This document shows positions 1 through 64,000 of a DNA stretch of 64,000 bases, piece after piece. The stretch comes from Candidatus Bathyarchaeota archaeon (GTDB lineage Archaea > Thermoproteota > Bathyarchaeia > TCS64 > PIYN01), in contig PIYN01000002.1 of the NCBI GenBank assembly GCA_003601775.1, positions 203-64,202 on the forward strand. The letters are read 5' to 3'. The translations under genes and the position numbers were made by a program. Positions within the stretch are counted from its first letter, which is position 1, and each line of letters opens with the position of its first letter. The notes beneath the pieces are model-generated. The model was given only the letters and a program-made list of their open reading frames with translations, did not search any database and was not told where the DNA came from.

Positions 1-8
1 GTTATTAT

Positions 9-467
9 TTGGATAAGGTTGCAAGGGAGATGTGTCATTACCTCCTTCAGATGAGAGGTAGAGGTGTAGCAAATGTTTATGCCATTAAGAAGAATCCTCT
101 ATCGAATTGGACTTACACCCCACTTATCGGGACTTTATATCTGAAACCTCCTTCTAAAGGACTGATTGATGCCTATGAGAAGTTGAGGCAGGAACATATG
201 GATGCCCTTTTCAATAGTCTGGGCGATCAATTGAAGGTTATGAGGCAGAGGAAAGAGGAGAAACTTAGGAGAGCATTGAAGCCCAGATACACCTTTGAAC
301 AACAAGTGGAAAGGGCTCGTCAAATACTGCCTGAAATCTACCATCCAGATAGACCTCTGAAGAAGGGGAGAATAGACGTCAATTTGATGAGGGAGAAGTT
401 AGATATCGGTCACAACCTCGCATATAGAATCCGTGCAAGGCTTCTAAGAGAATTAGAAGGAGAATAA
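9..467 (+). CDS. hypothetical basic protein in an AT-rich, possibly foreign segment
   Basis: Intact 152-aa ORF with K/R-rich C-terminal half. Local GC is about 43% versus >60% elsewhere. I recognise no conserved motif. Confidence 0.35.
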   Translation: MDKVAREMCHYLLQMRGRGVANVYAIKKNPLSNWTYTPLIGTLYLKPPSKGLIDAYEKLRQEHMDALFNSLGDQLKVMRQRKEEKLRRALKPRYTFEQQVERARQILPEIYHPDRPLKKGRIDVNLMREKLDIGHNLAYRIRARLLRELEGE

Positions 468-590
468 GAGCCTTATTTTTACTACTCTAAGTATGAAGGG
501 ATATATGAACGCTGTGTAAGTCTTTTCAATCGCTGTATTAGTTATAACACTTGGAAAACCTTAAATATATTAGTCCTAACTGTAATAGAA

Positions 591-1088
591 ATGTCCTCTC
601 TGAGCACCCGGGAGATAGCTGCCTCCGGCATCATGGCCGCCCTCGTCTGCGTCACCACCATGTTTATTCAGGTACCGATACCAGCTACTAAGGGCTACTT
701 CAACATCGGAGATGCTATGATTATGATCGCCGCCCTGACTTTCGGACCAGTAATCGGGGCTTTAGCGGGAGGAATTGGCTCATCCCTTGCTGACCTACTT
801 AGTCCCTATTACTACTGGGCTCCCTTCACCTTAATCATCAAGGGAACTGAGGGGTTCCTCGCTGGTTGGATCCTCACCAGAGGCGGTGAAGAGAGCGTCT
901 CAAAGGTCGTCGTGGCGTGGGCTGTCGGGGGATTAGAGATGGTCATAGGATACTTCATCACTCAAGTATTTATGTACGGGCTCGGTGCTGCCCTTTTTGA
1001 AGCCCCTTTCAATCTCGTCCAAATGGCCGTTGGAGGAATCGTAGGCATCCCTCTATCCTTAGCCCTGAGAACGAGAATTAGAGCCTGA
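591..1088 (+). CDS. ECF-type transporter substrate-specific (S) component-like membrane protein (ThiW/QueT-like)
   Basis: 165 aa with about 5 hydrophobic helices and a small-residue-rich core (GDAMIMIAALTFGP, AGGIGSSLADL) typical of ECF S components. An AT-rich promoter region precedes it. No EcfAA'T genes are adjacent. Confidence 0.45.
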   Translation: MSSLSTREIAASGIMAALVCVTTMFIQVPIPATKGYFNIGDAMIMIAALTFGPVIGALAGGIGSSLADLLSPYYYWAPFTLIIKGTEGFLAGWILTRGGEESVSKVVVAWAVGGLEMVIGYFITQVFMYGLGAALFEAPFNLVQMAVGGIVGIPLSLALRTRIRA

Positions 1089-1161
1089 CTCATTATAACC
1101 TCCTACTTTAGATTTTATTCCCATCTCCTTTTTTAATACCTTCTTTGAAAGGTTAGGTTAG

Positions 1162-2052
1162 ATGTCCTCCGTCGACCTCGCCGTCTCCCTCTTCCGCAGA
1201 CTTGAGGGCGGCGACTTCCGTGTGCTCCAGGGCTTGGAGTTGGGCATGACCCAGTATAGGTTCGTCCCTTTGGAGGAGGTCGTGAGGTACTCCTCCCTCC
1301 CCCCCTCCGAGGTCGGGTTCAGGATCTCGAACCTCCACAGGCTGGGCCTCGTCTATCGATGGGTCGGCCCCTATGTGGGGTATGCCCTCAACACCGCGGG
1401 GTACGACTGCCTCGCCCTCAACGCCCTGGTCAAGGGAGGCATCTTGGAGGCCCTTGGGAAGCCCCTGGGGGTGGGGAAGGAGGCCGACGTCTACGACGCC
1501 CTCACCCCGGAGGGCGAACGGGTGGCCGTCAAGTTCCACAGGATCGGGAGGACGAGCTTCAGGGATACGAGGAGGAAGAGGGGGTACGAGGGGGATCGGA
1601 GGCATATCTCTTGGCTCTACCGGTCGAGGCTCGCGGCGGAGAGGGAGTTCGAGGCCCTGAAGCTGGTTCACTCGGTTGGGGTGGCCGTCCCCCGGCCGAT
1701 AAAGCAGAACAGACACGTCATCGTCATGGGCCTCATCGAGGGATGGGAGCTCGCCGAGGTGGGGGAGATCGACGAGGCTGAGGCCGTTCTCAATGAGGTG
1801 CTGGAGAACGTGAGGCTCTCCTACCAGAAGGCGGGGGTCATCCACGCAGACCTCAGCGAATACAACATAATAATCCAGGCCGACGGCCACGTGCTCCTCA
1901 TCGACTGGCCCCAGTACGTCACAAGGGAGCATCCAAACGCAGAGGACCTCCTGAGGAGGGACGTCCGGAACGTCCTCAACTACTTCAGGAGAAAATTCAG
2001 GGTAAGGAGGAGTCTGGAGGAGGAACTGGCGAGGATAAAGGGAGAGGCTTAG
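1162..2052 (+). CDS. rio2: RIO-type serine/threonine protein kinase Rio2
   Basis: N-terminal winged-helix region followed by a RIO kinase core. Motifs: GKEADVY...VAVKFHRIG, catalytic HADLSEYNIII, and metal-binding LIDWPQ. Confidence 0.75.
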   Translation: MSSVDLAVSLFRRLEGGDFRVLQGLELGMTQYRFVPLEEVVRYSSLPPSEVGFRISNLHRLGLVYRWVGPYVGYALNTAGYDCLALNALVKGGILEALGKPLGVGKEADVYDALTPEGERVAVKFHRIGRTSFRDTRRKRGYEGDRRHISWLYRSRLAAEREFEALKLVHSVGVAVPRPIKQNRHVIVMGLIEGWELAEVGEIDEAEAVLNEVLENVRLSYQKAGVIHADLSEYNIIIQADGHVLLIDWPQYVTREHPNAEDLLRRDVRNVLNYFRRKFRVRRSLEEELARIKGEA

Positions 2053-3053
2053 GGCCTCCAGCCCTCGATGAGGAGCAGGTAGAGGGAGGAGGCCGTGAGG
2101 TCCGCGGTTGTCCCGGGGTTGAGGTCCCCCCCGGCTTTATGGAGCTCCTCGTCCATCTCCAGGACCCTCCTCCTCCCCTCCGGGGTGGTGAGCCCCCCCT
2201 CCTCCAACGCCTCGATGGCCATCCTGCTCACCCTCAAGGCGGCCTCCTTTCCAGACTTCCTCTCGATGAGGGAGTCGGGGACCCTCGAGAGGATGTGGAG
2301 GTAGGTATGGACGACCGCGGTGTTGATATCCCCCGTCTCCCCCAGCACTCCTTTCAGGTAGGGGTATCCAAGGGTGAAGGTGATGGAGAAGTCCGTCACC
2401 CACTCCTCGCAGATGGAGTCCCTCCTCCTGCACTCCTCGAAGACCCTCAGGGGCGTCACCCCCTCCTTCTCAACCCTGGTCAACGTCTCATCGTCCAAGA
2501 CGTCGAGGGCCTCAACCCTCCCGAGGACCCTCGGAGAGACAGCGATACGGATGGCCCTGTAGATCCCCAGAGTGTCCCTGGGCGTGGACGCCCGGATGAT
2601 CCTCCCAAGGTCACGCCTCAGCCGGCAGAGGTCGATACGCTCGTTCTCCGAGAGGTGGAGGCCGGAGGCGGCGGCCAGTGGGGAGAGGAGGAGTATGATG
2701 CCGAGGTTCACGTTCCCCCCGCCCTGCCACGCCCCTGCCTCCCTCACAGCCCTGAGGATCTGGTCACCTAGGCCGATCTCTCCGAGACCTAAGTGCCCCC
2801 TCCCGGCGTCGTAACCCCTCTGGGCCAGCTCCTTCATCGCCGGGCCGATGGCGACGGCGCCAGCGAGGAACTGCTCGAACCTCGTCTTTGAGGTGTCCCT
2901 CGTCCTGTGGACGTTCCCTGGCTTGGGGTACCCTGAGACCTCCAGGAGGGAGGCTAGGACGGCACATCTCTCCACGAGGTCCCCCACATCACTCCTCGAT
3001 GGACTTGGAGTCATAGGGTATCTTACCCCGAAATACGTAGTGGTTAAAGGCAT
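2049..3053 (-). CDS. triphosphoribosyl-dephospho-CoA synthase (CitG/MdcB)-family protein associated with H4MPT biosynthesis
   Basis: 334 aa with a CitG-like signature (SGYPKPGNVHRTRD, GGGNVNLGIILL). It lies divergent to a methanopterin gene block. CitG-family genes (orf21-type) are known components of H4MPT biosynthesis clusters. Confidence 0.6.
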   Translation of the reverse strand: MPLTTTYFGVRYPMTPSPSRSDVGDLVERCAVLASLLEVSGYPKPGNVHRTRDTSKTRFEQFLAGAVAIGPAMKELAQRGYDAGRGHLGLGEIGLGDQILRAVREAGAWQGGGNVNLGIILLLSPLAAASGLHLSENERIDLCRLRRDLGRIIRASTPRDTLGIYRAIRIAVSPRVLGRVEALDVLDDETLTRVEKEGVTPLRVFEECRRRDSICEEWVTDFSITFTLGYPYLKGVLGETGDINTAVVHTYLHILSRVPDSLIERKSGKEAALRVSRMAIEALEEGGLTTPEGRRRVLEMDEELHKAGGDLNPGTTADLTASSLYLLLIEGWRP

Positions 3054-3091
3054 AAATAGGCTAAGGGCAGACTTCCTCCTGGTGTTCTGAG

Positions 3092-3667
3092 ATGGTTCGG
3101 GTGTTGGGGATCGTTGGGAGCCCCAGGGTAGGGGGGAATACGGAGCGCCTCGTCGCCGAGGCCTTGAGGGCGGCTGAAGAGGAGGGGGCTGAGACGAAAT
3201 TGTTGAGGCTGGCCGGGAGGGAGATCAGGCCATGTGACGCCTGCTTATCCTGCAGGAGGACCGGGGAGTGTCGGATAGAGGACGACTTCGGCCCCGTCTT
3301 CGATGAGATGCTCAGGTCCGATGGGATCATCCTGGCCACGCCCGTCTACTTCGGCTCCGCGACGCCCCAGATAAAGGCCCTCATCGACAGGGCGGGGTTC
3401 CTCTCCTCCGCGAGAGGCAGGGTCTTCGAGGACAAAGTCGGCGGGGCCCTCGTCGTCGCGAGGAGGGCCGGGCAGAACTTCACCTTCGCCCAGCTCCTCT
3501 TCTTCTTCCTCCACCAAGGTATGATCGTCCCCGGCTCCACCTACTGGAACATAGCCTTCGGGAGGGAGAAGGGGGAGGTGGAGGGGGATGAAGAGGGCCT
3601 GAGGACGGTCAGGAACTTCGGGAGGAAGATGGTCTGGCTCATCAGGAGGATTAAGGGCTCGGATTAA
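3092..3667 (+). CDS. iron-sulfur flavoprotein / NADPH-dependent FMN reductase family (Isf-like)
   Basis: Flavodoxin-like start (VLGIVGSPRVGGNTE) plus a compact cysteine cluster, CDACLSCRRTGEC (CX2CX2CX5C), characteristic of archaeal Isf proteins. Confidence 0.6.
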   Translation: MVRVLGIVGSPRVGGNTERLVAEALRAAEEEGAETKLLRLAGREIRPCDACLSCRRTGECRIEDDFGPVFDEMLRSDGIILATPVYFGSATPQIKALIDRAGFLSSARGRVFEDKVGGALVVARRAGQNFTFAQLLFFFLHQGMIVPGSTYWNIAFGREKGEVEGDEEGLRTVRNFGRKMVWLIRRIKGSD

Positions 3668-3765
3668 TCCGTCTCTTCGCCTTCCTTTTATAGTTCGCAG
3701 TCGAGGGGGATCATAGGAGGAGAACAGCCCTGAAGGGTCTCCGCGAGGGCGACTACATCGAGACT

Positions 3766-4731
3766 GTGGAGCACCTCATCTTCACCGTCAAGGGACTATC
3801 CCACCCGAGGGGGAGGACCATCGCCTACCTCCGCTACATCCCGGACTCCAGAGGAGATAGGAGGAGGGGAGACGGCCTCAGGTTCAGGAGGGTCTACGAC
3901 ACCAGGGAGACCACCGAGTACCTGAGGAGGAACTTCCCCGAGTACCTGCACCCCGACGAGAGGTGGGGGGTACTCCTCCAATCCGTCCCTGATACAGAGG
4001 TCCTGAGGGTCTACCACCCAACGGAGGGACTGGAGGAGATGAGGAGGAGACCTGCTGGGGAGCTTGGGGAATTGGCCGTGAGGTTCGCCGAGGCGATAGC
4101 CAGAGAGGCCGATATTCCACTGGGGGGCATCGGCGTCTCAGGGTCCCTCCTCCTCGGGTTGGCGACCACCTCCTCCGACATCGACCTCGTCATCTACGGT
4201 GAGGAAAACTGCCGGCGGGCCTATGAGGCCCTTAGGAGGCTGAGGGAGAGTGAAACCTGGATCTCTCCCTACGACCGTGAAAGGGTGATGGGGGTCGTGG
4301 AGTCGAGGTGGGGGGAGACCGGGATCGACTTGAACGCTTTCGTCGAGATCGAGAGGGCGAAGGTCCTCCACGGCCTCGTCGAGGGAAGGGACTACTTCAT
4401 CAGGCTCGTGAAGGACTGGGAAGAAGTCGAGGAGGAACCGATCTCTTGTAGCCCCTTGGGCACCGCAAGGGTCCAGGCCAGAATTAAGGACGATAGCGAC
4501 TCCATCTTCACCCCCTGCAGCTACCCCTTAGAGGAATGTAGGTTCCTGGAGGGAGGGGCTGAGGGGTTCGTCAAGGAGCTGGCGAGCTTCAGGGGGAGGT
4601 TCACGGAGCAGGCCCGGGAGGGGGAAGTCGTCGAAGCGAGAGGGAGATTAGAGAAGGTCCTCACCGAGGGGGGGACCCATCTGAGGCTCCTACTGGGAGA
4701 CCCAAGGGATTACCTCATCCCGATAGGGTGA
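3766..4731 (+). CDS. Pol-beta superfamily nucleotidyltransferase with a C-terminal beta-rich domain
   Basis: Minimal NTase motif GVSGSLLLGLATTSSDIDLVIYGE (GS...DxD). About 150 aa of a C-terminal domain I do not recognise. Its stop overlaps the start of the next gene (4728), which suggests an operon. Confidence 0.5.
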   Translation: MEHLIFTVKGLSHPRGRTIAYLRYIPDSRGDRRRGDGLRFRRVYDTRETTEYLRRNFPEYLHPDERWGVLLQSVPDTEVLRVYHPTEGLEEMRRRPAGELGELAVRFAEAIAREADIPLGGIGVSGSLLLGLATTSSDIDLVIYGEENCRRAYEALRRLRESETWISPYDRERVMGVVESRWGETGIDLNAFVEIERAKVLHGLVEGRDYFIRLVKDWEEVEEEPISCSPLGTARVQARIKDDSDSIFTPCSYPLEECRFLEGGAEGFVKELASFRGRFTEQAREGEVVEARGRLEKVLTEGGTHLRLLLGDPRDYLIPIG

Positions 4732-5405
4732 GAGGACGGATGTTCCAAGGAGATGATGTGCAAACGCTCCTTGATAAACTGGGCTTCATACCCGGGGAGA
4801 TCGTGGAGATCATCCTAACGACCCGCGGGGTCGAGGGGGAACTGAATGCGGCCCCCATGGGGGTCATCAGGGTTGGAGCCAGGACCCTCGAGGTCAGACC
4901 CTTCCTCGAGACGAGGACCTACAGGAACCTGAAGGATACGGGCCTGGGGGTGGCAAATATCACATATGATGTGGGCCTCTTCTTGGAGACGGCCTTCAAG
5001 AGGGGTGGCGTGAGACCGGAGTGGTTCGAGGAGGAGCCGGTTGCAGATCCACCAGGCCTCAGGGGGGCGGACGCCCTCCTCTTCCTCTCCGTCCTGGAGG
5101 AGAGCTCCTTCTCGGAGATGAGGGCGAGGTTCCTCTGCCGGGTGGAGTGGGTGAGGGTCCGGACCCCCTTCCCCAGGGCCTTCAGCAGGGGCTTCGCCGC
5201 CGCCATCGAGGCGATCATCCACGCCACGAGGATAGAGGCCTTTATAAGGGAAGGGAGGAGGGAAGAAGTTGATAGGCTACTCCGTCTGTTCAGGGGGTGC
5301 AGGGATGTCATCGAGAGGGTCTCCCCCGAGGACTCGCCGAACAGGAGGGTCGTGGAGACCCTGGAGGACATGATAGCGGAGTGGATGAGTAAGGAATGGA
5401 GGTAG
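4728..5405 (+). CDS. DUF447-family protein (FMN-binding split-barrel-like; methanopterin-associated)
   Basis: 225 aa. The N-terminal PGEIVEIILTT...NAAPMGV resembles the flavin-reductase-like/DUF447 fold that co-occurs with mptG in H4MPT clusters. It overlaps both neighbours by 4 and 10 nt. Confidence 0.45.
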   Translation: MRGRMFQGDDVQTLLDKLGFIPGEIVEIILTTRGVEGELNAAPMGVIRVGARTLEVRPFLETRTYRNLKDTGLGVANITYDVGLFLETAFKRGGVRPEWFEEEPVADPPGLRGADALLFLSVLEESSFSEMRARFLCRVEWVRVRTPFPRAFSRGFAAAIEAIIHATRIEAFIREGRREEVDRLLRLFRGCRDVIERVSPEDSPNRRVVETLEDMIAEWMSKEWR

Positions 5406-6352
5406 TGGTGAAAACCCCCGCCAGGCTCCACTTCGGGATCATCGACATGAGGGGAGACCTCGGGAGGATCTACGGCAGCGTCGGCGTCGCCATAGATCGC
5501 CCCAACATCATCCTAAGGGCGAGGTCCTCCGGGGAGTTAAGGGTCTCCGGCTCGAGGGCTGAGAGGGTCAGGGGGTACGCCGAGGCCCTCCTGAGGGACT
5601 TCAGCCTCGAGGGAGGGGCCGAGATCAAGGTCCTGAGGGATATGCCAGAGCACGTCGGGTTCGGCTCAGGGACACAGCTCGCCCTGGCGACGGGGTCAGC
5701 CCTCTCAAAGCTCTTCGACCTCGGTCTCACGGTCGAGGAGATCTCAGAGAGGCTGGGGAGGGGGAGGAGATCGGGCGTGGGGACCTACGCCTTCAAGGTG
5801 GGGGGGTTCGTAGTAGATGGGGGTCACAGCACCAAGAACCCCCAAGGGGTCCCGCCCCTCATCTTCAGGTCAGAGGTCCCAGAGGACTGGCTCTTCATCG
5901 TCGGCCTCCCAAGACTGGGCCGAGGGGTGAGCGGAGGGAGTGAGAGGGAGGCCTTCAGACGGGTCCCCAAACCATCCCCGGAGCTCGTGGGGGAGGTCTC
6001 GAGGGTCGTCCTCCTCAAGATGATCCCCTCCATCATAGAGGGCGACATAGAAGCCTTCGGAGAGGCCATGACAACCCTGGACTTCAAGTTCGGGGAGTGC
6101 TGGATGACCGTCCAGGGGGGGAGGTTCTCCCACCCCCTCGTGGAGGCGGGCATAAACTTCCTCCTCGAGGAAGGGGTCCACGGTGTCGGGCAGAGCTCCT
6201 GGGGCCCCGTCTTCTACGGCCTCGTCGAGGGAGAGGGACGGGCAAGGAAGATTAGTGGAAGACTCCAGGAGTTCTTGGAGGAGAGGGGTGGGGGGGAGGT
6301 CTTCTACACCAGGGCAAACAATCATGGGGCGGAGATTACCGTAAGACGCTGA
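5396..6352 (+). CDS. mptG: beta-ribofuranosylaminobenzene 5'-phosphate (beta-RFAP) synthase, GHMP-kinase fold
   Basis: Alignable by eye to MJ1427-type RFAP synthase. Matching elements: KTPARLHFGIIDMRGDLGRIYGSVGVAI, the GHMP motif GFGSGTQLALATGSAL, and FVVDGGHS. Confidence 0.75.
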   Translation: MEVVVKTPARLHFGIIDMRGDLGRIYGSVGVAIDRPNIILRARSSGELRVSGSRAERVRGYAEALLRDFSLEGGAEIKVLRDMPEHVGFGSGTQLALATGSALSKLFDLGLTVEEISERLGRGRRSGVGTYAFKVGGFVVDGGHSTKNPQGVPPLIFRSEVPEDWLFIVGLPRLGRGVSGGSEREAFRRVPKPSPELVGEVSRVVLLKMIPSIIEGDIEAFGEAMTTLDFKFGECWMTVQGGRFSHPLVEAGINFLLEEGVHGVGQSSWGPVFYGLVEGEGRARKISGRLQEFLEERGGGEVFYTRANNHGAEITVRR

Positions 6353-6364
6353 GGGTGTGAGGGG

Positions 6365-7102
6365 ATGTTCCTGGCCTGGGGGATCACTGGTGCGGGGCAC
6401 TTCCTCCTCGAGACCTTCACCCTGATGGAGGAGGTGGCGAGACGGGGGGACGTGAAGGTGACGACCTACCTGACGAGGGCGGGGGAGGAGGTCGTGAAGA
6501 TCTACGGGCTCTGGGACCGCCTTAGGGAGATCTCCGACGGCGGCTACTACTCCGAGATCCTCAGGGAGAAGGAGGAGGGTGCGAGCTCACCCTCGGCCGG
6601 GCGCCTGGCGAGGGGCGTCTACAGGGCGCTCATAGTCTCCCCCGCCTCAGCCAACACCGTCGCGAAGATCAGGGTCGGCATCGCCGATACCCTGGTGACG
6701 AACGCCGTCGCCCAGGCCCTGAAGTCTGGGACGCCCGTGCTGATCCTCCCGACGGACCAGGCCCTGGAGGAGTTCGAGACCACGCTGCCGCATAGGGTTG
6801 ATAGGGAGGTCTGTAGGGGGTGTAGGCCCTGCCCAGCGAGGGAGGTATGTCCCACTGATGCCTTAAGGAGGGTGGAGGGTCGGATGAGGATTCACCTCCC
6901 CCTCTGTGTGGGCTGCGGTCTATGCCTGGAGGCCTGCCCCTATGGGGCGATAAGGTTTGGGGAGAGGATAAGGGTGAGGGCGAGGGGGGTGGATGTGGAG
7001 AATGTGGAGTCCCTGAGGAGGATGGAGGGCCTGAAGGTCGCCTCCGACCCCGAGGAGCTCAGAGAGGCCATAGAGGAACTCCTGGGAGGTTCCAGCCCTT
7101 GA
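6365..7102 (+). CDS. dmrX: archaeal dihydromethanopterin reductase-like flavoprotein (AfpA/DmrX family) with two [4Fe-4S] ferredoxin motifs
   Basis: HFCD/AfpA flavoprotein signature (WGITGAGH, SPASANTVAKI) plus two CxxCxxCxxxCP motifs (CRGCRPCPAREVCP; CVGCGLCLEACP), as in M. mazei DmrX. Confidence 0.6.
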   Translation: MFLAWGITGAGHFLLETFTLMEEVARRGDVKVTTYLTRAGEEVVKIYGLWDRLREISDGGYYSEILREKEEGASSPSAGRLARGVYRALIVSPASANTVAKIRVGIADTLVTNAVAQALKSGTPVLILPTDQALEEFETTLPHRVDREVCRGCRPCPAREVCPTDALRRVEGRMRIHLPLCVGCGLCLEACPYGAIRFGERIRVRARGVDVENVESLRRMEGLKVASDPEELREAIEELLGGSSP

Positions 7103-7125
7103 GGGTCCTCCTGGTAACGGGGCTG

Positions 7126-8688
7126 ATGGCCAAGGAGATGGTGGAGCGCTACGCGAGGGTGAACGGCGTCGAGGCCACGGTCCTCGCCCTCCCCGTCTCC
7201 GTAGCCGCCTTCCTCACCCCCGATCTCGTCGCGGAGAGGCTGAGAGGGAGGGACCTGAGCGGATACGACCTCATCCTCCTCCCAGGGGCCATGAAGGGGG
7301 ATGTCTCAGCTGTTGAGGAGGCTACGGGAGTCCCCACCTTCAAGGGGCCCCTCCACGCAGCAGACCTCCCCTTAGTCCTAAGCCTCCTCGGCGAGATCGA
7401 GCTCTCGAAGACCCGTCCAGCCTCGGAGCTGATCAGGGGAAGACTGAGGAAACGCGCCCTCAAGGAAATAGAGTCGGCCGAGAGGGAGTGGAGGAGACTC
7501 CTCGAGGAGGGAGGGGGGTTCACCCTGGGGAAGGGGGCCGGTAGGGTAGCCGTGGGACGGCTGCTCCCGATGCGCGTAGTGGCGGAGATCGTGGACGCCC
7601 CGAGGCTCACGGATAGAGAAATAGAGCGGAGGGCCATCTACTACGCGGAGTCGGGCGCCGATATAATCGACGTGGGGATGATGGCGGGGAGGCCCAGGCC
7701 AGGGGAGGTGCGGAGGATCCTCGAGGCCGTGAGGAGCGCCGTCGAAAAGCCCGTCAGCATAGACACCCTCGACCCCTCGGAGATAAGGGCCGCCGTGAAG
7801 GCGGAGGTGGACCTCGTCCTGAGCTTAGACAGGGGGAATATGGAGGAGGTTGCACCCCTCCTCCAGGACATCCCCGTCGTCGTGATACCGACGGATGTCA
7901 GAAGAGGGGAGCTACCCCGGAGGGCTGAAGAACGCGTGAGGCGGTTGGAGAAGAACATAGAGCAGGCCCGGGAGATGGGGGTCGAGAAGGTCGTCGCGGA
8001 CCCGATATTGGAGCCCGCCCTGACCCCGGGCGTCTTCGAGTCCCTCAGGGCCTACCACCTCTTCGCCGAGAGGAACCCAAGGATCCCCCTCCTCTTCGGC
8101 GTGGGGAACGTGACCGAGCTGATGGACATCGACTCCGTGGGCGTGAACGGACTACTCGCGGCGATGGCCGCGGAGCTCGGCGTGAGCCTCCTCTTCACGC
8201 CCGAGCATAGCGACAAGGCGAGGGGGAGCGTGAGGGAGCTCGCCACGGCGTCAAGGATGATGTTCCTCGCGAAGAGGAGGAGGACAACCCCCAAGGACCT
8301 CGGCATCGACCTCCTCATCCTCAAGGATAAGAGGTTCAGGGAGGAAGGTTATAAGAGGAGCATCGAGGAGGGCGTTGAGGTCCTGGAGCCCGAGGAGGTG
8401 GAGGGCTACCAGGAGGATGAGAGGGGCTGGTTCAGGATACTCCTCGACAGGGAGGAGGGGAAGATCGTCCTCCTCCATTTCCCCAGAGGAGGGAAGAGGC
8501 CGGACCTCATATTGAAGGGCAGGAAGGCAAGGCCCCTATACATCGCAGCCATCAAGAGGGGATTGGTCTCGAGGCTCGACCATGCGGCCTACCTCGGGAG
8601 GGAGCTGGGGAAGGCGGAGGTCGCCCTCTCCACGGGGAAGGCCTATGTGGAGGATGAACCCCTCTTCCTCCGCTTCCACTCGGCGTAG
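7126..8688 (+). CDS. mptH: dihydropteroate synthase-like pterin-binding protein (MptH-type)
   Basis: Pterin-binding barrel motifs ([21 protein letters not shown]) preceded by an N-terminal domain, as in the long archaeal DHPS homologs used for H4MPT. An in-frame TTG at 7099 overlapping the upstream stop is an alternative start. The ORF-track start at 6922 is rejected. Confidence 0.6.
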
Positions 8689-9758
8689 TCCTCCACGATC
8701 CTCCTCCAGTCAACGTACTCCCCGACGATATCCCTCGTCAGCCTTATCTTCTTCAGAGAGGAAGGAGTGGGGGAGATCCTACCGCTGATCTCCTCCAGCC
8801 GTCTCACCGTGGTGTAGGTATCCTGGGGGACGAGGACTATGGGGATCCCCTTCTCCTCAGCCCTCGTCAGGACGCTCAGGGAGGGGTAGAGGTTCCCCGT
8901 GAGGACCAGGACGCTCATATCCGCCTCGAGGGCGGTGAGGATCAGGTCCGTGCGGTCGCCACCGGTGATGAGGGCGCTCCCAGCGCCCCTCCTCAGCCAG
9001 TTCAGGGCCGATTCCGGGGTCATCGCCCCGACGAGGAATCCCTCCACAAGGCGGTCCAGGTGCTCCCGCCCGGCCAGGACCTCGGCGTTCAGCTCCCTCA
9101 CGAGGTCCTCCACACTCGGCAAGCTCAGCTCCTTCTTATCTGGGACCGCCCCCAGAGACTCTATGCCACACCTCTTAAGGGTGGGTAGGAGGACGCCCCT
9201 GACCCTTTCGATGACCTGTCTGGGGACGAAGTTGATGATGACCCCCATGAGCTCCCCCCCACCCCCCTCTATGAACTTTTTATAGAGGACGGCCTCCTCC
9301 ACGATCTCGTCTCCGCTCCCCTTCACGACGAAGAGGACCTTCGCGTCCAGCTCCCTTGAGAGCCGCGGGACATCACACCCCATGCAGGTGAGCGTCTCCG
9401 GCCGGGGAGGGCCCTCCACGATGACGAGGTCCTTCCCCCTGCTCAGCTCCCCATAGGCCTCAACTACTCTCTCAACCAGCCTCTGCCTCTCATCCGAGAG
9501 GAGCTCCAGATACCATCTGCCGAGGACTATGGGGGTTATCACCTCCAGGGACTCCTTGAGGGAGAGGACCTCCTTCATCGTGACGGTATCTGGATCCACA
9601 AGCCTCCCCTCCACGGTCTTGAGGCCGAACCCGATGGGCTTGAAGTATCCGACCCTGAGCCCGATCTCCTGGAACTTCTGGAAGAGCCCCAGGCAGAGGG
9701 CTGTCTTCCCACTCAACTCGGTCCCGCAGACGATTATGGGGTATGCCAACTCTCTCAA
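8643..9758 (-). CDS. standalone homolog of the phosphotransacetylase N-terminal regulatory domain (BioD-like P-loop + DRTGG domain)
   Basis: IIVCGTELSGKTALCLGLFQKFQEIGLRVGYFKPIG aligns with E. coli Pta N-terminus [37 protein letters not shown]. The DRTGG motif (ITGGDRTDLILTAL) is present. It overlaps the ACD gene by 4 nt, indicating an operon. Confidence 0.6.
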   Translation of the reverse strand: MRELAYPIIVCGTELSGKTALCLGLFQKFQEIGLRVGYFKPIGFGLKTVEGRLVDPDTVTMKEVLSLKESLEVITPIVLGRWYLELLSDERQRLVERVVEAYGELSRGKDLVIVEGPPRPETLTCMGCDVPRLSRELDAKVLFVVKGSGDEIVEEAVLYKKFIEGGGGELMGVIINFVPRQVIERVRGVLLPTLKRCGIESLGAVPDKKELSLPSVEDLVRELNAEVLAGREHLDRLVEGFLVGAMTPESALNWLRRGAGSALITGGDRTDLILTALEADMSVLVLTGNLYPSLSVLTRAEEKGIPIVLVPQDTYTTVRRLEEISGRISPTPSSLKKIRLTRDIVGEYVDWRRIVEDYAEWKRRKRGSSST

Positions 9759-11896
9759 CTCCTCGATAAGGTGATCTTCACATCCACCGCTATACAGCCC
9801 CTCCCTTCCTCATAGGCGAACAGGGGATTTATATCCATCTCCAGGATCTCGGGGAAGTCTGTCACCAGCTGGCTCACCCTGAGGATGATATTCAGGAGGG
9901 CGTTGATATCCGAGGGTTTCTCCCCCCGCACACCCTTGAGTAGGGTGTAGGCCTTCGTCTCCTCGACCATACCTCGAGCCTCCTCCAGGGACAACGGGGC
10001 CAGCCTAAAGGAGACGTCCCTCAGGAAGTTGACGTAGATGCCCCCGAGGCCGAACATGATGAGCGGCCCGAACTGGGGGTCCCTGCTGACACCCACGATG
10101 AGCTCCCTCCCCTGGGGGACCATCTTCATCACCAAGACACCGTATATCTGGGCCCTCGGCATGTACCGGGAGACCCGGGTGACGATCGACCTATAGGCCT
10201 CCCTGACCTCCTCCGGCGAACTGATATTGAGGACGATGCCCCCGACATCTGACTTATGGAGGATCTCAGGGGAGACGACCTTCAGGACGACGGGGTAGCC
10301 TATCTCCTCGGCAGCACGCATAGCCTCCTCCATGCTCGCCGCCATCCTCATGAGGGGGACGTGGATCCCATAGGCCCTGGCCACCCCCGCGGCCTCGTGG
10401 GGGAGGAGGACGACCCTCCCCTCCCTCCTCGCGGCCTCGACGATCTCACGGACCGCAGCTTTATCGACGTCGTAGAAGAACTCAGGCCTACTCTCAGGGC
10501 GCTCCAGGAACTCGGCATACTCTATGAGAGCCGCCAGCGCCCTAACGGCCTTCTCCGGGAAGTTGAAGCAGGGGATCCCATGATCTATGAGGTACCTGGA
10601 GGCCTCCTCCACGCTCTCCCCACCCATGAAGACGGCGAGGACGGGCTTATCCCTCCCCCCGCTGAGCTCCACGATGGCCTTAGCGGTCTCCACGCTCTCC
10701 GTCATCGCCTGGGGGGTGAGGATGACGAGGAGGGAGCTCACAGAGGGGTCATCGAGGACCTTCTCTATCGCTGTCCTGTACCTCTCCGCCCTGGCGTCCC
10801 CCAGGATGTCTACGGGGTTGTGGACGCTGGAGGCTGGGGGGAGCCCCTCCCTGAGCCCCTTGAGGGTCTCCGCGGAGAGGCGGGCGAGCTTCACGCCGAG
10901 CGCCTCACACATATCGGTCGCCAAGATCCCGGGTCCACCTGCATTCGTCACAATCGCGACGCTGTTTCCCCTCGGCAGCGGCTGGGTGCTGAAGGCGATG
11001 GCATAGTCGAAGAGCTCCTCCACACTCCGCGCCATGATGACCCCCGACTGCTTGAACGCAGTCTTGTAGGCCGTGAAGCTGCCCACCATCGCCCCCGTGT
11101 GGCTCCCCGCGGCCCTGGCGCCCGCCGTGGAGGTCCCGCCCTTGAGGACGATGAGGGGCTTCTTCCTTACAACTTCCCTCGCAACCCGGACGAAACGCTC
11201 CCCCTCCTCTATGGACTCCACGTAGAGGAGGATGACCCTGACCTCCGGGTCCTCGGCCATCGCCTCTATGAAGTCTATCTCATTCAAGTCCGCCTTATTC
11301 CCCAGGCTCACGAAGCTGGCGAAGCCTATATCCTCCCTCAGGACCCAGTCCAGGACGGCCGTCCCCAGGGCGCCGCTCTGGGAGATGAAGCCGATATTCC
11401 CCTTCCTGGGCATGGAGGCGGCGAAGCTGAGGTTCAGGGGGGTGTGAGTATCGATCACGCCGAGGCAGTTGGGGCCCTGCATCCTCATCCCGTAGCGTCT
11501 GCAGACCTCGAGGAGCTGCCTCTCCAGGGCGGCGCCCTCCACCCCAGTCTCCTTGAAGCCCGCGGAGATCACGATGACGGCCTTCACACCCTTCTCCCCG
11601 CAGGCCTTAACGACGTCAAGGACCAACGGCGCCGGGATCGCTATGACGGCGAGGTCGACCTCGTCGGGGATCTCCCTCACATCGCTGAAGCACCTCAGGC
11701 CCAGGATCTCCTTCGCCTTCGGGTTGACGGGGTAGACCTTCCCCGGGAACCCTGTATCGATCAAGTTCCTGACGAGGATATGCCCCACCTTCCCAGGGTT
11801 CCGGGAGGCCCCGATCACGGCCACGGACCTGGGGCGGAAGATGGCGCTGAGGATGGTCGAGGGGGACCTCGCCTCAAGTCGGGAAGGGGGGACCAT
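9755..11896 (-). CDS. acd: acetyl-CoA synthetase (ADP-forming), fused alpha-beta subunits (NDP-forming acyl-CoA synthetase)
   Basis: CoA-binding start (RSVAVIGASRNPGKVG), succinyl-CoA-synthetase-like central domains, catalytic His region (GSHTGAM) and a C-terminal ATP-grasp. The ATG at 11896 is preferred over the ORF-track start at 12271, whose first 125 aa lack homology. Confidence 0.8.
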   Translation of the reverse strand: MVPPSRLEARSPSTILSAIFRPRSVAVIGASRNPGKVGHILVRNLIDTGFPGKVYPVNPKAKEILGLRCFSDVREIPDEVDLAVIAIPAPLVLDVVKACGEKGVKAVIVISAGFKETGVEGAALERQLLEVCRRYGMRMQGPNCLGVIDTHTPLNLSFAASMPRKGNIGFISQSGALGTAVLDWVLREDIGFASFVSLGNKADLNEIDFIEAMAEDPEVRVILLYVESIEEGERFVRVAREVVRKKPLIVLKGGTSTAGARAAGSHTGAMVGSFTAYKTAFKQSGVIMARSVEELFDYAIAFSTQPLPRGNSVAIVTNAGGPGILATDMCEALGVKLARLSAETLKGLREGLPPASSVHNPVDILGDARAERYRTAIEKVLDDPSVSSLLVILTPQAMTESVETAKAIVELSGGRDKPVLAVFMGGESVEEASRYLIDHGIPCFNFPEKAVRALAALIEYAEFLERPESRPEFFYDVDKAAVREIVEAARREGRVVLLPHEAAGVARAYGIHVPLMRMAASMEEAMRAAEEIGYPVVLKVVSPEILHKSDVGGIVLNISSPEEVREAYRSIVTRVSRYMPRAQIYGVLVMKMVPQGRELIVGVSRDPQFGPLIMFGLGGIYVNFLRDVSFRLAPLSLEEARGMVEETKAYTLLKGVRGEKPSDINALLNIILRVSQLVTDFPEILEMDINPLFAYEEGRGCIAVDVKITLSRS

Positions 11897-12138
11897 AGGG
11901 GCTTCAAGTATCAAGGAACCCTCCAAGATAAAAACCTTAATCCTCCCGGGCCGGAGGGACAGGTTCTCTGTCCAAGGCTTCGAAACTACATTTTCTATAA
12001 GGCGTCGATATTTTGGGAGGTAGGAGACCCTTGAAAAGGGCTCCTTCACCCTGAAATAGACAGGATTAATGACTGAAATTCCCTCCTCATTCATCGGGTG
12101 GAGGAGGGTTGGACGATCTTTATGTCCATGTAACTGGC

Positions 12139-13110
12139 TCAGGGAGTTGGCTCCCTCAACAGGGCCCTTATGGTCTCCCGTATGGCCTCCCGGCTGTTGT
12201 ATCGGGGCCTCCAGCCCAGGTTCCTCAGCCTCCTCGTGTCCAACGCCATGTATTTCACATCCCCCTTCCATCCCCTCCCCCCCTCGACGCCCCCCGTGAA
12301 GCAGAATTGGACGTCCCTGAGGCCCATCTCCTCCACGACCATCTCGGCTATCGTCCTCACGTCCACACGGTCCTCAGAACCTATGTTGAAGATCTCGACC
12401 CTCCCCTCTGACCTCTCAAGGCCGAGGAGCATCCCCTCCACACAGTCCTCCACGTAGAGGTAGGACTTCGACTGGGTGCCGTCCCCGAGGATCTCCAACT
12501 CCCCCGGGTTCCTCCGTAGTTTCTCGATGAAGTCGTGGACCACTCCGTGATGACTCCTGGGACCCACGACGTTCGCCAGCCTATAGATGACGGCCCTGAA
12601 GCCGTAGAGGTGGGCGTAGGCGGATATGAGGGCCTCCGAGGCGAGCTTCGAGGCTCCGTAGATGGAGATGGGCTTCAAGGGGGCATAATCCTCGGGGGTT
12701 GGGAGGGTCTCTGCTTCCCCATAGACCGTGGAGGAGGAGGTGAAGACGAGGGCCTTGACGCCACGGCTCAACCTAACCGCCTCGAGGAGGTTGTAGGTGG
12801 CGACGATGTTCTGCTTGAAGTGGGCCTCTGGCCTCGCGTATGAGATGCGGATCTCCGGGTTCGCGGCGAGGTGGTAGACGACCTCACTCCCCTCCACGAC
12901 CCTCCTCACCTCCTCCGGGTCCAGTAGGTCGCCTTCCACAAACTCGAAGCGGGGGTCGCTCATCCATCCCCTAAGATTCTCCAACCTCCCAGAGGTCAGG
13001 TTATCCAGGACCCTGACCCTCACACCCCGTCTCATCAGGGCATCGACCAGATGGCTGCCTATGAAGCCCGCCCCGCCGGTGACGAGATGAAACCCTTGGA
13101 GATCCCCCAT
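12139..13110 (-). CDS. NAD-dependent nucleotide-sugar epimerase/dehydratase (SDR family, GalE/UXS-like)
   Basis: Rossmann motif VTGGAGFIGSHLV and the extended-SDR catalytic motif YGASKLASE (YxxxK). Confidence 0.7.
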   Translation of the reverse strand: MGDLQGFHLVTGGAGFIGSHLVDALMRRGVRVRVLDNLTSGRLENLRGWMSDPRFEFVEGDLLDPEEVRRVVEGSEVVYHLAANPEIRISYARPEAHFKQNIVATYNLLEAVRLSRGVKALVFTSSSTVYGEAETLPTPEDYAPLKPISIYGASKLASEALISAYAHLYGFRAVIYRLANVVGPRSHHGVVHDFIEKLRRNPGELEILGDGTQSKSYLYVEDCVEGMLLGLERSEGRVEIFNIGSEDRVDVRTIAEMVVEEMGLRDVQFCFTGGVEGGRGWKGDVKYMALDTRRLRNLGWRPRYNSREAIRETIRALLREPTP

Positions 13111-13120
13111 CCCAATCCCC

Positions 13121-14203
13121 CTAAGAGCCTCTGATGGATGTGAAATATCTGAAGGAGGAGAGGCCGAGGATCATGGCCCCGAAGGCTATGAGGACGAGGA
13201 GGAACATCGCGGACGTGATGAAGCCGAGGACGAACCCCCGGAGGAGGAGCCCCACGGTGATGAGGAAGCCGCCCCAGGCGATGTCTGAAACTCCTCGACC
13301 CCTATAGCCGAGGGCCACGCTCACCCCCGCGAGGAGGAGGTGCCAGAGGCCCATGAGGAGGAGGAATTGGAAGAGCGGCCACAGGATTGAGGCGGAGGGC
13401 ATAATTGGGGGCCCCCACGCCTCCCATCTCCTCAGGTAATCCACCACCTCCGAGGGGAGGCTCGGGTAGAGGAGTAAGATCACCGAGAGGGCTATGAGGA
13501 AGGCGCCGAAGTTGGCCAGCCCGAAGGAGATTCCCCTCTTCTCCTTGGGGGTCTCCCTGACCCTGGGGGGTGTATCTGAGGTTTCAGGAGGGGGACTGTT
13601 CCGGGGAGGGGGACGCCATCGCCTCCCCCTCCTCACGATGACCATCGTCTCGGCCACCTGATCCATGAACCTCTGCCTGGGATCACCGGCCGTGGCCAGG
13701 CCGAGGATCACGTCAAGGAGGAGGAAGGCCCAGAAGACCTTGCTCAGGTTCCTTATGAAGGCAGCGGTCAGGGTCGGTGGCCCGCCCTCCGCCGTGACGA
13801 CCTCCAGGTCCATGGCCTTCTTCCCGAAGGTGTAGCCGTAACTGCTCTCCATGAAGGAGAAGTAGAGGAGGTAGACGAGCCCTGTGATGGAGGGGAACTT
13901 GAAGAGCCTGTTCCACTGACCCATCCAGTTTAGGAAGCCCGTGAAGATGAGGGGGAAGGTCAGGACGGCGAAGAGGACGATAGTGAAGACGAAGACCAGG
14001 AGGGAGTCTATGAAGTAGGCGATGACCCTCCTCGCCCAATACCTCTGGATCCGCCGATCGGAGGCGAGGCGCCCGAAGCCCGCCTCAGGCCTCCACTGTA
14101 CCCCTACCCCCCTCTTGAGGGCTACTCCACAGTTAGGACAGAACCGAGCGTCCTCAGGGACCTCTATACCACAGTTAGGACAGTAGGGCATATCGGCAAT
14201 CAC
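13121..14203 (-). CDS. zinc-ribbon + RDD-family membrane protein
   Basis: N-terminal double zinc ribbon (CPNCG...CPNCG) followed by an RDD-like membrane region (RRVIAYFIDSLLVFVF) and further TM helices. Confidence 0.5.
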   Translation of the reverse strand: MIADMPYCPNCGIEVPEDARFCPNCGVALKRGVGVQWRPEAGFGRLASDRRIQRYWARRVIAYFIDSLLVFVFTIVLFAVLTFPLIFTGFLNWMGQWNRLFKFPSITGLVYLLYFSFMESSYGYTFGKKAMDLEVVTAEGGPPTLTAAFIRNLSKVFWAFLLLDVILGLATAGDPRQRFMDQVAETMVIVRRGRRWRPPPRNSPPPETSDTPPRVRETPKEKRGISFGLANFGAFLIALSVILLLYPSLPSEVVDYLRRWEAWGPPIMPSASILWPLFQFLLLMGLWHLLLAGVSVALGYRGRGVSDIAWGGFLITVGLLLRGFVLGFITSAMFLLVLIAFGAMILGLSSFRYFTSIRGS

Positions 14204-14272
14204 ACCTAAGATTCCGGCCCGAGGTATAAATAGTTAGAGTTCCCACATCCCTGATCCGCCATAGCAGACCCT

Positions 14273-14782
14273 TTAAGGTAGCTCTGGAGGTATGACGGGC
14301 TCCTCAGCCTTCTTAGATAGGAAGTCCACGGCCTGCAGCAGATTCTTCAGGATGCTCAGGAGGGAGAAGATAAGGAAGATGCCGAGTATGGTTCTGAAGT
14401 CTACGGTGAAGACCAGGGCCGAGCCCGGGGGGAGGGGGAGTCCAGCGGAGGGAGTGAGAGTGAAGGTCATGACCCCCCCATTTGTGATGAGCACCAGGGA
14501 TATAATGGAGATGAGGGCCCTCGCCATGCTGAGGCCGTACTGGATGATCGTCCCGTGGAAGAGCTGGATGGCGACCTCGAAGACGAGGAAGACGAGGGCG
14601 AGGTAGGAGAAGCTGAACTGGGTCATCGAGAAGTACTCCCCAAAGGGACCCCCGAAATTCGGGAAGAGGAGGGGAAGCAAGAAGATCTCCCCGCCCATGA
14701 TGAACCCCCAGACCACGGCCCTCAAGACCCGTGGAAGGATCAGCCTCAACCAGTCTCCCACGGTCCTCTCCTCCTCAATCAT
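14273..14782 (-). CDS. hypothetical polytopic membrane protein
   Basis: 169 aa with 4-5 hydrophobic helices. Its start overlaps the stop of the upstream gene (14775..15572), suggesting an operon. Confidence 0.4.
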   Translation of the reverse strand: MIEEERTVGDWLRLILPRVLRAVVWGFIMGGEIFLLPLLFPNFGGPFGEYFSMTQFSFSYLALVFLVFEVAIQLFHGTIIQYGLSMARALISIISLVLITNGGVMTFTLTPSAGLPLPPGSALVFTVDFRTILGIFLIFSLLSILKNLLQAVDFLSKKAEEPVIPPELP

Positions 14783-15572
14783 AGTAGATCCTCCCTAAGT
14801 CGAAGTGGCCGAAGATGGGGCTCTCGAAGGAGATCTCCACATATCCTGCCCCCGTGAATTTCAGGGGGTCCTCTATGACCACCTCGATGAAGTCGCTGTA
14901 CCCATAGCCTGCCTGGACGTGGATTGTCTTATCCCCGGAGCCTATGTACTCCCCTTTATCGTTGTAGACGTTTATGTGGACGGTCCCCTCCACGTCGAAG
15001 AAGGCGTGGTTCTCGAACTCCACGAAGGCCTCAAGCAGGTAGTGAGTCCCGTTGAAGAAAGGTCTCACCTCGGTGATGGAGAAGTTGTAGAGTGGAGCGC
15101 CCCAGGGTATCGAGAGGTTCATCATGGCGACCTGGAAGGCGAGGGCCTCGGCATACCTCAGCCCTAAGGAAAGGCTCATGTTGAACTTGGTGTCCTGGGT
15201 CAGGTCCGTCACGTAGGAGAGTATATCCGTCAAACTGAGGGACATGTTATGCTCTCTCGTGATCGCCGACCCCCTCGGCACCCGCTCCACGAAGGTACTC
15301 GCCCTGGAGATCACCCCTCCCTGAGGGCCCAAGAGGACCGTCGTCACGTTCAACTCGGACATATCATAGTACCCCGTGTTGTTGACGTAGAGGGGGAAAG
15401 AGAGGGTCAGGGTCTCGTTGGAGAAGGAGATCTGGGGCTCACCCCCGAGGCCTATGCCCTGGTTCATAAGGACTGTTTGGACCATGGAGTAGATGGATGT
15501 CGCTAAGAAGGCGAAGAGTAGGAGCATGGAGATCGTTGTAGTCCAGCCGAGTGCCCTGATGCTCTGCCTCAT
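14775..15572 (-). CDS. hypothetical secreted or membrane-anchored protein, probably N-glycosylated
   Basis: N-terminal signal anchor (TTISMLLLFAFLATSIY) and a beta-rich domain with at least 8 N-x-S/T sequons. These features are typical of archaeal surface proteins. Confidence 0.4.
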   Translation of the reverse strand: MRQSIRALGWTTTISMLLLFAFLATSIYSMVQTVLMNQGIGLGGEPQISFSNETLTLSFPLYVNNTGYYDMSELNVTTVLLGPQGGVISRASTFVERVPRGSAITREHNMSLSLTDILSYVTDLTQDTKFNMSLSLGLRYAEALAFQVAMMNLSIPWGAPLYNFSITEVRPFFNGTHYLLEAFVEFENHAFFDVEGTVHINVYNDKGEYIGSGDKTIHVQAGYGYSDFIEVVIEDPLKFTGAGYVEISFESPIFGHFDLGRIYYD

Positions 15573-15608
15573 GGGAGCCTCTTCCCTCTCCTCAATACCT
15601 GGGCGTCA

Positions 15609-15983
15609 TCACTCTTTGATCTTTATATCCAGCTTCTTGCCCTTGACATCCGCGCCGCCCTCGGGCTTGGGGACCTCCCTCGCTTTCACCTCCCCCCGCT
15701 CCACGATCCTCACCCCCGCCTCCTCCCTCCTCGCGGTGACCGTCTGCACGCCCCTTCTCGTCAGGATCGACCCGATCCACCCCATGATGCCGAGGTATAG
15801 CGCCCGGATCGCGTATACGATCAGTGGGGCGAGGGCCTCCCCGAAGAGGTCTATGAGGCTGCCGGAGGAGGGTATCTCCAGGACGCCGATGAGGAAGGTG
15901 TAGGCGCTATAGAAGGTGAAGAGCAGCACGCCGACGCCTATGAAGAGGACGATGAACCCAGAAACCTTGACACTATCCATCAC
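15609..15983 (-). CDS. small membrane protein
   Basis: 124 aa, two to three TM helices and a charged C-terminal tail. It is the first gene of a probable three-gene membrane operon. Confidence 0.35.
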   Translation of the reverse strand: MMDSVKVSGFIVLFIGVGVLLFTFYSAYTFLIGVLEIPSSGSLIDLFGEALAPLIVYAIRALYLGIMGWIGSILTRRGVQTVTARREEAGVRIVERGEVKAREVPKPEGGADVKGKKLDIKIKE

Positions 15984-16110
15984 TAAGCCTCCTCTAACCT
16001 TTCCTCTTCTTTCGATATATAAAATGGATAGGTTCAGAGCCTACTTTAAGCCGGTGAACCTCGTTATGATATTAAGAAAGGGGGGAGAAGAGGCTCGCCC
16101 TGGCTATCCC

Positions 16111-17127
16111 TTAAGCCCTTGAGGGTGTGGCCGAGGGTATGGGGAGGTCCTTCATCGTCTTCAAGCCCGGCTCCGCCTTGATCACCTTCGGTATGGAGTT
16201 TATCGTGATGCCGACGGTGCCGTAGTCGCCGTGGACACAGGGGGAGATCCTCTCCCTGATGGTGGGGACCCCCTCGATGGTGATGGCGTCGTACTCCTCC
16301 TCCGCCCCGATGTAGGCCCGGAAGTCGAGGGTTATAACGGCCTCGCCGCCCCTCACCCCCATCGCCCTCTGCCTCAGACCCGCGCAGTACCCCGCGGGGA
16401 CCTTGACCGCCTCGCTCTCCACAGGTCTCTCAGCTATGACGGGCTCCACAGGCTCCACCCTCACCTCATCAAGCCTCCATCCAAGGGCGTCGGCGATCAT
16501 CCCTATCGACTGCTCGAGGCCCACATGCCCCGTGATCTCGTGGCTGGAGATCTTCCTCTTGAACTCCTCCACCGTGAGGCCCGCGCCGATCTTCCTCTGG
16601 AAGGGGACCCTCCTCGTCGCAGCGTTCATCTGCCTGACGACCTCGATCCTATCCACCCTTATGCAGGGGCCCGTGAGGGTGATTACGAGGGTGTCCATGA
16701 GGAAGCCGGGATTGATCCCCGTCCCCAGGATCGTCACGCCCTTCTCCCTCGCGAGCTTGTCCAGCTTCTCGGCCAGCTCCCTCTGCTCCTCCGTCACGTA
16801 GGGGTAGGAGAGCTCCTCACAGGTCGAGACGACATTCACCCCATGCCCCAGGATCTTCACGAACTGCGGGTAGGTGTCCCGGAGGTAGGAGGTGGTGGTG
16901 TGGACCACGATATGGGGCTTCGCCTCAGAGAGCACGGCATCCGGGTCGTCGGAGATGATCACCCCCAGGGGCTTCTTCCCTATCAGATCCCCGAGGTCCC
17001 TCCCAACCTTATTGGGGTCGATGTCGACTGCCCCCACGATCTTGGCCCACTTCTTCTCCAGAAGAGCACTCGCCATCCGCCTGCCGATCGCCCCGATCCC
17101 ATACAACACAACCTTTACTTCTTTCAT
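16111..17127 (-). CDS. DapB-like NAD(P)-dependent oxidoreductase (dihydrodipicolinate reductase N-domain / amine dehydrogenase family)
   Basis: N-terminal Rossmann start (VVLYGIGAIGRRMA) and an overall layout resembling 2,4-diaminopentanoate dehydrogenase-like enzymes. Confidence 0.5.
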   Translation of the reverse strand: MKEVKVVLYGIGAIGRRMASALLEKKWAKIVGAVDIDPNKVGRDLGDLIGKKPLGVIISDDPDAVLSEAKPHIVVHTTTSYLRDTYPQFVKILGHGVNVVSTCEELSYPYVTEEQRELAEKLDKLAREKGVTILGTGINPGFLMDTLVITLTGPCIRVDRIEVVRQMNAATRRVPFQRKIGAGLTVEEFKRKISSHEITGHVGLEQSIGMIADALGWRLDEVRVEPVEPVIAERPVESEAVKVPAGYCAGLRQRAMGVRGGEAVITLDFRAYIGAEEEYDAITIEGVPTIRERISPCVHGDYGTVGITINSIPKVIKAEPGLKTMKDLPIPSATPSRA

Positions 17128-17258
17128 CTTAGCTCACTAAGAAGAGGGGGGACCTCCCTTATACTTTTCGCAGGTGAGAGAGATAGATCATCCCGAAGGG
17201 GATGTTTTTTATACAAAGATGGGATATTTTAGAGGGTTCAAGAAGGGAGGAACATCGG

Positions 17259-18605
17259 ATGAGGATCGTGATCATCGGCGGCAACGCCGCTGGCCTCAAC
17301 GCTGCCTCAGCGGCGAGGAAGACGAATCGTGAGGCTGAGATCGTCCTCATCGAGTCTGAGGATAAGCCCGCCTACTCCAGGTGTGCCATACCCCATGTCA
17401 TCTCGGGTGAGATAGACTCCTTCAACCGCCTGATCGTTTACCCCATGAGCTATTACAGGATGATGAAGATAGACCTGAGGCTGGAGACCACGGCAAAGTG
17501 GATCGATGTGAAGGAGAGGCGGGTAGGCATCGAATACGGCGGAGAGGAGGAGGTCATGGATTATGACAGACTCATCTTAGCCACGGGGTCGAAGGTCTTC
17601 ATCCCCCCGATCAAGGGGAGGGAGCTGCAGGGCGTGTATGCGCTCCGGACGATAGCGGATGGGGAGAGGCTCCTCGAGGTAGTGAAGAGAGCCTCATCGG
17701 CCGTGGTGGTCGGCGGGGGCCTGATCGGGCTTGAGATGGCCGTCGCCCTGAGGCAGAGGGGATTGGAGGTTACGCTTGTCGAGATGCTTCCGCAGATCGC
17801 CCCAAATATGCTGGACGAGGACATGGCCCAACTCCTCCAGAAGAGGCTGGAGGGAGGGGGGATCAGGATCTTCACGGGGAGCAGGGTCGAGGAGATCGAA
17901 GGTGGGGATCGAGTCCATAGCGTGAGGTTCTCTGGGGGCAGAGCCGAAGCGGACCTCGTCATCATGGCCACAGGGGTGAGGCCCAACACAGATCTGGCGA
18001 GGGAGGCGGGGATAAGGATCGGGGAGACGAGAGCGATCCGGGTCAATCAACGGATGGAGACGAGCGCGGAGGACGTCTATGCGGCGGGGGAGTGCGCGGA
18101 GGCGATAAACCTGGTCACCGGCCGCCCCGTACTGAGCCAGGTTGGGACCACCGCCGTCAAGGAGGGGAGGGTAGCGGGGATCAACGCGGCCGGTGGATAC
18201 ACCACCTTCCCAGGCGTCCTGAATAGCTCCGTCTCAAAGCTGCTCGATGTAGAGGTGGGGTCGACGGGGCTGACGGAGAGGATGGCGGAGGCTCAGGGGC
18301 TTAAGACGATCTCGGGGAAGGTCGTGGGGAAGACGAGGGCGAGATACTATCCGGGGGCGAAGGACCTCTCGGTGAAGCTCGTCTTCGATAGGGAGACCCT
18401 GAGACTTGTCGGTGCACAGATTATAGGGGGGGAGGGGGTGACCCATAGGATAAACACCCTCTCGATGGCGATAAGGGCGGGGATGGACGTATGGGACCTG
18501 GCGAAGGCCGAGAACTGCTATACCCCACCACTCTCGGAGACCTGGGAGCCGAGCCTTCATGGAGCCTCGGAAGCTGTTCTGTCTAAGTTGCTGAGGAGAC
18601 GATAG
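17259..18605 (+). CDS. CoA-disulfide reductase / NADH oxidase (pyridine nucleotide-disulfide oxidoreductase)
   Basis: FAD motif (IVIIGGNAAGLNAA), a redox-active single-Cys motif (YSRCAIP), a second Rossmann (VVVGGGLIGLEMA) and a dimerisation domain. The start at 17259 is preferred over the ORF-track start at 17202. Confidence 0.7.
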   Translation: MRIVIIGGNAAGLNAASAARKTNREAEIVLIESEDKPAYSRCAIPHVISGEIDSFNRLIVYPMSYYRMMKIDLRLETTAKWIDVKERRVGIEYGGEEEVMDYDRLILATGSKVFIPPIKGRELQGVYALRTIADGERLLEVVKRASSAVVVGGGLIGLEMAVALRQRGLEVTLVEMLPQIAPNMLDEDMAQLLQKRLEGGGIRIFTGSRVEEIEGGDRVHSVRFSGGRAEADLVIMATGVRPNTDLAREAGIRIGETRAIRVNQRMETSAEDVYAAGECAEAINLVTGRPVLSQVGTTAVKEGRVAGINAAGGYTTFPGVLNSSVSKLLDVEVGSTGLTERMAEAQGLKTISGKVVGKTRARYYPGAKDLSVKLVFDRETLRLVGAQIIGGEGVTHRINTLSMAIRAGMDVWDLAKAENCYTPPLSETWEPSLHGASEAVLSKLLRRR

Positions 18606-18657
18606 CTCCTTAGAGATTCCTTTCATCCCCCCGAGGGATACGATGACCTTCCCTTAG

Positions 18658-19644
18658 TCACAGTTCGGGGAGGAGGGGTCTCCCTCTCCTTTTCTTGCTC
18701 CAGGATAGGAAGAAGATCAGGCATCCGGGGAGGAGTAGGAGTCCAAGCGTGGTCAGGTAGGTGTAGTAGAGGGGGGTCTCGCCTGAGAGGAACCAAATTA
18801 TGGGGACTGTCCCGCTCGGCTTGTACCACCACCTATTCGGCGTTATCCCCGTGAGGCGGTATATGAGGTCGCTCCCCACGGGCAGGACGATGAGCGTGAA
18901 GTGGTACAGCCAGAGCATGAGGGAGTCGTCCTCGTCCCTTATGCCAAGAGGAAGGAGGAGATCGCAGGCATACCAGCAGAGGAGAGCGACGACGTCGACG
19001 AGGACCCAAAGGCCCTTGAGGAAGTAGAAGAGGAGACAGGGAAGAGAGGAGAGGAGGAGAAGAGTGAGAGTCATATAGGAGAGATCCTTCCTCCACTTCT
19101 CCTCGCCTGAGGGAATCAAAGCCCCTTCACCCCTCTCTGGTGGTACTATGTAATCTATGAAGAGGACCAAACAGACCAGGGCGATGATGGTGACGATGCC
19201 CCCTGAGGTCCTCTCGAAGAGGGAGAAGTAACCGACGAGAGGGACCCTCCCATAGACCCTCCCGACGATATTCCACTCTGGGACCTCCCACCAATCTGGG
19301 GCCACGTTATTATCCCCCTTCGTTTTAAAGTAAATGGCGCCATCCCTCGGGATCCTCCCCACAGCCCTGTGGACGATATACTCATTTAGGGAGCCGGGCT
19401 TGAGGAAGACGATTATATCGCCCCTGGGACCCACCTCTATGCTATTTACATCTTCCACACCCCGGACGAGGATGTAGTCCCCCACCCCGAGGGTGGGCTC
19501 CATGCTCTCGGAGACCACAACCATGATGGGATATCTCGTCCCCATCAGAGCCCTGAGGACATAGAAGCCCCCAAAGGTGCCGAGAAATAGTAATACATAC
19601 AATAAGACGAGTTTCAGGGATACGCCCGCCCTGCTCTCCTCCAT
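18658..19644 (-). CDS. signal peptidase I (archaeal Sec11/S26B type) with a long C-terminal multi-TM extension
   Basis: Catalytic Ser motif SESMEPT, the conserved GDNN box, and about 180 aa of additional TM helices. The ATG at 19644 is preferred. Confidence 0.6.
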   Translation of the reverse strand: MEESRAGVSLKLVLLYVLLFLGTFGGFYVLRALMGTRYPIMVVVSESMEPTLGVGDYILVRGVEDVNSIEVGPRGDIIVFLKPGSLNEYIVHRAVGRIPRDGAIYFKTKGDNNVAPDWWEVPEWNIVGRVYGRVPLVGYFSLFERTSGGIVTIIALVCLVLFIDYIVPPERGEGALIPSGEEKWRKDLSYMTLTLLLLSSLPCLLFYFLKGLWVLVDVVALLCWYACDLLLPLGIRDEDDSLMLWLYHFTLIVLPVGSDLIYRLTGITPNRWWYKPSGTVPIIWFLSGETPLYYTYLTTLGLLLLPGCLIFFLSWSKKRRGRPLLPEL

Positions 19645-19706
19645 CCCCAAGTCAAGTACTAAAGATGTTTTGAGGAAATATTTAAGAGGAAACCTCCAAA
19701 TTCGAG

Positions 19707-20075
19707 TTAGGGGCTTCTCATTCCATCCCTCTTTGCCAGTAGGAGTATCCACTCCGTGAGTCTCTCACAGGAGATGGGGGAGACGGTCCCCCCCTCATAG
19801 CATTTATCTATATCATCGCATAGCAGGCAGGGGCAATCAGCGATCGATCGGAGGGAGACGTTCTTCCTCTTTGAAATAAGCCTGTAGGTCCAACGTCCCT
19901 TATATAACGCCCTCTCCCTCCTGATCAACCCCCTCCTCTCAAACCTGAGGGAGAGGCGTGACCCCTCCCTGCTGTTGATCCCGAGCCTCTTCCATAACTC
20001 GCTCTGAAAGATGCCTTCTTCACCTGCCTCGATGATCATCCTCAACGCCCGACCCTCGAGATCGTCTTTAGACAC
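19707..20075 (-). CDS. putative winged-helix DNA-binding protein with a C-terminal Cys cluster
   Basis: 122 aa. Helix-turn-helix-like region (IFQSELWKRLGINSREGSRLSLRFERRGLIRR) and a CPCLLCDDIDKC cysteine cluster. Confidence 0.3.
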   Translation of the reverse strand: MSKDDLEGRALRMIIEAGEEGIFQSELWKRLGINSREGSRLSLRFERRGLIRRERALYKGRWTYRLISKRKNVSLRSIADCPCLLCDDIDKCYEGGTVSPISCERLTEWILLLAKRDGMRSP

Positions 20076-20141
20076 GATCCTACACTCTCCGGTAACCCAT
20101 TATAGACATGACGGGAGGGGCACTATCGGGGACACTGCCGG

Positions 20142-20702
20142 CTATTCGTAGTAGATGAGGCCCTCCTCCTCGAGCATCTTGTGGAGTTTCTCAACGGCTT
20201 CCCTGACCATCTGCTCGTTCTTCGCCCCTGTGCAGACGAGTTTTCCGCTGGCGAAGAGGAGCATTACAACCTTGGGGTCCTCCATGCGGTAGATGAGGCC
20301 GGGGAACTGTTCAGGCTCGTACATCACGTTCTCCATCCTGCGGACCGCCTCCTCAAGGTCTATGGAGCCGCCGAGGTTCGCGGAGGCCACTATGTTCTGG
20401 ATGACGATCTTCGGCTTCGAGAGGATGATGATGCCGTTGTTCTGCAGCTCCCTCACGACCTTCTTCACCGCGCTCCTCGCCTGCTGCTCCGACTTGGACC
20501 CCGTGCAGACCATCTTCCCCGAGGCGAAGATGAGGGTCGCCGTCTTCGGGCGCTTCAACCTGAAGACAAGGCCGGGGAACTGCTTAGGGCGGTACTCCAC
20601 GTTCCGGAAGACCTTCATAATCGCCGAGAGGTCGATCTTCTGGTCCAGAGTCGCCGAGGCGACGACGTTCTCGATGTTTATGACGACCTTCCTCTTAGGC
20701 AT
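20142..20702 (-). CDS. tbp: TATA-box binding protein
   Basis: Two TBP direct repeats. Motifs: IENVVASATLDQKIDL, ATLIFASGKMVCTG, VMLLFASGKLVCTGAK. Start at MPKRK. Confidence 0.85.
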   Translation of the reverse strand: MPKRKVVINIENVVASATLDQKIDLSAIMKVFRNVEYRPKQFPGLVFRLKRPKTATLIFASGKMVCTGSKSEQQARSAVKKVVRELQNNGIIILSKPKIVIQNIVASANLGGSIDLEEAVRRMENVMYEPEQFPGLIYRMEDPKVVMLLFASGKLVCTGAKNEQMVREAVEKLHKMLEEEGLIYYE

Positions 20703-21042
20703 CCTCACCCCACTCCTGCAGGCTATTGACCGTCTCCACAAGTTCCTTCGAGAGGAGATCCTGATTCACGATCTCTATGATGGGGATGGAGTTCAAGTTC
20801 GGATCCGTCCTGACCCTCTCGCTGAAGCTCACCTCCCCCGAGAGGGTGTTATAGATGATGTACCTACCATCGACCTTCTCCTTCAACTTCACAAAGTAGA
20901 GGAAGACCTCGCTCAGGGTACCGCCTATAATGAAGTACAGGTGCCCCTCCTTCAGGGGAAGGTGCTGCACCACCCCTATGGAGGCAGCGGAGGAGACGAG
21001 CATAGCCAGATCCTTCAGGTCCTTGAGTTGAATATACTTCAT
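20695..21042 (-). CDS. small roadblock/LC7-like protein (tentative)
   Basis: 115 aa with an alpha-beta pattern resembling the MglB/roadblock fold. There is no sequence-level certainty. Confidence 0.3.
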   Translation of the reverse strand: MKYIQLKDLKDLAMLVSSAASIGVVQHLPLKEGHLYFIIGGTLSEVFLYFVKLKEKVDGRYIIYNTLSGEVSFSERVRTDPNLNSIPIIEIVNQDLLSKELVETVNSLQEWGEDA

Positions 21043-21136
21043 CCCTTACACACTCTTTATAAAGTAGAGGATGGAGACTTAAAAACCTTAAATAGGTGGA
21101 GGGGGGAAGAATTTATCTCCGGAACGGGGGATCGCC

Positions 21137-21613
21137 TTGAGTTGGTCCAGCATCTCGATCGCACCCTATGTCCCTTCTCCACTTGAGGTCATCAAGCAGA
21201 TGCTAACTTTGGCCGATTTGAAGCCCGGGGAGAAGTTATATGACTTGGGGTGCGGCGACGGTCGAATCCTGATCATGGCAGCCCAGGAGTTCGGCGCCGA
21301 GGCCGTCGGGGTCGAGTTGAACCTGAGCCTCGTGAGGGAGGGGCGTGAGAAGGTCTCAAGCCTCGGCCTCGAGGAGAAGGTCAAGATTATTCATGGAAAC
21401 CTCTTCGACATCGATGTGAGCCCCGCGGATGTGGTCACCCTCTACCTCACCACGAGTGCGAATGAGAAGGTGAAGCCGAAGCTGGAGAAGGAGCTGAGAC
21501 CGGGGGCCCGCGTCGTCTCCCATGACTTCATGATACCCGGGTGGAAACCCGTTAAGACAGTGAGGTTCCGGGAGAACTATAGGACCCACACTATCTACCT
21601 GTACATCAGATAA
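21137..21613 (+). CDS. class I SAM-dependent methyltransferase
   Basis: Motif I LYDLGCGDGRILIMAA followed by an acidic post-I residue (VELN). Confidence 0.55.
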   Translation: MSWSSISIAPYVPSPLEVIKQMLTLADLKPGEKLYDLGCGDGRILIMAAQEFGAEAVGVELNLSLVREGREKVSSLGLEEKVKIIHGNLFDIDVSPADVVTLYLTTSANEKVKPKLEKELRPGARVVSHDFMIPGWKPVKTVRFRENYRTHTIYLYIR

Positions 21614-22321
21614 TCAATTCTCTTCCATCGTCGCTAAGACACGGGGCAGCTCGAGGACCGTATCGATGACGTAGTCTGGTGGATAATCGAGGTCCTGGAC
21701 CTTCCCTTCCCTCTCCCCTCTCACCCAGACGGCTGTCATACCGACGCTCTTCGCCCCCTTGATATCCTCCTCCAGTGAATCTCCGACGAAGACCGCCTTC
21801 CTTGGAGAGGCCCCAATCCGATCGAGGACGTACCTAAAGGCCCTCGCATCGGGCTTCCTTATCCCCAGATCCCTGGAGCAGACGATGACCTCGAAGAGGC
21901 CTCCAAGTCCCTGAGCCATAAGGAAGCGTCGAGGTATATCGCTCATGGTATTAGATAGGACGGCGAGCCTATATCTCCCTGATAAACGTCTGAGAAGGTC
22001 CTCTACTCCCGGGATCAGGGCCACAGTGAAGTTCCTCCTGTACACCTCATAGAGATGGCCTAAGATCTCCTCCTCAACAGGGATCTTCAGCCTCCTCAGA
22101 ACCTCCCCGTAGACATCCTCGAAGGATAACTCCCTCCACCTCGCCCTCGTCCTCCCCAGACGACCGAGGGCTGCCCTCTGAGAGGCCCTCAGATCCGCCC
22201 GGGAGACCCTGTACCCGAGGCTACTCAGGCACTCTAATAGATCTGCTTCAAAGGACGCCACCTCGAGTCCTCCCTCCGCGAGAGTGCCGCCGAAGTCGAA
22301 GATCACCGCCTGGATGCCCAT
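21614..22321 (-). CDS. HAD-superfamily hydrolase
   Basis: Motif I VIFDFGGTL and downstream HAD motifs (SNT..., GDS..D). Confidence 0.65.
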   Translation of the reverse strand: MGIQAVIFDFGGTLAEGGLEVASFEADLLECLSSLGYRVSRADLRASQRAALGRLGRTRARWRELSFEDVYGEVLRRLKIPVEEEILGHLYEVYRRNFTVALIPGVEDLLRRLSGRYRLAVLSNTMSDIPRRFLMAQGLGGLFEVIVCSRDLGIRKPDARAFRYVLDRIGASPRKAVFVGDSLEEDIKGAKSVGMTAVWVRGEREGKVQDLDYPPDYVIDTVLELPRVLATMEEN

Positions 22322-22382
22322 CGAGGGAGGTAAGGGGTGATTTAATATTTATGTTGCGGGGAGAAGGAGATCGGGACGTGAA

Positions 22383-22817
22383 TTGAGGGGCGTCTACTGC
22401 CTTATTGTCTCAGTTTTATGCGACATAAACCTCCGGGTGGGCGCCCTCGGAGTGAGGAAGTTCCCGGCGGGCAAGTACATCTACGTGGGATCGGCGCTGA
22501 ACGGCCTTGAGGCACGGATCGGTCGGCACCTCCGAACAGATAGTCAGGGGGTCAGGAGCAGGCCCCACTGGCACATAGATTACCTCCTCCTGAGCAAGGA
22601 TACGAGAATAGAGGAGGTCTGGGTTAAGGAGTGTGAGGAGAAGGAAGAGTGTTGGGTCGCCGAGGAGGTCTCAAGGCACGGAGACCCCATCAAGGGCTTC
22701 GGCTGCAGCGACTGTAACTGCGTCAGCCACCTCTTCAGAGTTGAGGACATCGATTTCCTAAGGAAACTGGGGCTCAGGCCCTGGAGAAAGATTTATGATT
22801 CCGGTCTCACCCCATAA
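22383..22817 (+). CDS. DUF123-family GIY-YIG-like nuclease-superfamily protein
   Basis: GVYCLIV...GKYIYVGSALNGLEARIGRHL matches the DUF123/Uri-like pattern. A C-terminal Cys cluster (CSDCNC) is present. Confidence 0.55.
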   Translation: MRGVYCLIVSVLCDINLRVGALGVRKFPAGKYIYVGSALNGLEARIGRHLRTDSQGVRSRPHWHIDYLLLSKDTRIEEVWVKECEEKEECWVAEEVSRHGDPIKGFGCSDCNCVSHLFRVEDIDFLRKLGLRPWRKIYDSGLTP

Positions 22818-22825
22818 TCGATTAG

Positions 22826-23083
22826 GTGAAAGGGTTGAGCATCTCCTCCATCCTCTTCGCAGCCGGCCTCCTGGCGATCATAGCCGGCTTCCTAATCATC
22901 TTGGTGAGCGTCTTCTCCATGGGGAGGAGGGAGGGAGAGGCGAGAGGCTTCGGCATACTCTTCATAGGTCCCATCCCCATAGTATTCGGCTCGGGGAGGG
23001 GGCGGATGAGGGTCCTGACCCTCCTCTCCATCGCCCTCCTCGTCCTCCTCCTATTCTTCTTCCTACCCCATCTATCCAGATGA
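22826..23083 (+). CDS. small membrane protein
   Basis: 85 aa. Two TM helices flank an RREGEARGFG loop. Confidence 0.3.
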   Translation: MKGLSISSILFAAGLLAIIAGFLIILVSVFSMGRREGEARGFGILFIGPIPIVFGSGRGRMRVLTLLSIALLVLLLFFFLPHLSR

Positions 23084-23095
23084 GGGGACGGGGCG

Positions 23096-23482
23096 GTGAA
23101 GTGCGAGATCTGTGGACGGGAAGGGGCGGAGTATATCTGCCGCGTCTGTAACCGTGTGGTCTGTAGGCGCTGCTACCTACCAGAAGAAGGCCTCTGTCTC
23201 CAGTGCGCCAGGAGACAGCGCCTGCTCAGCAGCCCCCTCGGCAACCCCTTTGGACTGATGAAGGTTGGGATGCTCTTGGTCTTCGTGGGGTTCTTCCTCA
23301 TCTTCCTCGCATCCATCCTATCCCTCCAGTCAGGGGGCTGGACGATCATCCTCTTCCCCTTCATCTTCACCAGCGGCGGGGGGTGGTTAGTGGCGATTAT
23401 AATGCTCATCTTCTTCCTCCTCATGATCCTCCCCTGGTTCCTGGGGATGAGATGGTCGGAGGGATGGGAAGCCGAGGAGTAG
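23096..23482 (+). CDS. membrane-anchored double zinc-ribbon (B-box-like) protein
   Basis: CEICG...CRVCNRVVCRRC...CLQC cysteine array followed by three TM helices. Confidence 0.4.
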   Translation: MKCEICGREGAEYICRVCNRVVCRRCYLPEEGLCLQCARRQRLLSSPLGNPFGLMKVGMLLVFVGFFLIFLASILSLQSGGWTIILFPFIFTSGGGWLVAIIMLIFFLLMILPWFLGMRWSEGWEAEE

Positions 23483-23529
23483 ACAGGAACTTTCGAAGGG
23501 TTTAAAGGTGAGGAAGTGACCACGATCTA

Positions 23530-24087
23530 ATGGGTATAACCCGAAGGGGGTTGATAGCGATATCCGGGATCCTCTTCTCACTCATCTTAGCGGGGTTGAC
23601 TCTGAAGATTATGAGAGATCTGATGGTAGGCGGGTTCGGGCTTAGGGAGATCGCCCCAGGGAGCTGGAGGGGCTACATCAGGGAGGGTCGGTACAACGTC
23701 GAGGTCCACATAAAGCGACGGGGGGACGAGGTGCTCTTCCTCCTACCAGATAAGTCGATCCCCGAGGAGATCTGCAAGAAGGTCGTGAGGCGCCTCTCGG
23801 CGAAGCTCTACGCCCTACTCCATAAGACGGAGATGCCCCCTGACCGCGTGGAGATCGTGGGTCCGGCGAACTCCTTCTGCTACTACTGCCTGGAGCCCGT
23901 CTACATGCCCTTCCGATGCAATAGGTGCGGCGGCTACTTCTGCGCGGAACACCGCCTACCGGAGAAGCATAACTGCCCAGGAGACGAAGAGAGAAGGGCA
24001 GTCGCCCCAGTCAGGAGGCCGGATAAAGGGGAGAAGGCGGAGAAGAAGAGGAAGAAACTCTTCGTCAAGGCCATCGCGTGCGGATAA
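23530..24087 (+). CDS. membrane-anchored AN1-type zinc-finger protein
   Basis: N-terminal TM helix and a C-terminal AN1 signature (CYYC...[22 protein letters not shown]). Confidence 0.55.
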
Positions 24088-24182
24088 AAGAGGGGCTAAG
24101 AACTTCAGCAAGTTAGGTTCCTTTTGAAGAAGGATACAAACCTTTTTAGATTGATCCGGAGAACCTTCTAAGGGACTCGGCG

Positions 24183-24842
24183 ATGTCGATGGACCTTGGT
24201 CTATATGATGAGAGGCTGAGGGGAGTTCACCTGATCCAGGGGATTGGGCTGAGCTCCAACATCTACGTGATCGGGAGGAGGATGGTGACACTCATCGATA
24301 CGGGCGTAGGGAATAGGCCTAATGCCGTGTGGCCGAGGCTCAGAGCCCTGGGCATCGGCCCGGAGGACCTGGCGCAGGTTGTGATCACCCATGCCCACCA
24401 CGACCATGTAGGGGGGATCTTCCAGATATTGGAGTTGGCCTCGCCCAAGGTCTTCCTCCATCCGATGGATGCCCGGTATATCGCCGGCTACCTGGGGCCC
24501 AACCTCGTGAGGGTGGAGGATGGGGATGTCGTGGAGACGGAGATCGCGCCGCTTGAGGTGATCCATACGCCAGGTCACACGGCTGGGGGCATCTGCCTCT
24601 ACGCCAAAGAGAAGCGCCTCCTCTTCTCCGGCGACACGGTCTTCCCCGAAGGTCTCTACGGCGCCTATCAGGGGGAGAGCGGTAGCCTTGAGGAGATGGT
24701 GAACTCCCTGAGGCGCCTCACGGAGTTGGATGTGGATATCCTCCTCGCTGGCCATGGAGAACCCCTCTTCCATGGAGGAAGAGACCATATAAGGCTCGCC
24801 TACAAGAAGGCCCTGAGGAGATACGAATCTCTTAGGCGTTAG
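24183..24842 (+). CDS. MBL-fold metallo-hydrolase
   Basis: HxHxDH motif (ITHAHHDHVGG) and downstream His/Asp ligands. Confidence 0.65.
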   Translation: MSMDLGLYDERLRGVHLIQGIGLSSNIYVIGRRMVTLIDTGVGNRPNAVWPRLRALGIGPEDLAQVVITHAHHDHVGGIFQILELASPKVFLHPMDARYIAGYLGPNLVRVEDGDVVETEIAPLEVIHTPGHTAGGICLYAKEKRLLFSGDTVFPEGLYGAYQGESGSLEEMVNSLRRLTELDVDILLAGHGEPLFHGGRDHIRLAYKKALRRYESLRR

Positions 24843-24922
24843 TGGACCACCTAAAGGGGAGAGAGTTCTTATATAGACCCTCCCCAATCCATGGAATTGT
24901 GTAAGGATGGAGGCCGTGATTC

Positions 24923-25954
24923 ATGAAGATTATAGACCTCAGGAGTGATACAGTCACGCTCCCCACGAGGGAGATGCTGGAGTCCATCCTGACGGCGCCC
25001 CTCGGCGACGATGGATGGCGGGACGACCCGACGGTCATCAAACTCGAGGAGCTGGCGGCTGAGAAGATGGGGAAGGAGGCAGCGCTCCTCGTCCCCAGCG
25101 GGACCCAGGGGAATGCCGTCTCGATCCTGGCGCAGACGGAGAGGGGAGGGGAGATCATCCTCGGGGCACGCTCCCACATCTACAACATAGAAGGGGGACA
25201 CTACTCGCTCATCGGGGGGCTGGTTCCCAGACCCCTCCGGGATGACGATGGATGCATGAACCCCCACGAAGTGGAGGCGGCCATAAGGCCCAGGCGTCCA
25301 GGCTTCCCCGGGACCTCCCTCATCTGCATAGAGAACACCCATAACGCAGCGGGGGGGATCGCCCTCTCCCCGGAGCAGACGAAGGCGATCTGGGACGTGG
25401 CCCAGGACCACGGCATCCCCATGCACACCGACGGCGCAAGGATCTTCAACGCCGCAGTGTACCACGGCATAGACGTGCGGGAGCTGACGAGGTACACGGA
25501 CTCGGTGATGTTCTGCCTCTCCAAGGGACTGAGCGCCCCCATCGGCTCGCTGGTCTGTGGGACGGAGGAGTTCATCGAGAGGGCGAGGAATATCAGGAGG
25601 ATACTCGGCGGCACCATGCGTCAGGCTGGGGTCATCGCAGCACCCGGGATCATCGCCCTGACGAAGATGGTCGACCGGCTGAAGGAGGACCACGAGACGG
25701 CCAGGATGCTGGCGGAGGGGTTGAAGAGGTTTGAGGGGATCAAGATCCTGAACCCCGTCCAGACGAACATGGTCTACATCGATATCCGTGGAACAGGGAT
25801 GACGGGGTACGAGCTGAGCCAGAGGCTGGCCCCCTTCGGAATAAAGATAGGTGGGAGGAGGGGGACGGTCATCAGATTAGTGACCCATAGGGGCATAGAG
25901 AAGGAGGATATCACCTACTTCCTCGAGTGCCTGGAGAAGATCCTCTCGAAGTGA
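24923..25954 (+). CDS. ltaE: low-specificity L-threonine aldolase (PLP-dependent beta-eliminating lyase family)
   Basis: Canonical start IDLRSDTVTLPT, SGTQGN, and a PLP-lysine region (LSKGLSAPIGS). Confidence 0.7.
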   Translation: MKIIDLRSDTVTLPTREMLESILTAPLGDDGWRDDPTVIKLEELAAEKMGKEAALLVPSGTQGNAVSILAQTERGGEIILGARSHIYNIEGGHYSLIGGLVPRPLRDDDGCMNPHEVEAAIRPRRPGFPGTSLICIENTHNAAGGIALSPEQTKAIWDVAQDHGIPMHTDGARIFNAAVYHGIDVRELTRYTDSVMFCLSKGLSAPIGSLVCGTEEFIERARNIRRILGGTMRQAGVIAAPGIIALTKMVDRLKEDHETARMLAEGLKRFEGIKILNPVQTNMVYIDIRGTGMTGYELSQRLAPFGIKIGGRRGTVIRLVTHRGIEKEDITYFLECLEKILSK

Positions 25955-25974
25955 GAAACCCCTTTTATCCCTTT

Positions 25975-26601
25975 CTATTTTTTCGTCCGTAGGAGGATGG
26001 CCTCATACTCCTCCTCCGTGATGATATCGAAGTTGTGAAGGGTCTCGGCCGCCTCGGTGATGGTCATCAGAGAGTGCACCCGCACCCCCTCCTCCTTCAA
26101 GCGCCTGACCCCTCCCTCCTCCCTGTCCACGAGGACGACAGCCTCCTCAACGACGGCCCCCTCATGGCGGAGAGCCTTCACCGCATAACTCAGGCTCCTA
26201 CCCGTCGTGATCACGTCGTCCACGGGCAGGACCCGGTCTCCTGGCATAAGGATCCCCTCGACCCTCCTCTCCCTCCCATGCTCCTCCCCCTCCCTACGTA
26301 TCAGGACGAGGGGCTTCCTGAGGGTGAAGCTGAGGCAGGAGGCGAGGGGCAGCGCGCTGAGGGGTATCCCCCCTATCCTCTCGAAGGAGGCCAGGCCAAT
26401 CTCCTCCTCAACGAGGCGCTGGTAGATGGAGCAGATCTTCTGGAAGACCTCGGGAAAACTCGGGACGATCCTCAGGTTAATGTAGTAGGGGCTCAGGGCC
26501 CCGCTGGGGAGGGTGAAGGTCCCAAACTTGAGCGCCCCTATCTTTATGAGGACCTTGCAAAGCCACTCCTTCAGAGCCCCCTTCTCGGCCTTCCAAACCA
26601 A
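25975..26601 (-). CDS. pyrE: orotate phosphoribosyltransferase
   Basis: Type I PRTase PRPP-binding motif (VLPVDDVITTGRS) and a PyrE-like N-terminal hood (FGTFTLPSGALSPYYINL). Confidence 0.6.
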   Translation of the reverse strand: MVWKAEKGALKEWLCKVLIKIGALKFGTFTLPSGALSPYYINLRIVPSFPEVFQKICSIYQRLVEEEIGLASFERIGGIPLSALPLASCLSFTLRKPLVLIRREGEEHGRERRVEGILMPGDRVLPVDDVITTGRSLSYAVKALRHEGAVVEEAVVLVDREEGGVRRLKEEGVRVHSLMTITEAAETLHNFDIITEEEYEAILLRTKK

Positions 26602-26706
26602 ACTCTACGCCCATCTTACCACTCCCTCCCGCTCTTTATAACCTTTTGGCAGGAGAAACCTCCGACAGGGAAATAAGAGAGCGGGTGTAAGGAGAGTCTG
26701 GTCGAG

Positions 26707-27948
26707 ATGGTCGAGTGCTGGCTACCCTACGGCAGGACAGAGGTCCACGTCGCCGTGCCGATAAGGAACCTACTGGGGATCGCGGAGATCGAGGCAAAGG
26801 CAGCCGAGGACCCCGAGGCGGAGATATTGGGCTCCATTCAGAACCCCATAGGCACCCCGAGGTTGATGGAGGTCAGCGGCAAGGGCAAGAGGGCCGCCGT
26901 GGCCCTCGACGGGGACCTCCCCTCCACCCACATGGGTTTCATCGCGGAACAGGTGGTAGGGGAGCTCTCCAAGGCCGGCGTCGAGGATATCTCCGTCATC
27001 ATCTCCCCCGGGGCCGTCGGGACCGTCAGAAGTGACCTGTGGGAACAGCTCAGGTCCTTGGAGAAACTCAGGGTCAGGGTTATCCAGCATAGTTGGACCC
27101 AGGGAGAGGCGGTGACCGTGGGGAAGACCTCTGGAGGGACCCGAGTCTCCCTGAACAGGGAGTTCGTGGAGGCGGATATCAGGGTCGTCATAGGGGAGGT
27201 GAAGCCTGATCCAGTTGCCGGGTATAGTGGGGGGAGCGCGATCCTCTTCCCGGGCCTCTCCTTGGAGAGGGATATCTGGTCGTGCCTGAGGAGGTCCTTC
27301 GACGTGGAGAGACTCTCAACATTGAAGGGGAACCCGGTCCATGAGGATTCTATGGAGGCGGCTGAACTCCTCGGCGTAGACTTCTCCGTCAACATCGTCT
27401 CGGACCCGAGGGGACGGCTGATGAGGGTCTTCTCAGGAGATTTGGGAAGGAGTTGGAGGGAAGCCATGGAGGTCGCGGAGGAGACCTACACGGTCTCCGT
27501 GGGGAAGAGGGCGGATCTCATCGTGGTCAGCGCCGGTGGATACCCCTATGACAGGACCCTCTATCGTGCGACCATGACCCTTGAGCACCTCCTGGCCCTC
27601 GGGAGGCGGGAGAGCAAGGTCATCCTCCTCGCGGAGTGCCTGGAGGGCCCTGGAGACCCCCACTTCCGCAGGTATATGGCAGAGTATAGAGATCTGAGAG
27701 AGATGAAGCGAGAGTTGAGGAAGAGATATGTCCTCGGGGGGGAGAGGGCCTACCGACTAAGAGAGGTGCTGGAGGATCACCAACTCACCCTCGTCTCGAT
27801 ACTACCGGATAACATCCTGAGAACCCTTAACATTAAGGCGAGGAGGACCGCGACCGACGCCCTGAGATACGCCACTCGTGGATCCTTAGAGGATGAGAAG
27901 GTGATCGTCATACCCTTCGGCTGCGTAACAGTTCCGGCAAGGGCTTAG
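26707..27948 (+). CDS. LarA-like (lactate racemase / DUF2088 family) nickel-pincer-dependent enzyme homolog
   Basis: 413 aa with the LarA N-terminal domain architecture. The His/Lys-rich catalytic region is plausible. No larBCE genes are in the window. Confidence 0.5.
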   Translation: MVECWLPYGRTEVHVAVPIRNLLGIAEIEAKAAEDPEAEILGSIQNPIGTPRLMEVSGKGKRAAVALDGDLPSTHMGFIAEQVVGELSKAGVEDISVIISPGAVGTVRSDLWEQLRSLEKLRVRVIQHSWTQGEAVTVGKTSGGTRVSLNREFVEADIRVVIGEVKPDPVAGYSGGSAILFPGLSLERDIWSCLRRSFDVERLSTLKGNPVHEDSMEAAELLGVDFSVNIVSDPRGRLMRVFSGDLGRSWREAMEVAEETYTVSVGKRADLIVVSAGGYPYDRTLYRATMTLEHLLALGRRESKVILLAECLEGPGDPHFRRYMAEYRDLREMKRELRKRYVLGGERAYRLREVLEDHQLTLVSILPDNILRTLNIKARRTATDALRYATRGSLEDEKVIVIPFGCVTVPARA

Positions 27949-29072
27949 AAGAGGATGGGACGGATGACGGTGACGGTGAGGGCTAAGACAGCGACATAGA
28001 CCAAGAGGAGGATCTTCCTCCCGAGGCTGAGTGGAGAGACGTCGTCAAGGGGCCCTATATCCTGCTTGGCTCTCAACATGAAGAAGGCGAGGAGGATCGC
28101 CATCATATAGAAGCCGCAGAGCACCATCACGAGCAGTCCAACAAGGGATACGACCCTATGTCTCTTGGCCCCAAGAAGCGCCCTCGATATATGGCCGCCA
28201 TCAAGCTGCCAGATGGGGAGGAGGTTCAGAAAGGCTATAAGGCACCCTACCCAGGCCGCGAAGGCAACGGGGTGAAGGATGAGGGTCTGCCCAGGAGGGA
28301 TCGGCTTTATGAGGGGGATGAGGAGGTTTATCAGAGGGGGCATGGGCAGGGGCTGGAAGGCGACCTCCGGATATCTCCGTGACCACTCCTGTAACTTGCT
28401 ATAGGGGACTGTGAAGGAGAGGGAGATCCCGAAGATGGAGACGATGACGGTGGCCAAGAAGCCGATGAGGGGGCCGCTGAGGCCGAGGTCAAAGAGCTCA
28501 TCCCTGTTCGTCGGGGGCTCCCTCTGGATGATCACCGCCCCGTAGGTCCCACCCAGTCCAGGGGGAGCTGGGATGAAGTAGGGCATCGAGGCCTCTATAT
28601 TCTCCTTCATGGAGACGAACTTATGGGCGAGTTCGTGGAGCCCGAAGATCCCGAGGACGCTGACGAGGAAAAGGAGGGTATTGACGAGGACGGGGGTATT
28701 GGCCATCAGGTCCTCGGTGAATATCCTTATATTGCTCTTCAGGTAGCCGTCGAGGGAGATCGTCCCTATGGTTATCAGCAGGAGGAGGAGGTTCAACCTA
28801 TAGCTCGGCCTGCCACTGGGCCTCTTCTTGACGACCCTGATGATGAGGCGCCCACCCTCCCGCCTGAGGAAGGGGAGGAACCCCTTCTCCCGGAAGGCTC
28901 TGGCCACCCTCTTGAAGGAGTCCTTCACTACCTCGGGGCGGTAGACCCCCTCCCTCGGCGAGACGATGAAGGTGGGGGTATCGAACTCTATGTACCTATC
29001 CTCCACGAAGAACTCGGCCTCGATCACCCGCTCCAGGTCCGGATCGAAGATGTAGGGGGAGAAATCTCCCAA
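27945..29072 (-). CDS. site-2 protease family M50 zinc metalloprotease
   Basis: Intramembrane HExxH (LHELAHKF) with a downstream GP/LDG region and multiple TM helices. Confidence 0.65.
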   Translation of the reverse strand: MGDFSPYIFDPDLERVIEAEFFVEDRYIEFDTPTFIVSPREGVYRPEVVKDSFKRVARAFREKGFLPFLRREGGRLIIRVVKKRPSGRPSYRLNLLLLLITIGTISLDGYLKSNIRIFTEDLMANTPVLVNTLLFLVSVLGIFGLHELAHKFVSMKENIEASMPYFIPAPPGLGGTYGAVIIQREPPTNRDELFDLGLSGPLIGFLATVIVSIFGISLSFTVPYSKLQEWSRRYPEVAFQPLPMPPLINLLIPLIKPIPPGQTLILHPVAFAAWVGCLIAFLNLLPIWQLDGGHISRALLGAKRHRVVSLVGLLVMVLCGFYMMAILLAFFMLRAKQDIGPLDDVSPLSLGRKILLLVYVAVLALTVTVIRPILF

Positions 29073-29268
29073 GGCCCTTCCCTCTCACACTCCTCTCAAG
29101 ATAATCCTACAGACTTCTATTTTAACCTCTGGTTCTAAGTTGTGAACTTAGGGGTTTTCGGAGTACGGTAGGAAGACATTCATGAGGGTCTGCATCCTCC
29201 AAGGGTATAAAGTAGATCGTCGGGATAATGGGGCTCTTGGAGACCAAGAGGGCCCAAATTGAAGGCTC

Positions 29269-30315
29269 TTAGAAGAATAGGAGACGGCGATGCTTCTCCC
29301 TTTTCCCCACGAGGGGTAGGGTTTCGCCGCAGAACTTGCACTTCATGTCTTCGGTGAGGTTCCATCCTGTTATGGTGTAGCCCTCTCTCCCGATGACCCT
29401 CCTGCCACAGGAGGGGCAGAAGGTGCTCTCGTAGTCGGAGCCTGGGACATTCCCGACGTAGACGTAGCGAACTCCCTCTTCCTGGGCGATCTCCCTGTTC
29501 CTGACGAGGGTCTCGTAGGGGGTAATGGGCTTGAACCTGAACTTATAGTGGGGGTAGAACCTGCTGAGATGGAGAGGAACATCCGGCCCTAAGTTATCAA
29601 CAAGGTACCTGGCCATCCTCCTCATCTCCTCCGGTCCATCGTTGAGTTCCGGGATGACGAGGAAGGTCACCTCCACGTGCACCCCCTTCCGCTTCATCTC
29701 CACCGTCGCATCGAGGACGCTCTTCAGATCCCCCCTGATGTACTCCCGGTAGACCCTCTCATCAAAGGACTTCCAGTCCACGTTGGCGGCGTCTATGAGC
29801 CCGACGACCTCGTCCAGGGCCTCGAGGGTGATGTAGCCGTTGGTGACGAGGACGTTCTTCACACCCTCCCTCCGAGCCACCCGCGCCACGTCCTCCACGT
29901 ACTCGAGGTTGATGAGGGGCTCGTTGTAGGTGTAGGCGATGCTCGTACAGTCGCGCCTCTTCGCCAGGGAGACCACCTCCTCGGGCTCCACGTACCTCGT
30001 CGGGATCTCCCCTGGACGTGACTGTGAGAGCTCCCAGTTCTGACACCAGGGACAGGTGAAGGAGCAGCCGAGGCTGCTGATGGAGAAGGCAAGGCTCCCG
30101 GGGTAGAAGTGGAAGAGGGGCTTCTTCTCTATGGGATCGACGGCGAGGGCCGTCAGCTCCCCGTAGGTGAGAGTGTAGAGCCTCCCATCCCGATTCTCCC
30201 TCGTCCCGCAGAACCCCCTCTCCCCGGGCTTGATCACGCAGCGCCTGGGGCAGATGGTGCACCTCACGAGGTTATCCCCGAAGGGCTCGAAGAACCTCGC
30301 CTCTCTCTCCGTCAC
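29269..30315 (-). CDS. radical SAM enzyme, COG1180 family, AmmeMemoRadiSam (AmrS)-like
   Basis: N-terminal CTICPRRCVI...GFCG motif, radical SAM cluster CSFTCPWCQNWELS, and a C-terminal Cys pairs (CPSCG...CKFCG). No ATG is available, so GTG at 30315 is proposed (TTG at 30378 is the alternative). The ORF-track start at 30996 is rejected. Confidence 0.6.
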   Translation of the reverse strand: MTEREARFFEPFGDNLVRCTICPRRCVIKPGERGFCGTRENRDGRLYTLTYGELTALAVDPIEKKPLFHFYPGSLAFSISSLGCSFTCPWCQNWELSQSRPGEIPTRYVEPEEVVSLAKRRDCTSIAYTYNEPLINLEYVEDVARVARREGVKNVLVTNGYITLEALDEVVGLIDAANVDWKSFDERVYREYIRGDLKSVLDATVEMKRKGVHVEVTFLVIPELNDGPEEMRRMARYLVDNLGPDVPLHLSRFYPHYKFRFKPITPYETLVRNREIAQEEGVRYVYVGNVPGSDYESTFCPSCGRRVIGREGYTITGWNLTEDMKCKFCGETLPLVGKREKHRRLLFF

Positions 30316-30420
30316 CCTCCCCTCCTCATCCCATGTGATCCTCCTTCCCGAGGCTAATAACCCTTTCCTCGGGGGCAAAGCTTCTATGTCTCCCCTCAGA
30401 GAATATAGTGGAGCAACATC

Positions 30421-31512
30421 ATGTGGCGGCTGATGCGCCCGGACGCGGTGGAGGTCCTCAGGGACGGCAAGGTGAAGAGGAGCCTCCCCAGGTATCTGGG
30501 CATCCTGGCTGGGCGGAGGACCGCGAAGTTCCTCATAGCGAAGAGGCTCCCCGTCGACTTCAGCGAGGACGACTCGACGGCCGATCTCTGGAGAATGCAC
30601 AGGGAGGCGACGAGACGATACTATCGGGTGGAGAAGGAGATCGACGAGGGAAAGCTTAGCCTCAAGGACCTCGATGAAGATGAGAGGTCCTACCTCGACC
30701 TGAAGATCGAGCTGGGACGCCGGATCATGTCCCACTGCCACTTCTGCGAGAGGAGGTGCGGCGTGAACCGCCTGGAGGGGGAGAAGGGGTACTGCCGATG
30801 CGGGATCGAGATGGCCGTCTCCACGATCTTCGCCCACATGGGGGAGGAGCCCGAGCTCGTCCCCTCCGGGACGGTCTTCTCCTGCGGCTGCACTATCCGC
30901 TGCATCCACTGCCAGAACTGGACCATCTCCCAGTGGTATGAGGAGGGGGAGAGCTACACCCCGGAGCGCCTCGCCAGGGTCGTGGAGGGCCTCCACAGGA
31001 GGGGTTGCAGGAATGTGAACATGGTTGGAGGGGAGCCTACTCCCTACACCTGGTTCTGGCTGAGGACGATGAGGGAGGTCGGGGTGAATATCCCGACGGT
31101 CTGGAACAGCAACAGCTACTACAGCCTCGAGACGGCGGAACTTCTCGCCGGCTTCATAGATGTCTACCTACTCGATTTCAAGTATGGAAACAACGAGTGC
31201 GCCGTGAGGATCTCGGAGGCGCCGGGGTACTGGGAGGCCTGCACACGGAATCACCTCGCCGCCGTGAGGTACGGGGAGGTCATCATCAGGGTCCTTGTCC
31301 TCCCCGGCCACTTGGAGTGCTGCACCAGGCCGATCCTCCACTGGATCGCGGAGAACCTCGGGAGGTGGGTGAGGGTGAACGTCATGTTCCAGTACAGGCC
31401 GGAGTACCAAGCCCATAAGATCGAGGAGCTGAGGAGGAGGCTGACGAGGGAGGAGCGGAGGAGGGCGTTGGAGATAGCGGAGGAGGCAGGGCTCCAGAAC
31501 GTGATAACCTAA
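30421..31512 (+). CDS. radical SAM enzyme, PflX-like (COG1313/COG1180 family) with an about 100-aa N-terminal extension
   Basis: HCHFCERRCGVNRLEGEKGYCRCG followed by a radical SAM cluster (CGCTIRCIHCQNWTIS). It is divergent from the AmrS-like gene. Confidence 0.6.
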   Translation: MWRLMRPDAVEVLRDGKVKRSLPRYLGILAGRRTAKFLIAKRLPVDFSEDDSTADLWRMHREATRRYYRVEKEIDEGKLSLKDLDEDERSYLDLKIELGRRIMSHCHFCERRCGVNRLEGEKGYCRCGIEMAVSTIFAHMGEEPELVPSGTVFSCGCTIRCIHCQNWTISQWYEEGESYTPERLARVVEGLHRRGCRNVNMVGGEPTPYTWFWLRTMREVGVNIPTVWNSNSYYSLETAELLAGFIDVYLLDFKYGNNECAVRISEAPGYWEACTRNHLAAVRYGEVIIRVLVLPGHLECCTRPILHWIAENLGRWVRVNVMFQYRPEYQAHKIEELRRRLTREERRRALEIAEEAGLQNVIT

Positions 31513-34500
31513 GCCTTCTCCTCGATCTTCACGAGGCCCAGCCTCAGCCTCATCCCGTCTATCTCGAACTCCGCCGTGTGCGCCCCCTCGGGGGGCTCCC
31601 CCTCTATGAGGGCCTTGGAGAGAGTCTCGGCCGAGATGTAGTCGCTGTGGATCTGGAAGACCTCTGCGAGCTGTGGGGGGGCCTCGTAGTAGGTCTCTAT
31701 GTAGTCGTCTATCTGGAAGCCGGCCTCCTTCCTCAGGTACTGTATCCTGCGGACGACGTCCCTCGCGAGGCCCTCCCTCCTCAACTCCTCCGAGATCTCC
31801 ACCCAGATCGCCACGACCATCCGCGGGTCCTCCGCCACGACGTACCCCTCCCTCGGCCTCCTCTGGACCTCCACCTCCTCGGGGAGAACCCTTATGGCCT
31901 TGCCCCCGACGCTCACCTCGACCCCCTCCCCCTTCAGGAACCTTGAGGCCAGCGACCTCGCATCCATCTTGGAGAAGGCCTCCTTGATCCTCGGGAAGAG
32001 CCTCCCGTGCTTCTTCCCCAGGATGTGGGAGAGCGGCCTGACCTCGTACTCGAAGACCTCCTCCTCATCGTTCGTCAGGACCAGCCTCTTCACGTTCAGC
32101 TCATCCCTCACCAGCTCCTCCAGGGGCCTCAGCTTCTCTAAGAGACCCTCCTCTGCGAGGACCTTCGCCTCGAGGAGGGGTTGGCGGAGCTTTATGCCCG
32201 CCTTGTTACGCGCCGACCGTCCGAGGCTGCTTGCCAGGATTGCGAGGTCCATGGCCTCCATCAGGTCCTCGTCTATCATCGAGGGGTCCGCCGTCGGCCA
32301 GTCGTTGTGGTGGACGCTCTCCGGGGCCTCGGGCTCGGCGCTCCTGACGAGGTTCTGGTAGAGGGCCTCGGCTATGAAGGGGGTGAAGGGGGCGATGAGC
32401 TTCAGGAGGGTCTTGAGGCAGGTGTAGAGGGTGGTGTATGCGACCCTCTTATCTACGTCGTCCTCGCTCTTCCAGAACCTCCTCCTCGAGCGGCGGACGT
32501 ACCACTTCGAGAGGTCATCCACGAAGGCCTGGATCCTCAAGGCGGGTGTGTAGGGGTTGTAGTCCTCCAGCCCCTCAGTCACCTCTTGGATGAGCCTGTG
32601 GAGCTTGGAGAGGATCCACCGGTCGAGGGGGGTGTACTCCTCAGAGGACTTCTCGGGGGTCCAGTGGTCGAGGTTGGCGTAGATGGCGAAGAAGTTCGCC
32701 ACGTTTATTAGGGGGATGAAGAACTCCCGCTTGACTTGGTCCGCCCGCTTGTAGCCGAAGAGGAGGTTGCTCTCGGGCCTCGTGGTGCAGTACATCCACC
32801 TCATGACGTCGGCGCCCATCGTCTCCGCGGCCTCGTCGAAGAAGATGGCGTTTCCCCAGGACTTGTGCATCTCCCTCCCATCCTCGCCGAGGACGAGGCC
32901 GTGGCCCAGGCAGGTCTTGAAGGGGGTCTCCCCCTCCATCACGGTGCTCATCGTCAGCATCGCGTAGAACCAGTTCCTGAACTGTCCGGGGAAGCACTCG
33001 GTGACGAGGTCGGCGGGGAACCACTTCCTCCAGTACTCCCTGTCCCTCCGGTAGTTGAGGGTCGAGTAGGCGACGATCCCTGCGTCGAGCCAGGGGTTCC
33101 CCACATCGGGGATGCGGGAGGCGAGGGAGCCACACTTCGGGCACCTGATCTTCACCTTGTCGACCCAGGGGCGGTGGGGGGTATGACCTTCGAACTCCTC
33201 CCACCCCTCCACGGCCTTCTCCCTCAACTCCTCCTTGCTCCCTATGACCTCGAAGTGCCCACAGTTGGGGCACTCCCAGATGGGGAGTGCCAGCCCCCAG
33301 TACCGCTTCTTCGAGATCATCCAGTCCTCCATGTTCATCAGCCAGTCCATCTCCTGCTTCAGCCCGAACTCCGGGATCCACCTCACCCTCTTCGCGACCT
33401 CCATGATCTGATAGCGGAGGTTCTCCCTCTTCTCCTCCTCCGTCACCTCCTCCAGCGGCTTGCCGAGCTTCTTCCCCATGGAGATGAACCACTCGTCGAC
33501 GAGCCTGAAGACGAGCTCGCTCCCACACCGCCAGCAGACGGGGTACCGGTGGGTGTAGTCCTCCCTCCTGACGAGGAGGCCCTTCTCCTTCAGGTTCTCT
33601 ATGATCGGCTCAGCCGAGTCGTAGACGTGGGTCCCCGTCAGCCAGCCGAAGCCCTCGATGAAGACGCCGAAGTCGTCGAGGGGGGCGACTGCTGGTAGAC
33701 CGTAACGCTTGCTGAGCTCGAAGTCCTCCTTCCCGCAGCCCGGGGCGATGTGGACGAGCCCCGTCCCCTCCTCCTCGCTGACCTCCTCCCATAGGATCAC
33801 CCTATGGGCCTCCACCGCCCCGGATCGCTGCTCCGCCGGCAGCTCGTCGAAGGGGCCGTCGTAGATCCATCCCTCCATCTCGGCGCCCCTCAGCTCCTCC
33901 AGGACCTGGTAATCGCCGTCGGGGAAGACGGAGGGGAGGGTACCCTTCGCGAGGTAGAGGATCTCCCCTTCCCTGCGGACCTTGACGTATGTGAGGTCGG
34001 GGTGGACGGCGACGGCGACGTTGGAGGTGAGGGTCCAGGGGGTCGTCGTCCAGATGAGGAGGGACTCACCCTCCCGCCCCCTGAGGGGGAACTTCACGAA
34101 GACGCTGGGGTGGGTGATCTCCCGGTATCCCTCGGTGACGATCTCGTGCTGGGAGAGGGCAGTGGAGCAGCGGGGACACCAGGGCATGACGTCCCTCCCC
34201 TTGTAGATCAGGCCCCGCTCATGGCACTTCTTCAAGAAGGCCCAGATCATGTAGTTGTTCTCATCCGAGAAGGTGAAGTAGGAGCCCCCGAGCTCTGGAC
34301 TCCCCAACCGCCCCACGAGCATCTCAACCCTGCCGGTCACGGGGCCCTGAGGTCCCTGGAGGGTTATCACCTGGTCGGGGTCCTCAAGTTTCTCAGCCAA
34401 CATCCTGAGCTCCTCGGGGTCGTTCCAGTCCATCCAGTAGCCCAGCCTGATCGACTGCTCCGTCTGGACGGCGGCGTAGCGGAGGACCCTCTGCTTGCAC

Positions 34501-34856
34501 TTCTTGACGAACTCCGCGATCCCATAGGCCTCGATGTCCTTCTTGCTCTTGAAGCCCAGCTCCCTCTCAACCTCAACCTCGACCCAGAGCCCCTGGCAGT
34601 CGAAGCCGTTCTGGTATCGGGTGTCGAAGCCCCTCATCGCCTTGTACCTGTGGAAGAGGTCCTTGTAGGTCCGACCCCAGGCGTGGTGGACCCCCATAGG
34701 GTTGTTCGCCGTGATCGGCCCATCTATGAAGGACCAGCGCTTCTTCCCCCTATTCATCTCCCGCCTCTTCCTGAAGGCGTCCGTCTCCTCCCAGAACTTG
34801 AGGATCCTATGCTCAAGCTCCGGAAAGTTGAGCGAGCTATCTATCTCCTTAAACAC
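31509..34856 (-). CDS. ileS: isoleucyl-tRNA synthetase
   Basis: 1115 aa class I aaRS with a HIGH-region equivalent, a large CP1 editing domain, KMSKS (MHKSWGN), and IleRS-specific zinc-binding Cys pairs. Confidence 0.9.
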   Translation of the reverse strand: MFKEIDSSLNFPELEHRILKFWEETDAFRKRREMNRGKKRWSFIDGPITANNPMGVHHAWGRTYKDLFHRYKAMRGFDTRYQNGFDCQGLWVEVEVERELGFKSKKDIEAYGIAEFVKKCKQRVLRYAAVQTEQSIRLGYWMDWNDPEELRMLAEKLEDPDQVITLQGPQGPVTGRVEMLVGRLGSPELGGSYFTFSDENNYMIWAFLKKCHERGLIYKGRDVMPWCPRCSTALSQHEIVTEGYREITHPSVFVKFPLRGREGESLLIWTTTPWTLTSNVAVAVHPDLTYVKVRREGEILYLAKGTLPSVFPDGDYQVLEELRGAEMEGWIYDGPFDELPAEQRSGAVEAHRVILWEEVSEEEGTGLVHIAPGCGKEDFELSKRYGLPAVAPLDDFGVFIEGFGWLTGTHVYDSAEPIIENLKEKGLLVRREDYTHRYPVCWRCGSELVFRLVDEWFISMGKKLGKPLEEVTEEEKRENLRYQIMEVAKRVRWIPEFGLKQEMDWLMNMEDWMISKKRYWGLALPIWECPNCGHFEVIGSKEELREKAVEGWEEFEGHTPHRPWVDKVKIRCPKCGSLASRIPDVGNPWLDAGIVAYSTLNYRRDREYWRKWFPADLVTECFPGQFRNWFYAMLTMSTVMEGETPFKTCLGHGLVLGEDGREMHKSWGNAIFFDEAAETMGADVMRWMYCTTRPESNLLFGYKRADQVKREFFIPLINVANFFAIYANLDHWTPEKSSEEYTPLDRWILSKLHRLIQEVTEGLEDYNPYTPALRIQAFVDDLSKWYVRRSRRRFWKSEDDVDKRVAYTTLYTCLKTLLKLIAPFTPFIAEALYQNLVRSAEPEAPESVHHNDWPTADPSMIDEDLMEAMDLAILASSLGRSARNKAGIKLRQPLLEAKVLAEEGLLEKLRPLEELVRDELNVKRLVLTNDEEEVFEYEVRPLSHILGKKHGRLFPRIKEAFSKMDARSLASRFLKGEGVEVSVGGKAIRVLPEEVEVQRRPREGYVVAEDPRMVVAIWVEISEELRREGLARDVVRRIQYLRKEAGFQIDDYIETYYEAPPQLAEVFQIHSDYISAETLSKALIEGEPPEGAHTAEFEIDGMRLRLGLVKIEEKA

Positions 34857-35035
34857 CCCTAATCAACCCCGATATAAGGAAATACCGACTCTTAAACATG
34901 ACACGGGTCCGTGGTGGAGCGCAAAATCTGGTCTAAATTTTGCAGTCACCGGGCACCCTTCGCACCAAAGATGGTGATATCCACTACAAATATAAAGTTG
35001 TCTACTCCAAGTTCCTCTCCAAGACCGCCTGGGCG

Positions 35036-35347
35036 TTACCTTTTATGCCGCTTCTGACGAGATCTCCTCTGCTCCTTCCTCCGGTAGTCCCGCTTCCTCT
35101 CGCCGTGGATCCTCACCCTCCTGAACTCCTGCCTCCCGGGGTCCCTCAGATACTGATTGACCTCGCGGTAGAAGTGGGAGTAGCTTATCTCCTCCTTGGA
35201 GAGCCTGGAGATCAGGTTGTTCAGCCTCTGCCTCTCCTCGACCCTGTGCAGGCCGTCCCAGGCCTTGGAGTAGGCCTCATAGGCCGCTCTGAACTTGAAG
35301 TCTCCCATCGAATCGAAGGTGAGCTTAGAAACCGGCTCTCTCTTCAT
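35036..35347 (-). CDS. hypothetical protein with a highly basic C-terminal tail
   Basis: The start at MKREPVSK is supported by an upstream TATA-like box. The C-terminal 35 aa are >50% R/K. Confidence 0.4.
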   Translation of the reverse strand: MKREPVSKLTFDSMGDFKFRAAYEAYSKAWDGLHRVEERQRLNNLISRLSKEEISYSHFYREVNQYLRDPGRQEFRRVRIHGERKRDYRRKEQRRSRQKRHKR

Positions 35348-35388
35348 CGTCACTACCAAGTCCTCAGAGGGATGAGATGGGTCCGTGG

Positions 35389-35396
35389 ATATAAAC
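35389..35396 (-). promoter_or_regulatory. TATA-like box (TTTATAT on minus strand) about 40 nt upstream of the 35347 start
   Basis: AT-rich octamer in an otherwise GC-rich context. Its spacing is consistent with an archaeal promoter with a short leader. Confidence 0.3.
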
Positions 35397-35526
35397 TCTT
35401 TCCCCCCATCGAGGACCCCGCAACGGGAATACAAAGCTTTAATAGTGTGGACCCTACCTATTGTGGCGTATACTTGGGATACCTCCCGGTATTCTGGGTG
35501 TAACTAATCGAAGAGGAGTGAGAAGT

Positions 35527-35685
35527 GTGAGTTACAGAGGGCGCAGCTACGGCCGCGGTCCGAGGGAGATGCATAAGGCCATCTGCTCCGATTGTGGGAA
35601 GGAATGTGAAGTTCCCTTCAAGCCCACTGAAGGTCGTCCGGTCTACTGCCGTGAGTGCTTCCAGAAGCGCAGAAGAAGATTTTAG
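35527..35685 (+). CDS. small CxxC-x17-CxxC zinc-ribbon protein with an RGG/SYRG-like N-terminus and a basic tail
   Basis: CSDCGKECEVPFKPTEGRPVYCRECFQKRRRRF has exactly 17 residues between the Cys pairs. GTG at 35527 lies 9 nt after a GGAG. ATG at 35569 is the alternative start. Confidence 0.5.
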   Translation: MSYRGRSYGRGPREMHKAICSDCGKECEVPFKPTEGRPVYCRECFQKRRRRF

Positions 35686-35865
35686 AATCTAAGTTAACGC
35701 TTTATCTTCACAGACCTTCTCTTTTTGTCATTTGAAGCATCTCAGAGGATAGCAGGCCTTCCTTTGAGCCGATTGCCGAGGATGAACATCATGGAGGTCG
35801 CGGATTGTAGCGTTTAGTAAAACTATTATTCCTTAAGGGGGATTTTATTTCTGGAGCTGCCTGGC

Positions 35866-36315
35866 TTGAACTCGGGGTTGAGCGACGCCGAGATCGAGGC
35901 CTTGTTGAAGGGTAAGACCCTCCTCGTCTACCTCTACCTCCTCAGGAGGGCGAATGAGGAGGGCGTGGGAGTCCGGGAGGTCCAGAGGATGCTCGGGTTC
36001 TCGAGCCCCAGCGTCGCCTCCTACCACCTGCAGAAGCTCGTGAACCTCGGCCTCGTGAGGAAGGAGCGGGGTCAGTATCTCCTTGCGAGGGAGGTGAGGG
36101 TCGGGATCCTCCGCCACTTCGTCATGATCGGCAGGTTCATGCTCCCCAGGTACCTCTTCTACGCCGTCCTCCTCACCACGATGCTCATTACCTACCTCAT
36201 CCAGTTCCCCCAGACCCTCTCAAGGTACAACGTCGCAACCCTCCTCCTGGGCACAGTCCCCACGATCATCCTATGGTACGAGACGATAAGAATATGGAGG
36301 GAGAAATTTCTATAA
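35866..36315 (+). CDS. membrane-anchored winged-helix (MarR/ArsR-like) transcriptional regulator
   Basis: N-terminal wHTH (VREVQRMLGFSSPSVASYHLQKLVNLGLVRKE) followed by two or three TM helices. Confidence 0.45.
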   Translation: MNSGLSDAEIEALLKGKTLLVYLYLLRRANEEGVGVREVQRMLGFSSPSVASYHLQKLVNLGLVRKERGQYLLAREVRVGILRHFVMIGRFMLPRYLFYAVLLTTMLITYLIQFPQTLSRYNVATLLLGTVPTIILWYETIRIWREKFL

Positions 36316-36412
36316 TAGGAGTCCTCCACCCCCATTAGCAGGATCCCTTTGGGGCAGAGAGGTGTTCTAAAGAGTAGTATTAAAAGGGTGTTCAGGGAGA
36401 TCCTTCTGCGGG

Positions 36413-36670
36413 ATGAAGCGGGCCTCCAAGATACTGGTGTACATCCTGATAGCGGCGATCTTGGGATATACGCTCATATCTATCCTGCCGGAGGAGGGAG
36501 TGAAGGTCTTAAGGAGGGAGTTGAATATGGCGGAATCCCTCTCCGGAGAAGGGTCTTCACCCACCCTCCCCCTCTGGGGCAAAAGCGGGGTTACGTGGAG
36601 CCTAGCTTGGCTCTTAGACCTGGCCATCGCCCTCTGCGTCTACCTGATCGCGAGGAACAGAATTCCGTAG
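36413..36670 (+). CDS. small membrane protein
   Basis: 85 aa with two hydrophobic helices. Confidence 0.3.
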   Translation: MKRASKILVYILIAAILGYTLISILPEEGVKVLRRELNMAESLSGEGSSPTLPLWGKSGVTWSLAWLLDLAIALCVYLIARNRIP

Positions 36671-36743
36671 AGAGACTTCGTAATACTCTCTAATATATTA
36701 GTCCTTATAACAGGGCTTTTAATCCTCCTATCAAAGACCGTGA

Positions 36744-36760
36744 CAGGGCCCTGGGATTTT
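36744..36760 (+). terminator. GC palindrome (CAGGGCCCTG) followed by a T-run; candidate terminator for the upstream + strand genes
   Basis: Perfect 10-nt palindrome followed immediately by GGATTTT, in a convergent intergenic region. Confidence 0.25.
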
Positions 36761-36803
36761 ACATGATCAGGGGATAAAATATCAGGGGCTCGAGGAAGGA
36801 TCC

Positions 36804-37601
36804 TCACTCGAAGCCCTTCTCCGTCAGGGCCTCGGCGAAGATCTCGCCGAACTCCGTGAGACGGACGCCCTTCAACTTCGCCCCCATCTCAGCCCTCACG
36901 AGGCCCTTCTCCTCCAACCGTGCCACGATCCTGCTGAAGCGGTTCCTCAGCGTGGAGTTCGGACTCTTATAGCCGAACCATCCGATGATCTCGCTTATGG
37001 AATCAGCCCGCCCCCCATGCTCCCTCAAGAGGATCAACAGCCTCTTCTCCTGCTCCCAGATCCTGCTCTCCCTCTCGCTATGCGGCTCAAGCCTATACCC
37101 AGGCAGCTTGATCTCCAACGGCTCCAGACTCGGGACGTTCCTCGCCGTCTCAAACCACTTCTGGAACTCCGGGTCTTCGGGCTTCCCCTTCACATACCAG
37201 GCGGGGCGTGCAGCCGGGACGGTGTAGACCCGGGCGTTCCTGAACATCAAGGCGATCGTCAGGGCGGCGCCCTCAGCGATATTCGTCGTTGAGGTGATAT
37301 CTATAAGGACCTCCTCCCCCTCCTCCCTCGCCCTGGCCAGGATCGCGTAGATCTTCTTGAAGGTATCCTTGTAGTCCATCGGGTCGAAGCCGACCAGGAT
37401 CGGGTCGAGGATCTCCAGCCTCTCCATCAGGTCCAGGGCGTTCTTACGGGACATGTAGGTGAAGACCTTCGTCTCGTCCTCAGCCTCCTTATCGCTGTAG
37501 AGGAGGTAGAGGCGAGTTATGCCCTTCCTCTTACTCCAGTACCTGATCCCCTCGAAGGGCCTCCTGAAATGCGTACCCACAAGGCAGACTATGACAGTCA
37601 A
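36804..37601 (-). CDS. Csa3-like transcriptional regulator (N-terminal CARF-like Rossmann domain + C-terminal winged helix)
   Basis: N-terminal VIVCLVGTH... and IDITSTTNIAEGAALTIALMFRNARVYTV parallel the Csa3 ligand-pocket segment. A C-terminal wHTH is present (SISEIIGWFGYKSPNSTLRNRFSRIVARLEEKGLV). Confidence 0.4.
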   Translation of the reverse strand: MTVIVCLVGTHFRRPFEGIRYWSKRKGITRLYLLYSDKEAEDETKVFTYMSRKNALDLMERLEILDPILVGFDPMDYKDTFKKIYAILARAREEGEEVLIDITSTTNIAEGAALTIALMFRNARVYTVPAARPAWYVKGKPEDPEFQKWFETARNVPSLEPLEIKLPGYRLEPHSERESRIWEQEKRLLILLREHGGRADSISEIIGWFGYKSPNSTLRNRFSRIVARLEEKGLVRAEMGAKLKGVRLTEFGEIFAEALTEKGFE

Positions 37602-37997
37602 ACCCGATAATCACCCAGATTCCGCATAAAGGGTATCTGTGAGGGGACTTAAGAATTTTTTGGAAGAACACTAAAAAGATCAATTGTTACAAAAATATTG
37701 GACATACATAATTATATCAGCATAATACTCTATTTTTAAATAACTCGAAGAAAGACGTCGAAAATCGATCTTCGAAGTATTAACGAAGATGAACAACTTT
37801 TTATAGGATGATTTTCAAAAGTTGATCTTAGCCTTTGATGCGGAGGCTTAGTATTCATGTCCTCTAAGGAGGTTACGGTATCTACTCTCCTACAGGATAT
37901 CCCCAACCAGTTCCCCAAGGCTTGGTTGAGGAGGGGTCAAGTAGGAACAGATAATGGCATCTTTCAACGTTAAATCGCCAACTCTGGGGCAAAGAAG

Positions 37998-40241
37998 ATG
38001 GATAAGGAATTGCAAAGATCGGTTGAAAAAATAAGACATCCGAGGTATATAAGGAAGAGAGATGGCAGACTTGAGGAGTTTGACCAGAGGAGGATCACCA
38101 TAGCCATATCCAAGGCCTTTAATGCAGTTGGGGAGAAGGATGGAGAGATCCACAAGAGGCTCAGCGACGAGGTCGTCCGCCAGCTGTATGAGAGGTACGG
38201 GGAGGAAGGCGTCCCAACGGTTGAGGAGATACAGGACCTGGTAGAGCATACGCTGATGAAGAACGGGTTCTACGAAGTCTCGAGGGCCTACATCCTCTAC
38301 AGGGAGAAGAGGAAGGAACTCCGGGAGCTGGCCTTCCTCTTGGAGTCAGGGGACATGGTCGATAAGTATCTTCAAGAGATGAGCTGGTATGTGAGAGAGA
38401 ACGCCAATCTGGGATATTCGATGCAGGGGCTCAACAATTATCTCGTCTCGAAGGTCATCTCCCAGTACTGGCTTATGCGGATCTACCCCCCGGAGATAAG
38501 GAGGGCACATATTAATGGAGACTTTCACATCCACAACCTTGGCATTCTCGGCCCCTATTGTGTTGGATGGTCCCTGCCAGATCTGTTGATGGAAGGGTTC
38601 GGCGGGGTCGCAAACAAATTGGAGAGTAAGCCCCCAAAGCACTTCAGCGTCGCCCTTGGCCAAGTCGTCAACTTCATGTATACCCTCCAAGGTGAGGCCG
38701 CCGGTGCTCAGGCCTTCAGCAACTTCGACACGTATCTCGCCCCCTATATCAGAGAAGATAGACTGACCTACAGAGAGGTCCTCCAGACGATGCAGGAGTT
38801 CCTCTTCAACATGAACGTCCCCACTCGTGTCGGGGGTCAGACGCCCTTCACCAACATAACAATGGATCTGAGGGTTCCGAGGTTCATGGAAAATGAGGGA
38901 GTAATAATCGGTGGGAAGATACAAGACTCCGTGTTCGGGGACTTCCAGGAAGAGATGGAGATGTTCAACAAGGCTTACCTCGAGGTCATGCTCCAAGGTG
39001 ATGCGAAGGGCAGGATCTTCTCCTTCCCGATACCAACCTACAATGTCACAGAGGATTTCCCTTGGGATTATGAGCCTCTATGGAAGTTGACCGCAAAGTT
39101 CGGGGCTCCATACTTCTCCAATTTCATCAACTCGGATATGAAGCCAGAGGATGTCCGGTCGATGTGCTGTAGGCTGAGGATAGATAACAGAGAGCTGAGG
39201 AAGAGAGGAGGGAGCTTCTTCGGCGCTAACCCCCTAACGGGCTCCATCGGGGTAGTCACGATAAACATGCCAAGGCTGGGATACCTCTCAAAGGAAGAGG
39301 ACGAATTCTTCGAAAGACTCGATCACCTCATGGACCTGGCGATGCAGAGCCTGGAGATCAAGAGGAAGACGGTGGAACGATTCACGGAATACGGCCTATA
39401 CCCCTTCTCCAGGCACTATCTCAGACACATCAAGGAAGGATTTGGGAGTTATTGGAAGAATCACTTCTCAACGATAGGATTATTAGGAATGAATGAGGCT
39501 TGCCTGAACTTCTTCGGCGAGGGGATAGAGAGCGATGCTGGGTTGGCCTTCGCCAGAAAGGTGCTCCTGCACATGCGGGAGAGACTCGCCGACTATCAGA
39601 TAGAGACGGGAAATATCTACAATTTGGAGGCGACCCCGGCCGAGGGGAGCAGCTACCGCTTAGCGAAGTTGGATAAGAGTAGGTACCCTGATATAATAGT
39701 CGCGAATGAGAGGTTCTTAGCCAGTGGCGCCGAGCCCTTCTATACCAACAGCACATGGCTCCCAGTGGACCATGAATTATCGCTTGGGGAGGCCCTCCGT
39801 CACCAGGATCAGCTGCAGCCGCTCTACACGGGTGGGACGGTCTTTCATATATACTTGGGGGAGGCATACACCTCATGGGAGGGGGCTTCCAAGTTGATAA
39901 GGAGGATCTTCAAGAACTTCCACCTCCCCTATGTCACCGTCACTCCAACATTCAGCGTGTGTCCAACCCATGGCTACATCTCAGGAGAACACTTTAGATG
40001 TCCGACTTGTGGTGCTGCCTGTGAGGTCTACTCCAGGATCGTAGGATACTTCCGCCCAGTCTCCCAGTGGAATAAGGGTAAGCAGAGCGAGTTCAAGATA
40101 AGGAAGGTCTTCGGAGGGGTTAAGAGTGACAAGGATATGAGCCCGGCGTCACCTTTGCCAATAATCCCCCGTACGAAGGAGGAGGTAAAGATCGAGAGAA
40201 GAGTGTCTGAGGAAGATGGGGCTGGGGGTGATCTTCTGTGA
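37998..40241 (+). CDS. nrdD: anaerobic ribonucleoside-triphosphate reductase (class III), ATP-cone-containing
   Basis: N-terminal ATP-cone (IRKRDGRLEEFDQRRI), a C-terminal zinc ribbon (CPTHG...CPTCG) and a glycyl-radical motif (SRIVGYF). Confidence 0.8.
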   Translation: MDKELQRSVEKIRHPRYIRKRDGRLEEFDQRRITIAISKAFNAVGEKDGEIHKRLSDEVVRQLYERYGEEGVPTVEEIQDLVEHTLMKNGFYEVSRAYILYREKRKELRELAFLLESGDMVDKYLQEMSWYVRENANLGYSMQGLNNYLVSKVISQYWLMRIYPPEIRRAHINGDFHIHNLGILGPYCVGWSLPDLLMEGFGGVANKLESKPPKHFSVALGQVVNFMYTLQGEAAGAQAFSNFDTYLAPYIREDRLTYREVLQTMQEFLFNMNVPTRVGGQTPFTNITMDLRVPRFMENEGVIIGGKIQDSVFGDFQEEMEMFNKAYLEVMLQGDAKGRIFSFPIPTYNVTEDFPWDYEPLWKLTAKFGAPYFSNFINSDMKPEDVRSMCCRLRIDNRELRKRGGSFFGANPLTGSIGVVTINMPRLGYLSKEEDEFFERLDHLMDLAMQSLEIKRKTVERFTEYGLYPFSRHYLRHIKEGFGSYWKNHFSTIGLLGMNEACLNFFGEGIESDAGLAFARKVLLHMRERLADYQIETGNIYNLEATPAEGSSYRLAKLDKSRYPDIIVANERFLASGAEPFYTNSTWLPVDHELSLGEALRHQDQLQPLYTGGTVFHIYLGEAYTSWEGASKLIRRIFKNFHLPYVTVTPTFSVCPTHGYISGEHFRCPTCGAACEVYSRIVGYFRPVSQWNKGKQSEFKIRKVFGGVKSDKDMSPASPLPIIPRTKEEVKIERRVSEEDGAGGDLL

Positions 40242-40282
40242 GGTTGATCTTCTTTAGATAGCATGAGGGAGGGTTATCAATT

Positions 40283-40558
40283 ATGACCTCGGAGTCTGTA
40301 AGGGTGTATACTCTCCCTGGGTGTCCCCACTGCCAGGTCTTGAAGGATTGGTTGAATAGGAGGGGGATACCCTTTGAGGAGAGGAGTTTCGACACCGAGG
40401 TTCAGGTGGAGTTCATCATGAGGAATATCTTCTCGGACCCGCCGATCCTGGAGGTGGGGTCGAGGATCCTCACCTCCGATGAGATCTTTCAGGGGGAGGA
40501 GATAGATGAGGATAAATTGAGGGAGGTCTTCCATGAAGAGGGCGAGGAGAAGGGGTAA
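40283..40558 (+). CDS. nrdH: NrdH-like glutaredoxin/thioredoxin-fold redoxin
   Basis: 91 aa with a CPHC active site near the N-terminus (VRVYTLPGCPHCQVLKDWL). It sits between the two nrdD genes. Confidence 0.65.
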   Translation: MTSESVRVYTLPGCPHCQVLKDWLNRRGIPFEERSFDTEVQVEFIMRNIFSDPPILEVGSRILTSDEIFQGEEIDEDKLREVFHEEGEEKG

Positions 40559-40619
40559 GGGAAAGGTCCTGCCACCCCCCTTGGAGCAGTTCTTCAAGGC
40601 GGAGAGGAGATACAGAGGC

Positions 40620-42797
40620 ATGCCGATGGTCAGGACGACCGACGGCTACCTCGTCCCCTGGAATAAGAGGAGGATCGTCGAGCAGCTCCTCGAGGAGACC
40701 CAATTGGCGGAGAAGATGTTCGGTGTTCCGCCGATCAGCGTGGAGTACGCGGAGAAGATCGCGGATGAGATCGAGCGACGTGTCAAGACGATGAGGCCGA
40801 GGTTCGTGAGCGGGCCGCTGATACGTGAGGTGGTGAACAACGTCCTCTTGGAGTGGTCTGAGGAGCGCCCGGAGTTCCAGATCTACAGGAACATCCTCAC
40901 CCGTGTCGGCGTCCCCATCTATGACGCCTATCAGATCGACCTGGGGCGGGGGTGGGAGGCGAGGGAGAACGCCAACCTCCAGCCCAACCCCGAGACGACG
41001 CATAAGAAGAAGGCCGACAGGCTGAGCAAGGAGGAGTACCTCCTCCTCCTGGACCCGGAGATCGCGACGGCCCACCACCAGGGCGACATCCACATCCACA
41101 CCCTGGAGTACTTCGGGACCCGCCCCTTCTGCCAGGACTGGGACCTGAGGTTCTTCCTCTACTACGGGCTCCTCCCCGACGGCACAGGCTTCAGGTCGAG
41201 CGTCGCCGGGCCCGCGAAGCACCCCGAGGTGGCGATCCTCCACAGCGTCAAGGTCCTGGCGGCGGGGCAGACGAACTTCAGCGGCGGCCAGGGCTTCATG
41301 TACTACACCGTCTTCCTGGCGCCCTACCTGAGAGGACTTCCCTACGAAGAGGTGAAGCAGCTGGCCCAGATGATGTTCTACGAGTTGACGCAGACCTACG
41401 TCACCCGTGGGGGACAGCTGGTCTTCAGCAACATCCAGCTCCCCATGGGAGTCCCGGAGATCTGGGAGGACGTCCCCGTCGTCATGAGAGGCAGGGTCGG
41501 CCCTGACATCTATGGGAACTATGAGGACGAGGTCCAGACCTTCTTCCGGGCCATCACGGAGGTGGCTCTGGAGGGGGACTACTGGGGGAAGCCCTTCAAC
41601 TTCCCGAAGAACGAGAACTACGTCAGCCCAGAGTTCTTCAAGCCCGAGTACGACGACCTCTGGCTCCTCGTCCACAGGGTCGTGGCTAAGTATGGCGCCC
41701 CCTACTTCGATAACATGCTCCCCAGGTACAGGGGCTACGGCCATGGGATCTCCTGCTACCAGTGCTGTGCCTACAACTTCGTCGAGACGCCGGAGACGGA
41801 TCCGGATTTCGAGGCCAAGGTCAACTTCGAGGATGGCGCCCACTTCAGTATGGGTGGGTGGCAGGTCGTGAGCATCAACATGCCCCGTCTGGCCTACAGG
41901 GCCAACGGGGACTATGATAAGCTCCTCGAGGGGGCGAGGAGGAATATGCGCCTCGCCGTCGAGGTCTTCAAGGCGAAGAGGCAGTGGATGGAGACTATGC
42001 TGGAGAATAACCTCATACCCTTCGCGACACAGAGGCCGAGGGACCCGAGGACCGGGAAGCTGGCGCCCCCAGCCGTAGACTTCAAGGAGCTCGTCTACGT
42101 CATAGGCGTCGTGGGGATCAACGAGATGGTCCAGTACTTCACGGGGAGCCAGCTCCATGAGAGCCAGGACGCCGTGAGGCTCGCCCTCCGCCTCCTGCTG
42201 GATATGGAGAGGTATCGGAAGGGTCTTGAGATGCAGACGGGGATGAAGATCAGGTTGGCGAGGACGCCGGCAGAGAGCACCGCTCAGACCTTCGCCGTCG
42301 CGGACCTCGTCTCGCCCAAGTACAGGAAAGCAGCCCAGACGGTGATCAAGGGGGACCTGAAGGAGGCGAAGAGGCTCCTGGCCCTTGGGGAGAGGGACCT
42401 CCCCATCTACTACAGCAACGGAACCCACACCTACGTCGGCGCGAAGATCCCCCTGGGGAAGAAGATCGATATAGAGCATAAGTTCTTCCCCATCCTGAGC
42501 GGGGGGAATATCTTCCACGTCTGGATGGGGGAGGCCTCACCCGACCCCGAGGCGGTCTACAAGATGACGAAGCGGATAGCCTCCAAGACCCAGATCGGCT
42601 ACTTCGCCTACACCAAGGACCTGACGATCTGTAGCCACTGCCAGACGACCTCCAGCGGCCTGAACGACGCCTGCCCCAACTGCGGGAGCAAGGATGTTAG
42701 ATGGTGGTCGAGGATCACGGGCTACTACACCGACGTCACGGGCTGGAACGAGGGGAAGAAGCAGGAGCTGAAGGAGAGGTACCGGCTCAGCATCTGA
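40620..42797 (+). CDS. nrdD: anaerobic ribonucleoside-triphosphate reductase (class III) paralog 2
   Basis: Degenerate ATP-cone (MVRTTDGYLVPWNKRRIV), zinc ribbon (CSHCQ...CPNCG) and a glycyl-radical motif (SRITGYY). The ATG at 40620 has a GGAGAGGAG 9 nt upstream and is preferred to the ORF-track start at 40533. Confidence 0.75.
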   Translation: MPMVRTTDGYLVPWNKRRIVEQLLEETQLAEKMFGVPPISVEYAEKIADEIERRVKTMRPRFVSGPLIREVVNNVLLEWSEERPEFQIYRNILTRVGVPIYDAYQIDLGRGWEARENANLQPNPETTHKKKADRLSKEEYLLLLDPEIATAHHQGDIHIHTLEYFGTRPFCQDWDLRFFLYYGLLPDGTGFRSSVAGPAKHPEVAILHSVKVLAAGQTNFSGGQGFMYYTVFLAPYLRGLPYEEVKQLAQMMFYELTQTYVTRGGQLVFSNIQLPMGVPEIWEDVPVVMRGRVGPDIYGNYEDEVQTFFRAITEVALEGDYWGKPFNFPKNENYVSPEFFKPEYDDLWLLVHRVVAKYGAPYFDNMLPRYRGYGHGISCYQCCAYNFVETPETDPDFEAKVNFEDGAHFSMGGWQVVSINMPRLAYRANGDYDKLLEGARRNMRLAVEVFKAKRQWMETMLENNLIPFATQRPRDPRTGKLAPPAVDFKELVYVIGVVGINEMVQYFTGSQLHESQDAVRLALRLLLDMERYRKGLEMQTGMKIRLARTPAESTAQTFAVADLVSPKYRKAAQTVIKGDLKEAKRLLALGERDLPIYYSNGTHTYVGAKIPLGKKIDIEHKFFPILSGGNIFHVWMGEASPDPEAVYKMTKRIASKTQIGYFAYTKDLTICSHCQTTSSGLNDACPNCGSKDVRWWSRITGYYTDVTGWNEGKKQELKERYRLSI

Positions 42798-42810
42798 GAG
42801 GAAGCGGGGA

Positions 42811-43344
42811 ATGATACTATCGGACGCCGAGCTGATACGGTACATCGAGGACAAGTTGCTGATCGTGGAGCCCTTCGATGAGGAGATCCTGAAGGAGAAC
42901 GGCCTCGACCTGAGGATCGGCTACGAGATCGCGAGGATCATCGACCCAGGGGCCGTGATCGATATCCGGAGCCCCGGGCTCGAGCGGTTCTACAGGAGGG
43001 AGAGGGTGAATGAGGGGGGTTTCATCCTCCATCCAAATGAGCACCTCCTCACCACCACCCTCGAGGCCATCACCCTCCCAAACGACCTCATGGCCTTCTG
43101 CGAACTCAGGAGCACCTTCGCCCGCCTCGGCATCAGTATCCCCCCCACGGTCGTGGACGCCGGCTTCTCCGGAAACCTCACCATCGAACTCCTGGGGAGC
43201 ATGGCCCCTGTGAGGCTGTACCCCAAGACGAGGTTCCTACACCTGGTCTTCGCGAGGCTCTCCAGCCCCGTGAGGAGGCCCTACAGGGGGAAGTACTATA
43301 GGCAACAGGGAGTGACCCTCCCGAGGATGGAGGAGCCCAGGTAA
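42811..43344 (+). CDS. dcd: dCTP deaminase (dUTPase-fold)
   Basis: 177 aa. ILSDAELIRYIE start and dUTPase-like motifs (VVDAGFSGNLTIEL). Confidence 0.75.
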   Translation: MILSDAELIRYIEDKLLIVEPFDEEILKENGLDLRIGYEIARIIDPGAVIDIRSPGLERFYRRERVNEGGFILHPNEHLLTTTLEAITLPNDLMAFCELRSTFARLGISIPPTVVDAGFSGNLTIELLGSMAPVRLYPKTRFLHLVFARLSSPVRRPYRGKYYRQQGVTLPRMEEPR

Positions 43345-43404
43345 GGCCCGGTCTTTCACCGCTTAAGATTTTAGGAGGGATGGACTCCCCCTTAGTGAGC
43401 ACAC

Positions 43405-44331
43405 ATGAGGCCGAAGGTTGTCCATGTAAGAGGGAGCGTCTACATGATCGACGCCAGCTACCACGGCCGGAGAGGCGTCCTCGGCACCTACGTGGTGAAG
43501 GGAGAGGAAGTGGCCGTGGTGGACCCAGGGCCAACGGTCTCGATCGACGGCCTCGTGGAAGCGTTAAGGGACCTGGGCATCGACCTCAGCGATGTGAGGT
43601 ACGTCGCCCCCACCCACATCCACCTGGACCACGCCGGGGGGTCCTGGAGGCTCCTGGAGCTCTGTCCTGGGGCGAGGCTCTACATCCACCCCAAGGGGGC
43701 GCCCCACATGGTCGACCCCTCGAGGCTCGAGGCAGCAGCTCGGAGGCTCTTCGGAGACCGTGTGGACGAATACGGCGAAGTCAGGGGCGTGTCTGAGGAG
43801 AGGGTCACGGTCTCTGTCGACGGAGAGGAGCTGGACCTCGGGGGTGGACTGAGGATAAGAGTTGTCTGGACCCCTGGGCATGCCTCCCACCATCAGAGCT
43901 ACTACATCCCCGATGGCAAAGTGGTCATCCTGGGGGATGCAGGGGGGATATATAACCGGGACCTCGATGTCGTCATACCTACCTCCCCGCCGCCCTTCAA
44001 TCCGGAGAAGGCGATGAGGAGCCTTGAGAAGCTGGCCGCCTTGAGGCCGGAGATCGTGTGCTACGGGCACTTCGGCTTCGCAGATGATGCCGTCAAGAGG
44101 CTCAGGGCTCATAGGGAACAGCTGGCGCTCTGGATGAGGGTTGTCGAAGAGGGGCTCAAGGAGGGGGCGGGGATGGGGGAACTCTACGATAGGTTGAGGT
44201 CCGAGGACCCCATGCTGGGGAGGCTCCCCGCCCCAGGGCATTTTGGAGGGAGAGCTATCGAACGGTCGCCCTCCGTGAACCTCCTGGGCTTCGTGGAGTA
44301 CTTCAAATGGCTCTGGAGGGGAGGGAGGTGA
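43405..44331 (+). CDS. MBL-fold metallo-hydrolase
   Basis: THIHLDHAGG motif with downstream His/Asp ligands. Confidence 0.6.
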   Translation: MRPKVVHVRGSVYMIDASYHGRRGVLGTYVVKGEEVAVVDPGPTVSIDGLVEALRDLGIDLSDVRYVAPTHIHLDHAGGSWRLLELCPGARLYIHPKGAPHMVDPSRLEAAARRLFGDRVDEYGEVRGVSEERVTVSVDGEELDLGGGLRIRVVWTPGHASHHQSYYIPDGKVVILGDAGGIYNRDLDVVIPTSPPPFNPEKAMRSLEKLAALRPEIVCYGHFGFADDAVKRLRAHREQLALWMRVVEEGLKEGAGMGELYDRLRSEDPMLGRLPAPGHFGGRAIERSPSVNLLGFVEYFKWLWRGGR

Positions 44332-44337
44332 CTCCGC

Positions 44338-45753
44338 TCACGCCTTGACCTTGTGGTAGCGGTTTCTCTCTATGTAGAGGTCTATCTTCTCCGGCGACTC
44401 CACCACGAACTCCACGGGCTGCTTAACGCCCTCCGAGTAGATATAGAACTCATAGTTCTCCATATCCTCCCTCTCTGGGATCAGGGGGACGCGCATCTCC
44501 GAGAACCAGCCCCCCCTCTCCAGATATAGGAGGCCACCATGCTTCACTACCTTCACCCTACTCAACCCCCGGTAGATCTCGTAGGTCCCCGTAAGCAGAT
44601 CCATCCTCCTCCATATCCGCAAGAGGGGGACGACCTCCTCAGGGTCCTTTCCCATCAAGGCCGCGAAGATCCCCTGGGCGATGGGGGCGTAGGGAAAGCC
44701 CGCGATGTTGGAGGCCATAGCGACACCCATCCTCTCTTCAGGCACAAAGGCAAGGTAGGCGGTGGACACCAGTATCGACCCCCCATGGGAGACCAATTTA
44801 TGTCCCAGGAAGTTCTCTATGACGCCCCAGCCATAGCCGTACCCGTTCCTCCCATAGAGGCCTGGAGGCCTCTCTATATGTATCCTCTGCATCTCCTCCA
44901 TGAGCTCAGGGCTCAGGAGCTCAACATTCCCGAACCTGCCTCCGTCGATGTTCATCCTCAGGTAGTTCGTGAGTTCCCTCACCGAGCTCAACATCCCTCC
45001 AGCGGCGGCTATGAAGGAGAACTCGGGGTTGCTCTTCACATCTGGATAGGGGAAACTCTTGGGGATCAGCCTCCCCTCCTTGTCCTTGATGTAGGGGGTC
45101 ATCCTATCCGGGTCCCTCTCGAAATCTCCCTTTGAAAAAGTCGTCCTCTCCATCTTGAGAGGCTTCAGGATCTTCTCCCTGATGTAGACATCAAAGGGCA
45201 TCTCGCTCACCCTCTGGATGATATCGCCGAGCATCCGGTACCCCGCGTTCAGGTAGAAGAACCTCCTGCCGGGCTCGTCCGCTATCTCCTCCTGAGCCCC
45301 GTTGATATGCCTGTAGAAGTCGTCGGCGCTCCCGAAGGGGATCCCCACGTCCCCCCTGATCCCCCTTGAGAGGGCTATCGTCGACGTGCCGAGGGAGGGG
45401 ATACCGGAGGAATGGGTCAATAGGTGGTGCACCGTGATCGGCTTCCCCGGTATCCCGATCTTGAGGGGGATGTACTTACTCACAGGGTCGTCGAGGCTGA
45501 TCTCCCCCCTCTCCACCAGCTGGAGGATTGCGAGAGCGACGAAGGACTTTGTGCAGGACCCTATGCCGTAGAGGGTATCCGGGGTGGCGGGGAGACTCCT
45601 CTCGACATCCCGCACACCGAACCCCTCGGCGTACACGACTTCCTCTCCTTCAACTACAGCTATGCTGAGGCCAGGCACTCTCCTCTGAGCCATAAGCTCT
45701 GGAACTCTCTTCTCAATAAAGCGCCTCATCCCATCAAGGTCTTCCTTAGACAA
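44338..45753 (-). CDS. serine hydrolase of the beta-lactamase / penicillin-binding-protein family
   Basis: S-x-x-K motif (GSCTKSF), and a 471-aa size typical of class C-like esterases and D-aminopeptidases. Confidence 0.65.
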   Translation of the reverse strand: MSKEDLDGMRRFIEKRVPELMAQRRVPGLSIAVVEGEEVVYAEGFGVRDVERSLPATPDTLYGIGSCTKSFVALAILQLVERGEISLDDPVSKYIPLKIGIPGKPITVHHLLTHSSGIPSLGTSTIALSRGIRGDVGIPFGSADDFYRHINGAQEEIADEPGRRFFYLNAGYRMLGDIIQRVSEMPFDVYIREKILKPLKMERTTFSKGDFERDPDRMTPYIKDKEGRLIPKSFPYPDVKSNPEFSFIAAAGGMLSSVRELTNYLRMNIDGGRFGNVELLSPELMEEMQRIHIERPPGLYGRNGYGYGWGVIENFLGHKLVSHGGSILVSTAYLAFVPEERMGVAMASNIAGFPYAPIAQGIFAALMGKDPEEVVPLLRIWRRMDLLTGTYEIYRGLSRVKVVKHGGLLYLERGGWFSEMRVPLIPEREDMENYEFYIYSEGVKQPVEFVVESPEKIDLYIERNRYHKVKA

Positions 45754-45771
45754 CTCAACCTCCCCTCTAAC

Positions 45772-46710
45772 CTATCCTGTTTTCTCGAGGAATATACTCC
45801 GGGGCAGATAAGCCGAGACGATCCAGTTGGGCTTATCGACGACCTCCGTGATCTTGAGGTCCACGACGATGCTGCAGAGCATATAGGCCTCCCACGGCTC
45901 CATCTGGTGCTCCTCAGAAAGGTACTCGACCATCTCCTTGACGGCCCTCCTCGAGGCCTCCATGAGGTCAGGGGCGATCCCCATCGTCACGTAGTACCCG
46001 GCCTCGTCGTACCTCCTCGTGAGCGGCCCGGGTGTGATGATCCTCGGTGCGAGGAGGCCCATCTTCTTCCTCAGCCTGAACCTGAGACTCACGTGAAGCG
46101 GGGCCTCTATCGCCGTGACGCAGACCTCCCCGTCTCCCTGGGCGGCGTGGCCGTCCCCGAGGGAGAAGAGGGCCCCTTCCACCCAGACGGGGAGGAGGAG
46201 CCTGCTCCCCCTCGTCAGGTGCCGCAGGTCCATGTTCCCGCCATGCCTCCCCGGCGGCATCACGGGGTGCTTCCCCTCCTCCAGTGGGGCCACCCCCATC
46301 GTCCCGCAGAAGGGGTCGAGGGGGATCCTTATGTCCTCCCTGAAGTAGGTGTGGTCGCCTGGGGAGAGGTCCCAGATCTTCAGCCTCGGCTCACTGAACT
46401 CCTCTAAGAGGCCGAAGCCCGGTATGATCGCGGACCACCCCCACCCCTTCGCGTGGATATCCAAGATCTCCACCTCCAAGGCATCCCCGGGCTCCGCCCC
46501 CTCGATGTACGTCGGCCCGGCGAGGGGGTACAGCCGATCCCAGTCAAGGCGGGAGAGGACGTCTGCCGTGGACTGGGGGGTTATCTGCCCGTCGGAGACC
46601 TCCCTCAGCTCGTACACAACGACGTCTCCAGGTGATACCCTTATCGCCGGCTCCAGGCTGTTATCCCACTTATAGTGGACCTTATCCTCGGGGAAAAGAT
46701 GGAACTTCAT
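45772..46710 (-). CDS. acetamidase/formamidase family amidohydrolase (FmdA/AmdA)
   Basis: GPTYIEGAEPGDALEVEI and HGGNMD motifs typical of the family. Confidence 0.65.
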   Translation of the reverse strand: MKFHLFPEDKVHYKWDNSLEPAIRVSPGDVVVYELREVSDGQITPQSTADVLSRLDWDRLYPLAGPTYIEGAEPGDALEVEILDIHAKGWGWSAIIPGFGLLEEFSEPRLKIWDLSPGDHTYFREDIRIPLDPFCGTMGVAPLEEGKHPVMPPGRHGGNMDLRHLTRGSRLLLPVWVEGALFSLGDGHAAQGDGEVCVTAIEAPLHVSLRFRLRKKMGLLAPRIITPGPLTRRYDEAGYYVTMGIAPDLMEASRRAVKEMVEYLSEEHQMEPWEAYMLCSIVVDLKITEVVDKPNWIVSAYLPRSIFLEKTG

Positions 46711-46761
46711 CCCAAGGGAAATGGTCTCAGTGGGGTTAAAAGATTTCTGGGGCGATTGATG

Positions 46762-47271
46762 TCATAGCCGGAAGAGGGGGTAGGGTATCTTGTAGTCCGT
46801 CGAGTAGTACTGCCTCGTCCTCTTCCCGAGGCTGATCTCGACGATCTCGGGGAGGACCTTGGTCACAAACTCCCTGCTGGGGGTCCCGAGCCTGATCCCG
46901 GGGCAGTGGGGGTCGAGGTAGATGTAGAGCTCCACGCCCCGATAGTTGTAGTAGGCCTCGCCTCCGCCCGGGTACTTCGGCCTGCTCAGAACCCTGAAGG
47001 GGTAGAGCTTACAGGCGAGGGGTTTCATCGCCTGGAGGGAGCAGAGCCACTTCCCACCCCAATAGCGCTGGAATATACACCGGTCGTTGATACCCCTCTT
47101 CAGGTACACCTTCCCCAGGTCGAACTCCACCGCGCCGTAGCCGAACCTGCTCGCGATCTTCACGTACTCGTCCATCCTGAGGGGGACCCTGAAGCCCTTA
47201 CAGCAGAGGCCACAGGCATCACAGCGCCAGGAGTGGACCTCCCCCCAGGGGATGACCCTGTATCCCTCCAC
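46762..47271 (-). CDS. YkgJ-family Fe-S/zinc-chelating protein (CxxCxxCC)
   Basis: CDACGLCC motif plus further conserved Cys residues. Confidence 0.5.
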   Translation of the reverse strand: MEGYRVIPWGEVHSWRCDACGLCCKGFRVPLRMDEYVKIASRFGYGAVEFDLGKVYLKRGINDRCIFQRYWGGKWLCSLQAMKPLACKLYPFRVLSRPKYPGGGEAYYNYRGVELYIYLDPHCPGIRLGTPSREFVTKVLPEIVEISLGKRTRQYYSTDYKIPYPLFRL

Positions 47272-47379
47272 GTCTCCTCCGCCAAAATAGACGCACCGGA
47301 GATTTAAATTTTTTCTGAAAGAGACCTCTTGAAAAATACTCTTAAATTCATCAACCCATAGTTTTGAGGGGAGTCCCCC

Positions 47380-47910
47380 TTGGAGGAGAGGGGTTTCGTC
47401 GTCTGGTTCACGGGGCTACCGGGATCGGGGAAGACGACTATTGCCAGGAGGGTGGAGAAGGCCCTTAGAGCAATGGGGTGGAGGGTGGAGCTCCTCGACG
47501 GTGATGAGGTGAGGAGGAGACTCGACCCGGAGATCGGGTTCAGCAGGGAGGACCGGGAGATCCATATAAGGAGGGTCGCCTACGTGAGCCACCTCCTTGC
47601 CAGAAATGGGGTGGCGGTCCTCGTCTCCCTCGTCTCCCCCTACATCAGCTCCAGGAAGCGGGCGAGGAAGATCGTCGGGGAGCGCTTCCTGGAGGTCTGG
47701 GTGAAGTGCTCCCTCGAAACCTGTATCAAGAGGGACCCGAAGGGCCTGTACAAACGAGCCCTGGCCGGCGAGATCACGAACATGACGGGGATACAGGACC
47801 CCTACGAGGAACCCCCCAATCCGGACGTTACAGTGGACACGGAGAGGGACGACCCAGAGGAGGGCGCCGAGAAGGTCCTGCAGAAGCTCAGGGAACTCCG
47901 ATTCATCTGA
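47380..47910 (+). CDS. cysC: adenylylsulfate (APS) kinase
   Basis: P-loop FTGLPGSGKTT, an ELLDGDEVRR region, and a 176-aa length typical of CysC. Confidence 0.75.
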   Translation: MEERGFVVWFTGLPGSGKTTIARRVEKALRAMGWRVELLDGDEVRRRLDPEIGFSREDREIHIRRVAYVSHLLARNGVAVLVSLVSPYISSRKRARKIVGERFLEVWVKCSLETCIKRDPKGLYKRALAGEITNMTGIQDPYEEPPNPDVTVDTERDDPEEGAEKVLQKLRELRFI

Positions 47911-47926
47911 AAAGGATGCTCAGGGG

Positions 47927-49405
47927 TCATTCTCCAGGGATTATCGCCAGAAGCTTCTCAGCGAGGGATAGAATAAGGTTGAAGAGGTATGAGAATGGAC
48001 CGAGCTCCGTCAGTATCTCCCTCAGGCTCGCGATATCATTCCTCCCCACGGCCCTCGTCAAGACGATGAGGAGGACATAGAGAAGGAGGAGGAGAAGGCC
48101 TCCCAGGAGGAAGGCTATCACATCCCCCTCCCCCAGCCTGGGAAGGAAGAAGTAGACCAAGACGGCTGAGGCCAGGGTTGCAGCACAGATCCTCAGGGAG
48201 GAGTTGAGGTCTACGGTGAACCCGAAGTCCCTCCTCACCCACCAAGCCCCCACAACTAAGGGGGGGATATTGGCCGTTATCATCGTGATGAGGAGGCCTA
48301 TGATCTGAAATCTTGGGATGAGGTACAGGCTGAGGGGTAGCCCCACGGAGAGGGAGGCCATGTTCAGCGCCATCGTTGCCCGTGTCCTTCCCTGGCCGTT
48401 GAGTAGGTTAGTTATGCTCAGACTACCGAGCCCGAGGAAGACGTAGCTTAGGGCGTAGAGCGTCAAGAAGAGTGGGGCGGACTCATAGCCTCTGCCAAAG
48501 AGGATATGGATGAGGGGCTGGGAGAGGACGACGAGGGCGGCGATGACCGGGAGGGTGACCAGCGCGGTATACTTCACCGAGTTCTGAAAGACTATCCTGA
48601 GGGCCTCCCCCTCCCTCTCCTGGTCGAGTTGGGAGAAGGCGGGGAAGAGGACCGTCGAGATGGGCATCGTCAGGAAGGTGATGAGCACGGAGAAATTCGA
48701 GGCCGCCAGGTAGTTTCCTATCATAGACTCGCTGCAGTGTAGGGCCATGAGGAAGTTGTAGATCTGGGCGAGGGCGCCTGCGAGGAGGGTTGAGATGAAG
48801 AGGGGGTAGCCGTAACTCAGCATGGTCCTAAGGTTTCTGAGGAAGTTCAGGGAGACGCCATCCCCGCGGAAGGGACGCCACAGCGAGAAGTATAACATGA
48901 GGAGCGCTGCCACAGAGGTGAGGAGGAGACTCAACGTTTGCCCGAGGAGGGCGCCCAGAGCCCCGTAGCCTAATAAGACTAAGAAGGGGGAGAGAAGGGT
49001 CTTCATCGAGGACCGCAGGAACATGGTAAGGCTGTAGAACTCCATTCTCTCGAAGCCGATAAAGGAGGCCTGGGAGGCGGTGAGTAGCGAGTTCAGGACG
49101 AGGGTAAATGAGACGATCTTGATGAGTGGGGTCAGATCCGATCTATTGAATACCCGAGTGGCGAGGAAGGGGGCTGAGAGGATGGCTATAAGGGAGAGGA
49201 GGAGGCCGATGAGAAACTTTGCGAGCAGTCCTGTGAATAAGATCCCCCTCGCCTCCCGATCCCTCCCCCTCGACCTATACCGAGCCAGAAATCTTATCAT
49301 GGCCGGCCTGATCCCCCAGTCACCGAATAGAGTCATGATCGATACGGGGACCATCACGACGCCGACGACGCCGTAGTTTATCGAGCCCAGGAATCTGGCA
49401 ACCAA
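47927..49405 (-). CDS. MOP-superfamily polysaccharide/oligosaccharide flippase (Wzx-like)
   Basis: 492 aa and about 12-14 TM helices, consistent with the polysaccharide biosynthesis protein family. Confidence 0.6.
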   Translation of the reverse strand: MVARFLGSINYGVVGVVMVPVSIMTLFGDWGIRPAMIRFLARYRSRGRDREARGILFTGLLAKFLIGLLLSLIAILSAPFLATRVFNRSDLTPLIKIVSFTLVLNSLLTASQASFIGFERMEFYSLTMFLRSSMKTLLSPFLVLLGYGALGALLGQTLSLLLTSVAALLMLYFSLWRPFRGDGVSLNFLRNLRTMLSYGYPLFISTLLAGALAQIYNFLMALHCSESMIGNYLAASNFSVLITFLTMPISTVLFPAFSQLDQEREGEALRIVFQNSVKYTALVTLPVIAALVVLSQPLIHILFGRGYESAPLFLTLYALSYVFLGLGSLSITNLLNGQGRTRATMALNMASLSVGLPLSLYLIPRFQIIGLLITMITANIPPLVVGAWWVRRDFGFTVDLNSSLRICAATLASAVLVYFFLPRLGEGDVIAFLLGGLLLLLLYVLLIVLTRAVGRNDIASLREILTELGPFSYLFNLILSLAEKLLAIIPGE

Positions 49406-49649
49406 TATGGAGCCTATCGCTGCGACCAGATCTGAGAGGACCCTCCCGATGAAGAGGATGAGAGCCCCTCGAGCAGAGCCCTTGGCTAAGCCACTGATCT
49501 TGTCCTTCAGCTCTAAATCCCACCGACGTATATTCTGATCAGGCTACAAATCCCATATATTTTATTATCTCTTGTGTTTTGAGTTGGGAAGAGCAGTGAG
49601 TTACCCTGGAGGAGAGGTCTGATTTAAATACGGAGAGGCAGTTTTATGT

Positions 49650-50738
49650 TTGTTGGTGGTTCCCTTGGGGAAGATCCGAGTGGCCATAGCGGGCCTCGGC
49701 AACTGCGCCTCCGCTCTGATCCAGGGGGTTGAGTTCTACAAGGATCGGGTGGAGGGGAACATCCCGGGGCTCATGCATGTGAACTTCGGCGGGTACTTAG
49801 TGAGGGATATCGAGTTTGTGGCGGCCTTCGAGGTAAATGCCCTGAAGATCGGGAGGGATATCTCGGAGGCCATCTTTGCCGAGCCAAATAGGGTTAGGTT
49901 CGCCGAGGTCCCGCCACTGGGCGTCGAGGTCATGCCTGGGCCTATCTTGGACGGGGTCGCCCCCCACATGAGGTCCTCCTTCAGGGTCTACAATGAGGAA
50001 GAGGTCGAGCCGGTGGATGTGGCGGAGGTCCTCAAGGAGAGTGGGGCTGATATGTTGGTGAACTACCTCCCCGTTGGGAGCCGGGAGGGGACGAGGTACT
50101 ACGCCGAGGCGGCCCTGGAGGCGGGGTGCGCCTTCGTGAACTGCATCCCCGAGTTCATCGCCTCTGATGAAACTTGGGCAAGGAAGTTCGAGGAGAGAAG
50201 GCTGCCCGTGGCCGGGGACGACATCAAGAGCCAGGTCGGCGCCACGATCCTCCACAGGGTCCTGACGGAACTCTTCCTGGATAGGGGGGTGAAGGTGGAG
50301 GCGACCTACCAGCTGAACATCGGGGGGAATACGGACTTCGAGAATATGACGGTGGAGGAGCGGCTGAAGACGAAGAGGATCAGTAAGACCGAGGCCGTGA
50401 AGAGCCTCGTCCCCTACGATGTTCCCACCAGGATCGGCCCCTCAGACTACGTCCCCTTCCTCGGGGACACGAAGATCTGCTACATCAAGCTCCTGGGCAG
50501 GAGCTTCGGGGACCTCCCCATCAAGGTGAACGCGAAGCTCCAGGTGGAGGACTCGCCGAATAGCGCCGGGGTCGTCATCGACGTCATAAGGGGCGTGAAG
50601 CTCGCCCTCGACAGGGGCGTGAGGGGCCCTCTGATCAGCATCTCCTCCTACGCCTTCAAGCACCCACCCGTCCAGGTTCCGGATGATCAGGCGAAGAGAT
50701 GGGTGGAGGACTTCATAAAGGGGGAGAGGGAGAGATAG
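49650..50738 (+). CDS. myo-inositol-1-phosphate synthase (archaeal type)
   Basis: [19 protein letters not shown]-terminal NAD motif, and a 362-aa size typical of archaeal IPS. Confidence 0.75.
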
Positions 50739-50739
50739 C

Positions 50740-51672
50740 CTAAAGCTTGACTTTAATATATAGTTTCTGGATGAGCTCCTTGTATCGGTTCCTGATCGTC
50801 ACCTCCGTGACGTGCGCCCCCTTCGCGATCTCGCCCTGCGTCCTCCTCTCATCTGTGAGGAGGCTCGCTATGTAGGTGGCCGCGGCCGCGACACCAGCCG
50901 GACCCCTCCCGCTGGTCAGCTTGAGCTCCGAGGCTATCTTGATGATCTTTATGGCGAGGGACTCGGCGTTTCCCGAGAGGGAGAGCTGGCTGATGAACTT
51001 CGAGACGTAGTTGTTGGGATTCACTGGGAGCACCTTGGTGTTCAGGTTCCTGAGCAGGAACCTGTAGTTCCTCCCCCCCTCCTTCTTCGAGGTGTTACTC
51101 GCCTTCGCGACCTCCTCGAGGGTCCTGATCACGTTGCACTGCCTACAGGCCATGTAGATGGAGGCGGCGGCGACCCCCTGGATCGACCTCCCCCTGATGA
51201 GCCGCTTCCTCACCACCTGCCTGTAGATGACGGAGGCCGTCTCCAGGACGTTCTTGGGCAGGTTGAGCTTGTAGGCCACCTTCGTGAGCTCTGAGAGGGC
51301 GTAAGCTAAGTTCCTCTCCGTCGCCCCTGAGACCTTCGACCTCCTATGCCACTTCCTGAGCCGGTAGATGCGGGCCTTCTGCTTGGGCTTGAGCTTCCTC
51401 CCATAGATGTCTGAGTCGTGCCAGTCGATGACCGTCGAGAGACCCTTGTCGTGGATCGTCCAGGTCAGTGGTGCCCCGACCCGGGTCCGCTTCTCCCTTT
51501 GTTCCTCGTCGAAGGCCCTCCACTCGGGCCCTGTGTCGAAGAGGATCGTGGAGATGACGTAGCCGCATCTCTCACATACGATCTCCCCAGCTTCATAATC
51601 CCTGATGAGGTCGGTGCTCCCACACTCCGGGCAGACCATCGCCCGGGACCTCTTCTTCTCCACTTCATTCAT
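50740..51672 (-). CDS. tfb: transcription initiation factor IIB (TFB), paralog 1
   Basis: Zinc ribbon (CPECGS...CERCG), a B-reader region (GPEWRAFD), and two cyclin-fold repeats. Confidence 0.85.
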
Positions 51673-51935
51673 TTCCCCAACCTCTTATTGGCCTTCACGT
51701 AGAGGGGTTTTCCCACATATCGCTCAGGGTTCTCAACTGTTGGGTGCACCGAGATGAAGGGAGACGCGACGGGTCCGAAGAGGTCGAAGACCCTCCCGAT
51801 CTTCCTCTTCTTCCAGTCATAAACAGGTTCGCCGATCTTGGGTTCCCACTCAGCCTTCAGGATTAGGTTTCCACTGCTAAAAGAGAGGTGTGACACTACA
51901 CCGATTCTCTCAAAACCCTTCATGAAACCCCCCAA
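51669..51935 (-). CDS. gar1: H/ACA ribonucleoprotein complex subunit Gar1
   Basis: About 88 aa with a Gar1 barrel pattern (GNLILKAEW...[19 protein letters not shown]). Its stop overlaps the tfb start. The gar1-tfb pairing is a conserved arrangement in archaea. Confidence 0.65.
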
Positions 51936-51965
51936 AGGCTATGACTAAGAACGCATTCACACTTA

Positions 51966-52274
51966 TTAATGTTTTTCAATCTTCCCCTTCGAGGACCTAT
52001 TTTCACGCATCTTCTCCGCAACAAGTCTCAATATAAGAGATTTATTACGCCCCCACTCCACGAGGACGACCCCCGACCTCCTCCAGGGCTGGGAGGGATG
52101 AGCGGCTATCGGCCTCACCTCGGGGTGGAGCCCCAGGTCCTCCGCGGCCCTTAAGACTTCCTCAAGTTTTACACCCCTCAGGGCCAGCTTCCTTGCCACT
52201 CTTCGTCCTCCTCGACGGGAGAGTGAGGCCTCAAAATACAGTGGCCAGAGGTAGAGCTTCCCCCTCCGCCTCAT
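51966..52274 (-). CDS. srp19: signal recognition particle 19 kDa protein
   Basis: LYLWPLYFEASLSRRGGRRVARKLA matches the SRP19 signature (WPxYxD..S...GRRV). Confidence 0.7.
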   Translation of the reverse strand: MRRRGKLYLWPLYFEASLSRRGGRRVARKLALRGVKLEEVLRAAEDLGLHPEVRPIAAHPSQPWRRSGVVLVEWGRNKSLILRLVAEKMRENRSSKGKIEKH

Positions 52275-52306
52275 CGAGGCACCCCATCATACTGGAGAAA
52301 CTGTAC

Positions 52307-52696
52307 TCACTCTTCAGGTAGGAGGACGGCGTTTATCACGCCGTTCTGACCCGGCCTCGAGACGACCTTGGCGGTGCCCAGTTCGGTCCTTATTATCGCC
52401 CCCCTCGTCAGGATCCTCCTCCTATTATAGTCCATGTTCGCGGGGTTCCTGATGACATCGAGTATCTCAACCTTCACGGTCTTCCCGGTCCTCGGGTCCG
52501 AGATGTTGGCGTACTTGGCGGCCATGAGCTTCACCTTCCGCCCGCCACCCCTCACCCGGACGACTTTCCGCTCCTCCCCTTCCCCGAGCACCGTCTCAAC
52601 AGGGTAGCGCCCCCTCTCGAACTTCCTCTTCTTCCTATAGGGCTTAGTCCTCCCGCCCGTCCTCTTCCTCTTATGGAGGTCACCGTGCCAGACCAT
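52307..52696 (-). CDS. rps8e: 30S ribosomal protein S8e
   Basis: MVWHGDLHKRKRTGGRTKPYRKKRKFE start typical of S8e. Confidence 0.8.
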   Translation of the reverse strand: MVWHGDLHKRKRTGGRTKPYRKKRKFERGRYPVETVLGEGEERKVVRVRGGGRKVKLMAAKYANISDPRTGKTVKVEILDVIRNPANMDYNRRRILTRGAIIRTELGTAKVVSRPGQNGVINAVLLPEE

Positions 52697-52773
52697 TGAA
52701 CCCCCTCGGCTGTAGGTTTTCTACAGTGTCGACCTATATGAGGCTTTCGAGGGAGACGGGTATTAAGAAGGAA

Positions 52774-53463
52774 TCAGGAGTCGTCGAAGTCCTGGGGAAG
52801 CAGGGTCTTCTCTACGGGCTTGTCCCAGGACCCGGTTAGGACGGACGCCTTCTTGCCGAGAAGAGGCTTGTGTCTCTTCTGCCCGTTGCCGTTGTTCTTC
52901 AGGTTCTCGATCTTCTGGATCTTCAGCTGCTCAAAGAGCCTCCTCAGTTGGACCTTCACCCTGTGGGGGTTATGGCTGAAGCCGAAGTAGTCGGCGAAGT
53001 AGGGGGTGGTCCTGATTATCGTCCCCTTCCCGTTCACCCGTTCCCTCGTTATCAGCCCCATCTCCTCCAGCCTCTTGAGGTGTGAGTAGACGTGCCTCCC
53101 ACGGGCCTCTATCACCTTCCCCTGCTCGATGGGCTGGTAGTAGGCTATGAAGGACAGGGTCTTCAGGGGTCCCCTGCTCAGCAGCGGCTTATTCGCCAGT
53201 CTCCTCACCTTCTCTGTGTAGGTCGGCCTCAGCTGCAGGACGAAGCGGGAGCCCGGGAGCTCCTTGATCTCCAGGGCGCTCCCCTCCTCCTCGTACCGCC
53301 TGGCCAGTCCCCCTATGAGCCTCAGCACGACGTTCTCCGACCTGGTCCCAGCTATCCTGGCCAAGGTCTTCAGCTCTAAGGGGCGGCCCGCCGCGTAGAG
53401 AGCCGCCTCTATCAGAGCCATCCTCCTCGCGTCTCTATTCATCTCATCTTTCCTCATCTTCAT
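52774..53463 (-). CDS. scpB: segregation and condensation protein B
   Basis: Tandem winged helices. LIEAALYAAGRPLELKTLARI matches the ScpB N-terminus. Confidence 0.65.
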   Translation of the reverse strand: MKMRKDEMNRDARRMALIEAALYAAGRPLELKTLARIAGTRSENVVLRLIGGLARRYEEEGSALEIKELPGSRFVLQLRPTYTEKVRRLANKPLLSRGPLKTLSFIAYYQPIEQGKVIEARGRHVYSHLKRLEEMGLITRERVNGKGTIIRTTPYFADYFGFSHNPHRVKVQLRRLFEQLKIQKIENLKNNGNGQKRHKPLLGKKASVLTGSWDKPVEKTLLPQDFDDS

Positions 53464-54112
53464 CCACCTCCAATCTGACTATGATATCCGATTCCCCCTC
53501 CTGCAGGAGGTCTATCTCCCCCCTCTGGGCGAGGAAGAGCAGGAGGAGGAAGGTCCTGATATACTGAAGCCTGTCGCTCCCTTCCACCAACCTCGAGAAG
53601 AGCACCTCCTCGCCGCGCAGGGACATATCTCGGATCCTCTCCAGGAGCTCCTCGGCCTTCTCCTTGATCTCGACGAGCCACTGGTCTATCTTTGGAAGAT
53701 CATAGATGGGCTCCGGTAGGATGGGGGGCTTGGGCTTAGTTGACGCCGTCTCACCCTCCATCAGCGCCCTCTCAAGGGCCGAGATGAGGTCCTTGAGGGT
53801 GGTGGAGGGGAGCTCGAACCTCAAGGGGAGGGTTATGGGCGGAGGGAGGTAGAACTCCGCCTTCTCCTTCCTCTTCTGGGGTGGCTCCTCGAGCTTTAGG
53901 AGGAGCTCCGCCTTCTTCAGGTAGAGGAGCCCGGAGGAGTAGACGGCTGTCCCAGCGAGCCTGAAGTCGATCCCGGCCTTGTACATCTCCTCCAGGAGGG
54001 ACATGAGGAGGTAGGCGAGGTCTATGCTCCAGGGGTTGACGTTCTCCAGCTTGGTGATCTTGAAGAGGACGTCCCAGGGCGGGCGGAGGTAGTAGGGCTT
54101 CTCGGCCGTCAC
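53444..54112 (-). CDS. scpA: segregation and condensation protein A (kleisin)
   Basis: About 222-aa helical protein placed between smc and scpB, with overlapping starts and stops. It has a kleisin-like N-terminus. Confidence 0.55.
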   Translation of the reverse strand: MTAEKPYYLRPPWDVLFKITKLENVNPWSIDLAYLLMSLLEEMYKAGIDFRLAGTAVYSSGLLYLKKAELLLKLEEPPQKRKEKAEFYLPPPITLPLRFELPSTTLKDLISALERALMEGETASTKPKPPILPEPIYDLPKIDQWLVEIKEKAEELLERIRDMSLRGEEVLFSRLVEGSDRLQYIRTFLLLLFLAQRGEIDLLQEGESDIIVRLEVDEDEER

Positions 54113-57100
54113 GTCACCACCTCCAACCTCGGCAGCGTGACGACCCTGGACCTCCCCCCTCTGCTGAAGCAGCCGTAGACCCGCTCGGCCCTGTTTATCA
54201 TCGCGTCCTTGAGGGTTATGACGATGAACTGGGCCTCAGCGGAGTTCTCCCTGAGGACCTCCGCCAGCCGGTCCGTGTTGAGGTCGTCCAGGTGAGCGTC
54301 TATCTCGTCGAAGAGGTAGAAGGGGGCCTTGAGGAACTTCTGTATCGCGAGGAGGTAGGCTATGGCCGCGACCGACCTCTCCCCCCCGCTCGCCCCACTC
54401 GCCAGCCGCATCGGCTTCCCCGGGAACTGTACGTAGAGGTCTATCCCAGCGGAGAAGGGGTCCTGGGGGTTCTGGAACTCGAGACGCCCCTCCCCACCGC
54501 CGGTCAGTTTTGAGAAGAACTCGGTGAAGTTCTCACAGATCTCGTTGAAGGACTTCATGAAATGTCTCAGTTTCTCCTCCTCTATCTCCTCTATAAACTT
54601 CAGTATGGACGCCTTCTCCTCCTCCAGCTCGTTGATCCTGATGGAGAGCTGCTTGTAGTTCCTCATCTGCTCGTCGTACTGCTCCACGGCGAGCTGGTTG
54701 ATGGCCCCTATCCTCTCGATCTCTGAGCGGACCGCCCTCAGCGCCCTCTCGAACCCCTTGATCTCGTCCTCCCCTGTGGGGATCGGCTCGGCTTGTCCCA
54801 GCTCCCTCAGACCCTTCATGAGCTGCTCCACGTGTAGCCTCCTCCTCTCCACCTCCAGTGAGAGCTCCATCCTCTCCTGCTCCAGGGCGCCCATACGCCT
54901 CTCAATCTTCTCGATCTCGGCTTCGATCCCCTTGATCTTCTCTTGGTGAAGACGCATGACCCTGCTCGTGGACTCCACCGCCTCGGTGAGCGCGCTCCTC
55001 TCCTCCTCAAGCTCCCTCAGGATCTTCTCAGCCTCCTCGAGCTCGCCCCTGACCTTTACGTTCTCCTCCTCAAGGGCCTTCAGGGAGTCGGCCGCCGAGA
55101 GGAGCCTCTTCTCCAGATCCGAGATCTTAGGTTTGATGAGGCTCTCGAGCCTCCCCCTGGCCATCAGCCTCTCCCTCTCCAGCTCTCCCCTCTCCTTCCT
55201 CAGCGCCTCGAGTTCCTTATCCAGCTGAGCCGCTTGAACCTCCAGGCTCGCCACGTCGGAGGGCTTCCTCCCTGAGAGCTTGGAGATCTCCCCCTTGAGG
55301 CGTTCCATCTCCTTTAGGGTCCTCTCCTTCCTCTCCCTTAGCGAGGCGATCAGGCCTTCCTCCCTCTTGATCTCCCTGAGGGTCTCCTTCACCTTCCTCT
55401 CAATGAGTCCCCTGTTCCTCTCAGCCCGCCTTATGCTCTCTGCGATCTGCTCGATGTTGCTCTCCAGGTTCTCGATGTGCTTCCTCGAGTCTTCGATGTA
55501 GCTGGAGACTTTTCTCAAGTCCCCTCCGGAGAGCTTTAGGTCCCTCATCTTCTTATTCAGGACTCTCTTCAGGGCCTTGATGGTCTTGGAGAGCTTGACC
55601 ACCGACTCCTTGCTGGGTATGATCTTCGAGATCCCAAGGATGGACCGGTAGTGTCCGCCCATCATCCCCCCCTCGGGCTCGTAGACGTCGCCCGACGGCG
55701 TCACCGCCCTGTAGCCCTGGCTCGAGACCCTGATGGCTGCCTCAACGTTCTTGACGAGGAGGGTATCCCCCCATACGAGGTTGACCAGGGAGGAGAACTT
55801 CTCCCTGCACCTCACCAGCGACGGGATGGGGGCGACGAGTCCCTCGTCGGTGGCGCCCTCCCTGACCCCGACGGGTCTGACCTCCTGGAGGGGGAGGATC
55901 CTCACCATCCCCATCTCCGACTTCTTCAGGCTCTTGATGCAACGGAGCGCCGATGAGAGGTCCTCGACGACCACCGCGTTTATCCATCCATCGGAGGAGG
56001 CCTCCACCGCCCTCCTGTATTTCTGTGGAACCTTAATGAGGTCCCTCAGTATACCATGGTATCCGGGTATCGCCCCGGACTTGCCCATCTCCTCGATGCG
56101 CTGCAGGGCCTTCTCCTCGGTCGCGATCCTCTCCCAGAGATCCCTCTTGGCGGTGAATTCGATTATCGCGTTCTCCACCTTGGAGACGAGGTCGCTGGCC
56201 TCCTCAGCCCTCCTCCTCAGGCTCTTCTGCCTCTCCACGCGTTGCTCCAAATCCCTCAGGAAGTCCTCCAGTTTCTTCTCTTCCGCCCTCTTCAGCTCCT
56301 CAAACTCTCTCAGGTTCTTCTTCAGGTTCTCGATGCGTTTATCAGACTCGCTCATCTTCTCGTTAAGGCCCTTGAGCCTCTCCCTCAGGGTCTCCAGGGC
56401 AAGGAGGTGCCTATTGATCTCGATCTCCAAGCCCTCGAGGCTCTCCCTGATGGGGCCGAGCCTCTCCTCCAGCTCCTCGATCCTCCTCTGTCCCCTCTCG
56501 ACCTCCTCTCTCAGCTGGGAGATGCGCTCGGAGAGTCCGAGGCGGAGCGATTCCTTCTCCTCGATCTCACCCTCGAGGGAGGAGATCTCCCCGCTCAAGG
56601 TCTTGATCTTCCTCTCGACCTCCTCCCCTTCCCTTCTCAGTCGCTCCAGCTCCTCCCTCCATTCTTTCATGCTCCTCAGAAGGATGCCTCTCCTCCGCTC
56701 GATCTCCTCAGCCCTCTTCCTCAGGGCGCCTATGATCTCCCTCTGCCTGACCACCTCAGAGTTGATCAGCGGGAGCCTCGTATTGCCCTTCTCAGCGGCC
56801 TCTTGGCTGAACCTCTCCAGGGCCTCCTTGGCCTCCGCCCTCTCAGAGAGGAGCCTCCCCCGCTCCGCCTCCAGACGACGCAGCTCCTCCTCCTTCGCCT
56901 TTATCCTCTGGTTCAGCCTCTCTATCTCAGCCTCGACTCTGAGCACCTCATAGGAGAGCTGCCTGGCTTTGAGCCGCCTCTCTTCCTCCTTAAGGAACTG
57001 GTATCTCAGGGCGTCGTTCCTCTCCCTCTCCAGGGAGATGAGCCTCTTCCTCACCTCATCGATACGGGCGGCGGCGACCTCGACCTTCCTCTCAGCCTCC

Positions 57101-57654
57101 TCGAGACGCTTCTTAGCCTCGGCCTTCTTCTCATCGTACTCGGTGATGCCTATGAGGCTCTCTATCGCCCTCATCCTCTCGATGGGGGTGATGTCACTGA
57201 GCCTCGTGGCCGTCCCCTGAAGGACGATGTTATAGCCCTCCGCGCTTATGCCGGCCATCTTCAGGAGGTTGATCACGGTCTTCCTGGAGACGGGCTTGCC
57301 GTTCAAGAAGTACTTGCTCCTCCCCTCCCGGTCCACCCTCCTCCCTATGCTGACAACTCCCTTATCTATCGCTATCCCCCTATCGGAGTTATCGAACTTC
57401 AGGGTGACCTGGGCATAATCTACCTTTCTACCACCTGCCTCTCCAGCCCCATCGTAGATGACTCCGGAGAGGGAGGAGACCCGCATTCTCCTCGGTCCGA
57501 GCTCCCCGAGGACGAACTGGAAGGCGTCGATGATGTTGCTCTTCCCACTCCCATTAGGGCCCGTGATGACCGTGAAGCCCGGGGCCAAGTTCAGCTTGAC
57601 TGTTCCATGGAAGGACTTGAAGTTCCTTAATACGATCTGCTTCACGTAGACCAT
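54109..57654 (-). CDS. smc: chromosome segregation protein SMC
   Basis: Walker A (GPNGSGKSNIIDAFQFVLGE), a long coiled coil, a hinge (AIPGYHGIL region) and a C-terminal signature/Walker B (LSGGERSVAAIAYLLAI, LFDEIDAHLD). Confidence 0.9.
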   Translation of the reverse strand: MVYVKQIVLRNFKSFHGTVKLNLAPGFTVITGPNGSGKSNIIDAFQFVLGELGPRRMRVSSLSGVIYDGAGEAGGRKVDYAQVTLKFDNSDRGIAIDKGVVSIGRRVDREGRSKYFLNGKPVSRKTVINLLKMAGISAEGYNIVLQGTATRLSDITPIERMRAIESLIGITEYDEKKAEAKKRLEEAERKVEVAAARIDEVRKRLISLERERNDALRYQFLKEEERRLKARQLSYEVLRVEAEIERLNQRIKAKEEELRRLEAERGRLLSERAEAKEALERFSQEAAEKGNTRLPLINSEVVRQREIIGALRKRAEEIERRRGILLRSMKEWREELERLRREGEEVERKIKTLSGEISSLEGEIEEKESLRLGLSERISQLREEVERGQRRIEELEERLGPIRESLEGLEIEINRHLLALETLRERLKGLNEKMSESDKRIENLKKNLREFEELKRAEEKKLEDFLRDLEQRVERQKSLRRRAEEASDLVSKVENAIIEFTAKRDLWERIATEEKALQRIEEMGKSGAIPGYHGILRDLIKVPQKYRRAVEASSDGWINAVVVEDLSSALRCIKSLKKSEMGMVRILPLQEVRPVGVREGATDEGLVAPIPSLVRCREKFSSLVNLVWGDTLLVKNVEAAIRVSSQGYRAVTPSGDVYEPEGGMMGGHYRSILGISKIIPSKESVVKLSKTIKALKRVLNKKMRDLKLSGGDLRKVSSYIEDSRKHIENLESNIEQIAESIRRAERNRGLIERKVKETLREIKREEGLIASLRERKERTLKEMERLKGEISKLSGRKPSDVASLEVQAAQLDKELEALRKERGELERERLMARGRLESLIKPKISDLEKRLLSAADSLKALEEENVKVRGELEEAEKILRELEEERSALTEAVESTSRVMRLHQEKIKGIEAEIEKIERRMGALEQERMELSLEVERRRLHVEQLMKGLRELGQAEPIPTGEDEIKGFERALRAVRSEIERIGAINQLAVEQYDEQMRNYKQLSIRINELEEEKASILKFIEEIEEEKLRHFMKSFNEICENFTEFFSKLTGGGEGRLEFQNPQDPFSAGIDLYVQFPGKPMRLASGASGGERSVAAIAYLLAIQKFLKAPFYLFDEIDAHLDDLNTDRLAEVLRENSAEAQFIVITLKDAMINRAERVYGCFSRGGRSRVVTLPRLEVVT

Positions 57655-57932
57655 ATCCGAAGCTCTCCACGCGACGCCCTGAGTTGACTCGTCGCCTCTC
57701 CTTACTGTCTTCCTCTTAATTCCTCGGGGAGGCCTCGCCGATTATTTTAGGTATGCATTAAAGATGTTCAACCCTTCGCTACGTTGATCGCCCTAATTGG
57801 GGAGTATTATTCGATATTAGAACGAGGGATCGAAGCAGTTATTCGAAGATATGGGGAACTACGATCCTCTTGCACTTAGTAAGTGGTCGATCCTTTAAAT
57901 AACTTTATCGATCCTTCTTGACCTGAGGAGGT

Positions 57933-58997
57933 ATGAGGATAGGGAAACTAAGGGAGGTCCAAGAGAGGGAGGGATTAGGAGCTTACATCCTCACGAGGAC
58001 CCCTAACGTACTCTACTACACAGGCTCGACCAGCGGGGGTATCCTCATCTCCACGCTCGGGGAGGAGCCCCTGCTACTTGTATCAAGGATGAATCTTGAG
58101 ATGGCGAGGGCCGAGGCTAAGGGCTGTGAGATAGCGACCTATGAGAGAAAGACCCTCCTGAGGGATATAGCAGAGAGGGTCAGGAGAGCAGACCCGAAGA
58201 TCGTCGGCTTCGACGAACTCCGCCTGGAGACCTTTCTCAAACTCAGGGAGAGATTGGAGGGCTTCAGGATGGAGGCGAAGCCCGAGATCATCTGGGAGAT
58301 GAGGAGGATTAAGGACGAGGAGGAGGTCTCAAGGATCAGGAAGGCCTGTGAGATCGCGGACGCAGGGATGGAGGCCGTGAGGTCCTCCTTGAAGATCGGC
58401 ATGAGGGAGTACGAGGTCGCCGCGGAGCTCGAGTACGCGATGAGGAGGGCGGGAGCGGAGAGTCTTGCCTTCGAGACCATCGTCGGGTCGGGACCGAGGT
58501 CGGCGTACCCCCATGCTGGATGTAGGGACAGGAGGATAAGGGAGGGGGACCTCATCGTCATCGATGCGGGAGCGACCTATAGGGGCTATCGATCCGACAT
58601 CACCAGGACCTTCATTATAGGACGTCCATCGGAGGAGCAGAGGAGGATCTACGAGACGGTGTTAGAGGCTAATGAACGGGCGCTGGAGGGGATAAGGGAA
58701 GGGGTCAAGGGGAGGGAGGTGGACGCCATCGCCAGAGAAGTCATAACAAAGGCGGGATACGGCGAGTTCTTCACTCACTCCCTGGGCCATGGGGTGGGGC
58801 TGGAGGTCCATGAGCCGCCATCCCTCTCGAAGGAGAGCGAGGACATTCTCAAGACGGGGAACATCGTGACGGATGAGCCTGGGATCTACATAACTGGAAA
58901 GGGCGGGGTGAGGATAGAGGATACAGTCCTCGTGAGGAAGGATGGAGCAGAGAGGCTCACGAGGTTCGGGAAGAGCCTCGAGGATATAATCCTTTAA
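57933..58997 (+). CDS. pepQ: Xaa-Pro aminopeptidase / prolidase (M24B family)
   Basis: Creatinase-like N-domain and a pita-bread domain with metal ligands (DAGATYRGYRSDITRT, HSLGHGVGLEVHE, EPGIY). Confidence 0.75.
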   Translation: MRIGKLREVQEREGLGAYILTRTPNVLYYTGSTSGGILISTLGEEPLLLVSRMNLEMARAEAKGCEIATYERKTLLRDIAERVRRADPKIVGFDELRLETFLKLRERLEGFRMEAKPEIIWEMRRIKDEEEVSRIRKACEIADAGMEAVRSSLKIGMREYEVAAELEYAMRRAGAESLAFETIVGSGPRSAYPHAGCRDRRIREGDLIVIDAGATYRGYRSDITRTFIIGRPSEEQRRIYETVLEANERALEGIREGVKGREVDAIAREVITKAGYGEFFTHSLGHGVGLEVHEPPSLSKESEDILKTGNIVTDEPGIYITGKGGVRIEDTVLVRKDGAERLTRFGKSLEDIIL

Positions 58998-59007
58998 AAG
59001 GGAGGGG

Positions 59008-59799
59008 TCACCTCCCGAATCTCCTCTTCCTCCTCTGGAAGGTCCTAATCGCCCTCTCCAAGTCGATCTCCCTGAACTCGGGCCAGTAGACGTCCATGAA
59101 GCAGAGCTCGCTGTAGGCGGACTGCCAGAGGAGGAAGCCGCTGAGCCTCGACTCCCCTGAGGTCCTGATGATGAGGTCGGGGTCCTGCTGGGGTAGATGT
59201 GAGGTGTAGAGGTACTTCTCGAAGACCTCCTCATCCACCTCCTCCAGGCGGAGCCTCCCCTCCGCCACCTCCTTCGCGATCTTCCTCGCCGCGTCGACGA
59301 TCTCGGCCCTCCCGCCGTAGGCGATGGCGATGTTCAGGTAGAAGCCATCATAGTCCTTCGTCCTCTCCTCTACCTCCTTTATCATCCGCCGGAGGCTCTC
59401 CGGCAGCAGGTTGATCCTACCCAGGGCCTTGATCCTGACCCTGTGCTTATGGATGCTCTCATCCTCTATCACTTGCCTCAGATACTCCTCGGCCAGCCTC
59501 ATGATCTCCTCGACCTCCTTCCTCGGCCTCTGGAAGTTCTCTGTGGAGAAGACATAAAGGGTGATAGTCTTTATCCCAAGGTCCAGACACCACCTGAGAA
59601 ACTCCCGGACCTTCTCCGCCCCACGACGATGACCCTCCCAGGGCGCCAACTCATGGAGGGAGGCCCACCGCCTGTTCCCATCGAGGATCACACCGATGTG
59701 CTCAGGCTTCTTCCCATGCTTAATCTGGTACCTGAGCCACTTATGGTAGATTTTGTAAACACCCAGGGCGGAGAGCAGTCTTCTAAGCACTCCAGACAC
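59008..59799 (-). CDS. uppS: cis-prenyltransferase (undecaprenyl/di-trans,poly-cis-polyprenyl diphosphate synthase)
   Basis: HIGVILDGNRRWA motif and an RTSGE/SGFLLWQS region. Confidence 0.8.
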   Translation of the reverse strand: MSGVLRRLLSALGVYKIYHKWLRYQIKHGKKPEHIGVILDGNRRWASLHELAPWEGHRRGAEKVREFLRWCLDLGIKTITLYVFSTENFQRPRKEVEEIMRLAEEYLRQVIEDESIHKHRVRIKALGRINLLPESLRRMIKEVEERTKDYDGFYLNIAIAYGGRAEIVDAARKIAKEVAEGRLRLEEVDEEVFEKYLYTSHLPQQDPDLIIRTSGESRLSGFLLWQSAYSELCFMDVYWPEFREIDLERAIRTFQRRKRRFGR

Positions 59800-59847
59800 C
59801 AGCCCTCAGAAATCCAGGAAAGGCCAGTTCTCCCCTAAGGATCTCGC

Positions 59848-61008
59848 TCATCCCAGACTCTCCTTCTCGAAGTAGTAGGAGAAGGCCTTATGTGCCCTAT
59901 AGATCACCAGGACGAGGACAGCCGTCGTCACCAGGCAGGCGATGGTCATCAGGACCAGGGGGGAGTAGAGGGTCACGGTCCTACTCGGCTCCAAGAGGAC
60001 GTTAGCGGACTCTATGAGGATGAACCTTAGCCAGAAGGAGATGGCGATGCCGACGATGTTCCTCCACATCCTGATATCTCGACCCAGGAAGGAGTAGATC
60101 GTCTCTCCCACGAGGGAGAAGATGACCCCGATGATTATGAGGTCGGTCCCCCTTAGAAGGAAGTAACCGCTCAACTTTGGGGTCATTCCAATCCAATACC
60201 AGGGGTCCACCCAGATAGGAGGGCCAGCAGCTACGTTGCTGGCTGCGTAGGTACCGCCGAGATAACAGCCGATGATTATTAGACCTAAGCCTATGGCCCT
60301 CGTCGTGATCTTCAGCTGCTCCTCGGGGGCTGGGAGCTTCACTATGAGAGATGCTATCTTCTCATCCCATCCAAAGCCCTTTATGCAGAGCGCCCCGCCG
60401 AGGATGAAGAGAGTGACCATCCCAGCGTTCTGCAGCTGGTTGAAGATCCATAGGACCCCGATCACCATTAGGAGTATCCCTGGGACACCGAGGCTGAACT
60501 TGGAGTACCTCGGGTCATTCACTAACATCCTTCCGTAGCGGAGGAACACCGCCCATGTCTCCTCGAGTCTCTCACTGTGCTTCACGACGACGTGCCTCAA
60601 CGAGAGGATGGGGACCCTGGACTGGATTATGGGGATGATGGATTCGTCTGAGTATCCATCGGAGACGAGTATGACGCTGTCCGCGGGGAAGATCTTCAAT
60701 ACCTCGTTGAGCTCCTGAGTTATCCTCCTATCCGCCTCCAAGCCACCGGCCTCAGAGCCGGCGATCGTCGCCACCTCATACTCGTCTCCGGAGTCCTCGG
60801 TGCTCAACGTGTCCAGGGTCTTGACCGCCGCGAACATGGCGTTCGCATCCGCCTCCTCCGGGTCCTCCAGGGCCAACTTCGTCGCGGCCTCGATGTTCGC
60901 CTCCCTACCTATGATCGGCGTGGGGACCCCTGCCTTGACCACTATATCTGCATCGCTGTCCACGCAGAGAATGAGCACCCTCTCTCCTCTAACCCCCTCA
61001 CCCGACAT
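59848..61008 (-). CDS. DUF373-family archaeal membrane protein
   Basis: Cytoplasmic N-domain (VLILCVDSDADI... VILVSDGYSDE) followed by about 7 TM helices. Confidence 0.45.
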   Translation of the reverse strand: MSGEGVRGERVLILCVDSDADIVVKAGVPTPIIGREANIEAATKLALEDPEEADANAMFAAVKTLDTLSTEDSGDEYEVATIAGSEAGGLEADRRITQELNEVLKIFPADSVILVSDGYSDESIIPIIQSRVPILSLRHVVVKHSERLEETWAVFLRYGRMLVNDPRYSKFSLGVPGILLMVIGVLWIFNQLQNAGMVTLFILGGALCIKGFGWDEKIASLIVKLPAPEEQLKITTRAIGLGLIIIGCYLGGTYAASNVAAGPPIWVDPWYWIGMTPKLSGYFLLRGTDLIIIGVIFSLVGETIYSFLGRDIRMWRNIVGIAISFWLRFILIESANVLLEPSRTVTLYSPLVLMTIACLVTTAVLVLVIYRAHKAFSYYFEKESLG

Positions 61009-61045
61009 AGCGGTCTCTCTATAAATGTCTGCACCAAAAGACTAT

Positions 61046-61978
61046 TTATATATCCAGTTTGAGGGCTTCCTTCAGCCCCTTATATCTGTTCCTGATGGTG
61101 ACCTCCGTGACACCGGCCGCATCGGCGATCATCTTCTGCGTCCTCTTCTCGTCATTCAGGACACAGGCGATGTAGAGGGCCGCGGCTGCGAGGCCCATGG
61201 GGTCCTTCCCCGCAGTCTTCCTGAGCGCCCCCGCCCTCCTGAGTATCTCCACAGCCTTCTGCTGCGTCCTCTCCCCAACCCCCACCTTCGCGGCGATCTT
61301 GGGAATCCTCTCCTCGGCCCCAGGGATCGGCATCCTTAGATCCAGCTCCCGGACCAGAAGCCTATAGCACCTCGCGATATCCTTCTTATCTATGGGACTA
61401 TGGGCGGCGACCTCCTTCAGCGTCCTGGGAGTGCGCGTCAGACGGCAGGCGGCATAGAGGGCCGCTGCGGTTATCGCAGCGATGGAGCGCCCCCTCACCA
61501 GACCCTTATCCAGGGCCTTCCGGTATATGATCGCCGCTCGCTCCTTGATCGTGGGGGGTATATGGAGTTTATCCGTGAGCCTATCGAGCTCGGCCATGGC
61601 CTGGGCCAAGTTCCTGTCGACGGAGGAGTGAACCCTCGACCTGATCTGCCACTTCCTCAGCCTGAGCATCTGGAGCTTCGTCTTGAGCGGCAGCTTCCTT
61701 CCCAGGGCGTCCCTTCCGACCCTCCCGATGACGGTCGTCAGTCCCTTATCGTGGACGGAGAAGGAGAGTGGGACACCCACCCGGCTCCTGCTCTCCTTCT
61801 CACTCTGGGTGAAGGCCCTCCACTCGGGCCCCTTATTTATGATGGACTCACTGATGACCAGACCACAATCTCCACAGATGATCTCGCCTGATTCCTCATC
61901 ATGAATAAGGTTCTCACTACCACACTCGGGGCAACGGTCGATATTCCCCCAATCCTCCTTCTTCTTCAACCTACTCAC
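61046..61978 (-). CDS. tfb: transcription initiation factor IIB (TFB), paralog 2
   Basis: Zinc ribbon (CPECGS...CGDCG), GPEWRAF and two cyclin folds. Distinct from paralog 1 in its N-terminus and linker. Confidence 0.85.
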   Translation of the reverse strand: MSRLKKKEDWGNIDRCPECGSENLIHDEESGEIICGDCGLVISESIINKGPEWRAFTQSEKESRSRVGVPLSFSVHDKGLTTVIGRVGRDALGRKLPLKTKLQMLRLRKWQIRSRVHSSVDRNLAQAMAELDRLTDKLHIPPTIKERAAIIYRKALDKGLVRGRSIAAITAAALYAACRLTRTPRTLKEVAAHSPIDKKDIARCYRLLVRELDLRMPIPGAEERIPKIAAKVGVGERTQQKAVEILRRAGALRKTAGKDPMGLAAAALYIACVLNDEKRTQKMIADAAGVTEVTIRNRYKGLKEALKLDI

Positions 61979-62212
61979 CTCTCTATATTCGCCCCATCAC
62001 AGAAACCACACCTCTTAGATTCAGAATAAACTGCTCATCTGGTAGCGCATAGAATTCCCTCACTCAATTATATATAAACTTTTCGGTTTCCTCATCCATT
62101 CTATGGTACATTTCATCAACTAAAAGAGAAGAGGGGGGGGACCTCTCCTCCACCCTTGTTGTTTAAAAGGGTAAAGCTAAAATCTCTAAAGGGAGAAGTG
62201 TAGGTTGGAGTT

Positions 62213-63313
62213 GTGGCGATGACCGCGTCGGAGAGCAGGATCAACTCGATACTCGGGGAGTTCCTCAGGGATCTGGTCAAGCAGGAGACGATCTCGGCCG
62301 TCGGGCTGTATGGGAGCTGGGGCAGATATGAGGCCTCCCCTCAGAGCGACGTCGACCTTCTCATCGTCGATAGGCGTAGCTTCGACTATAAGTACCTTGA
62401 GCTGCTGGACCATGGGGATCTTCTGATAGATATCCTCCGCATCCCAAGGAAGTGGATCGACGTGACCGTGAACCCCGAGGTGGATCATGTACTGTTTGAG
62501 TCCATCGTCCTCCACGACCCTGAGGGCGTCCTGGAGAGGGCGAGGGAGTGGGTCGCCGAGAACTACCGAACCCCTGGGAGGATAGACGTGAGAACGGAGC
62601 ATAATCTGATCCTCTCAGACTCCTACCTCAGCCGCGCAACCTCCGCGATGCTTCGAGGGGACTGGGAGAGCGCTGCCGTCTACGCGGCGTTCTCCATGGA
62701 TCCGGGGGTCGAGGTCCTGATAGATATCGCCTCCCTCCCTGTCACTGAGATCTCCTTCATCTGGAACCTCAGGAGGGCCTCTGAGGGCCTCGGATTGCTT
62801 GGCCTATATAGGACGTACCTCTCTACGGCGCGGCTCACAGGTCTGAAGGCCGATGATATCTCATCGAGTATCAAGGCCTTCGAGGAGTCCTGGAGGCTCG
62901 TCTCCTCCTTCATGGAGGAGAATAGGAGGGTCGTGGAGAGGGTCCACCGGAGGCTGAGGAATGAGATCTCCTATAGGACGACGTCAACCTACCTGAAGGC
63001 CGTGCTGGCCCGTGTCAGGAGGGTGGTGGAGGAGAGGAATTACATGGAGGCGGGGCACTACCTAAGGGGGAATCACCTGAGGCTGCTGGAGGAATTCTCA
63101 GAGATCTCAGCCAGGAAGCGGGGAAGAAAGTTTGATTATCCCTCTCTCTTCAAATCGCTGAGAGAGGACGAGGAGATCTATAGGCACGCCGTAGAGATCT
63201 TCGACCTCAGAGAACTGGACGAGGGGAAGGCAAAGGAGGCGATCGAATCGGCCCGGAGCGTCATAAGCTACATAAGGAGGAACCGAAAGGAGCTCATCGC
63301 AAAACACCTGTAG
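62213..63313 (+). CDS. Pol-beta superfamily nucleotidyltransferase fused to an about 250-aa helical C-terminal domain
   Basis: GS-x9-DxD motif (LYGSWGRYEASPQSDVDLLIVD). The C-terminal domain resembles the helical substrate-binding domains of KNTase/HEPN-like partners. Confidence 0.5.
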   Translation: MAMTASESRINSILGEFLRDLVKQETISAVGLYGSWGRYEASPQSDVDLLIVDRRSFDYKYLELLDHGDLLIDILRIPRKWIDVTVNPEVDHVLFESIVLHDPEGVLERAREWVAENYRTPGRIDVRTEHNLILSDSYLSRATSAMLRGDWESAAVYAAFSMDPGVEVLIDIASLPVTEISFIWNLRRASEGLGLLGLYRTYLSTARLTGLKADDISSSIKAFEESWRLVSSFMEENRRVVERVHRRLRNEISYRTTSTYLKAVLARVRRVVEERNYMEAGHYLRGNHLRLLEEFSEISARKRGRKFDYPSLFKSLREDEEIYRHAVEIFDLRELDEGKAKEAIESARSVISYIRRNRKELIAKHL

Positions 63314-63335
63314 AATATGGGAGCCCTTCGGTCAA

Positions 63336-63343
63336 ACTTATAA
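63336..63343 (+). promoter_or_regulatory. TATA box (TTATAAAT) about 29 nt upstream of the tRNA-Gln 5' end
   Basis: AT octamer at the canonical archaeal distance from the tRNA start. Confidence 0.35.
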
Positions 63344-63371
63344 ATTAGAGCTGAATAGAAATCTCATGGTC

Positions 63372-63466
63372 AGCCCGGTCGTCTAGCGGTCAAGGATGGG
63401 AGGCTCTGGAGGCCTATGGGCCGGGGAGACCTCCTGACGAGAGTTCGAATCTCTCCCGGGCTACCA
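63372..63466 (+). tRNA. tRNA-Gln (anticodon CUG) with an about 19-nt intron after position 37; genomically encoded CCA
   Basis: Manual fold: acceptor AGCCCGG/CCGGGCT (A1-U72, typical of archaeal tRNA-Gln) and a D-arm GUCU-AGCGGUCAA-GGAU with G18G19. The anticodon stem is GGAGG/CCUCC with loop CUCUGGA, interrupted by 63410-63428 (contains a GGCC-UAUG-GGCC hairpin). T-arm GAGAG-UUCGAAU-CUCUC, discriminator A, CCA, then a T-run. Confidence 0.55.
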
Positions 63467-63469
63467 TTG

Positions 63470-63960
63470 CTTATTGTTATTTTCATGTTTTTGGTGGGTG
63501 TTCTTTTGGGGTGGGGGTGTTGTGGAAGGGCCTGGGGTGTTTGGAGCGGGACTGATTTTAGAAGTAATACTTGGGCCCTTCCTGTTGATACTCCTCTTAG
63601 GGTGTTTGAAAAGTTTTATGGATTATCGCTTCTTCTGGTTTGGAGAGGTGTGGTCTGGGTGGGTGTAGATTAGGGTGAGGTTCTTGGTGGGAAGAGGTTG
63701 TTGAAGTTCGAGTTGGTCACTAGGATCCTGTCTTTCCACTGTAAGCGACGTGATGTGTTTGGGGAGATGGGTAGTTAGGGGGTTGGGGATATGGTTGGAA
63801 TGATGGTTATGGGCGGAGGGGTGGCCAGAAAAGTTTGGCTGGACTTTTAGAGGCCGTTGGGGAAACCCTCTTCCGCCGTATTTGGGATGAGGCTTGAGTA
63901 TATTAATTTTGTGTTTTAATTCCTAGGATGAGGTATTTGTCTATTAGTCTTCTGATGGCG
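63470..63960 (+). other. non-coding, strongly G+T-skewed, G-run-rich region downstream of tRNA-Gln
   Basis: About 500 nt with almost no C on the + strand and many GGG/GGGG tracts (GGTGGGTG, GGGGTGGGGG, GGGGGTTGGGG). No credible ORF on either strand. Confidence 0.4.
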
Positions 63961-64000
63961 GTTTCGATGAACTCCTCTCTGCTTGTGTAGCCTAGCTTCT

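Follow-up and report, generated by a model that had tools for sequence, protein, structure and literature searches.

Insertion of a second class III ribonucleotide reductase gene into a redoxin-nrdD-dcd unit in a lineage of Bathyarchaeia

In a 64-kb stretch of Bathyarchaeia DNA (the whole of which is called the window here), positions 37998-43344 carry four co-oriented open reading frames on the plus strand, encoding in this order a class III ribonucleotide reductase (RNR; NrdD-A), a glutaredoxin-like redoxin with a CPHC active site, a second class III RNR (NrdD-B) and a dCTP deaminase (dcd). Two nrdD genes stand in one apparent operon because nrdD-A was inserted ahead of an older redoxin-nrdD-B-dcd unit. 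Our preferred reading, in which we have reasonably good confidence, is a lineage-specific operon fusion: nrdD-A entered a unit made up of the divergent gene reg265, a promoter, the redoxin gene, nrdD-B and dcd, with the functions proposed below.

The four genes are closely packed. nrdD-A (37998-40241, 747 aa) is followed after 41 nt by the redoxin gene (40283-40558, 91 aa), the end of which overlaps the start of nrdD-B (40533-42797, 754 aa) by 26 nt, and dcd (42811-43344) begins 13 nt past the nrdD-B stop codon. A GGAGG-like motif lies upstream of the redoxin ATG, and an SD-like GGGAGG precedes position 40533. Judged only from the spacings (41, -26 and 13 nt) and the position of the promoter, all four genes are probably transcribed together now; an internal promoter inside nrdD-A may operate instead of purely single-promoter transcription. 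Two full-length, divergent NrdDs flanking a CPHC redoxin, with dcd downstream, had been described in a first-pass annotation of this DNA, and all four frames were indeed present. The GC content of nrdD-A and its flanks is below that of the neighbouring genes, as might be seen if a metagenome assembly chimera had brought the two nrdD genes together. This was refuted by a 16-kb contig of a related strain (L091; ENA ERZ27227314), assembled independently from another sample, which is collinear with positions 29312-45313 of the window at 98.9% nucleotide identity. Because its gene order is identical and both nrdD-A junctions are present, we give a chimera practically no chance.

NrdD-A matched Pfam NRDD (PF13597) with 645 bits, TIGR02487 with 564 bits and the NCBIfam equivalog model PRK08270 with 1036 bits (cut-off 548). 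Using the residue roles given in PMC9669993 and PMC4493059, E544 of NrdD-A aligned to E495 of T. maritima NrdD (Tm) and its betaA cysteine, C188, to Tm C125, and the finger loop reads MCCR (M389-C390-C391-R392). The glycyl-radical motif is SRIVGYF (G683), conserved in 120 homologues, in the alignment of which the key residues are invariant. The ATP-cone is canonical (PF03477, 89.8 bits) and reads IRKRDG, containing the KRDG motif with K20/R21, for which nucleotide binding is predicted. The predicted metal ribbon, C655-x2-H658...C668-x2-C671-x3-C675, is a variant common to the family. NrdD-A has the NrdD2 feature of a cysteine pair (C390/C391) together with an active-site Glu (E544), and does not fit the NrdD3 feature set, as it possesses M389 and E544. 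From these residues we assign NrdD-A to an NrdD2-with-Met type, defined by MCCR, Glu544 and a canonical ATP-cone. Enzymes with MCCR and Glu have the parts needed for formate or for thioredoxin (PMC9669993; bioRxiv 10.1101/2022.04.23.489257). Since NrdD-A keeps the Met, it could, by the criteria of Burnim et al., use formate as well as thiols.

NrdD-B (NRDD 483 bits; TIGR02487 498 bits, cut-off 326) has the finger loop Y-Q-C-C-A (Q410-C411-C412-A413) without Met, C200 as its betaA Cys and Ala576 in the column of Tm E495, so that no active-site Glu is present. Its glycyl-radical motif, SRITGYY (G730), is conserved in 118 homologues, and its predicted metal ribbon is a canonical CxxC...CxxC (C700/C703/C714/C717). 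The two glycyl-radical motifs had been named correctly in the first-pass annotation. The zinc ribbon that it gave for both proteins is found as CxxC...CxxC in NrdD-B, with CxxH...CxxC-x3-C instead in NrdD-A, and the ATP-cone that it gave for both stands for NrdD-A but not for NrdD-B. The cone of the latter is degenerate: it scored 23.4 bits, under the Pfam gathering score of 25.8, and reads VRTTDG (T35/T36) versus the canonical KRDG, as in the whole NrdD-B family. The N-terminal 30 aa are kept in relatives, for which tblastn alignments start at residue 1 and lengths are 748-754 aa.

NrdD-B is 54-56% identical to the NrdDs of Methanothrix and Methanoperedens, with identical signature motifs, and its family ranges over Bathyarchaeia, Nezhaarchaeales, Culexarchaeia and Methanosarcinales. 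In a rough neighbour-joining (NJ) tree, built without curated RNRdb references and with the M. barkeri NrdD absent from the comparison, it fell in an xCCA/no-Glu clade with Methanosarcinales NrdDs. PMC4493059 describes NrdD3 as having a third Cys and no Glu, and PMC9669993 and bioRxiv 10.1101/2022.04.23.489257 give the NrdD3 clade a QCCR/A loop with neither Met nor Glu. By its residues, we classify NrdD-B as an NrdD3-type class III RNR. Neither protein has the single-Cys MGCR loop of the formate-only NrdD1 (MCCR in NrdD-A, QCCA in NrdD-B). Placement among the subclasses had been proposed as a check; on the residues and the rough NJ tree, NrdD-B goes to the NrdD3 clade and NrdD-A to NrdD2 with Met. 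The earlier view that the enzymes depend on thiols or a redoxin rather than on formate fits NrdD-B, an NrdD3 with its own redoxin, but NrdD-A may use formate too.

Over their full length NrdD-A and NrdD-B are 28% identical. Each has a large family of its own, to which it is 70-90% identical, and their clades are separate. The two are members of different, old subclasses and did not arise by duplication at this locus. The first-pass annotation had instead read the pair as tandem paralogs, suggestive of sub-functionalisation; we took this to mean that one nrdD was duplicated in place and that both copies share the redoxin. Two full-length genes do flank the redoxin gene in the same orientation, and their products differ in ATP-cone quality and active-site residues. 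However, besides the low identity and the separate clades, NrdD-A is absent from the closest syntenic relative (L009/L010), both types occur together in none of the other loci, about 90 in number, and the A type normally resides in nrdR-nrdD-nrdG operons. We therefore abandoned the duplication as very unlikely.

Both proteins look catalytically competent: their betaA Cys, finger-loop Cys pair, glycyl-radical Gly and metal ribbon are all present and are conserved in about 120 homologues each. The catalytic cysteines (C188 and C390/C391 in NrdD-A, C200 and C411/C412 in NrdD-B), which were to be checked according to the first-pass annotation, are in place, and neither protein is a pseudo-enzyme. 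In about 20 further loci from Bathyarchaeia, the position upstream of the redoxin gene is taken by an NrdD-like protein that is dead and bears a winged helix-turn-helix (wHTH) at its N terminus, so we also considered that one of the two NrdDs might be a catalytically dead regulator or scaffold. Against this, neither window protein has lost its betaA Cys, finger-loop pair, RxxGY glycine or metal ribbon, and NrdD-A has no wHTH and reaches 1036 bits on the equivalog model, making such a role extremely improbable. Between the window and the L091 strain, NrdD-A shows 22 synonymous and 7 non-synonymous codon changes, and NrdD-B 13 synonymous and none non-synonymous; both evolve under purifying selection between these two strains. 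The two reductases are probably both active and complementary.

The insertion is seen by comparison with L009/L010, in which NrdD-B is 90% identical and the order is redoxin-NrdD-B-dcd, with NrdD-A absent. The order IleRS...reg265, redoxin, NrdD-B, dcd and MBL is shared with the window at 79-83% nucleotide identity, and positions 37603-40298 of the window are missing. The arrangement with both NrdD types was found in the window and the L091 lineage only. A comparison by record names found no assembly accession common to A-type and B-type proteins. The GC3 of nrdD-A is 0.68, compared to 0.81 +/- 0.06 in the window (z -2.07), a modest deviation that makes it the third lowest among 53 genes; the nearest NrdD-A relative has a GC3 of 0.41. 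Because L009/L010 lack NrdD-A and its GC3 is lower, we place the insertion of nrdD-A between the promoter and the redoxin gene. Tn7 elements with an nrdD attachment site are irrelevant here, as no transposition genes flank the insert.

The sequence upstream of nrdD-A bears on the same event. The divergent reg265 (36804-37601, minus strand, 265 aa) has an HFX_2341-like N-terminal domain (Pfam HFX_2341_N 26.1 bits, short of the Pfam gathering score, 30), and its C-terminal part is winged-helix-like. It is kept divergently upstream of redoxin-NrdD-B in at least 28 loci with 65-85% identity, and we see in it a candidate regulator of the operon's transcription. A profile search of reg265 against the PDB gave nothing significant (Csx1/DxTHG E 0.48, MarR E 1.2). 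The AT-rich divergent region at 37602-37835 can be aligned to the sequence preceding the redoxin gene in L009 and in a further relative, L001; in another, L005, its counterpart precedes nrdD-A. This alignment points to the promoter region of the original redoxin-nrdD-B operon, which now lies upstream of nrdD-A. It contains a near-palindrome, ATTGTTACAA, at 37683-37692, a single occurrence that is not above chance alone. The 5′ leader of nrdD-A (37836-37997, plus strand) has an alignable counterpart solely in L005, ahead of the NrdD-A homologue there, and none in L009 or L001, which suggests that it arrived together with nrdD-A; it matched nothing in Rfam, and its folding is not unusual (z 0.2). 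L005 also retains an 81-bp remnant of reg265, and its NrdD-A homologue follows this same promoter sequence; the transfer events can therefore be ordered and given a direction only in part.

The redoxin matched Pfam Glutaredoxin with 31.5 bits and carries, besides CPHC, a cis-Pro 'PPILE' motif. In an alignment of 42 redoxin sequences taken from the neighbourhoods of related loci, C14, C17 and P54 are invariant, the active site of relatives is CPKC or CPRC, and the family has motifs of its own (M-R/K-N-x-F and PPILE). A PDB profile search retrieved the small glutaredoxin 7c10 (1.6e-12), 3zij and the NrdH 1r7h (3.3e-8). The redoxin stayed under the cut-offs for NrdH (TIGR02194, 24.5 bits vs 85.75) and YruB (30.5 vs 88.55), and its best models, Uxx-star, YruB and GlrX-dom, all scored below theirs. 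Weak matches run through the family, to NrdH in 40 of the 42 sequences and to YruB in 41. The family check suggested in the first-pass annotation thus places the protein among NrdH/YruB-like small glutaredoxins; we would call it 'NrdH-like' and not NrdH. Glutaredoxin-like NrdH is given as serving NrdD3 in Table 1 of PMC9176816.

In nearly all of about 90 related loci the redoxin gene immediately precedes NrdD-B, and the pairing is conserved in about 60, Methanoperedens included. Because of this position and the overlap seen here, the redoxin is the partner of NrdD-B only, not the shared element bracketed by two reductases that had been supposed. The dcd product (TIGR02274, 174.8 bits; cut-off 92.8) has dCTP deaminases as its best PDB relatives, the first being 4xjc at 2.9e-23. 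Its gene follows NrdD-B also in L009/L010 and L091 and is absent there in other loci. The linkage noted earlier as a dNTP-supply island is therefore real but common only to the closest relatives.

A recent, neutral horizontal acquisition or relocation might have made NrdD-A a redundant passenger that may be lost or replace NrdD-B. Its lower GC3, the confinement of the arrangement to the window and the L091 lineage and the lack of its customary nrdR and nrdG, partners found with the A type in more than 12 assemblies, would fit such a history. The reading frame is intact, though, with every catalytic residue conserved, and the 22 synonymous versus 7 non-synonymous changes speak against neutrality. 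NrdD-A is also probably expressed, because it lies directly behind the operon promoter, and an ATP-cone and a Glu/Met set unlike those of NrdD-B leave room for a distinct role. We consider the passenger explanation rather unlikely. In the other direction, NrdD-A could have been recruited after its insertion to the electron supply of NrdD-B, with a shared promoter and redoxin and an unlinked activase. An ATP/dATP-switched NrdD-A would then work beside a constitutive NrdD-B with a dead cone, and the CARF-like/wHTH divergent protein would be a nucleotide-sensing substitute for NrdR. This extension is tentative and in our view doubtful.

Under the operon fusion that we prefer, the ancestral unit would have comprised the divergent regulator-like gene, the promoter, the glutaredoxin-like redoxin, the NrdD3-type NrdD-B and dcd. 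NrdD-A, from another and equally old subclass, would have been inserted between promoter and redoxin with about 160 bp of its own leader. NrdD-B would be a glycyl-radical NTP reductase without the Met and Glu of other subtypes. Each turnover would most likely leave Cys200 of betaA joined in a disulfide to either Cys411 or Cys412 of the finger loop; this would be re-reduced, again most likely, by the CPHC redoxin, whose overlapping gene is probably translationally coupled. The redoxin itself would be reduced by an enzyme encoded elsewhere, and dcd would convert part of the dCTP product to dUTP or dUMP for thymidylate synthesis. As to a division of labour, we infer that NrdD-A would be switched by ATP/dATP and take formate and/or a thiol redoxin as reductant, and that NrdD-B would depend strictly on the redoxin and probably escape control by an ATP-cone.

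To be activated, both enzymes would require an NrdG from outside the window, within which no protein reaches an NrdG model. The product of 30421-31512 (plus strand, 363 aa) matched Pfam Radical_SAM (65 bits) and Fer4_12, but its best NCBIfam match, NrdG2, scored 38.8 bits against a cut-off of 131, compared to 140-191 bits for true NrdG2 proteins adjoining relatives; it was rejected as NrdG and is a weak candidate activase only. The other radical-SAM gene of the window encodes an AmmeMemoRadiSam enzyme (368 bits) and was likewise discarded. In M. barkeri, a ferredoxin:disulfide reductase reportedly reduces the redoxin of NrdD3. Pfam scans of the 64-kb window found neither a ferredoxin:disulfide reductase (FTR/FDR-like) nor a thioredoxin reductase, and a CoA-disulfide-reductase-like gene at 17202-18605 is 22 kb away and unlinked.

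To our knowledge, a redoxin-dependent NrdD3 has been characterised in Methanosarcina only. The locus resembles the NrdD3/NrdH-like system of M. barkeri in the QCCA loop of NrdD-B, with neither Met nor Glu, and in the small glutaredoxin-like redoxin in the same operon, which Methanoperedens also has upstream. It differs in its host, a non-methanogenic lineage, in the absence of an adjacent ferredoxin:disulfide reductase or NrdG, in a CPHC redoxin below the NCBIfam NrdH cut-off and in the addition of dcd and a second NrdD. NrdD-A shares the double-Cys loop, the Glu and the Tyr-Cys on betaA with the NrdD2 enzymes of Neisseria bacilliformis and T. maritima (PDB 4coi, 4u3e). Unlike these, it keeps the Met (MCCR rather than SCCR); the T. 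maritima enzyme lacks an ATP-cone, whereas NrdD-A has a full one, and the match to 4coi is just E 1.2e-35. The top PDB match of both NrdDs was the class III RNR of Prevotella copri (8p23), which has an N-terminal ATP-cone with K-R-D-G like NrdD-A, but its catalytic core is distantly related and NrdD-B has T-T for the K-R pair. The redoxin shares with NrdH/YruB glutaredoxin-like proteins a thioredoxin fold of about 80-90 aa, CxxC, the cis-Pro and linkage to an RNR, but has its own motifs and lies below every curated cut-off.

Since both enzyme types are already known, the locus is a fairly ordinary case: the enzymes and their likely chemistry are of known kinds, and the tandem layout is a rearrangement in a single lineage and not a new system. 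NrdD3 is widespread across Bathyarchaeia and other Thermoproteota and is rigidly paired with its own small redoxin. Here it forms a natural pair with an ATP-cone MCCR/Glu enzyme, probably on one transcript, which offers a convenient place to compare, within one organism, which reductants two class III subtypes use and how they are allosterically controlled.

The locus at 37998-43344 consists of four genes arranged head to tail on the plus strand: nrdD-A (37998-40241), encoding a 747-aa protein (NRDD 645 bits, ATP-cone 89.8 bits, NCBIfam PRK08270 1036 bits), a gene for a 91-aa glutaredoxin-like redoxin with a CPHC motif (40283-40558), nrdD-B (40533-42797; 754 aa, NRDD 483 bits) and the dCTP deaminase gene dcd (42811-43344; TIGR02274 174.8 bits). 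The redoxin gene begins 41 nt after nrdD-A and overlaps nrdD-B by 26 nt, and dcd follows 13 nt behind nrdD-B; both the redoxin gene and nrdD-B have an SD-like GGAGG motif ahead of the start codon. The ORFs, domain scores, spacings and SD-like motifs thus confirm the gene arrangement described in the first-pass annotation. An assembly artefact could be ruled out, because an independent 16-kb contig from another sample (L091, ENA ERZ27227314) is collinear with window positions 29312-45313 at 98.9% identity, with the gene order unchanged. The window is of Bathyarchaeia origin, as indicated by the sources of its closest homologues and by its archaeal context genes, among them a RIO kinase, two TFB paralogues and several pterin-related genes. 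A cluster at 2049-8688, comprising CitG-like triphosphoribosyl transferase, DUF447, GHMP-kinase-like and pterin-binding (DUF4346/DUF6513) genes, resembles (methano)pterin biosynthesis gene sets.

In NrdD-A, the betaA cysteine C188 aligns with T. maritima C125 and E544 with T. maritima E495; the finger loop reads S-M389-C390-C391-R, the ribbon is C655/H658/C668/C671(/C675) and the glycyl-radical residue is G683. NrdD-B harbours C200, Y-Q410-C411-C412-A, Ala576 in the Glu column, a canonical ribbon (C700/C703/C714/C717) and G730. All these residues are essentially invariant among ~120 homologues of each protein. Compared with L091, the nrdD-A of the window differs by 22 synonymous codon changes and 7 non-synonymous ones, and nrdD-B by 13 and 0; both are under purifying selection. 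As far as sequence can tell, both are therefore real enzymes, as had been supposed, and neither has lost the catalytic cysteines as a pseudo-enzyme would. The C-terminal tail of NrdD-A (window 40100-40241), a low-complexity stretch of ~40 aa after the glycyl-radical domain, contains no Cys and is missing or far shorter in >100 homologues.

NrdD2 enzymes have been defined by an extra Cys and a Glu, NrdD3 by the extra Cys without the Glu and NrdD1 by neither (PMC4493059). Furthermore, the NrdD3 clade has a QCCR/A loop and lacks both the Met and the Glu, and enzymes with both an MCCR loop and the Glu themselves contain what is needed to use either formate or thioredoxin (PMC9669993; bioRxiv 10.1101/2022.04.23.489257). 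Judged by its residues, NrdD-B fits the published definition of NrdD3 exactly. It is 66-69% identical to family members from Nezhaarchaeales, Culexarchaeia and Methanomethylicota; Methanothrix and Methanoperedens proteins are 54-56% identical to it, and the motifs SCYQCCAY, ALARTPAE, RPFCQDW and VRTTDG are common to NrdD-B and the methanogen proteins. A rough NJ tree built from 68 sequences grouped every xCCA protein without the Glu, NrdD-B and the Methanosarcinales enzymes among them, in one clade. Because NrdD-A was placed in a separate MCCR/Glu clade of this tree, we assign it as an NrdD2 enzyme with Met and not as an NrdD3. Both kinds of enzyme are already known. NrdD3 has been listed with the glutaredoxin-like NrdH as its reductant (PMC9176816). 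The redoxin dependence proposed for the two RNRs stands for NrdD-B, an NrdD3 module with an NrdH-like partner, but not for NrdD-A, which by its residues could use formate or thiols. An ATP-cone had also been ascribed to both proteins; the cone of NrdD-A is canonical (K-R-D-G), whereas that of NrdD-B is below the Pfam threshold (23.4 versus 25.8 bits) and reads T-T-D-G throughout its family. Inteins are abundant in the NrdD3-type family (P0009, P0118, P0120 and many of P0243-P0392): many of its 50%-cluster representatives reach 1000-2288 aa and match in 2-5 separate stretches, some with Pfam Intein_splicing. The NrdD-B of the window has no intein.

The redoxin had been regarded as the shared centrepiece of the two NrdDs. 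In our tblastn survey of about 90 related loci, virtually all Thermoproteota loci with upstream DNA, and likewise Methanoperedens, encode a homologous CxxC protein of 81-99 aa directly 5′ of the NrdD-B-type gene, and the two genes frequently overlap. This conserved linkage assigns the redoxin to NrdD-B. In the family alignment, C14, C17 and P54 are invariant and family-specific motifs are present. The family profile matched small glutaredoxins (7c10, 1.6e-12; 3zij, 6e-10) and NrdH (1r7h, 3.3e-8) in the PDB, and family members match the YruB and NrdH models under both cut-offs. Linkage, profile matches and sub-cut-off scores together argue for an NrdH-like protein genetically tied to an RNR, as first annotated, but not for NrdH proper.

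The description of the two nrdD genes as tandem paralogues did not hold. A tandem duplication is contradicted by their 28% identity, by their separate large Bathyarchaeia families (each protein being 70-90% identical to its own), by the absence of nrdD-A from L009/L010, the loci with the closest NrdD-B relative (90% aa identity), and by the usual context of A-type genes, which elsewhere occur in nrdR-like/nrdD/nrdG operons. L009/L010 are syntenic with the window in IleRS, a divergent 265-aa gene, the redoxin, NrdD-B, dcd, an MBL-fold gene and inositol-1-phosphate synthase, and lack window 37603-40298. The AT-rich region located 5′ of the redoxin in L009 and in another locus, L001, is the region now 5′ of nrdD-A in the window, and only the leader of the nearest NrdD-A homologue, in L005, aligns with the final ~160 bp ahead of nrdD-A. 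The GC3 of NrdD-A is 0.68, versus 0.81 ± 0.06 for the window genes and 0.41 for its nearest relative. In none of the other loci, among about 90 surveyed, did an A-type gene lie beside redoxin-NrdD-B. Read most simply, the data mean that an older redoxin-nrdD3-dcd operon received nrdD-A between its promoter and its leading gene; this operon fusion is a single-lineage rearrangement. In L005, the NrdD-A homologue (83% identity) lies behind the same promoter-like sequence (region 7540-8000), downstream of a remnant of the 265-aa gene (7473-7592, minus strand; 81 bp to 39 codons) and with no redoxin or NrdD-B downstream. This sequence and the remnant indicate that a second lineage has likewise seen the A-promoter association travel or decay, and suggest a second rearrangement or transfer involving this junction.

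The 396 bp between the 265-aa gene and nrdD-A (window 37602-37997), which include a near-palindrome, ATTGTTACAA, at 37683-37692, show 0 differences from L091 (8291-8686), with flanking genes differing by 1.4-1.5%. They gave no Rfam match and their predicted folding is not unusual. Since divergence is mosaic along the 16 kb (0.3-3.6% per gene), this identity may reflect recombination or chance. Elsewhere, a Pab87-type serine beta-lactamase/peptidase gene and a formamidase-family gene (44338-46710, minus strand) are missing from the otherwise syntenic L009, and three L009 genes between IleRS and a 262-aa gene are replaced in the window.

In the proposed mechanism, NrdD-B would reduce NTPs via a glycyl/thiyl radical, leaving an active-site disulfide at the end of each cycle, which the putatively co-translated CPHC redoxin would reduce. 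The redoxin would be recharged by an unlinked reductase; in M. barkeri this is reportedly ferredoxin:disulfide reductase, and none was found in the 64-kb window. Dcd would shift dCTP toward dUMP and dTTP, and NrdD-A would add an ATP-cone-regulated reductase whose residues would allow formate or thiols. Both NrdDs would need an NrdG encoded elsewhere, no NrdG being found among the radical-SAM genes of the window. A radical-SAM pair lies 7-8 kb upstream of the operon (30421-31512, plus strand; 29269-~30300, minus strand). The minus-strand gene encodes an AmmeMemoRadiSam enzyme (TIGR04337, 368 bits). The product of the plus-strand gene is activase-like, 363 aa long and extended by a Cys-rich region at its N terminus; its best match, NrdG2, reaches 38.8 bits, well short of the cut-off.

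Outside the locus itself, the most intriguing by-products are a family of dead NrdD-like proteins and the conserved divergent 265-aa gene, which are mutually exclusive. In another Bathyarchaeia clade, the slot 5′ of the redoxin and NrdD3-type gene is occupied by a 720-775 aa NrdD-like protein. We found such proteins in about 20 other Bathyarchaeia loci: L004 (5467-7659), L046 (7255-9477; Bathyarchaeum tardum CP122380.1), L042 (7257-9524), L037 (2185-4440) and about 16 further ones. They combine a winged helix (DUF7347/ArsR-like) with an ATP-cone scoring 26-30 bits, an NRDD barrel scoring 200-320 bits and a ribbon of the CxxC...CxxC form, and lack the betaA Cys, the finger-loop Cys pair and the glycyl-radical glycine. 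By analogy with NrdR, they look like RNR-derived nucleotide-sensing regulators. A literature search for pseudoenzyme forms of glycyl-radical anaerobic ribonucleotide reductase returned no paper. The 265-aa gene (36804-37601, minus strand) lies divergently 5′ of redoxin-NrdD-B in at least 28 loci, at 65-85% identity. Its product has a sub-threshold HFX_2341_N match, a 'LIDITSTTN' motif and a weak resemblance both to CARF proteins of the Csx1/DxTHG kind and to MarR-type winged helices, and is possibly a ligand-sensing regulator of the operon.

Follow-up and report, generated by a model that had tools for sequence, protein, structure and literature searches.

What is the G- and T-rich DNA that follows a tRNA gene at the right-hand end of a Bathyarchaeota contig, and does it have a function of its own? 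The window analyzed here, a stretch of 64,000 nucleotides from contig PIYN01000002.1 of Candidatus Bathyarchaeota archaeon (assembly GCA_003601775.1), ends soon after this gene. Based on the letters alone, the initial annotation described the plus strand beyond the tRNA as G+T-only and almost cytosine-free, packed with G3-G5 runs and very unusual for a compact archaeal genome. Three explanations were offered: an RNA, either structured or antisense; a G-quadruplex (G4) or origin-proximal element; and the decayed edge of an element that had integrated next to the tRNA. Here we give an even chance to the reading that these 436 bp are decayed, non-coding junction DNA at an integration and recombination hot spot.

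The compositional skew is genuine. G+T amounts to 72% over positions 63467-63902 (436 bases, plus strand), 71.9% over 63470-63900 and 70.8% over 63470-64000. In 430-nt sliding windows, G+T has a mean of 50.2% (sd 3.5%) and reaches its maximum of 72.3% in the tract, about 6 sd above the window mean, with the next-best value at 59.8%. The longest C-free run of the window lies inside the tract (64 nt, 63750-63813; runner-up 38 nt), as do the two longest pure G/T runs (22 and 17 nt). The tract is nevertheless neither G+T-only nor almost free of cytosine, with C at 11.6% and A at 16.5%, and two 50-nt sub-stretches (63567-63616 and 63717-63766) contain 10 C apiece. The three strings quoted as examples were found, namely GGTGGGTG at 63493 and again at 63658, GGGGTGGGGGTG at 63508 and GGGGGTTGGGGATATGGTTGG at 63778. 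Dense G runs, however, are no peculiarity of the tract: it has 19-20 runs of G3 or longer per 500 nt, and the rest of the 59% G+C window reaches 26. The G+C content of the tract is 49% vs a genome average of 59%. What is very unusual for a compact archaeal genome is the depletion of C, but not the proneness to form G4 structures.

The tract begins at 63467, the base right after the CCA of a plus-strand tRNA gene (63372-63466). This gene, miscalled tRNA-Pro(TGG) by ARAGORN, is not a tRNA-Pro but a tRNA-Gln(CUG) whose 19-nt intron (approximately 63410-63428) occupies the canonical 37/38 position. Except for the 19-nt insert it is the same as the intron-less tRNA-Gln(CTG) of locus L003, it possesses A1-U72 and U33, and the orthologous tRNA of the nearest relative, L001, was called Gln(ctg). 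Upstream of the tRNA, the conserved core block closes with a gene for a 366-aa Pol-beta-type nucleotidyltransferase (62213-63313, plus strand; Pfam PF18765/PF01909 and homologues), and the order nucleotidyltransferase then tRNA-Gln is present in 59 of 81 Bathyarchaeia loci. Immediately downstream, the 3' trailer of the tRNA (63467-63493, plus strand) contains a T4 and a T5 run (63478-63492), which are probably the archaeal oligo-T terminator of tRNA-Gln.

The other end of the tract was reached with contigs from a metagenome scan and an RHH protein search, which extended the window end by 1.5 kb to a total of 65.5 kb. Contrary to the expectation that the tract runs on past the window, these longer contigs place its end at 63902, next to the stop codon (63903-63905) of a minus-strand gene for a 57-aa ribbon-helix-helix (RHH, CopG-type) protein (Pfam RHH_1, E = 3e-7). 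The 3' end of this gene occupies 63903-64000, and the gene continues to approximately 64076, past the window; its full ORF was read in contig L083. An identical RHH protein is encoded in an NCBI Bathyarchaeota MAG. The tract was recovered in independent assemblies from several samples and is therefore neither an assembly nor a poly-G artefact.

The position of the tract coincides with an abrupt change in the chromosome. L001, whose nucleotidyltransferase is 67% identical, has SMC, ScpB, TFIIB, the nucleotidyltransferase and the tRNA in common with the window, and the similarity covers at least 10 kb upstream plus the tRNA. It is lost about 15 nt past the tRNA, after ATTATTGTTA, so that only the first ~15 nt of the trailer can be aligned with the nearest relative. 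A "terminase-like" fragment that we believed we saw by eye after the tRNA in L001 was not supported by Pfam or PHROGs. At the tRNA, GC3 drops from 0.77-0.85 in core genes to 0.50-0.55 in most genes of the DNA beyond, which has the foreign composition of an island (G+C 47% vs 59% in the host core; GC3 approximately 0.5 vs 0.8). The RHH gene is the first gene of this low-GC island, which spans at least 6 kb and encodes RHH regulators and TasA-like, SipW-like, DUF5305 and CARDB proteins, with a gene content that varies between strains. Its genes are missing from the tRNA-Gln flanks of 81 other loci, and the first ORF downstream of tRNA-Gln falls into 36 different clusters across 39 loci. The conserved core chromosome of this lineage ends about 15 nt past tRNA-Gln; the position, the synteny break and the composition break are direct observations, as are the non-coding status of the tract, the integrases of relatives and the conserved stem-loop described below.

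The tract is non-coding. As initially annotated, there is no ORF of note on either strand, and a long, CA-rich minus-strand gene across the region was looked for without success. Stop codons occur in all six frames at about the frequency that we estimate from composition, and the period-3 power is 1.8 in the tract vs 3.9-6.9 in the neighbouring gene. We found no Pfam match in the tract frames, no DNA match among 81 related loci beyond near-identical strains, none among phages and plasmids, and no exact 21-mer in IMG/VR. In a HMMER search of the longest stop-free minus-strand frame against 1.84 billion protein representatives, the one match was a protein with a 5x repeat; we judged it spurious because a short motif was multiplied by the internal repeats of the subject. 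Small hydrophobic membrane peptides encoded on the plus strand, where G/T-rich codons specify Val, Gly, Phe, Leu, Trp and Cys, are very improbable and largely refuted. Plus-strand ORFs of 62-85 codons with transmembrane-like sequence do exist, but A-poor sequence has few stops in any case, and chance would produce ORFs of this kind. Moreover, two strains with 98.7% identity differ by a 1-nt indel at 63534 that changes the reading frame, and their predicted peptides consequently differ. The lack of a Pfam match and the weak period-3 power speak against peptides as well.

Between the window and contig L083 (98.7% identical), all four indels are intergenic and three of them fall inside the tract, with none in approximately 3.1 kb of coding sequence. 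Substitutions amount to 0.46% in the tract, 3-4% at third codon positions and 4-9% in the intergenic DNA left of the tRNA. The low divergence of the tract could reflect constraint, but the divergence of the RHH gene is equally low, which points to a recent shared ancestry of the whole right-hand side. The tract of a more divergent strain, L089, differs by approximately 2.4%, much like its neighbours, which argues for the absence of any specific constraint. Indels in L086 and L087 were discounted as evidence for non-coding DNA: each contig has no substitutions yet four single-base indels relative to L083, and TasA-like genes that were called shorter (241 vs 253 aa), which looks like assembly noise. 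Strains whose flanks are 97-99% identical (tRNA, tract and RHH pair) have strongly divergent TasA-like genes, and this divergence begins directly after the signal peptide.

Relatives provide a precedent for integration at this position. In four Bathyarchaeia loci, a tyrosine integrase adjoins tRNA-Gln on the minus strand, on the same side and in the same orientation, and the integrase ORFs read into the tRNA 3' end. L013 and L011 have an intact integrase, that of L036 is frameshifted, and in L017, within the length of the contig, only the last ~47 residues are left. G+T of the tRNA-sense strand at the integrase is 67-70% in L013, L036 and L017. A 32-nt segment of the window (63478-63509) resembles the tRNA-proximal end of the L036 integrated element, that is, the region of the integrase C-terminal tail. 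The two sequences lie at comparable distances from the tRNA end and agree in 28 of 35 aligned columns (P = 0.003, from 1000 dinucleotide-shuffled versions of the first 120 nt). L036 excepted, neither local nor global DNA alignments to the four integrase loci surpassed those of shuffled sequence. At the protein level, the three minus-strand frames aligned to integrase tails (BLOSUM62) with P of at least 0.12, and tblastn with the L013 and L011 integrases gave no match on the minus strand and no integrase in the window, in L083 or in L001. Gene calling yielded no integrase in the island contig L088 (approximately 6 kb), and a direct repeat of the tRNA 3' end (att) of at least 15 nt was absent from the 65.5 kb, the far end of the island lying beyond all recovered contigs. 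Among the readings offered initially, the degraded boundary of an element at the tRNA is therefore the best-fitting one: the loss of synteny, the drop in GC3, integrases at the same position in four loci and the 32-nt likeness to an integrase tail agree with it, but neither an integrase nor an att repeat was found here.

The G/T-rich, C-poor core of the tract (63494-63807, approximately 315 bp; G 39%, T 35%, A 16%, C 10%) is non-coding and without meaningful repeats. Its most likely source is the tRNA-proximal end of an element that integrated earlier and has since decayed heavily. As the core has no similarity to integrases beyond the 32 nt, we infer its descent from position, orientation and composition. 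Further observations count against this origin. The island encodes cell-surface proteins and not mobile-element genes, no relatives turned up among viral contigs, and the skew of ~73% exceeds the 67-70% of the integrase regions and is driven by G, vs T in the L017 remnant.

At its RHH-proximal end the tract has a different character. A three-tier stem-loop of 77 nt (63808-63884), adjoining the RHH stop codon on its downstream side, is conserved in the distant relative L093 and is the sole part of the tract kept there. L093 lacks the G/T core but has, besides the stem-loop, the RHH pair (aa identities of 70% and 81%); by tblastn, the tract contains no decayed homologue of the genes that L093 has on the left of its RHH gene. 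The window and L093 share an identical loop, GTTTGGCTGGAC, and five base pairs show compensatory changes. A covariance model (R1) scores 98.7 bits in the window and 75.7 bits in L093, and folding of the stem-loop gives z-scores of -3.6 (minus strand) and -1.95 (plus strand). The stem-loop belongs to the RHH module, not to the G/T core, and probably serves the convergent transcription units on either side as a 3'-end or terminator hairpin. The strict conservation of its loop, in two independent examples, suggests a specific binding site. Further copies were sought with R1, with weak matches solely in L127 (E ~1), and with a pattern scan of IMG/VR, in which all 33 hits were attributable to chance, none having a nearby RHH gene or a similar hairpin. 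IMG/VR viral contigs also held no relatives of RHH69.

Several functional readings compete with a decayed junction. The tract is unlikely to serve as a non-coding RNA gene or to form a long 3' UTR, whether as a G/U-rich plus-strand RNA ending at the stem-loop or as a C/A-rich, unstructured minus-strand extension of the RHH mRNA, acting, for example, as a sponge or an anti-Shine-Dalgarno-like regulator. In favour of an RNA are the stem-loop with its compensatory changes, its G-U pairs, which favour the plus strand, and the U-runs after it, as well as a whole-tract minus-strand fold z-score of -2.6 and many GGAGG/GGTG-like motifs. However, a few local hairpins account for the minus-strand signal, mainly the stem-loop and a 9-bp perfect inverted repeat, GGAAGGGCC ... 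GGCCCTTCC (63522-63583, arms approximately 44 nt apart, in both centroid folds), and the plus-strand z-score is only -1.05. A search of Rfam 15 with E up to 10 returned no family in 63467-63902, only the tRNA scoring above threshold, and no promoter was identified. Indels are tolerated between strains, and L093 does without the core despite having the RHH gene and the stem-loop, which there follows a protein-coding gene. Of the structured or antisense RNA proposed initially, there remains the 77-nt stem-loop at the RHH end; the G/T core has no family match, significant fold or relatives. A functional G-rich element is also unlikely. In this scenario, as polymerase reads through from the strongly transcribed tRNA-Gln gene, the G-rich non-template strand and G-rich RNA would form R-loops or G4 structures that stall the polymerase and insulate the convergent RHH gene. 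The G-rich strand is indeed the non-template strand for such read-through, the tract lies between convergent units, and divergence between two strains is small. One canonical G4 motif is present (63761-63788, plus strand; four G3+ tracts, loops of 4, 6 and 2 nt), along with a second, long-loop motif at 63496-63530 (loops up to 12 nt), and the mean G4Hunter score over the 436 nt (0.69, 2.7 sd) is essentially the window maximum (0.71, in an overlapping stretch). Against this, equal or stronger motifs are common: the tract holds 1 of the 20 canonical motifs on both strands of the 65.5 kb (1 of 8 on the plus strand) and 2 of the 29 G4Hunter peaks of at least 2.0. The genome-wide G4Hunter density of 7.8 per kb equals that published for Guaymas Bathyarchaeota (PMC7565180). 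The oligo-T runs probably provide a terminator already, the tract is missing in every relative with the same tRNA, and no k-mer is enriched after correction for multiple testing; GGGTGT occurs five times vs 0.96 expected, a maximum count that is not significant (P = 0.21). A special G4 element is not supported: the motif density of the tract is no higher than elsewhere in the genome, and the tract lacks conservation.

The suggestion of an origin-proximal element fared worse still, and a replication origin here is effectively refuted and scarcely conceivable. Archaeal origins have repeated ORB boxes around an AT-rich unwinding element and usually lie beside orc1/cdc6. The tract does have a G+C content below the genome average and G-strings, and one CAGTGGAAA matches the ORB core. 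Repeated ORB-like boxes and an AT-rich unwinding stretch are absent, and the tract has no tandem repeats and no inverted repeats of at least 10 nt, its direct repeats being short, two-copy and chance-like. Neither the genes called at the syntenic loci L001 and L085 (SMC, ScpB, TFIIB, nucleotidyltransferase) nor the island genes include Orc1/Cdc6, and relatives do not conserve the tract. We consider it rather improbable that strand-biased mutation created the skew in place, through deamination (C to T, A to G) of the non-template strand past a very active tRNA gene, acting at high temperature on DNA free of selection. The sign of the skew, a G+T excess on the tRNA-sense strand, fits transcription-associated asymmetry, and eukaryotic tRNA flanks are documented to mutate at an elevated rate (PMC6130373). 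Across ~50 Bathyarchaeia species, a small keto excess follows tRNA-Gln on the sense strand at 50-500 nt (GC skew +0.06 to +0.10, TA skew +0.06 to +0.10; p 0.0007-0.055 by bin) and is gone beyond 500 nt. This general effect is small, however, with 53-55% keto bases vs ~73% here, and could arise equally from convergent genes with A+C-rich coding strands. Oligo-T terminators should end transcription within 30 nt, and by arithmetic from base counts the G excess is above what deamination of an ancestor of average composition would yield. Such mutation is compatible with a decayed junction and does not exclude it. Finally, it is quite improbable that the tract is a lineage-specific regulatory module of an archaeal TasA-like fibre operon, in which a G/U-rich transcript or G4/R-loop-forming DNA would end in the stem-loop with its invariant loop and, with it, would link tRNA-Gln read-through to expression of the convergent RHH regulator.

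For the decayed junction we propose the following course of events. An earlier element with a minus-strand tyrosine integrase would have inserted at tRNA-Gln. The coding strand of the integrase would have been A+C-rich, and its decay would have left G+T-rich non-coding DNA on the tRNA-sense strand. The skew would then be a compositional relic and not a device, possibly reinforced by strand-biased mutation. The tract consists of three parts, namely the T-rich trailer of the tRNA, the ~315-bp G/T core and the 77-nt stem-loop that travels with the RHH module, and its roles would be passive at most, such as spacing and the termination of two convergent transcription units. We infer that the tract is probably leftover junction DNA, functionless of its own.

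If the junction reading is correct, the tract itself is of little importance, and tRNA-Gln(CUG) is a recurrent hot spot of integration and recombination across Bathyarchaeia. Loci then form a series of decay from intact via frameshifted and truncated integrases to anonymous skewed DNA. The tract marks the edge of a strain-variable island of TasA-like surface fibres in an uncultured, probably thermophilic archaeon. It also holds a caution for genome scans: at 59% G+C, with ~8 G4Hunter hits per kb, G-tracts by themselves are not a signal, and a pronounced strand skew may be the trace of a former gene on the opposite strand. Only the stem-loop adjoining the RHH gene might reward closer study; were the tract a regulatory module after all, this stem-loop would represent a new cis-regulatory or small-RNA family of RHH-controlled surface-protein islands.

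The tract shares features with several known systems. Like 3'-end or terminator stem-loops, the stable hairpin at 63808-63884 lies between convergent units, has U-runs on the plus strand and is kept with the RHH gene in L093; unlike them, it has a strictly conserved loop, in two independent examples only, and to our knowledge archaeal termination needs no hairpins. Archaeal G4-forming sequences identified by G4Hunter (PMC7565180) resemble the tract in their one-strand G3-G5 tracts, its single canonical four-tract motif and peaks of ~2.0, but its density of strong motifs is not above the genome background, it is not conserved, and its peculiarity is the scarcity of C, and less so of A, rather than G tracts. 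Transcription-associated strand asymmetry (PMC6130373) has the same direction of skew and a weak counterpart at ~50 Bathyarchaeia loci; the magnitude here is far larger, and the asymmetry is documented in eukaryotes. With flexible ("replacement") islands for surface structures, the locus shares strain-divergent TasA-like genes, low G+C and a tRNA neighbour; that concept covers gene content and leaves the skewed non-coding tract at the edge unexplained. In archaea and bacteria, elements with tyrosine integrases insert into the 3' ends of tRNA genes and decay into tRNA-linked islands. We know of no recognition of extreme keto skew as a hallmark of such junctions, and the locus differs from these islands in that neither an integrase nor an att repeat was detected, on contigs that stop short of the island's far end, and in that surface-protein genes take the place of element genes. 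As in tRNA-linked islands, the tract adjoins a tRNA 3' end, with a sharp break in synteny, G+C and GC3 and variable content downstream, and in relatives the same position is occupied, in the same orientation, by integrases in intact, frameshifted or truncated form.

The tract between the tRNA-Gln(CUG) gene and the next gene, which lies on the minus strand, is real and is statistically extreme in one respect, namely strand composition. Base frequencies on the plus strand of 63470-63900 are 37% for G, 35% for T, 16.5% for A and 11.6% for C. In sliding windows of 430 nt along the whole stretch, G+T is highest at the tract, with 72.3%; the mean is 50.2% with an sd of 3.5%, and the second-highest value is 59.8%. 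The longest C-free run in the 64-kb window has 64 nt (63750-63813; runner-up, 38 nt), and the two longest pure G/T runs of the window, of 22 and 17 nt, are both inside the tract. The tract sequence was seen in independent assemblies of several samples and is therefore not an artefact. The initial annotation had called this DNA G+T-only and almost cytosine-free; the skew is borne out, but the wording was overstated, given that two 50-nt sub-stretches contain 10 C each. The three G-rich strings quoted there are all found in the sequence. What is odd about the tract is a depletion of C, and less so of A, on one strand, not its G tracts; runs of at least three G number about 20 per 500 nt in the tract and up to 26 per 500 nt elsewhere in this 59% G+C window.

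The extent of the tract, previously given as unknown, is settled by contigs that reach past the window. Sequence beyond the window end was read from L083, a JGI contig of a 98.7% identical strain, and from other contigs. The last 98 nt of the window enter a minus-strand gene encoding a 57-aa ribbon-helix-helix (RHH) protein that has a Pfam RHH_1 match at E = 3e-7. The stop codon of this gene occupies 63903-63905, so that the intergenic tract spans 63467-63902 (436 bp). Past the RHH gene follow a divergent RHH-like gene (69-73 aa), two Peptidase_M73 (TasA/camelysin-like) genes whose products carry SipW-type signal peptides, an S24 (SipW-like) signal peptidase, DUF5305 and CARDB. This surface-protein island was read from L083 3907-5535, L088 1-6034, L092 and L127, and in L127 the whole operon of about 7 kb is duplicated in tandem. 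The contigs L088, L090 and L091, from different assemblies, end within a few bases of one point inside the conserved stem-loop described below (equivalent to about 63847), perhaps because strains differ there or because coverage falls at the G/T tract. The source organism belongs to the Bathyarchaeia; an NCBI MAG labelled 'Candidatus Bathyarchaeota' includes the RHH protein in its annotation, and the nucleotidyltransferase of the nearest genome representative is 48% identical to that of the window.

The tRNA gene at 63372-63466 equals the intron-less tRNA-Gln(CTG) of another Bathyarchaeia locus, L003, plus a 19-nt insertion right after position 37 (about 63410-63428). Based on this identity, on A1-U72 and U33, and on the orthologue in the relative L001 being called Gln(ctg) once introns were allowed, we assign it as tRNA-Gln(CUG) with an intron at the canonical 37/38 position. 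An ARAGORN call of tRNA-Pro(TGG) was dropped on the same grounds.

The tRNA gene marks a break in synteny. A Pol-beta-type nucleotidyltransferase gene directly followed by tRNA-Gln, as in window 62213-63466, is present in 59 of 81 Bathyarchaeia loci (L001 and L003-L082). The nearest relative recovered, L001, whose nucleotidyltransferase is 67% identical, shares with the window the order SMC, ScpB, peptidase M24, prenyltransferase, DUF373, TFIIB, nucleotidyltransferase and tRNA-Gln, and all similarity is gone about 15 nt past the tRNA. The first ORF downstream of tRNA-Gln falls into 36 clusters among 39 loci by crude ORF calling, and the island genes are absent from all 81 loci. The shift in composition coincides with the synteny break: GC3 (third-codon-position G+C) is 0.77-0.85 in core-chromosome genes versus 0.50-0.55 in most island genes, and overall G+C is 59% versus 47%. 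From the other side, L093 (a 33-kb contig of 43% G+C) encodes homologues of the RHH pair (70% and 81% amino acid identity) and of CARDB. Its DNA similarity to the window begins at the RHH stop codon, and it has protein-coding genes in place of the G/T core. With L001 stopping on the left and L093 starting on the right, the core, 63494-63807, is common to neither flank's relatives. In L001 itself, G+C is low in the 1.8 kb that follow tRNA-Gln (11350-13140), at 33-40% close to the tRNA, and the ORFs are mostly short, with one of 132 codons; a 56-aa ORF there that looked terminase-like by eye (HDD motif) had no Pfam or PHROG match.

In four other Bathyarchaeia loci, a minus-strand tyrosine recombinase gene (Pfam Phage_integrase) directly abuts tRNA-Gln. 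It is intact in L013 (7213-8553), where its stop codon overlaps the tRNA 3' end, and in L011 (about 7220-8600). The gene of L036 (7308-8270) is frameshifted, and in L017 (7767-7910) only the last 47 or so residues are recognisable, with about 210 nt to the contig end lacking the catalytic region expected of an intact integrase; both frames read on into the tRNA 3' end. These overlaps apparently place attP at the 3' end of the integrase gene. Among Bathyarchaeia loci, tRNA-Gln looks like an integration hot spot with a series of integrase decay. Over the integrase regions of L013, L036 and L017 the tRNA-sense strand is 67-70% G+T, and the window tract has the same position and skew polarity. Positions 63478-63509 align with the integrase-tail region of L036, which lies at much the same distance from its tRNA, with 28 of 35 columns identical (P = 0.003, shuffling). 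Outside this segment no DNA- or protein-level similarity of the tract to these integrases was found, and the 65.5 kb of window plus extension contain no att repeat of the tRNA end.

Strain comparison also places a boundary at the tRNA. Between the window and L083, 3.2-3.8% of third codon positions of TFIIB and nucleotidyltransferase and 4.3-8.6% of two intergenic regions left of the tRNA differ, compared with 0.46% (2/436) in the tract and 0/98 in the RHH gene. Because the drop starts at the tRNA and takes in the RHH gene, it is better read as more recent common ancestry of all DNA to the right of the tRNA than as constraint on the tract, and suggests a recombination breakpoint at tRNA-Gln, with the island edge of more recent shared ancestry. 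Across 59995-64000, silent and intergenic divergence is 3-9% left of the tRNA and below 0.5% right of it. A more divergent strain, L089, has about 2.4% differences in the tract, similar to neighbouring DNA. The TasA-like genes are very different between strains with 97-99% identical RHH genes, similarity ending just after the signal peptide. L086 and L087 have no substitutions relative to L083 (same strain) and four single-base indels each, treated here as assembly noise; their TasA-like genes are called shorter (241 versus 253 aa).

The tract is non-coding. Stop codons occur at roughly the composition-expected frequency in all six frames, and period-3 power is 1.8, compared with 0.67 +/- 0.44 in shuffles (P = 0.03) and 3.9-6.9 in the adjacent gene. 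The six translated frames and the ORFs had no Pfam match, and the longest stop-free minus-strand frame gave a single, repeat-inflated match among 1.84 billion protein representatives. Four single-base indels separate the window from L083 in 4 kb, all intergenic and three of them in the tract, and the coding part, about 3.1 kb, has none; one tract indel puts the only plus-strand ORFs of any size out of frame between the two strains, whose peptides would then differ. Rfam returned nothing besides the tRNA. The tract has no tandem or long inverted repeats, its few direct repeats are short and two-copy, and no k-mer is enriched once multiple tests are allowed for.

A three-tier stem-loop is predicted at 63808-63884, just past the RHH stop (z-scores -3.6 on the minus and -1.95 on the plus strand). 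L093 has one of the same architecture in the same place (7487-7566; z-scores -4.5 and -3.4), with an identical loop, GTTTGGCTGGAC, and five base pairs changed on both sides. A covariance model built from the two sequences scores 98.7 and 75.7 bits on themselves and finds elsewhere weak matches only (E about 1), in L127 (61-131 and 7030-7099); IMG/VR held no credible copy. Conservation across effectively two independent sequences is suggestive, not proven. The stem-loop is part of the RHH module, not of the G/T core, and could represent a new motif, regulatory or at the 3' end, of surface-protein operons under RHH control.

The reading with most support, to which we give an even chance, takes the tract for junction DNA at a hot spot of integration and recombination beside tRNA-Gln. 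The tract would comprise the tRNA trailer and terminator, then a decayed remnant with a strand skew left over from minus-strand coding sequence rich in A+C, and finally the 3' stem-loop of the RHH module. Within the junction reading, specific descent from an integrase-bearing element is perhaps less likely than not. Several low-GC Bathyarchaeia genes have coding strands of 69-77% A+C, among them nucleotidyltransferase orthologues in their C-terminal halves (L075 3565-3964; L026 628-1027; L073 6691-7090; L066 1860-2259), and several other strongly skewed stretches in these loci are likewise genes with A+C-rich coding strands; in this group, then, coding sequence itself can show a strong keto/amino skew. 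Part of the skew of the tract may come from strand-biased mutation beyond an active tRNA gene: across about 50 species the tRNA-sense strand is slightly keto-rich 50-500 nt after tRNA-Gln, and raised mutation rates beside tRNA genes are documented in eukaryotes (PMC6130373), but this process alone cannot explain 73% G+T. The functional readings considered are an insulator acting through G4s or R-loops, an RNA rich in G/U or in C/A, small hydrophobic peptides and a replication origin; each is less likely, with positive support confined to the stem-loop. The stem-loop, alone or combined with the tract, could with low probability be a regulatory element specific to the lineage. The tract is thus a genuine compositional oddity whose most likely cause is ordinary.

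The earlier proposal that G-quadruplex proneness makes the region unusual is not supported; G4 motifs are not special to the tract: it contains one (63761-63788) of the 20 canonical motifs in window plus extension (8 on the plus and 12 on the minus strand) and two of the 29 G4Hunter peaks of at least 2.0. The overall G4Hunter density at a threshold of 1.2, 7.8 per kb, equals that published for Guaymas Basin Bathyarchaeota of similar G+C (7.9-8.4 per kb), a group that ranks with the archaea richest in G4s (PMC7565180).
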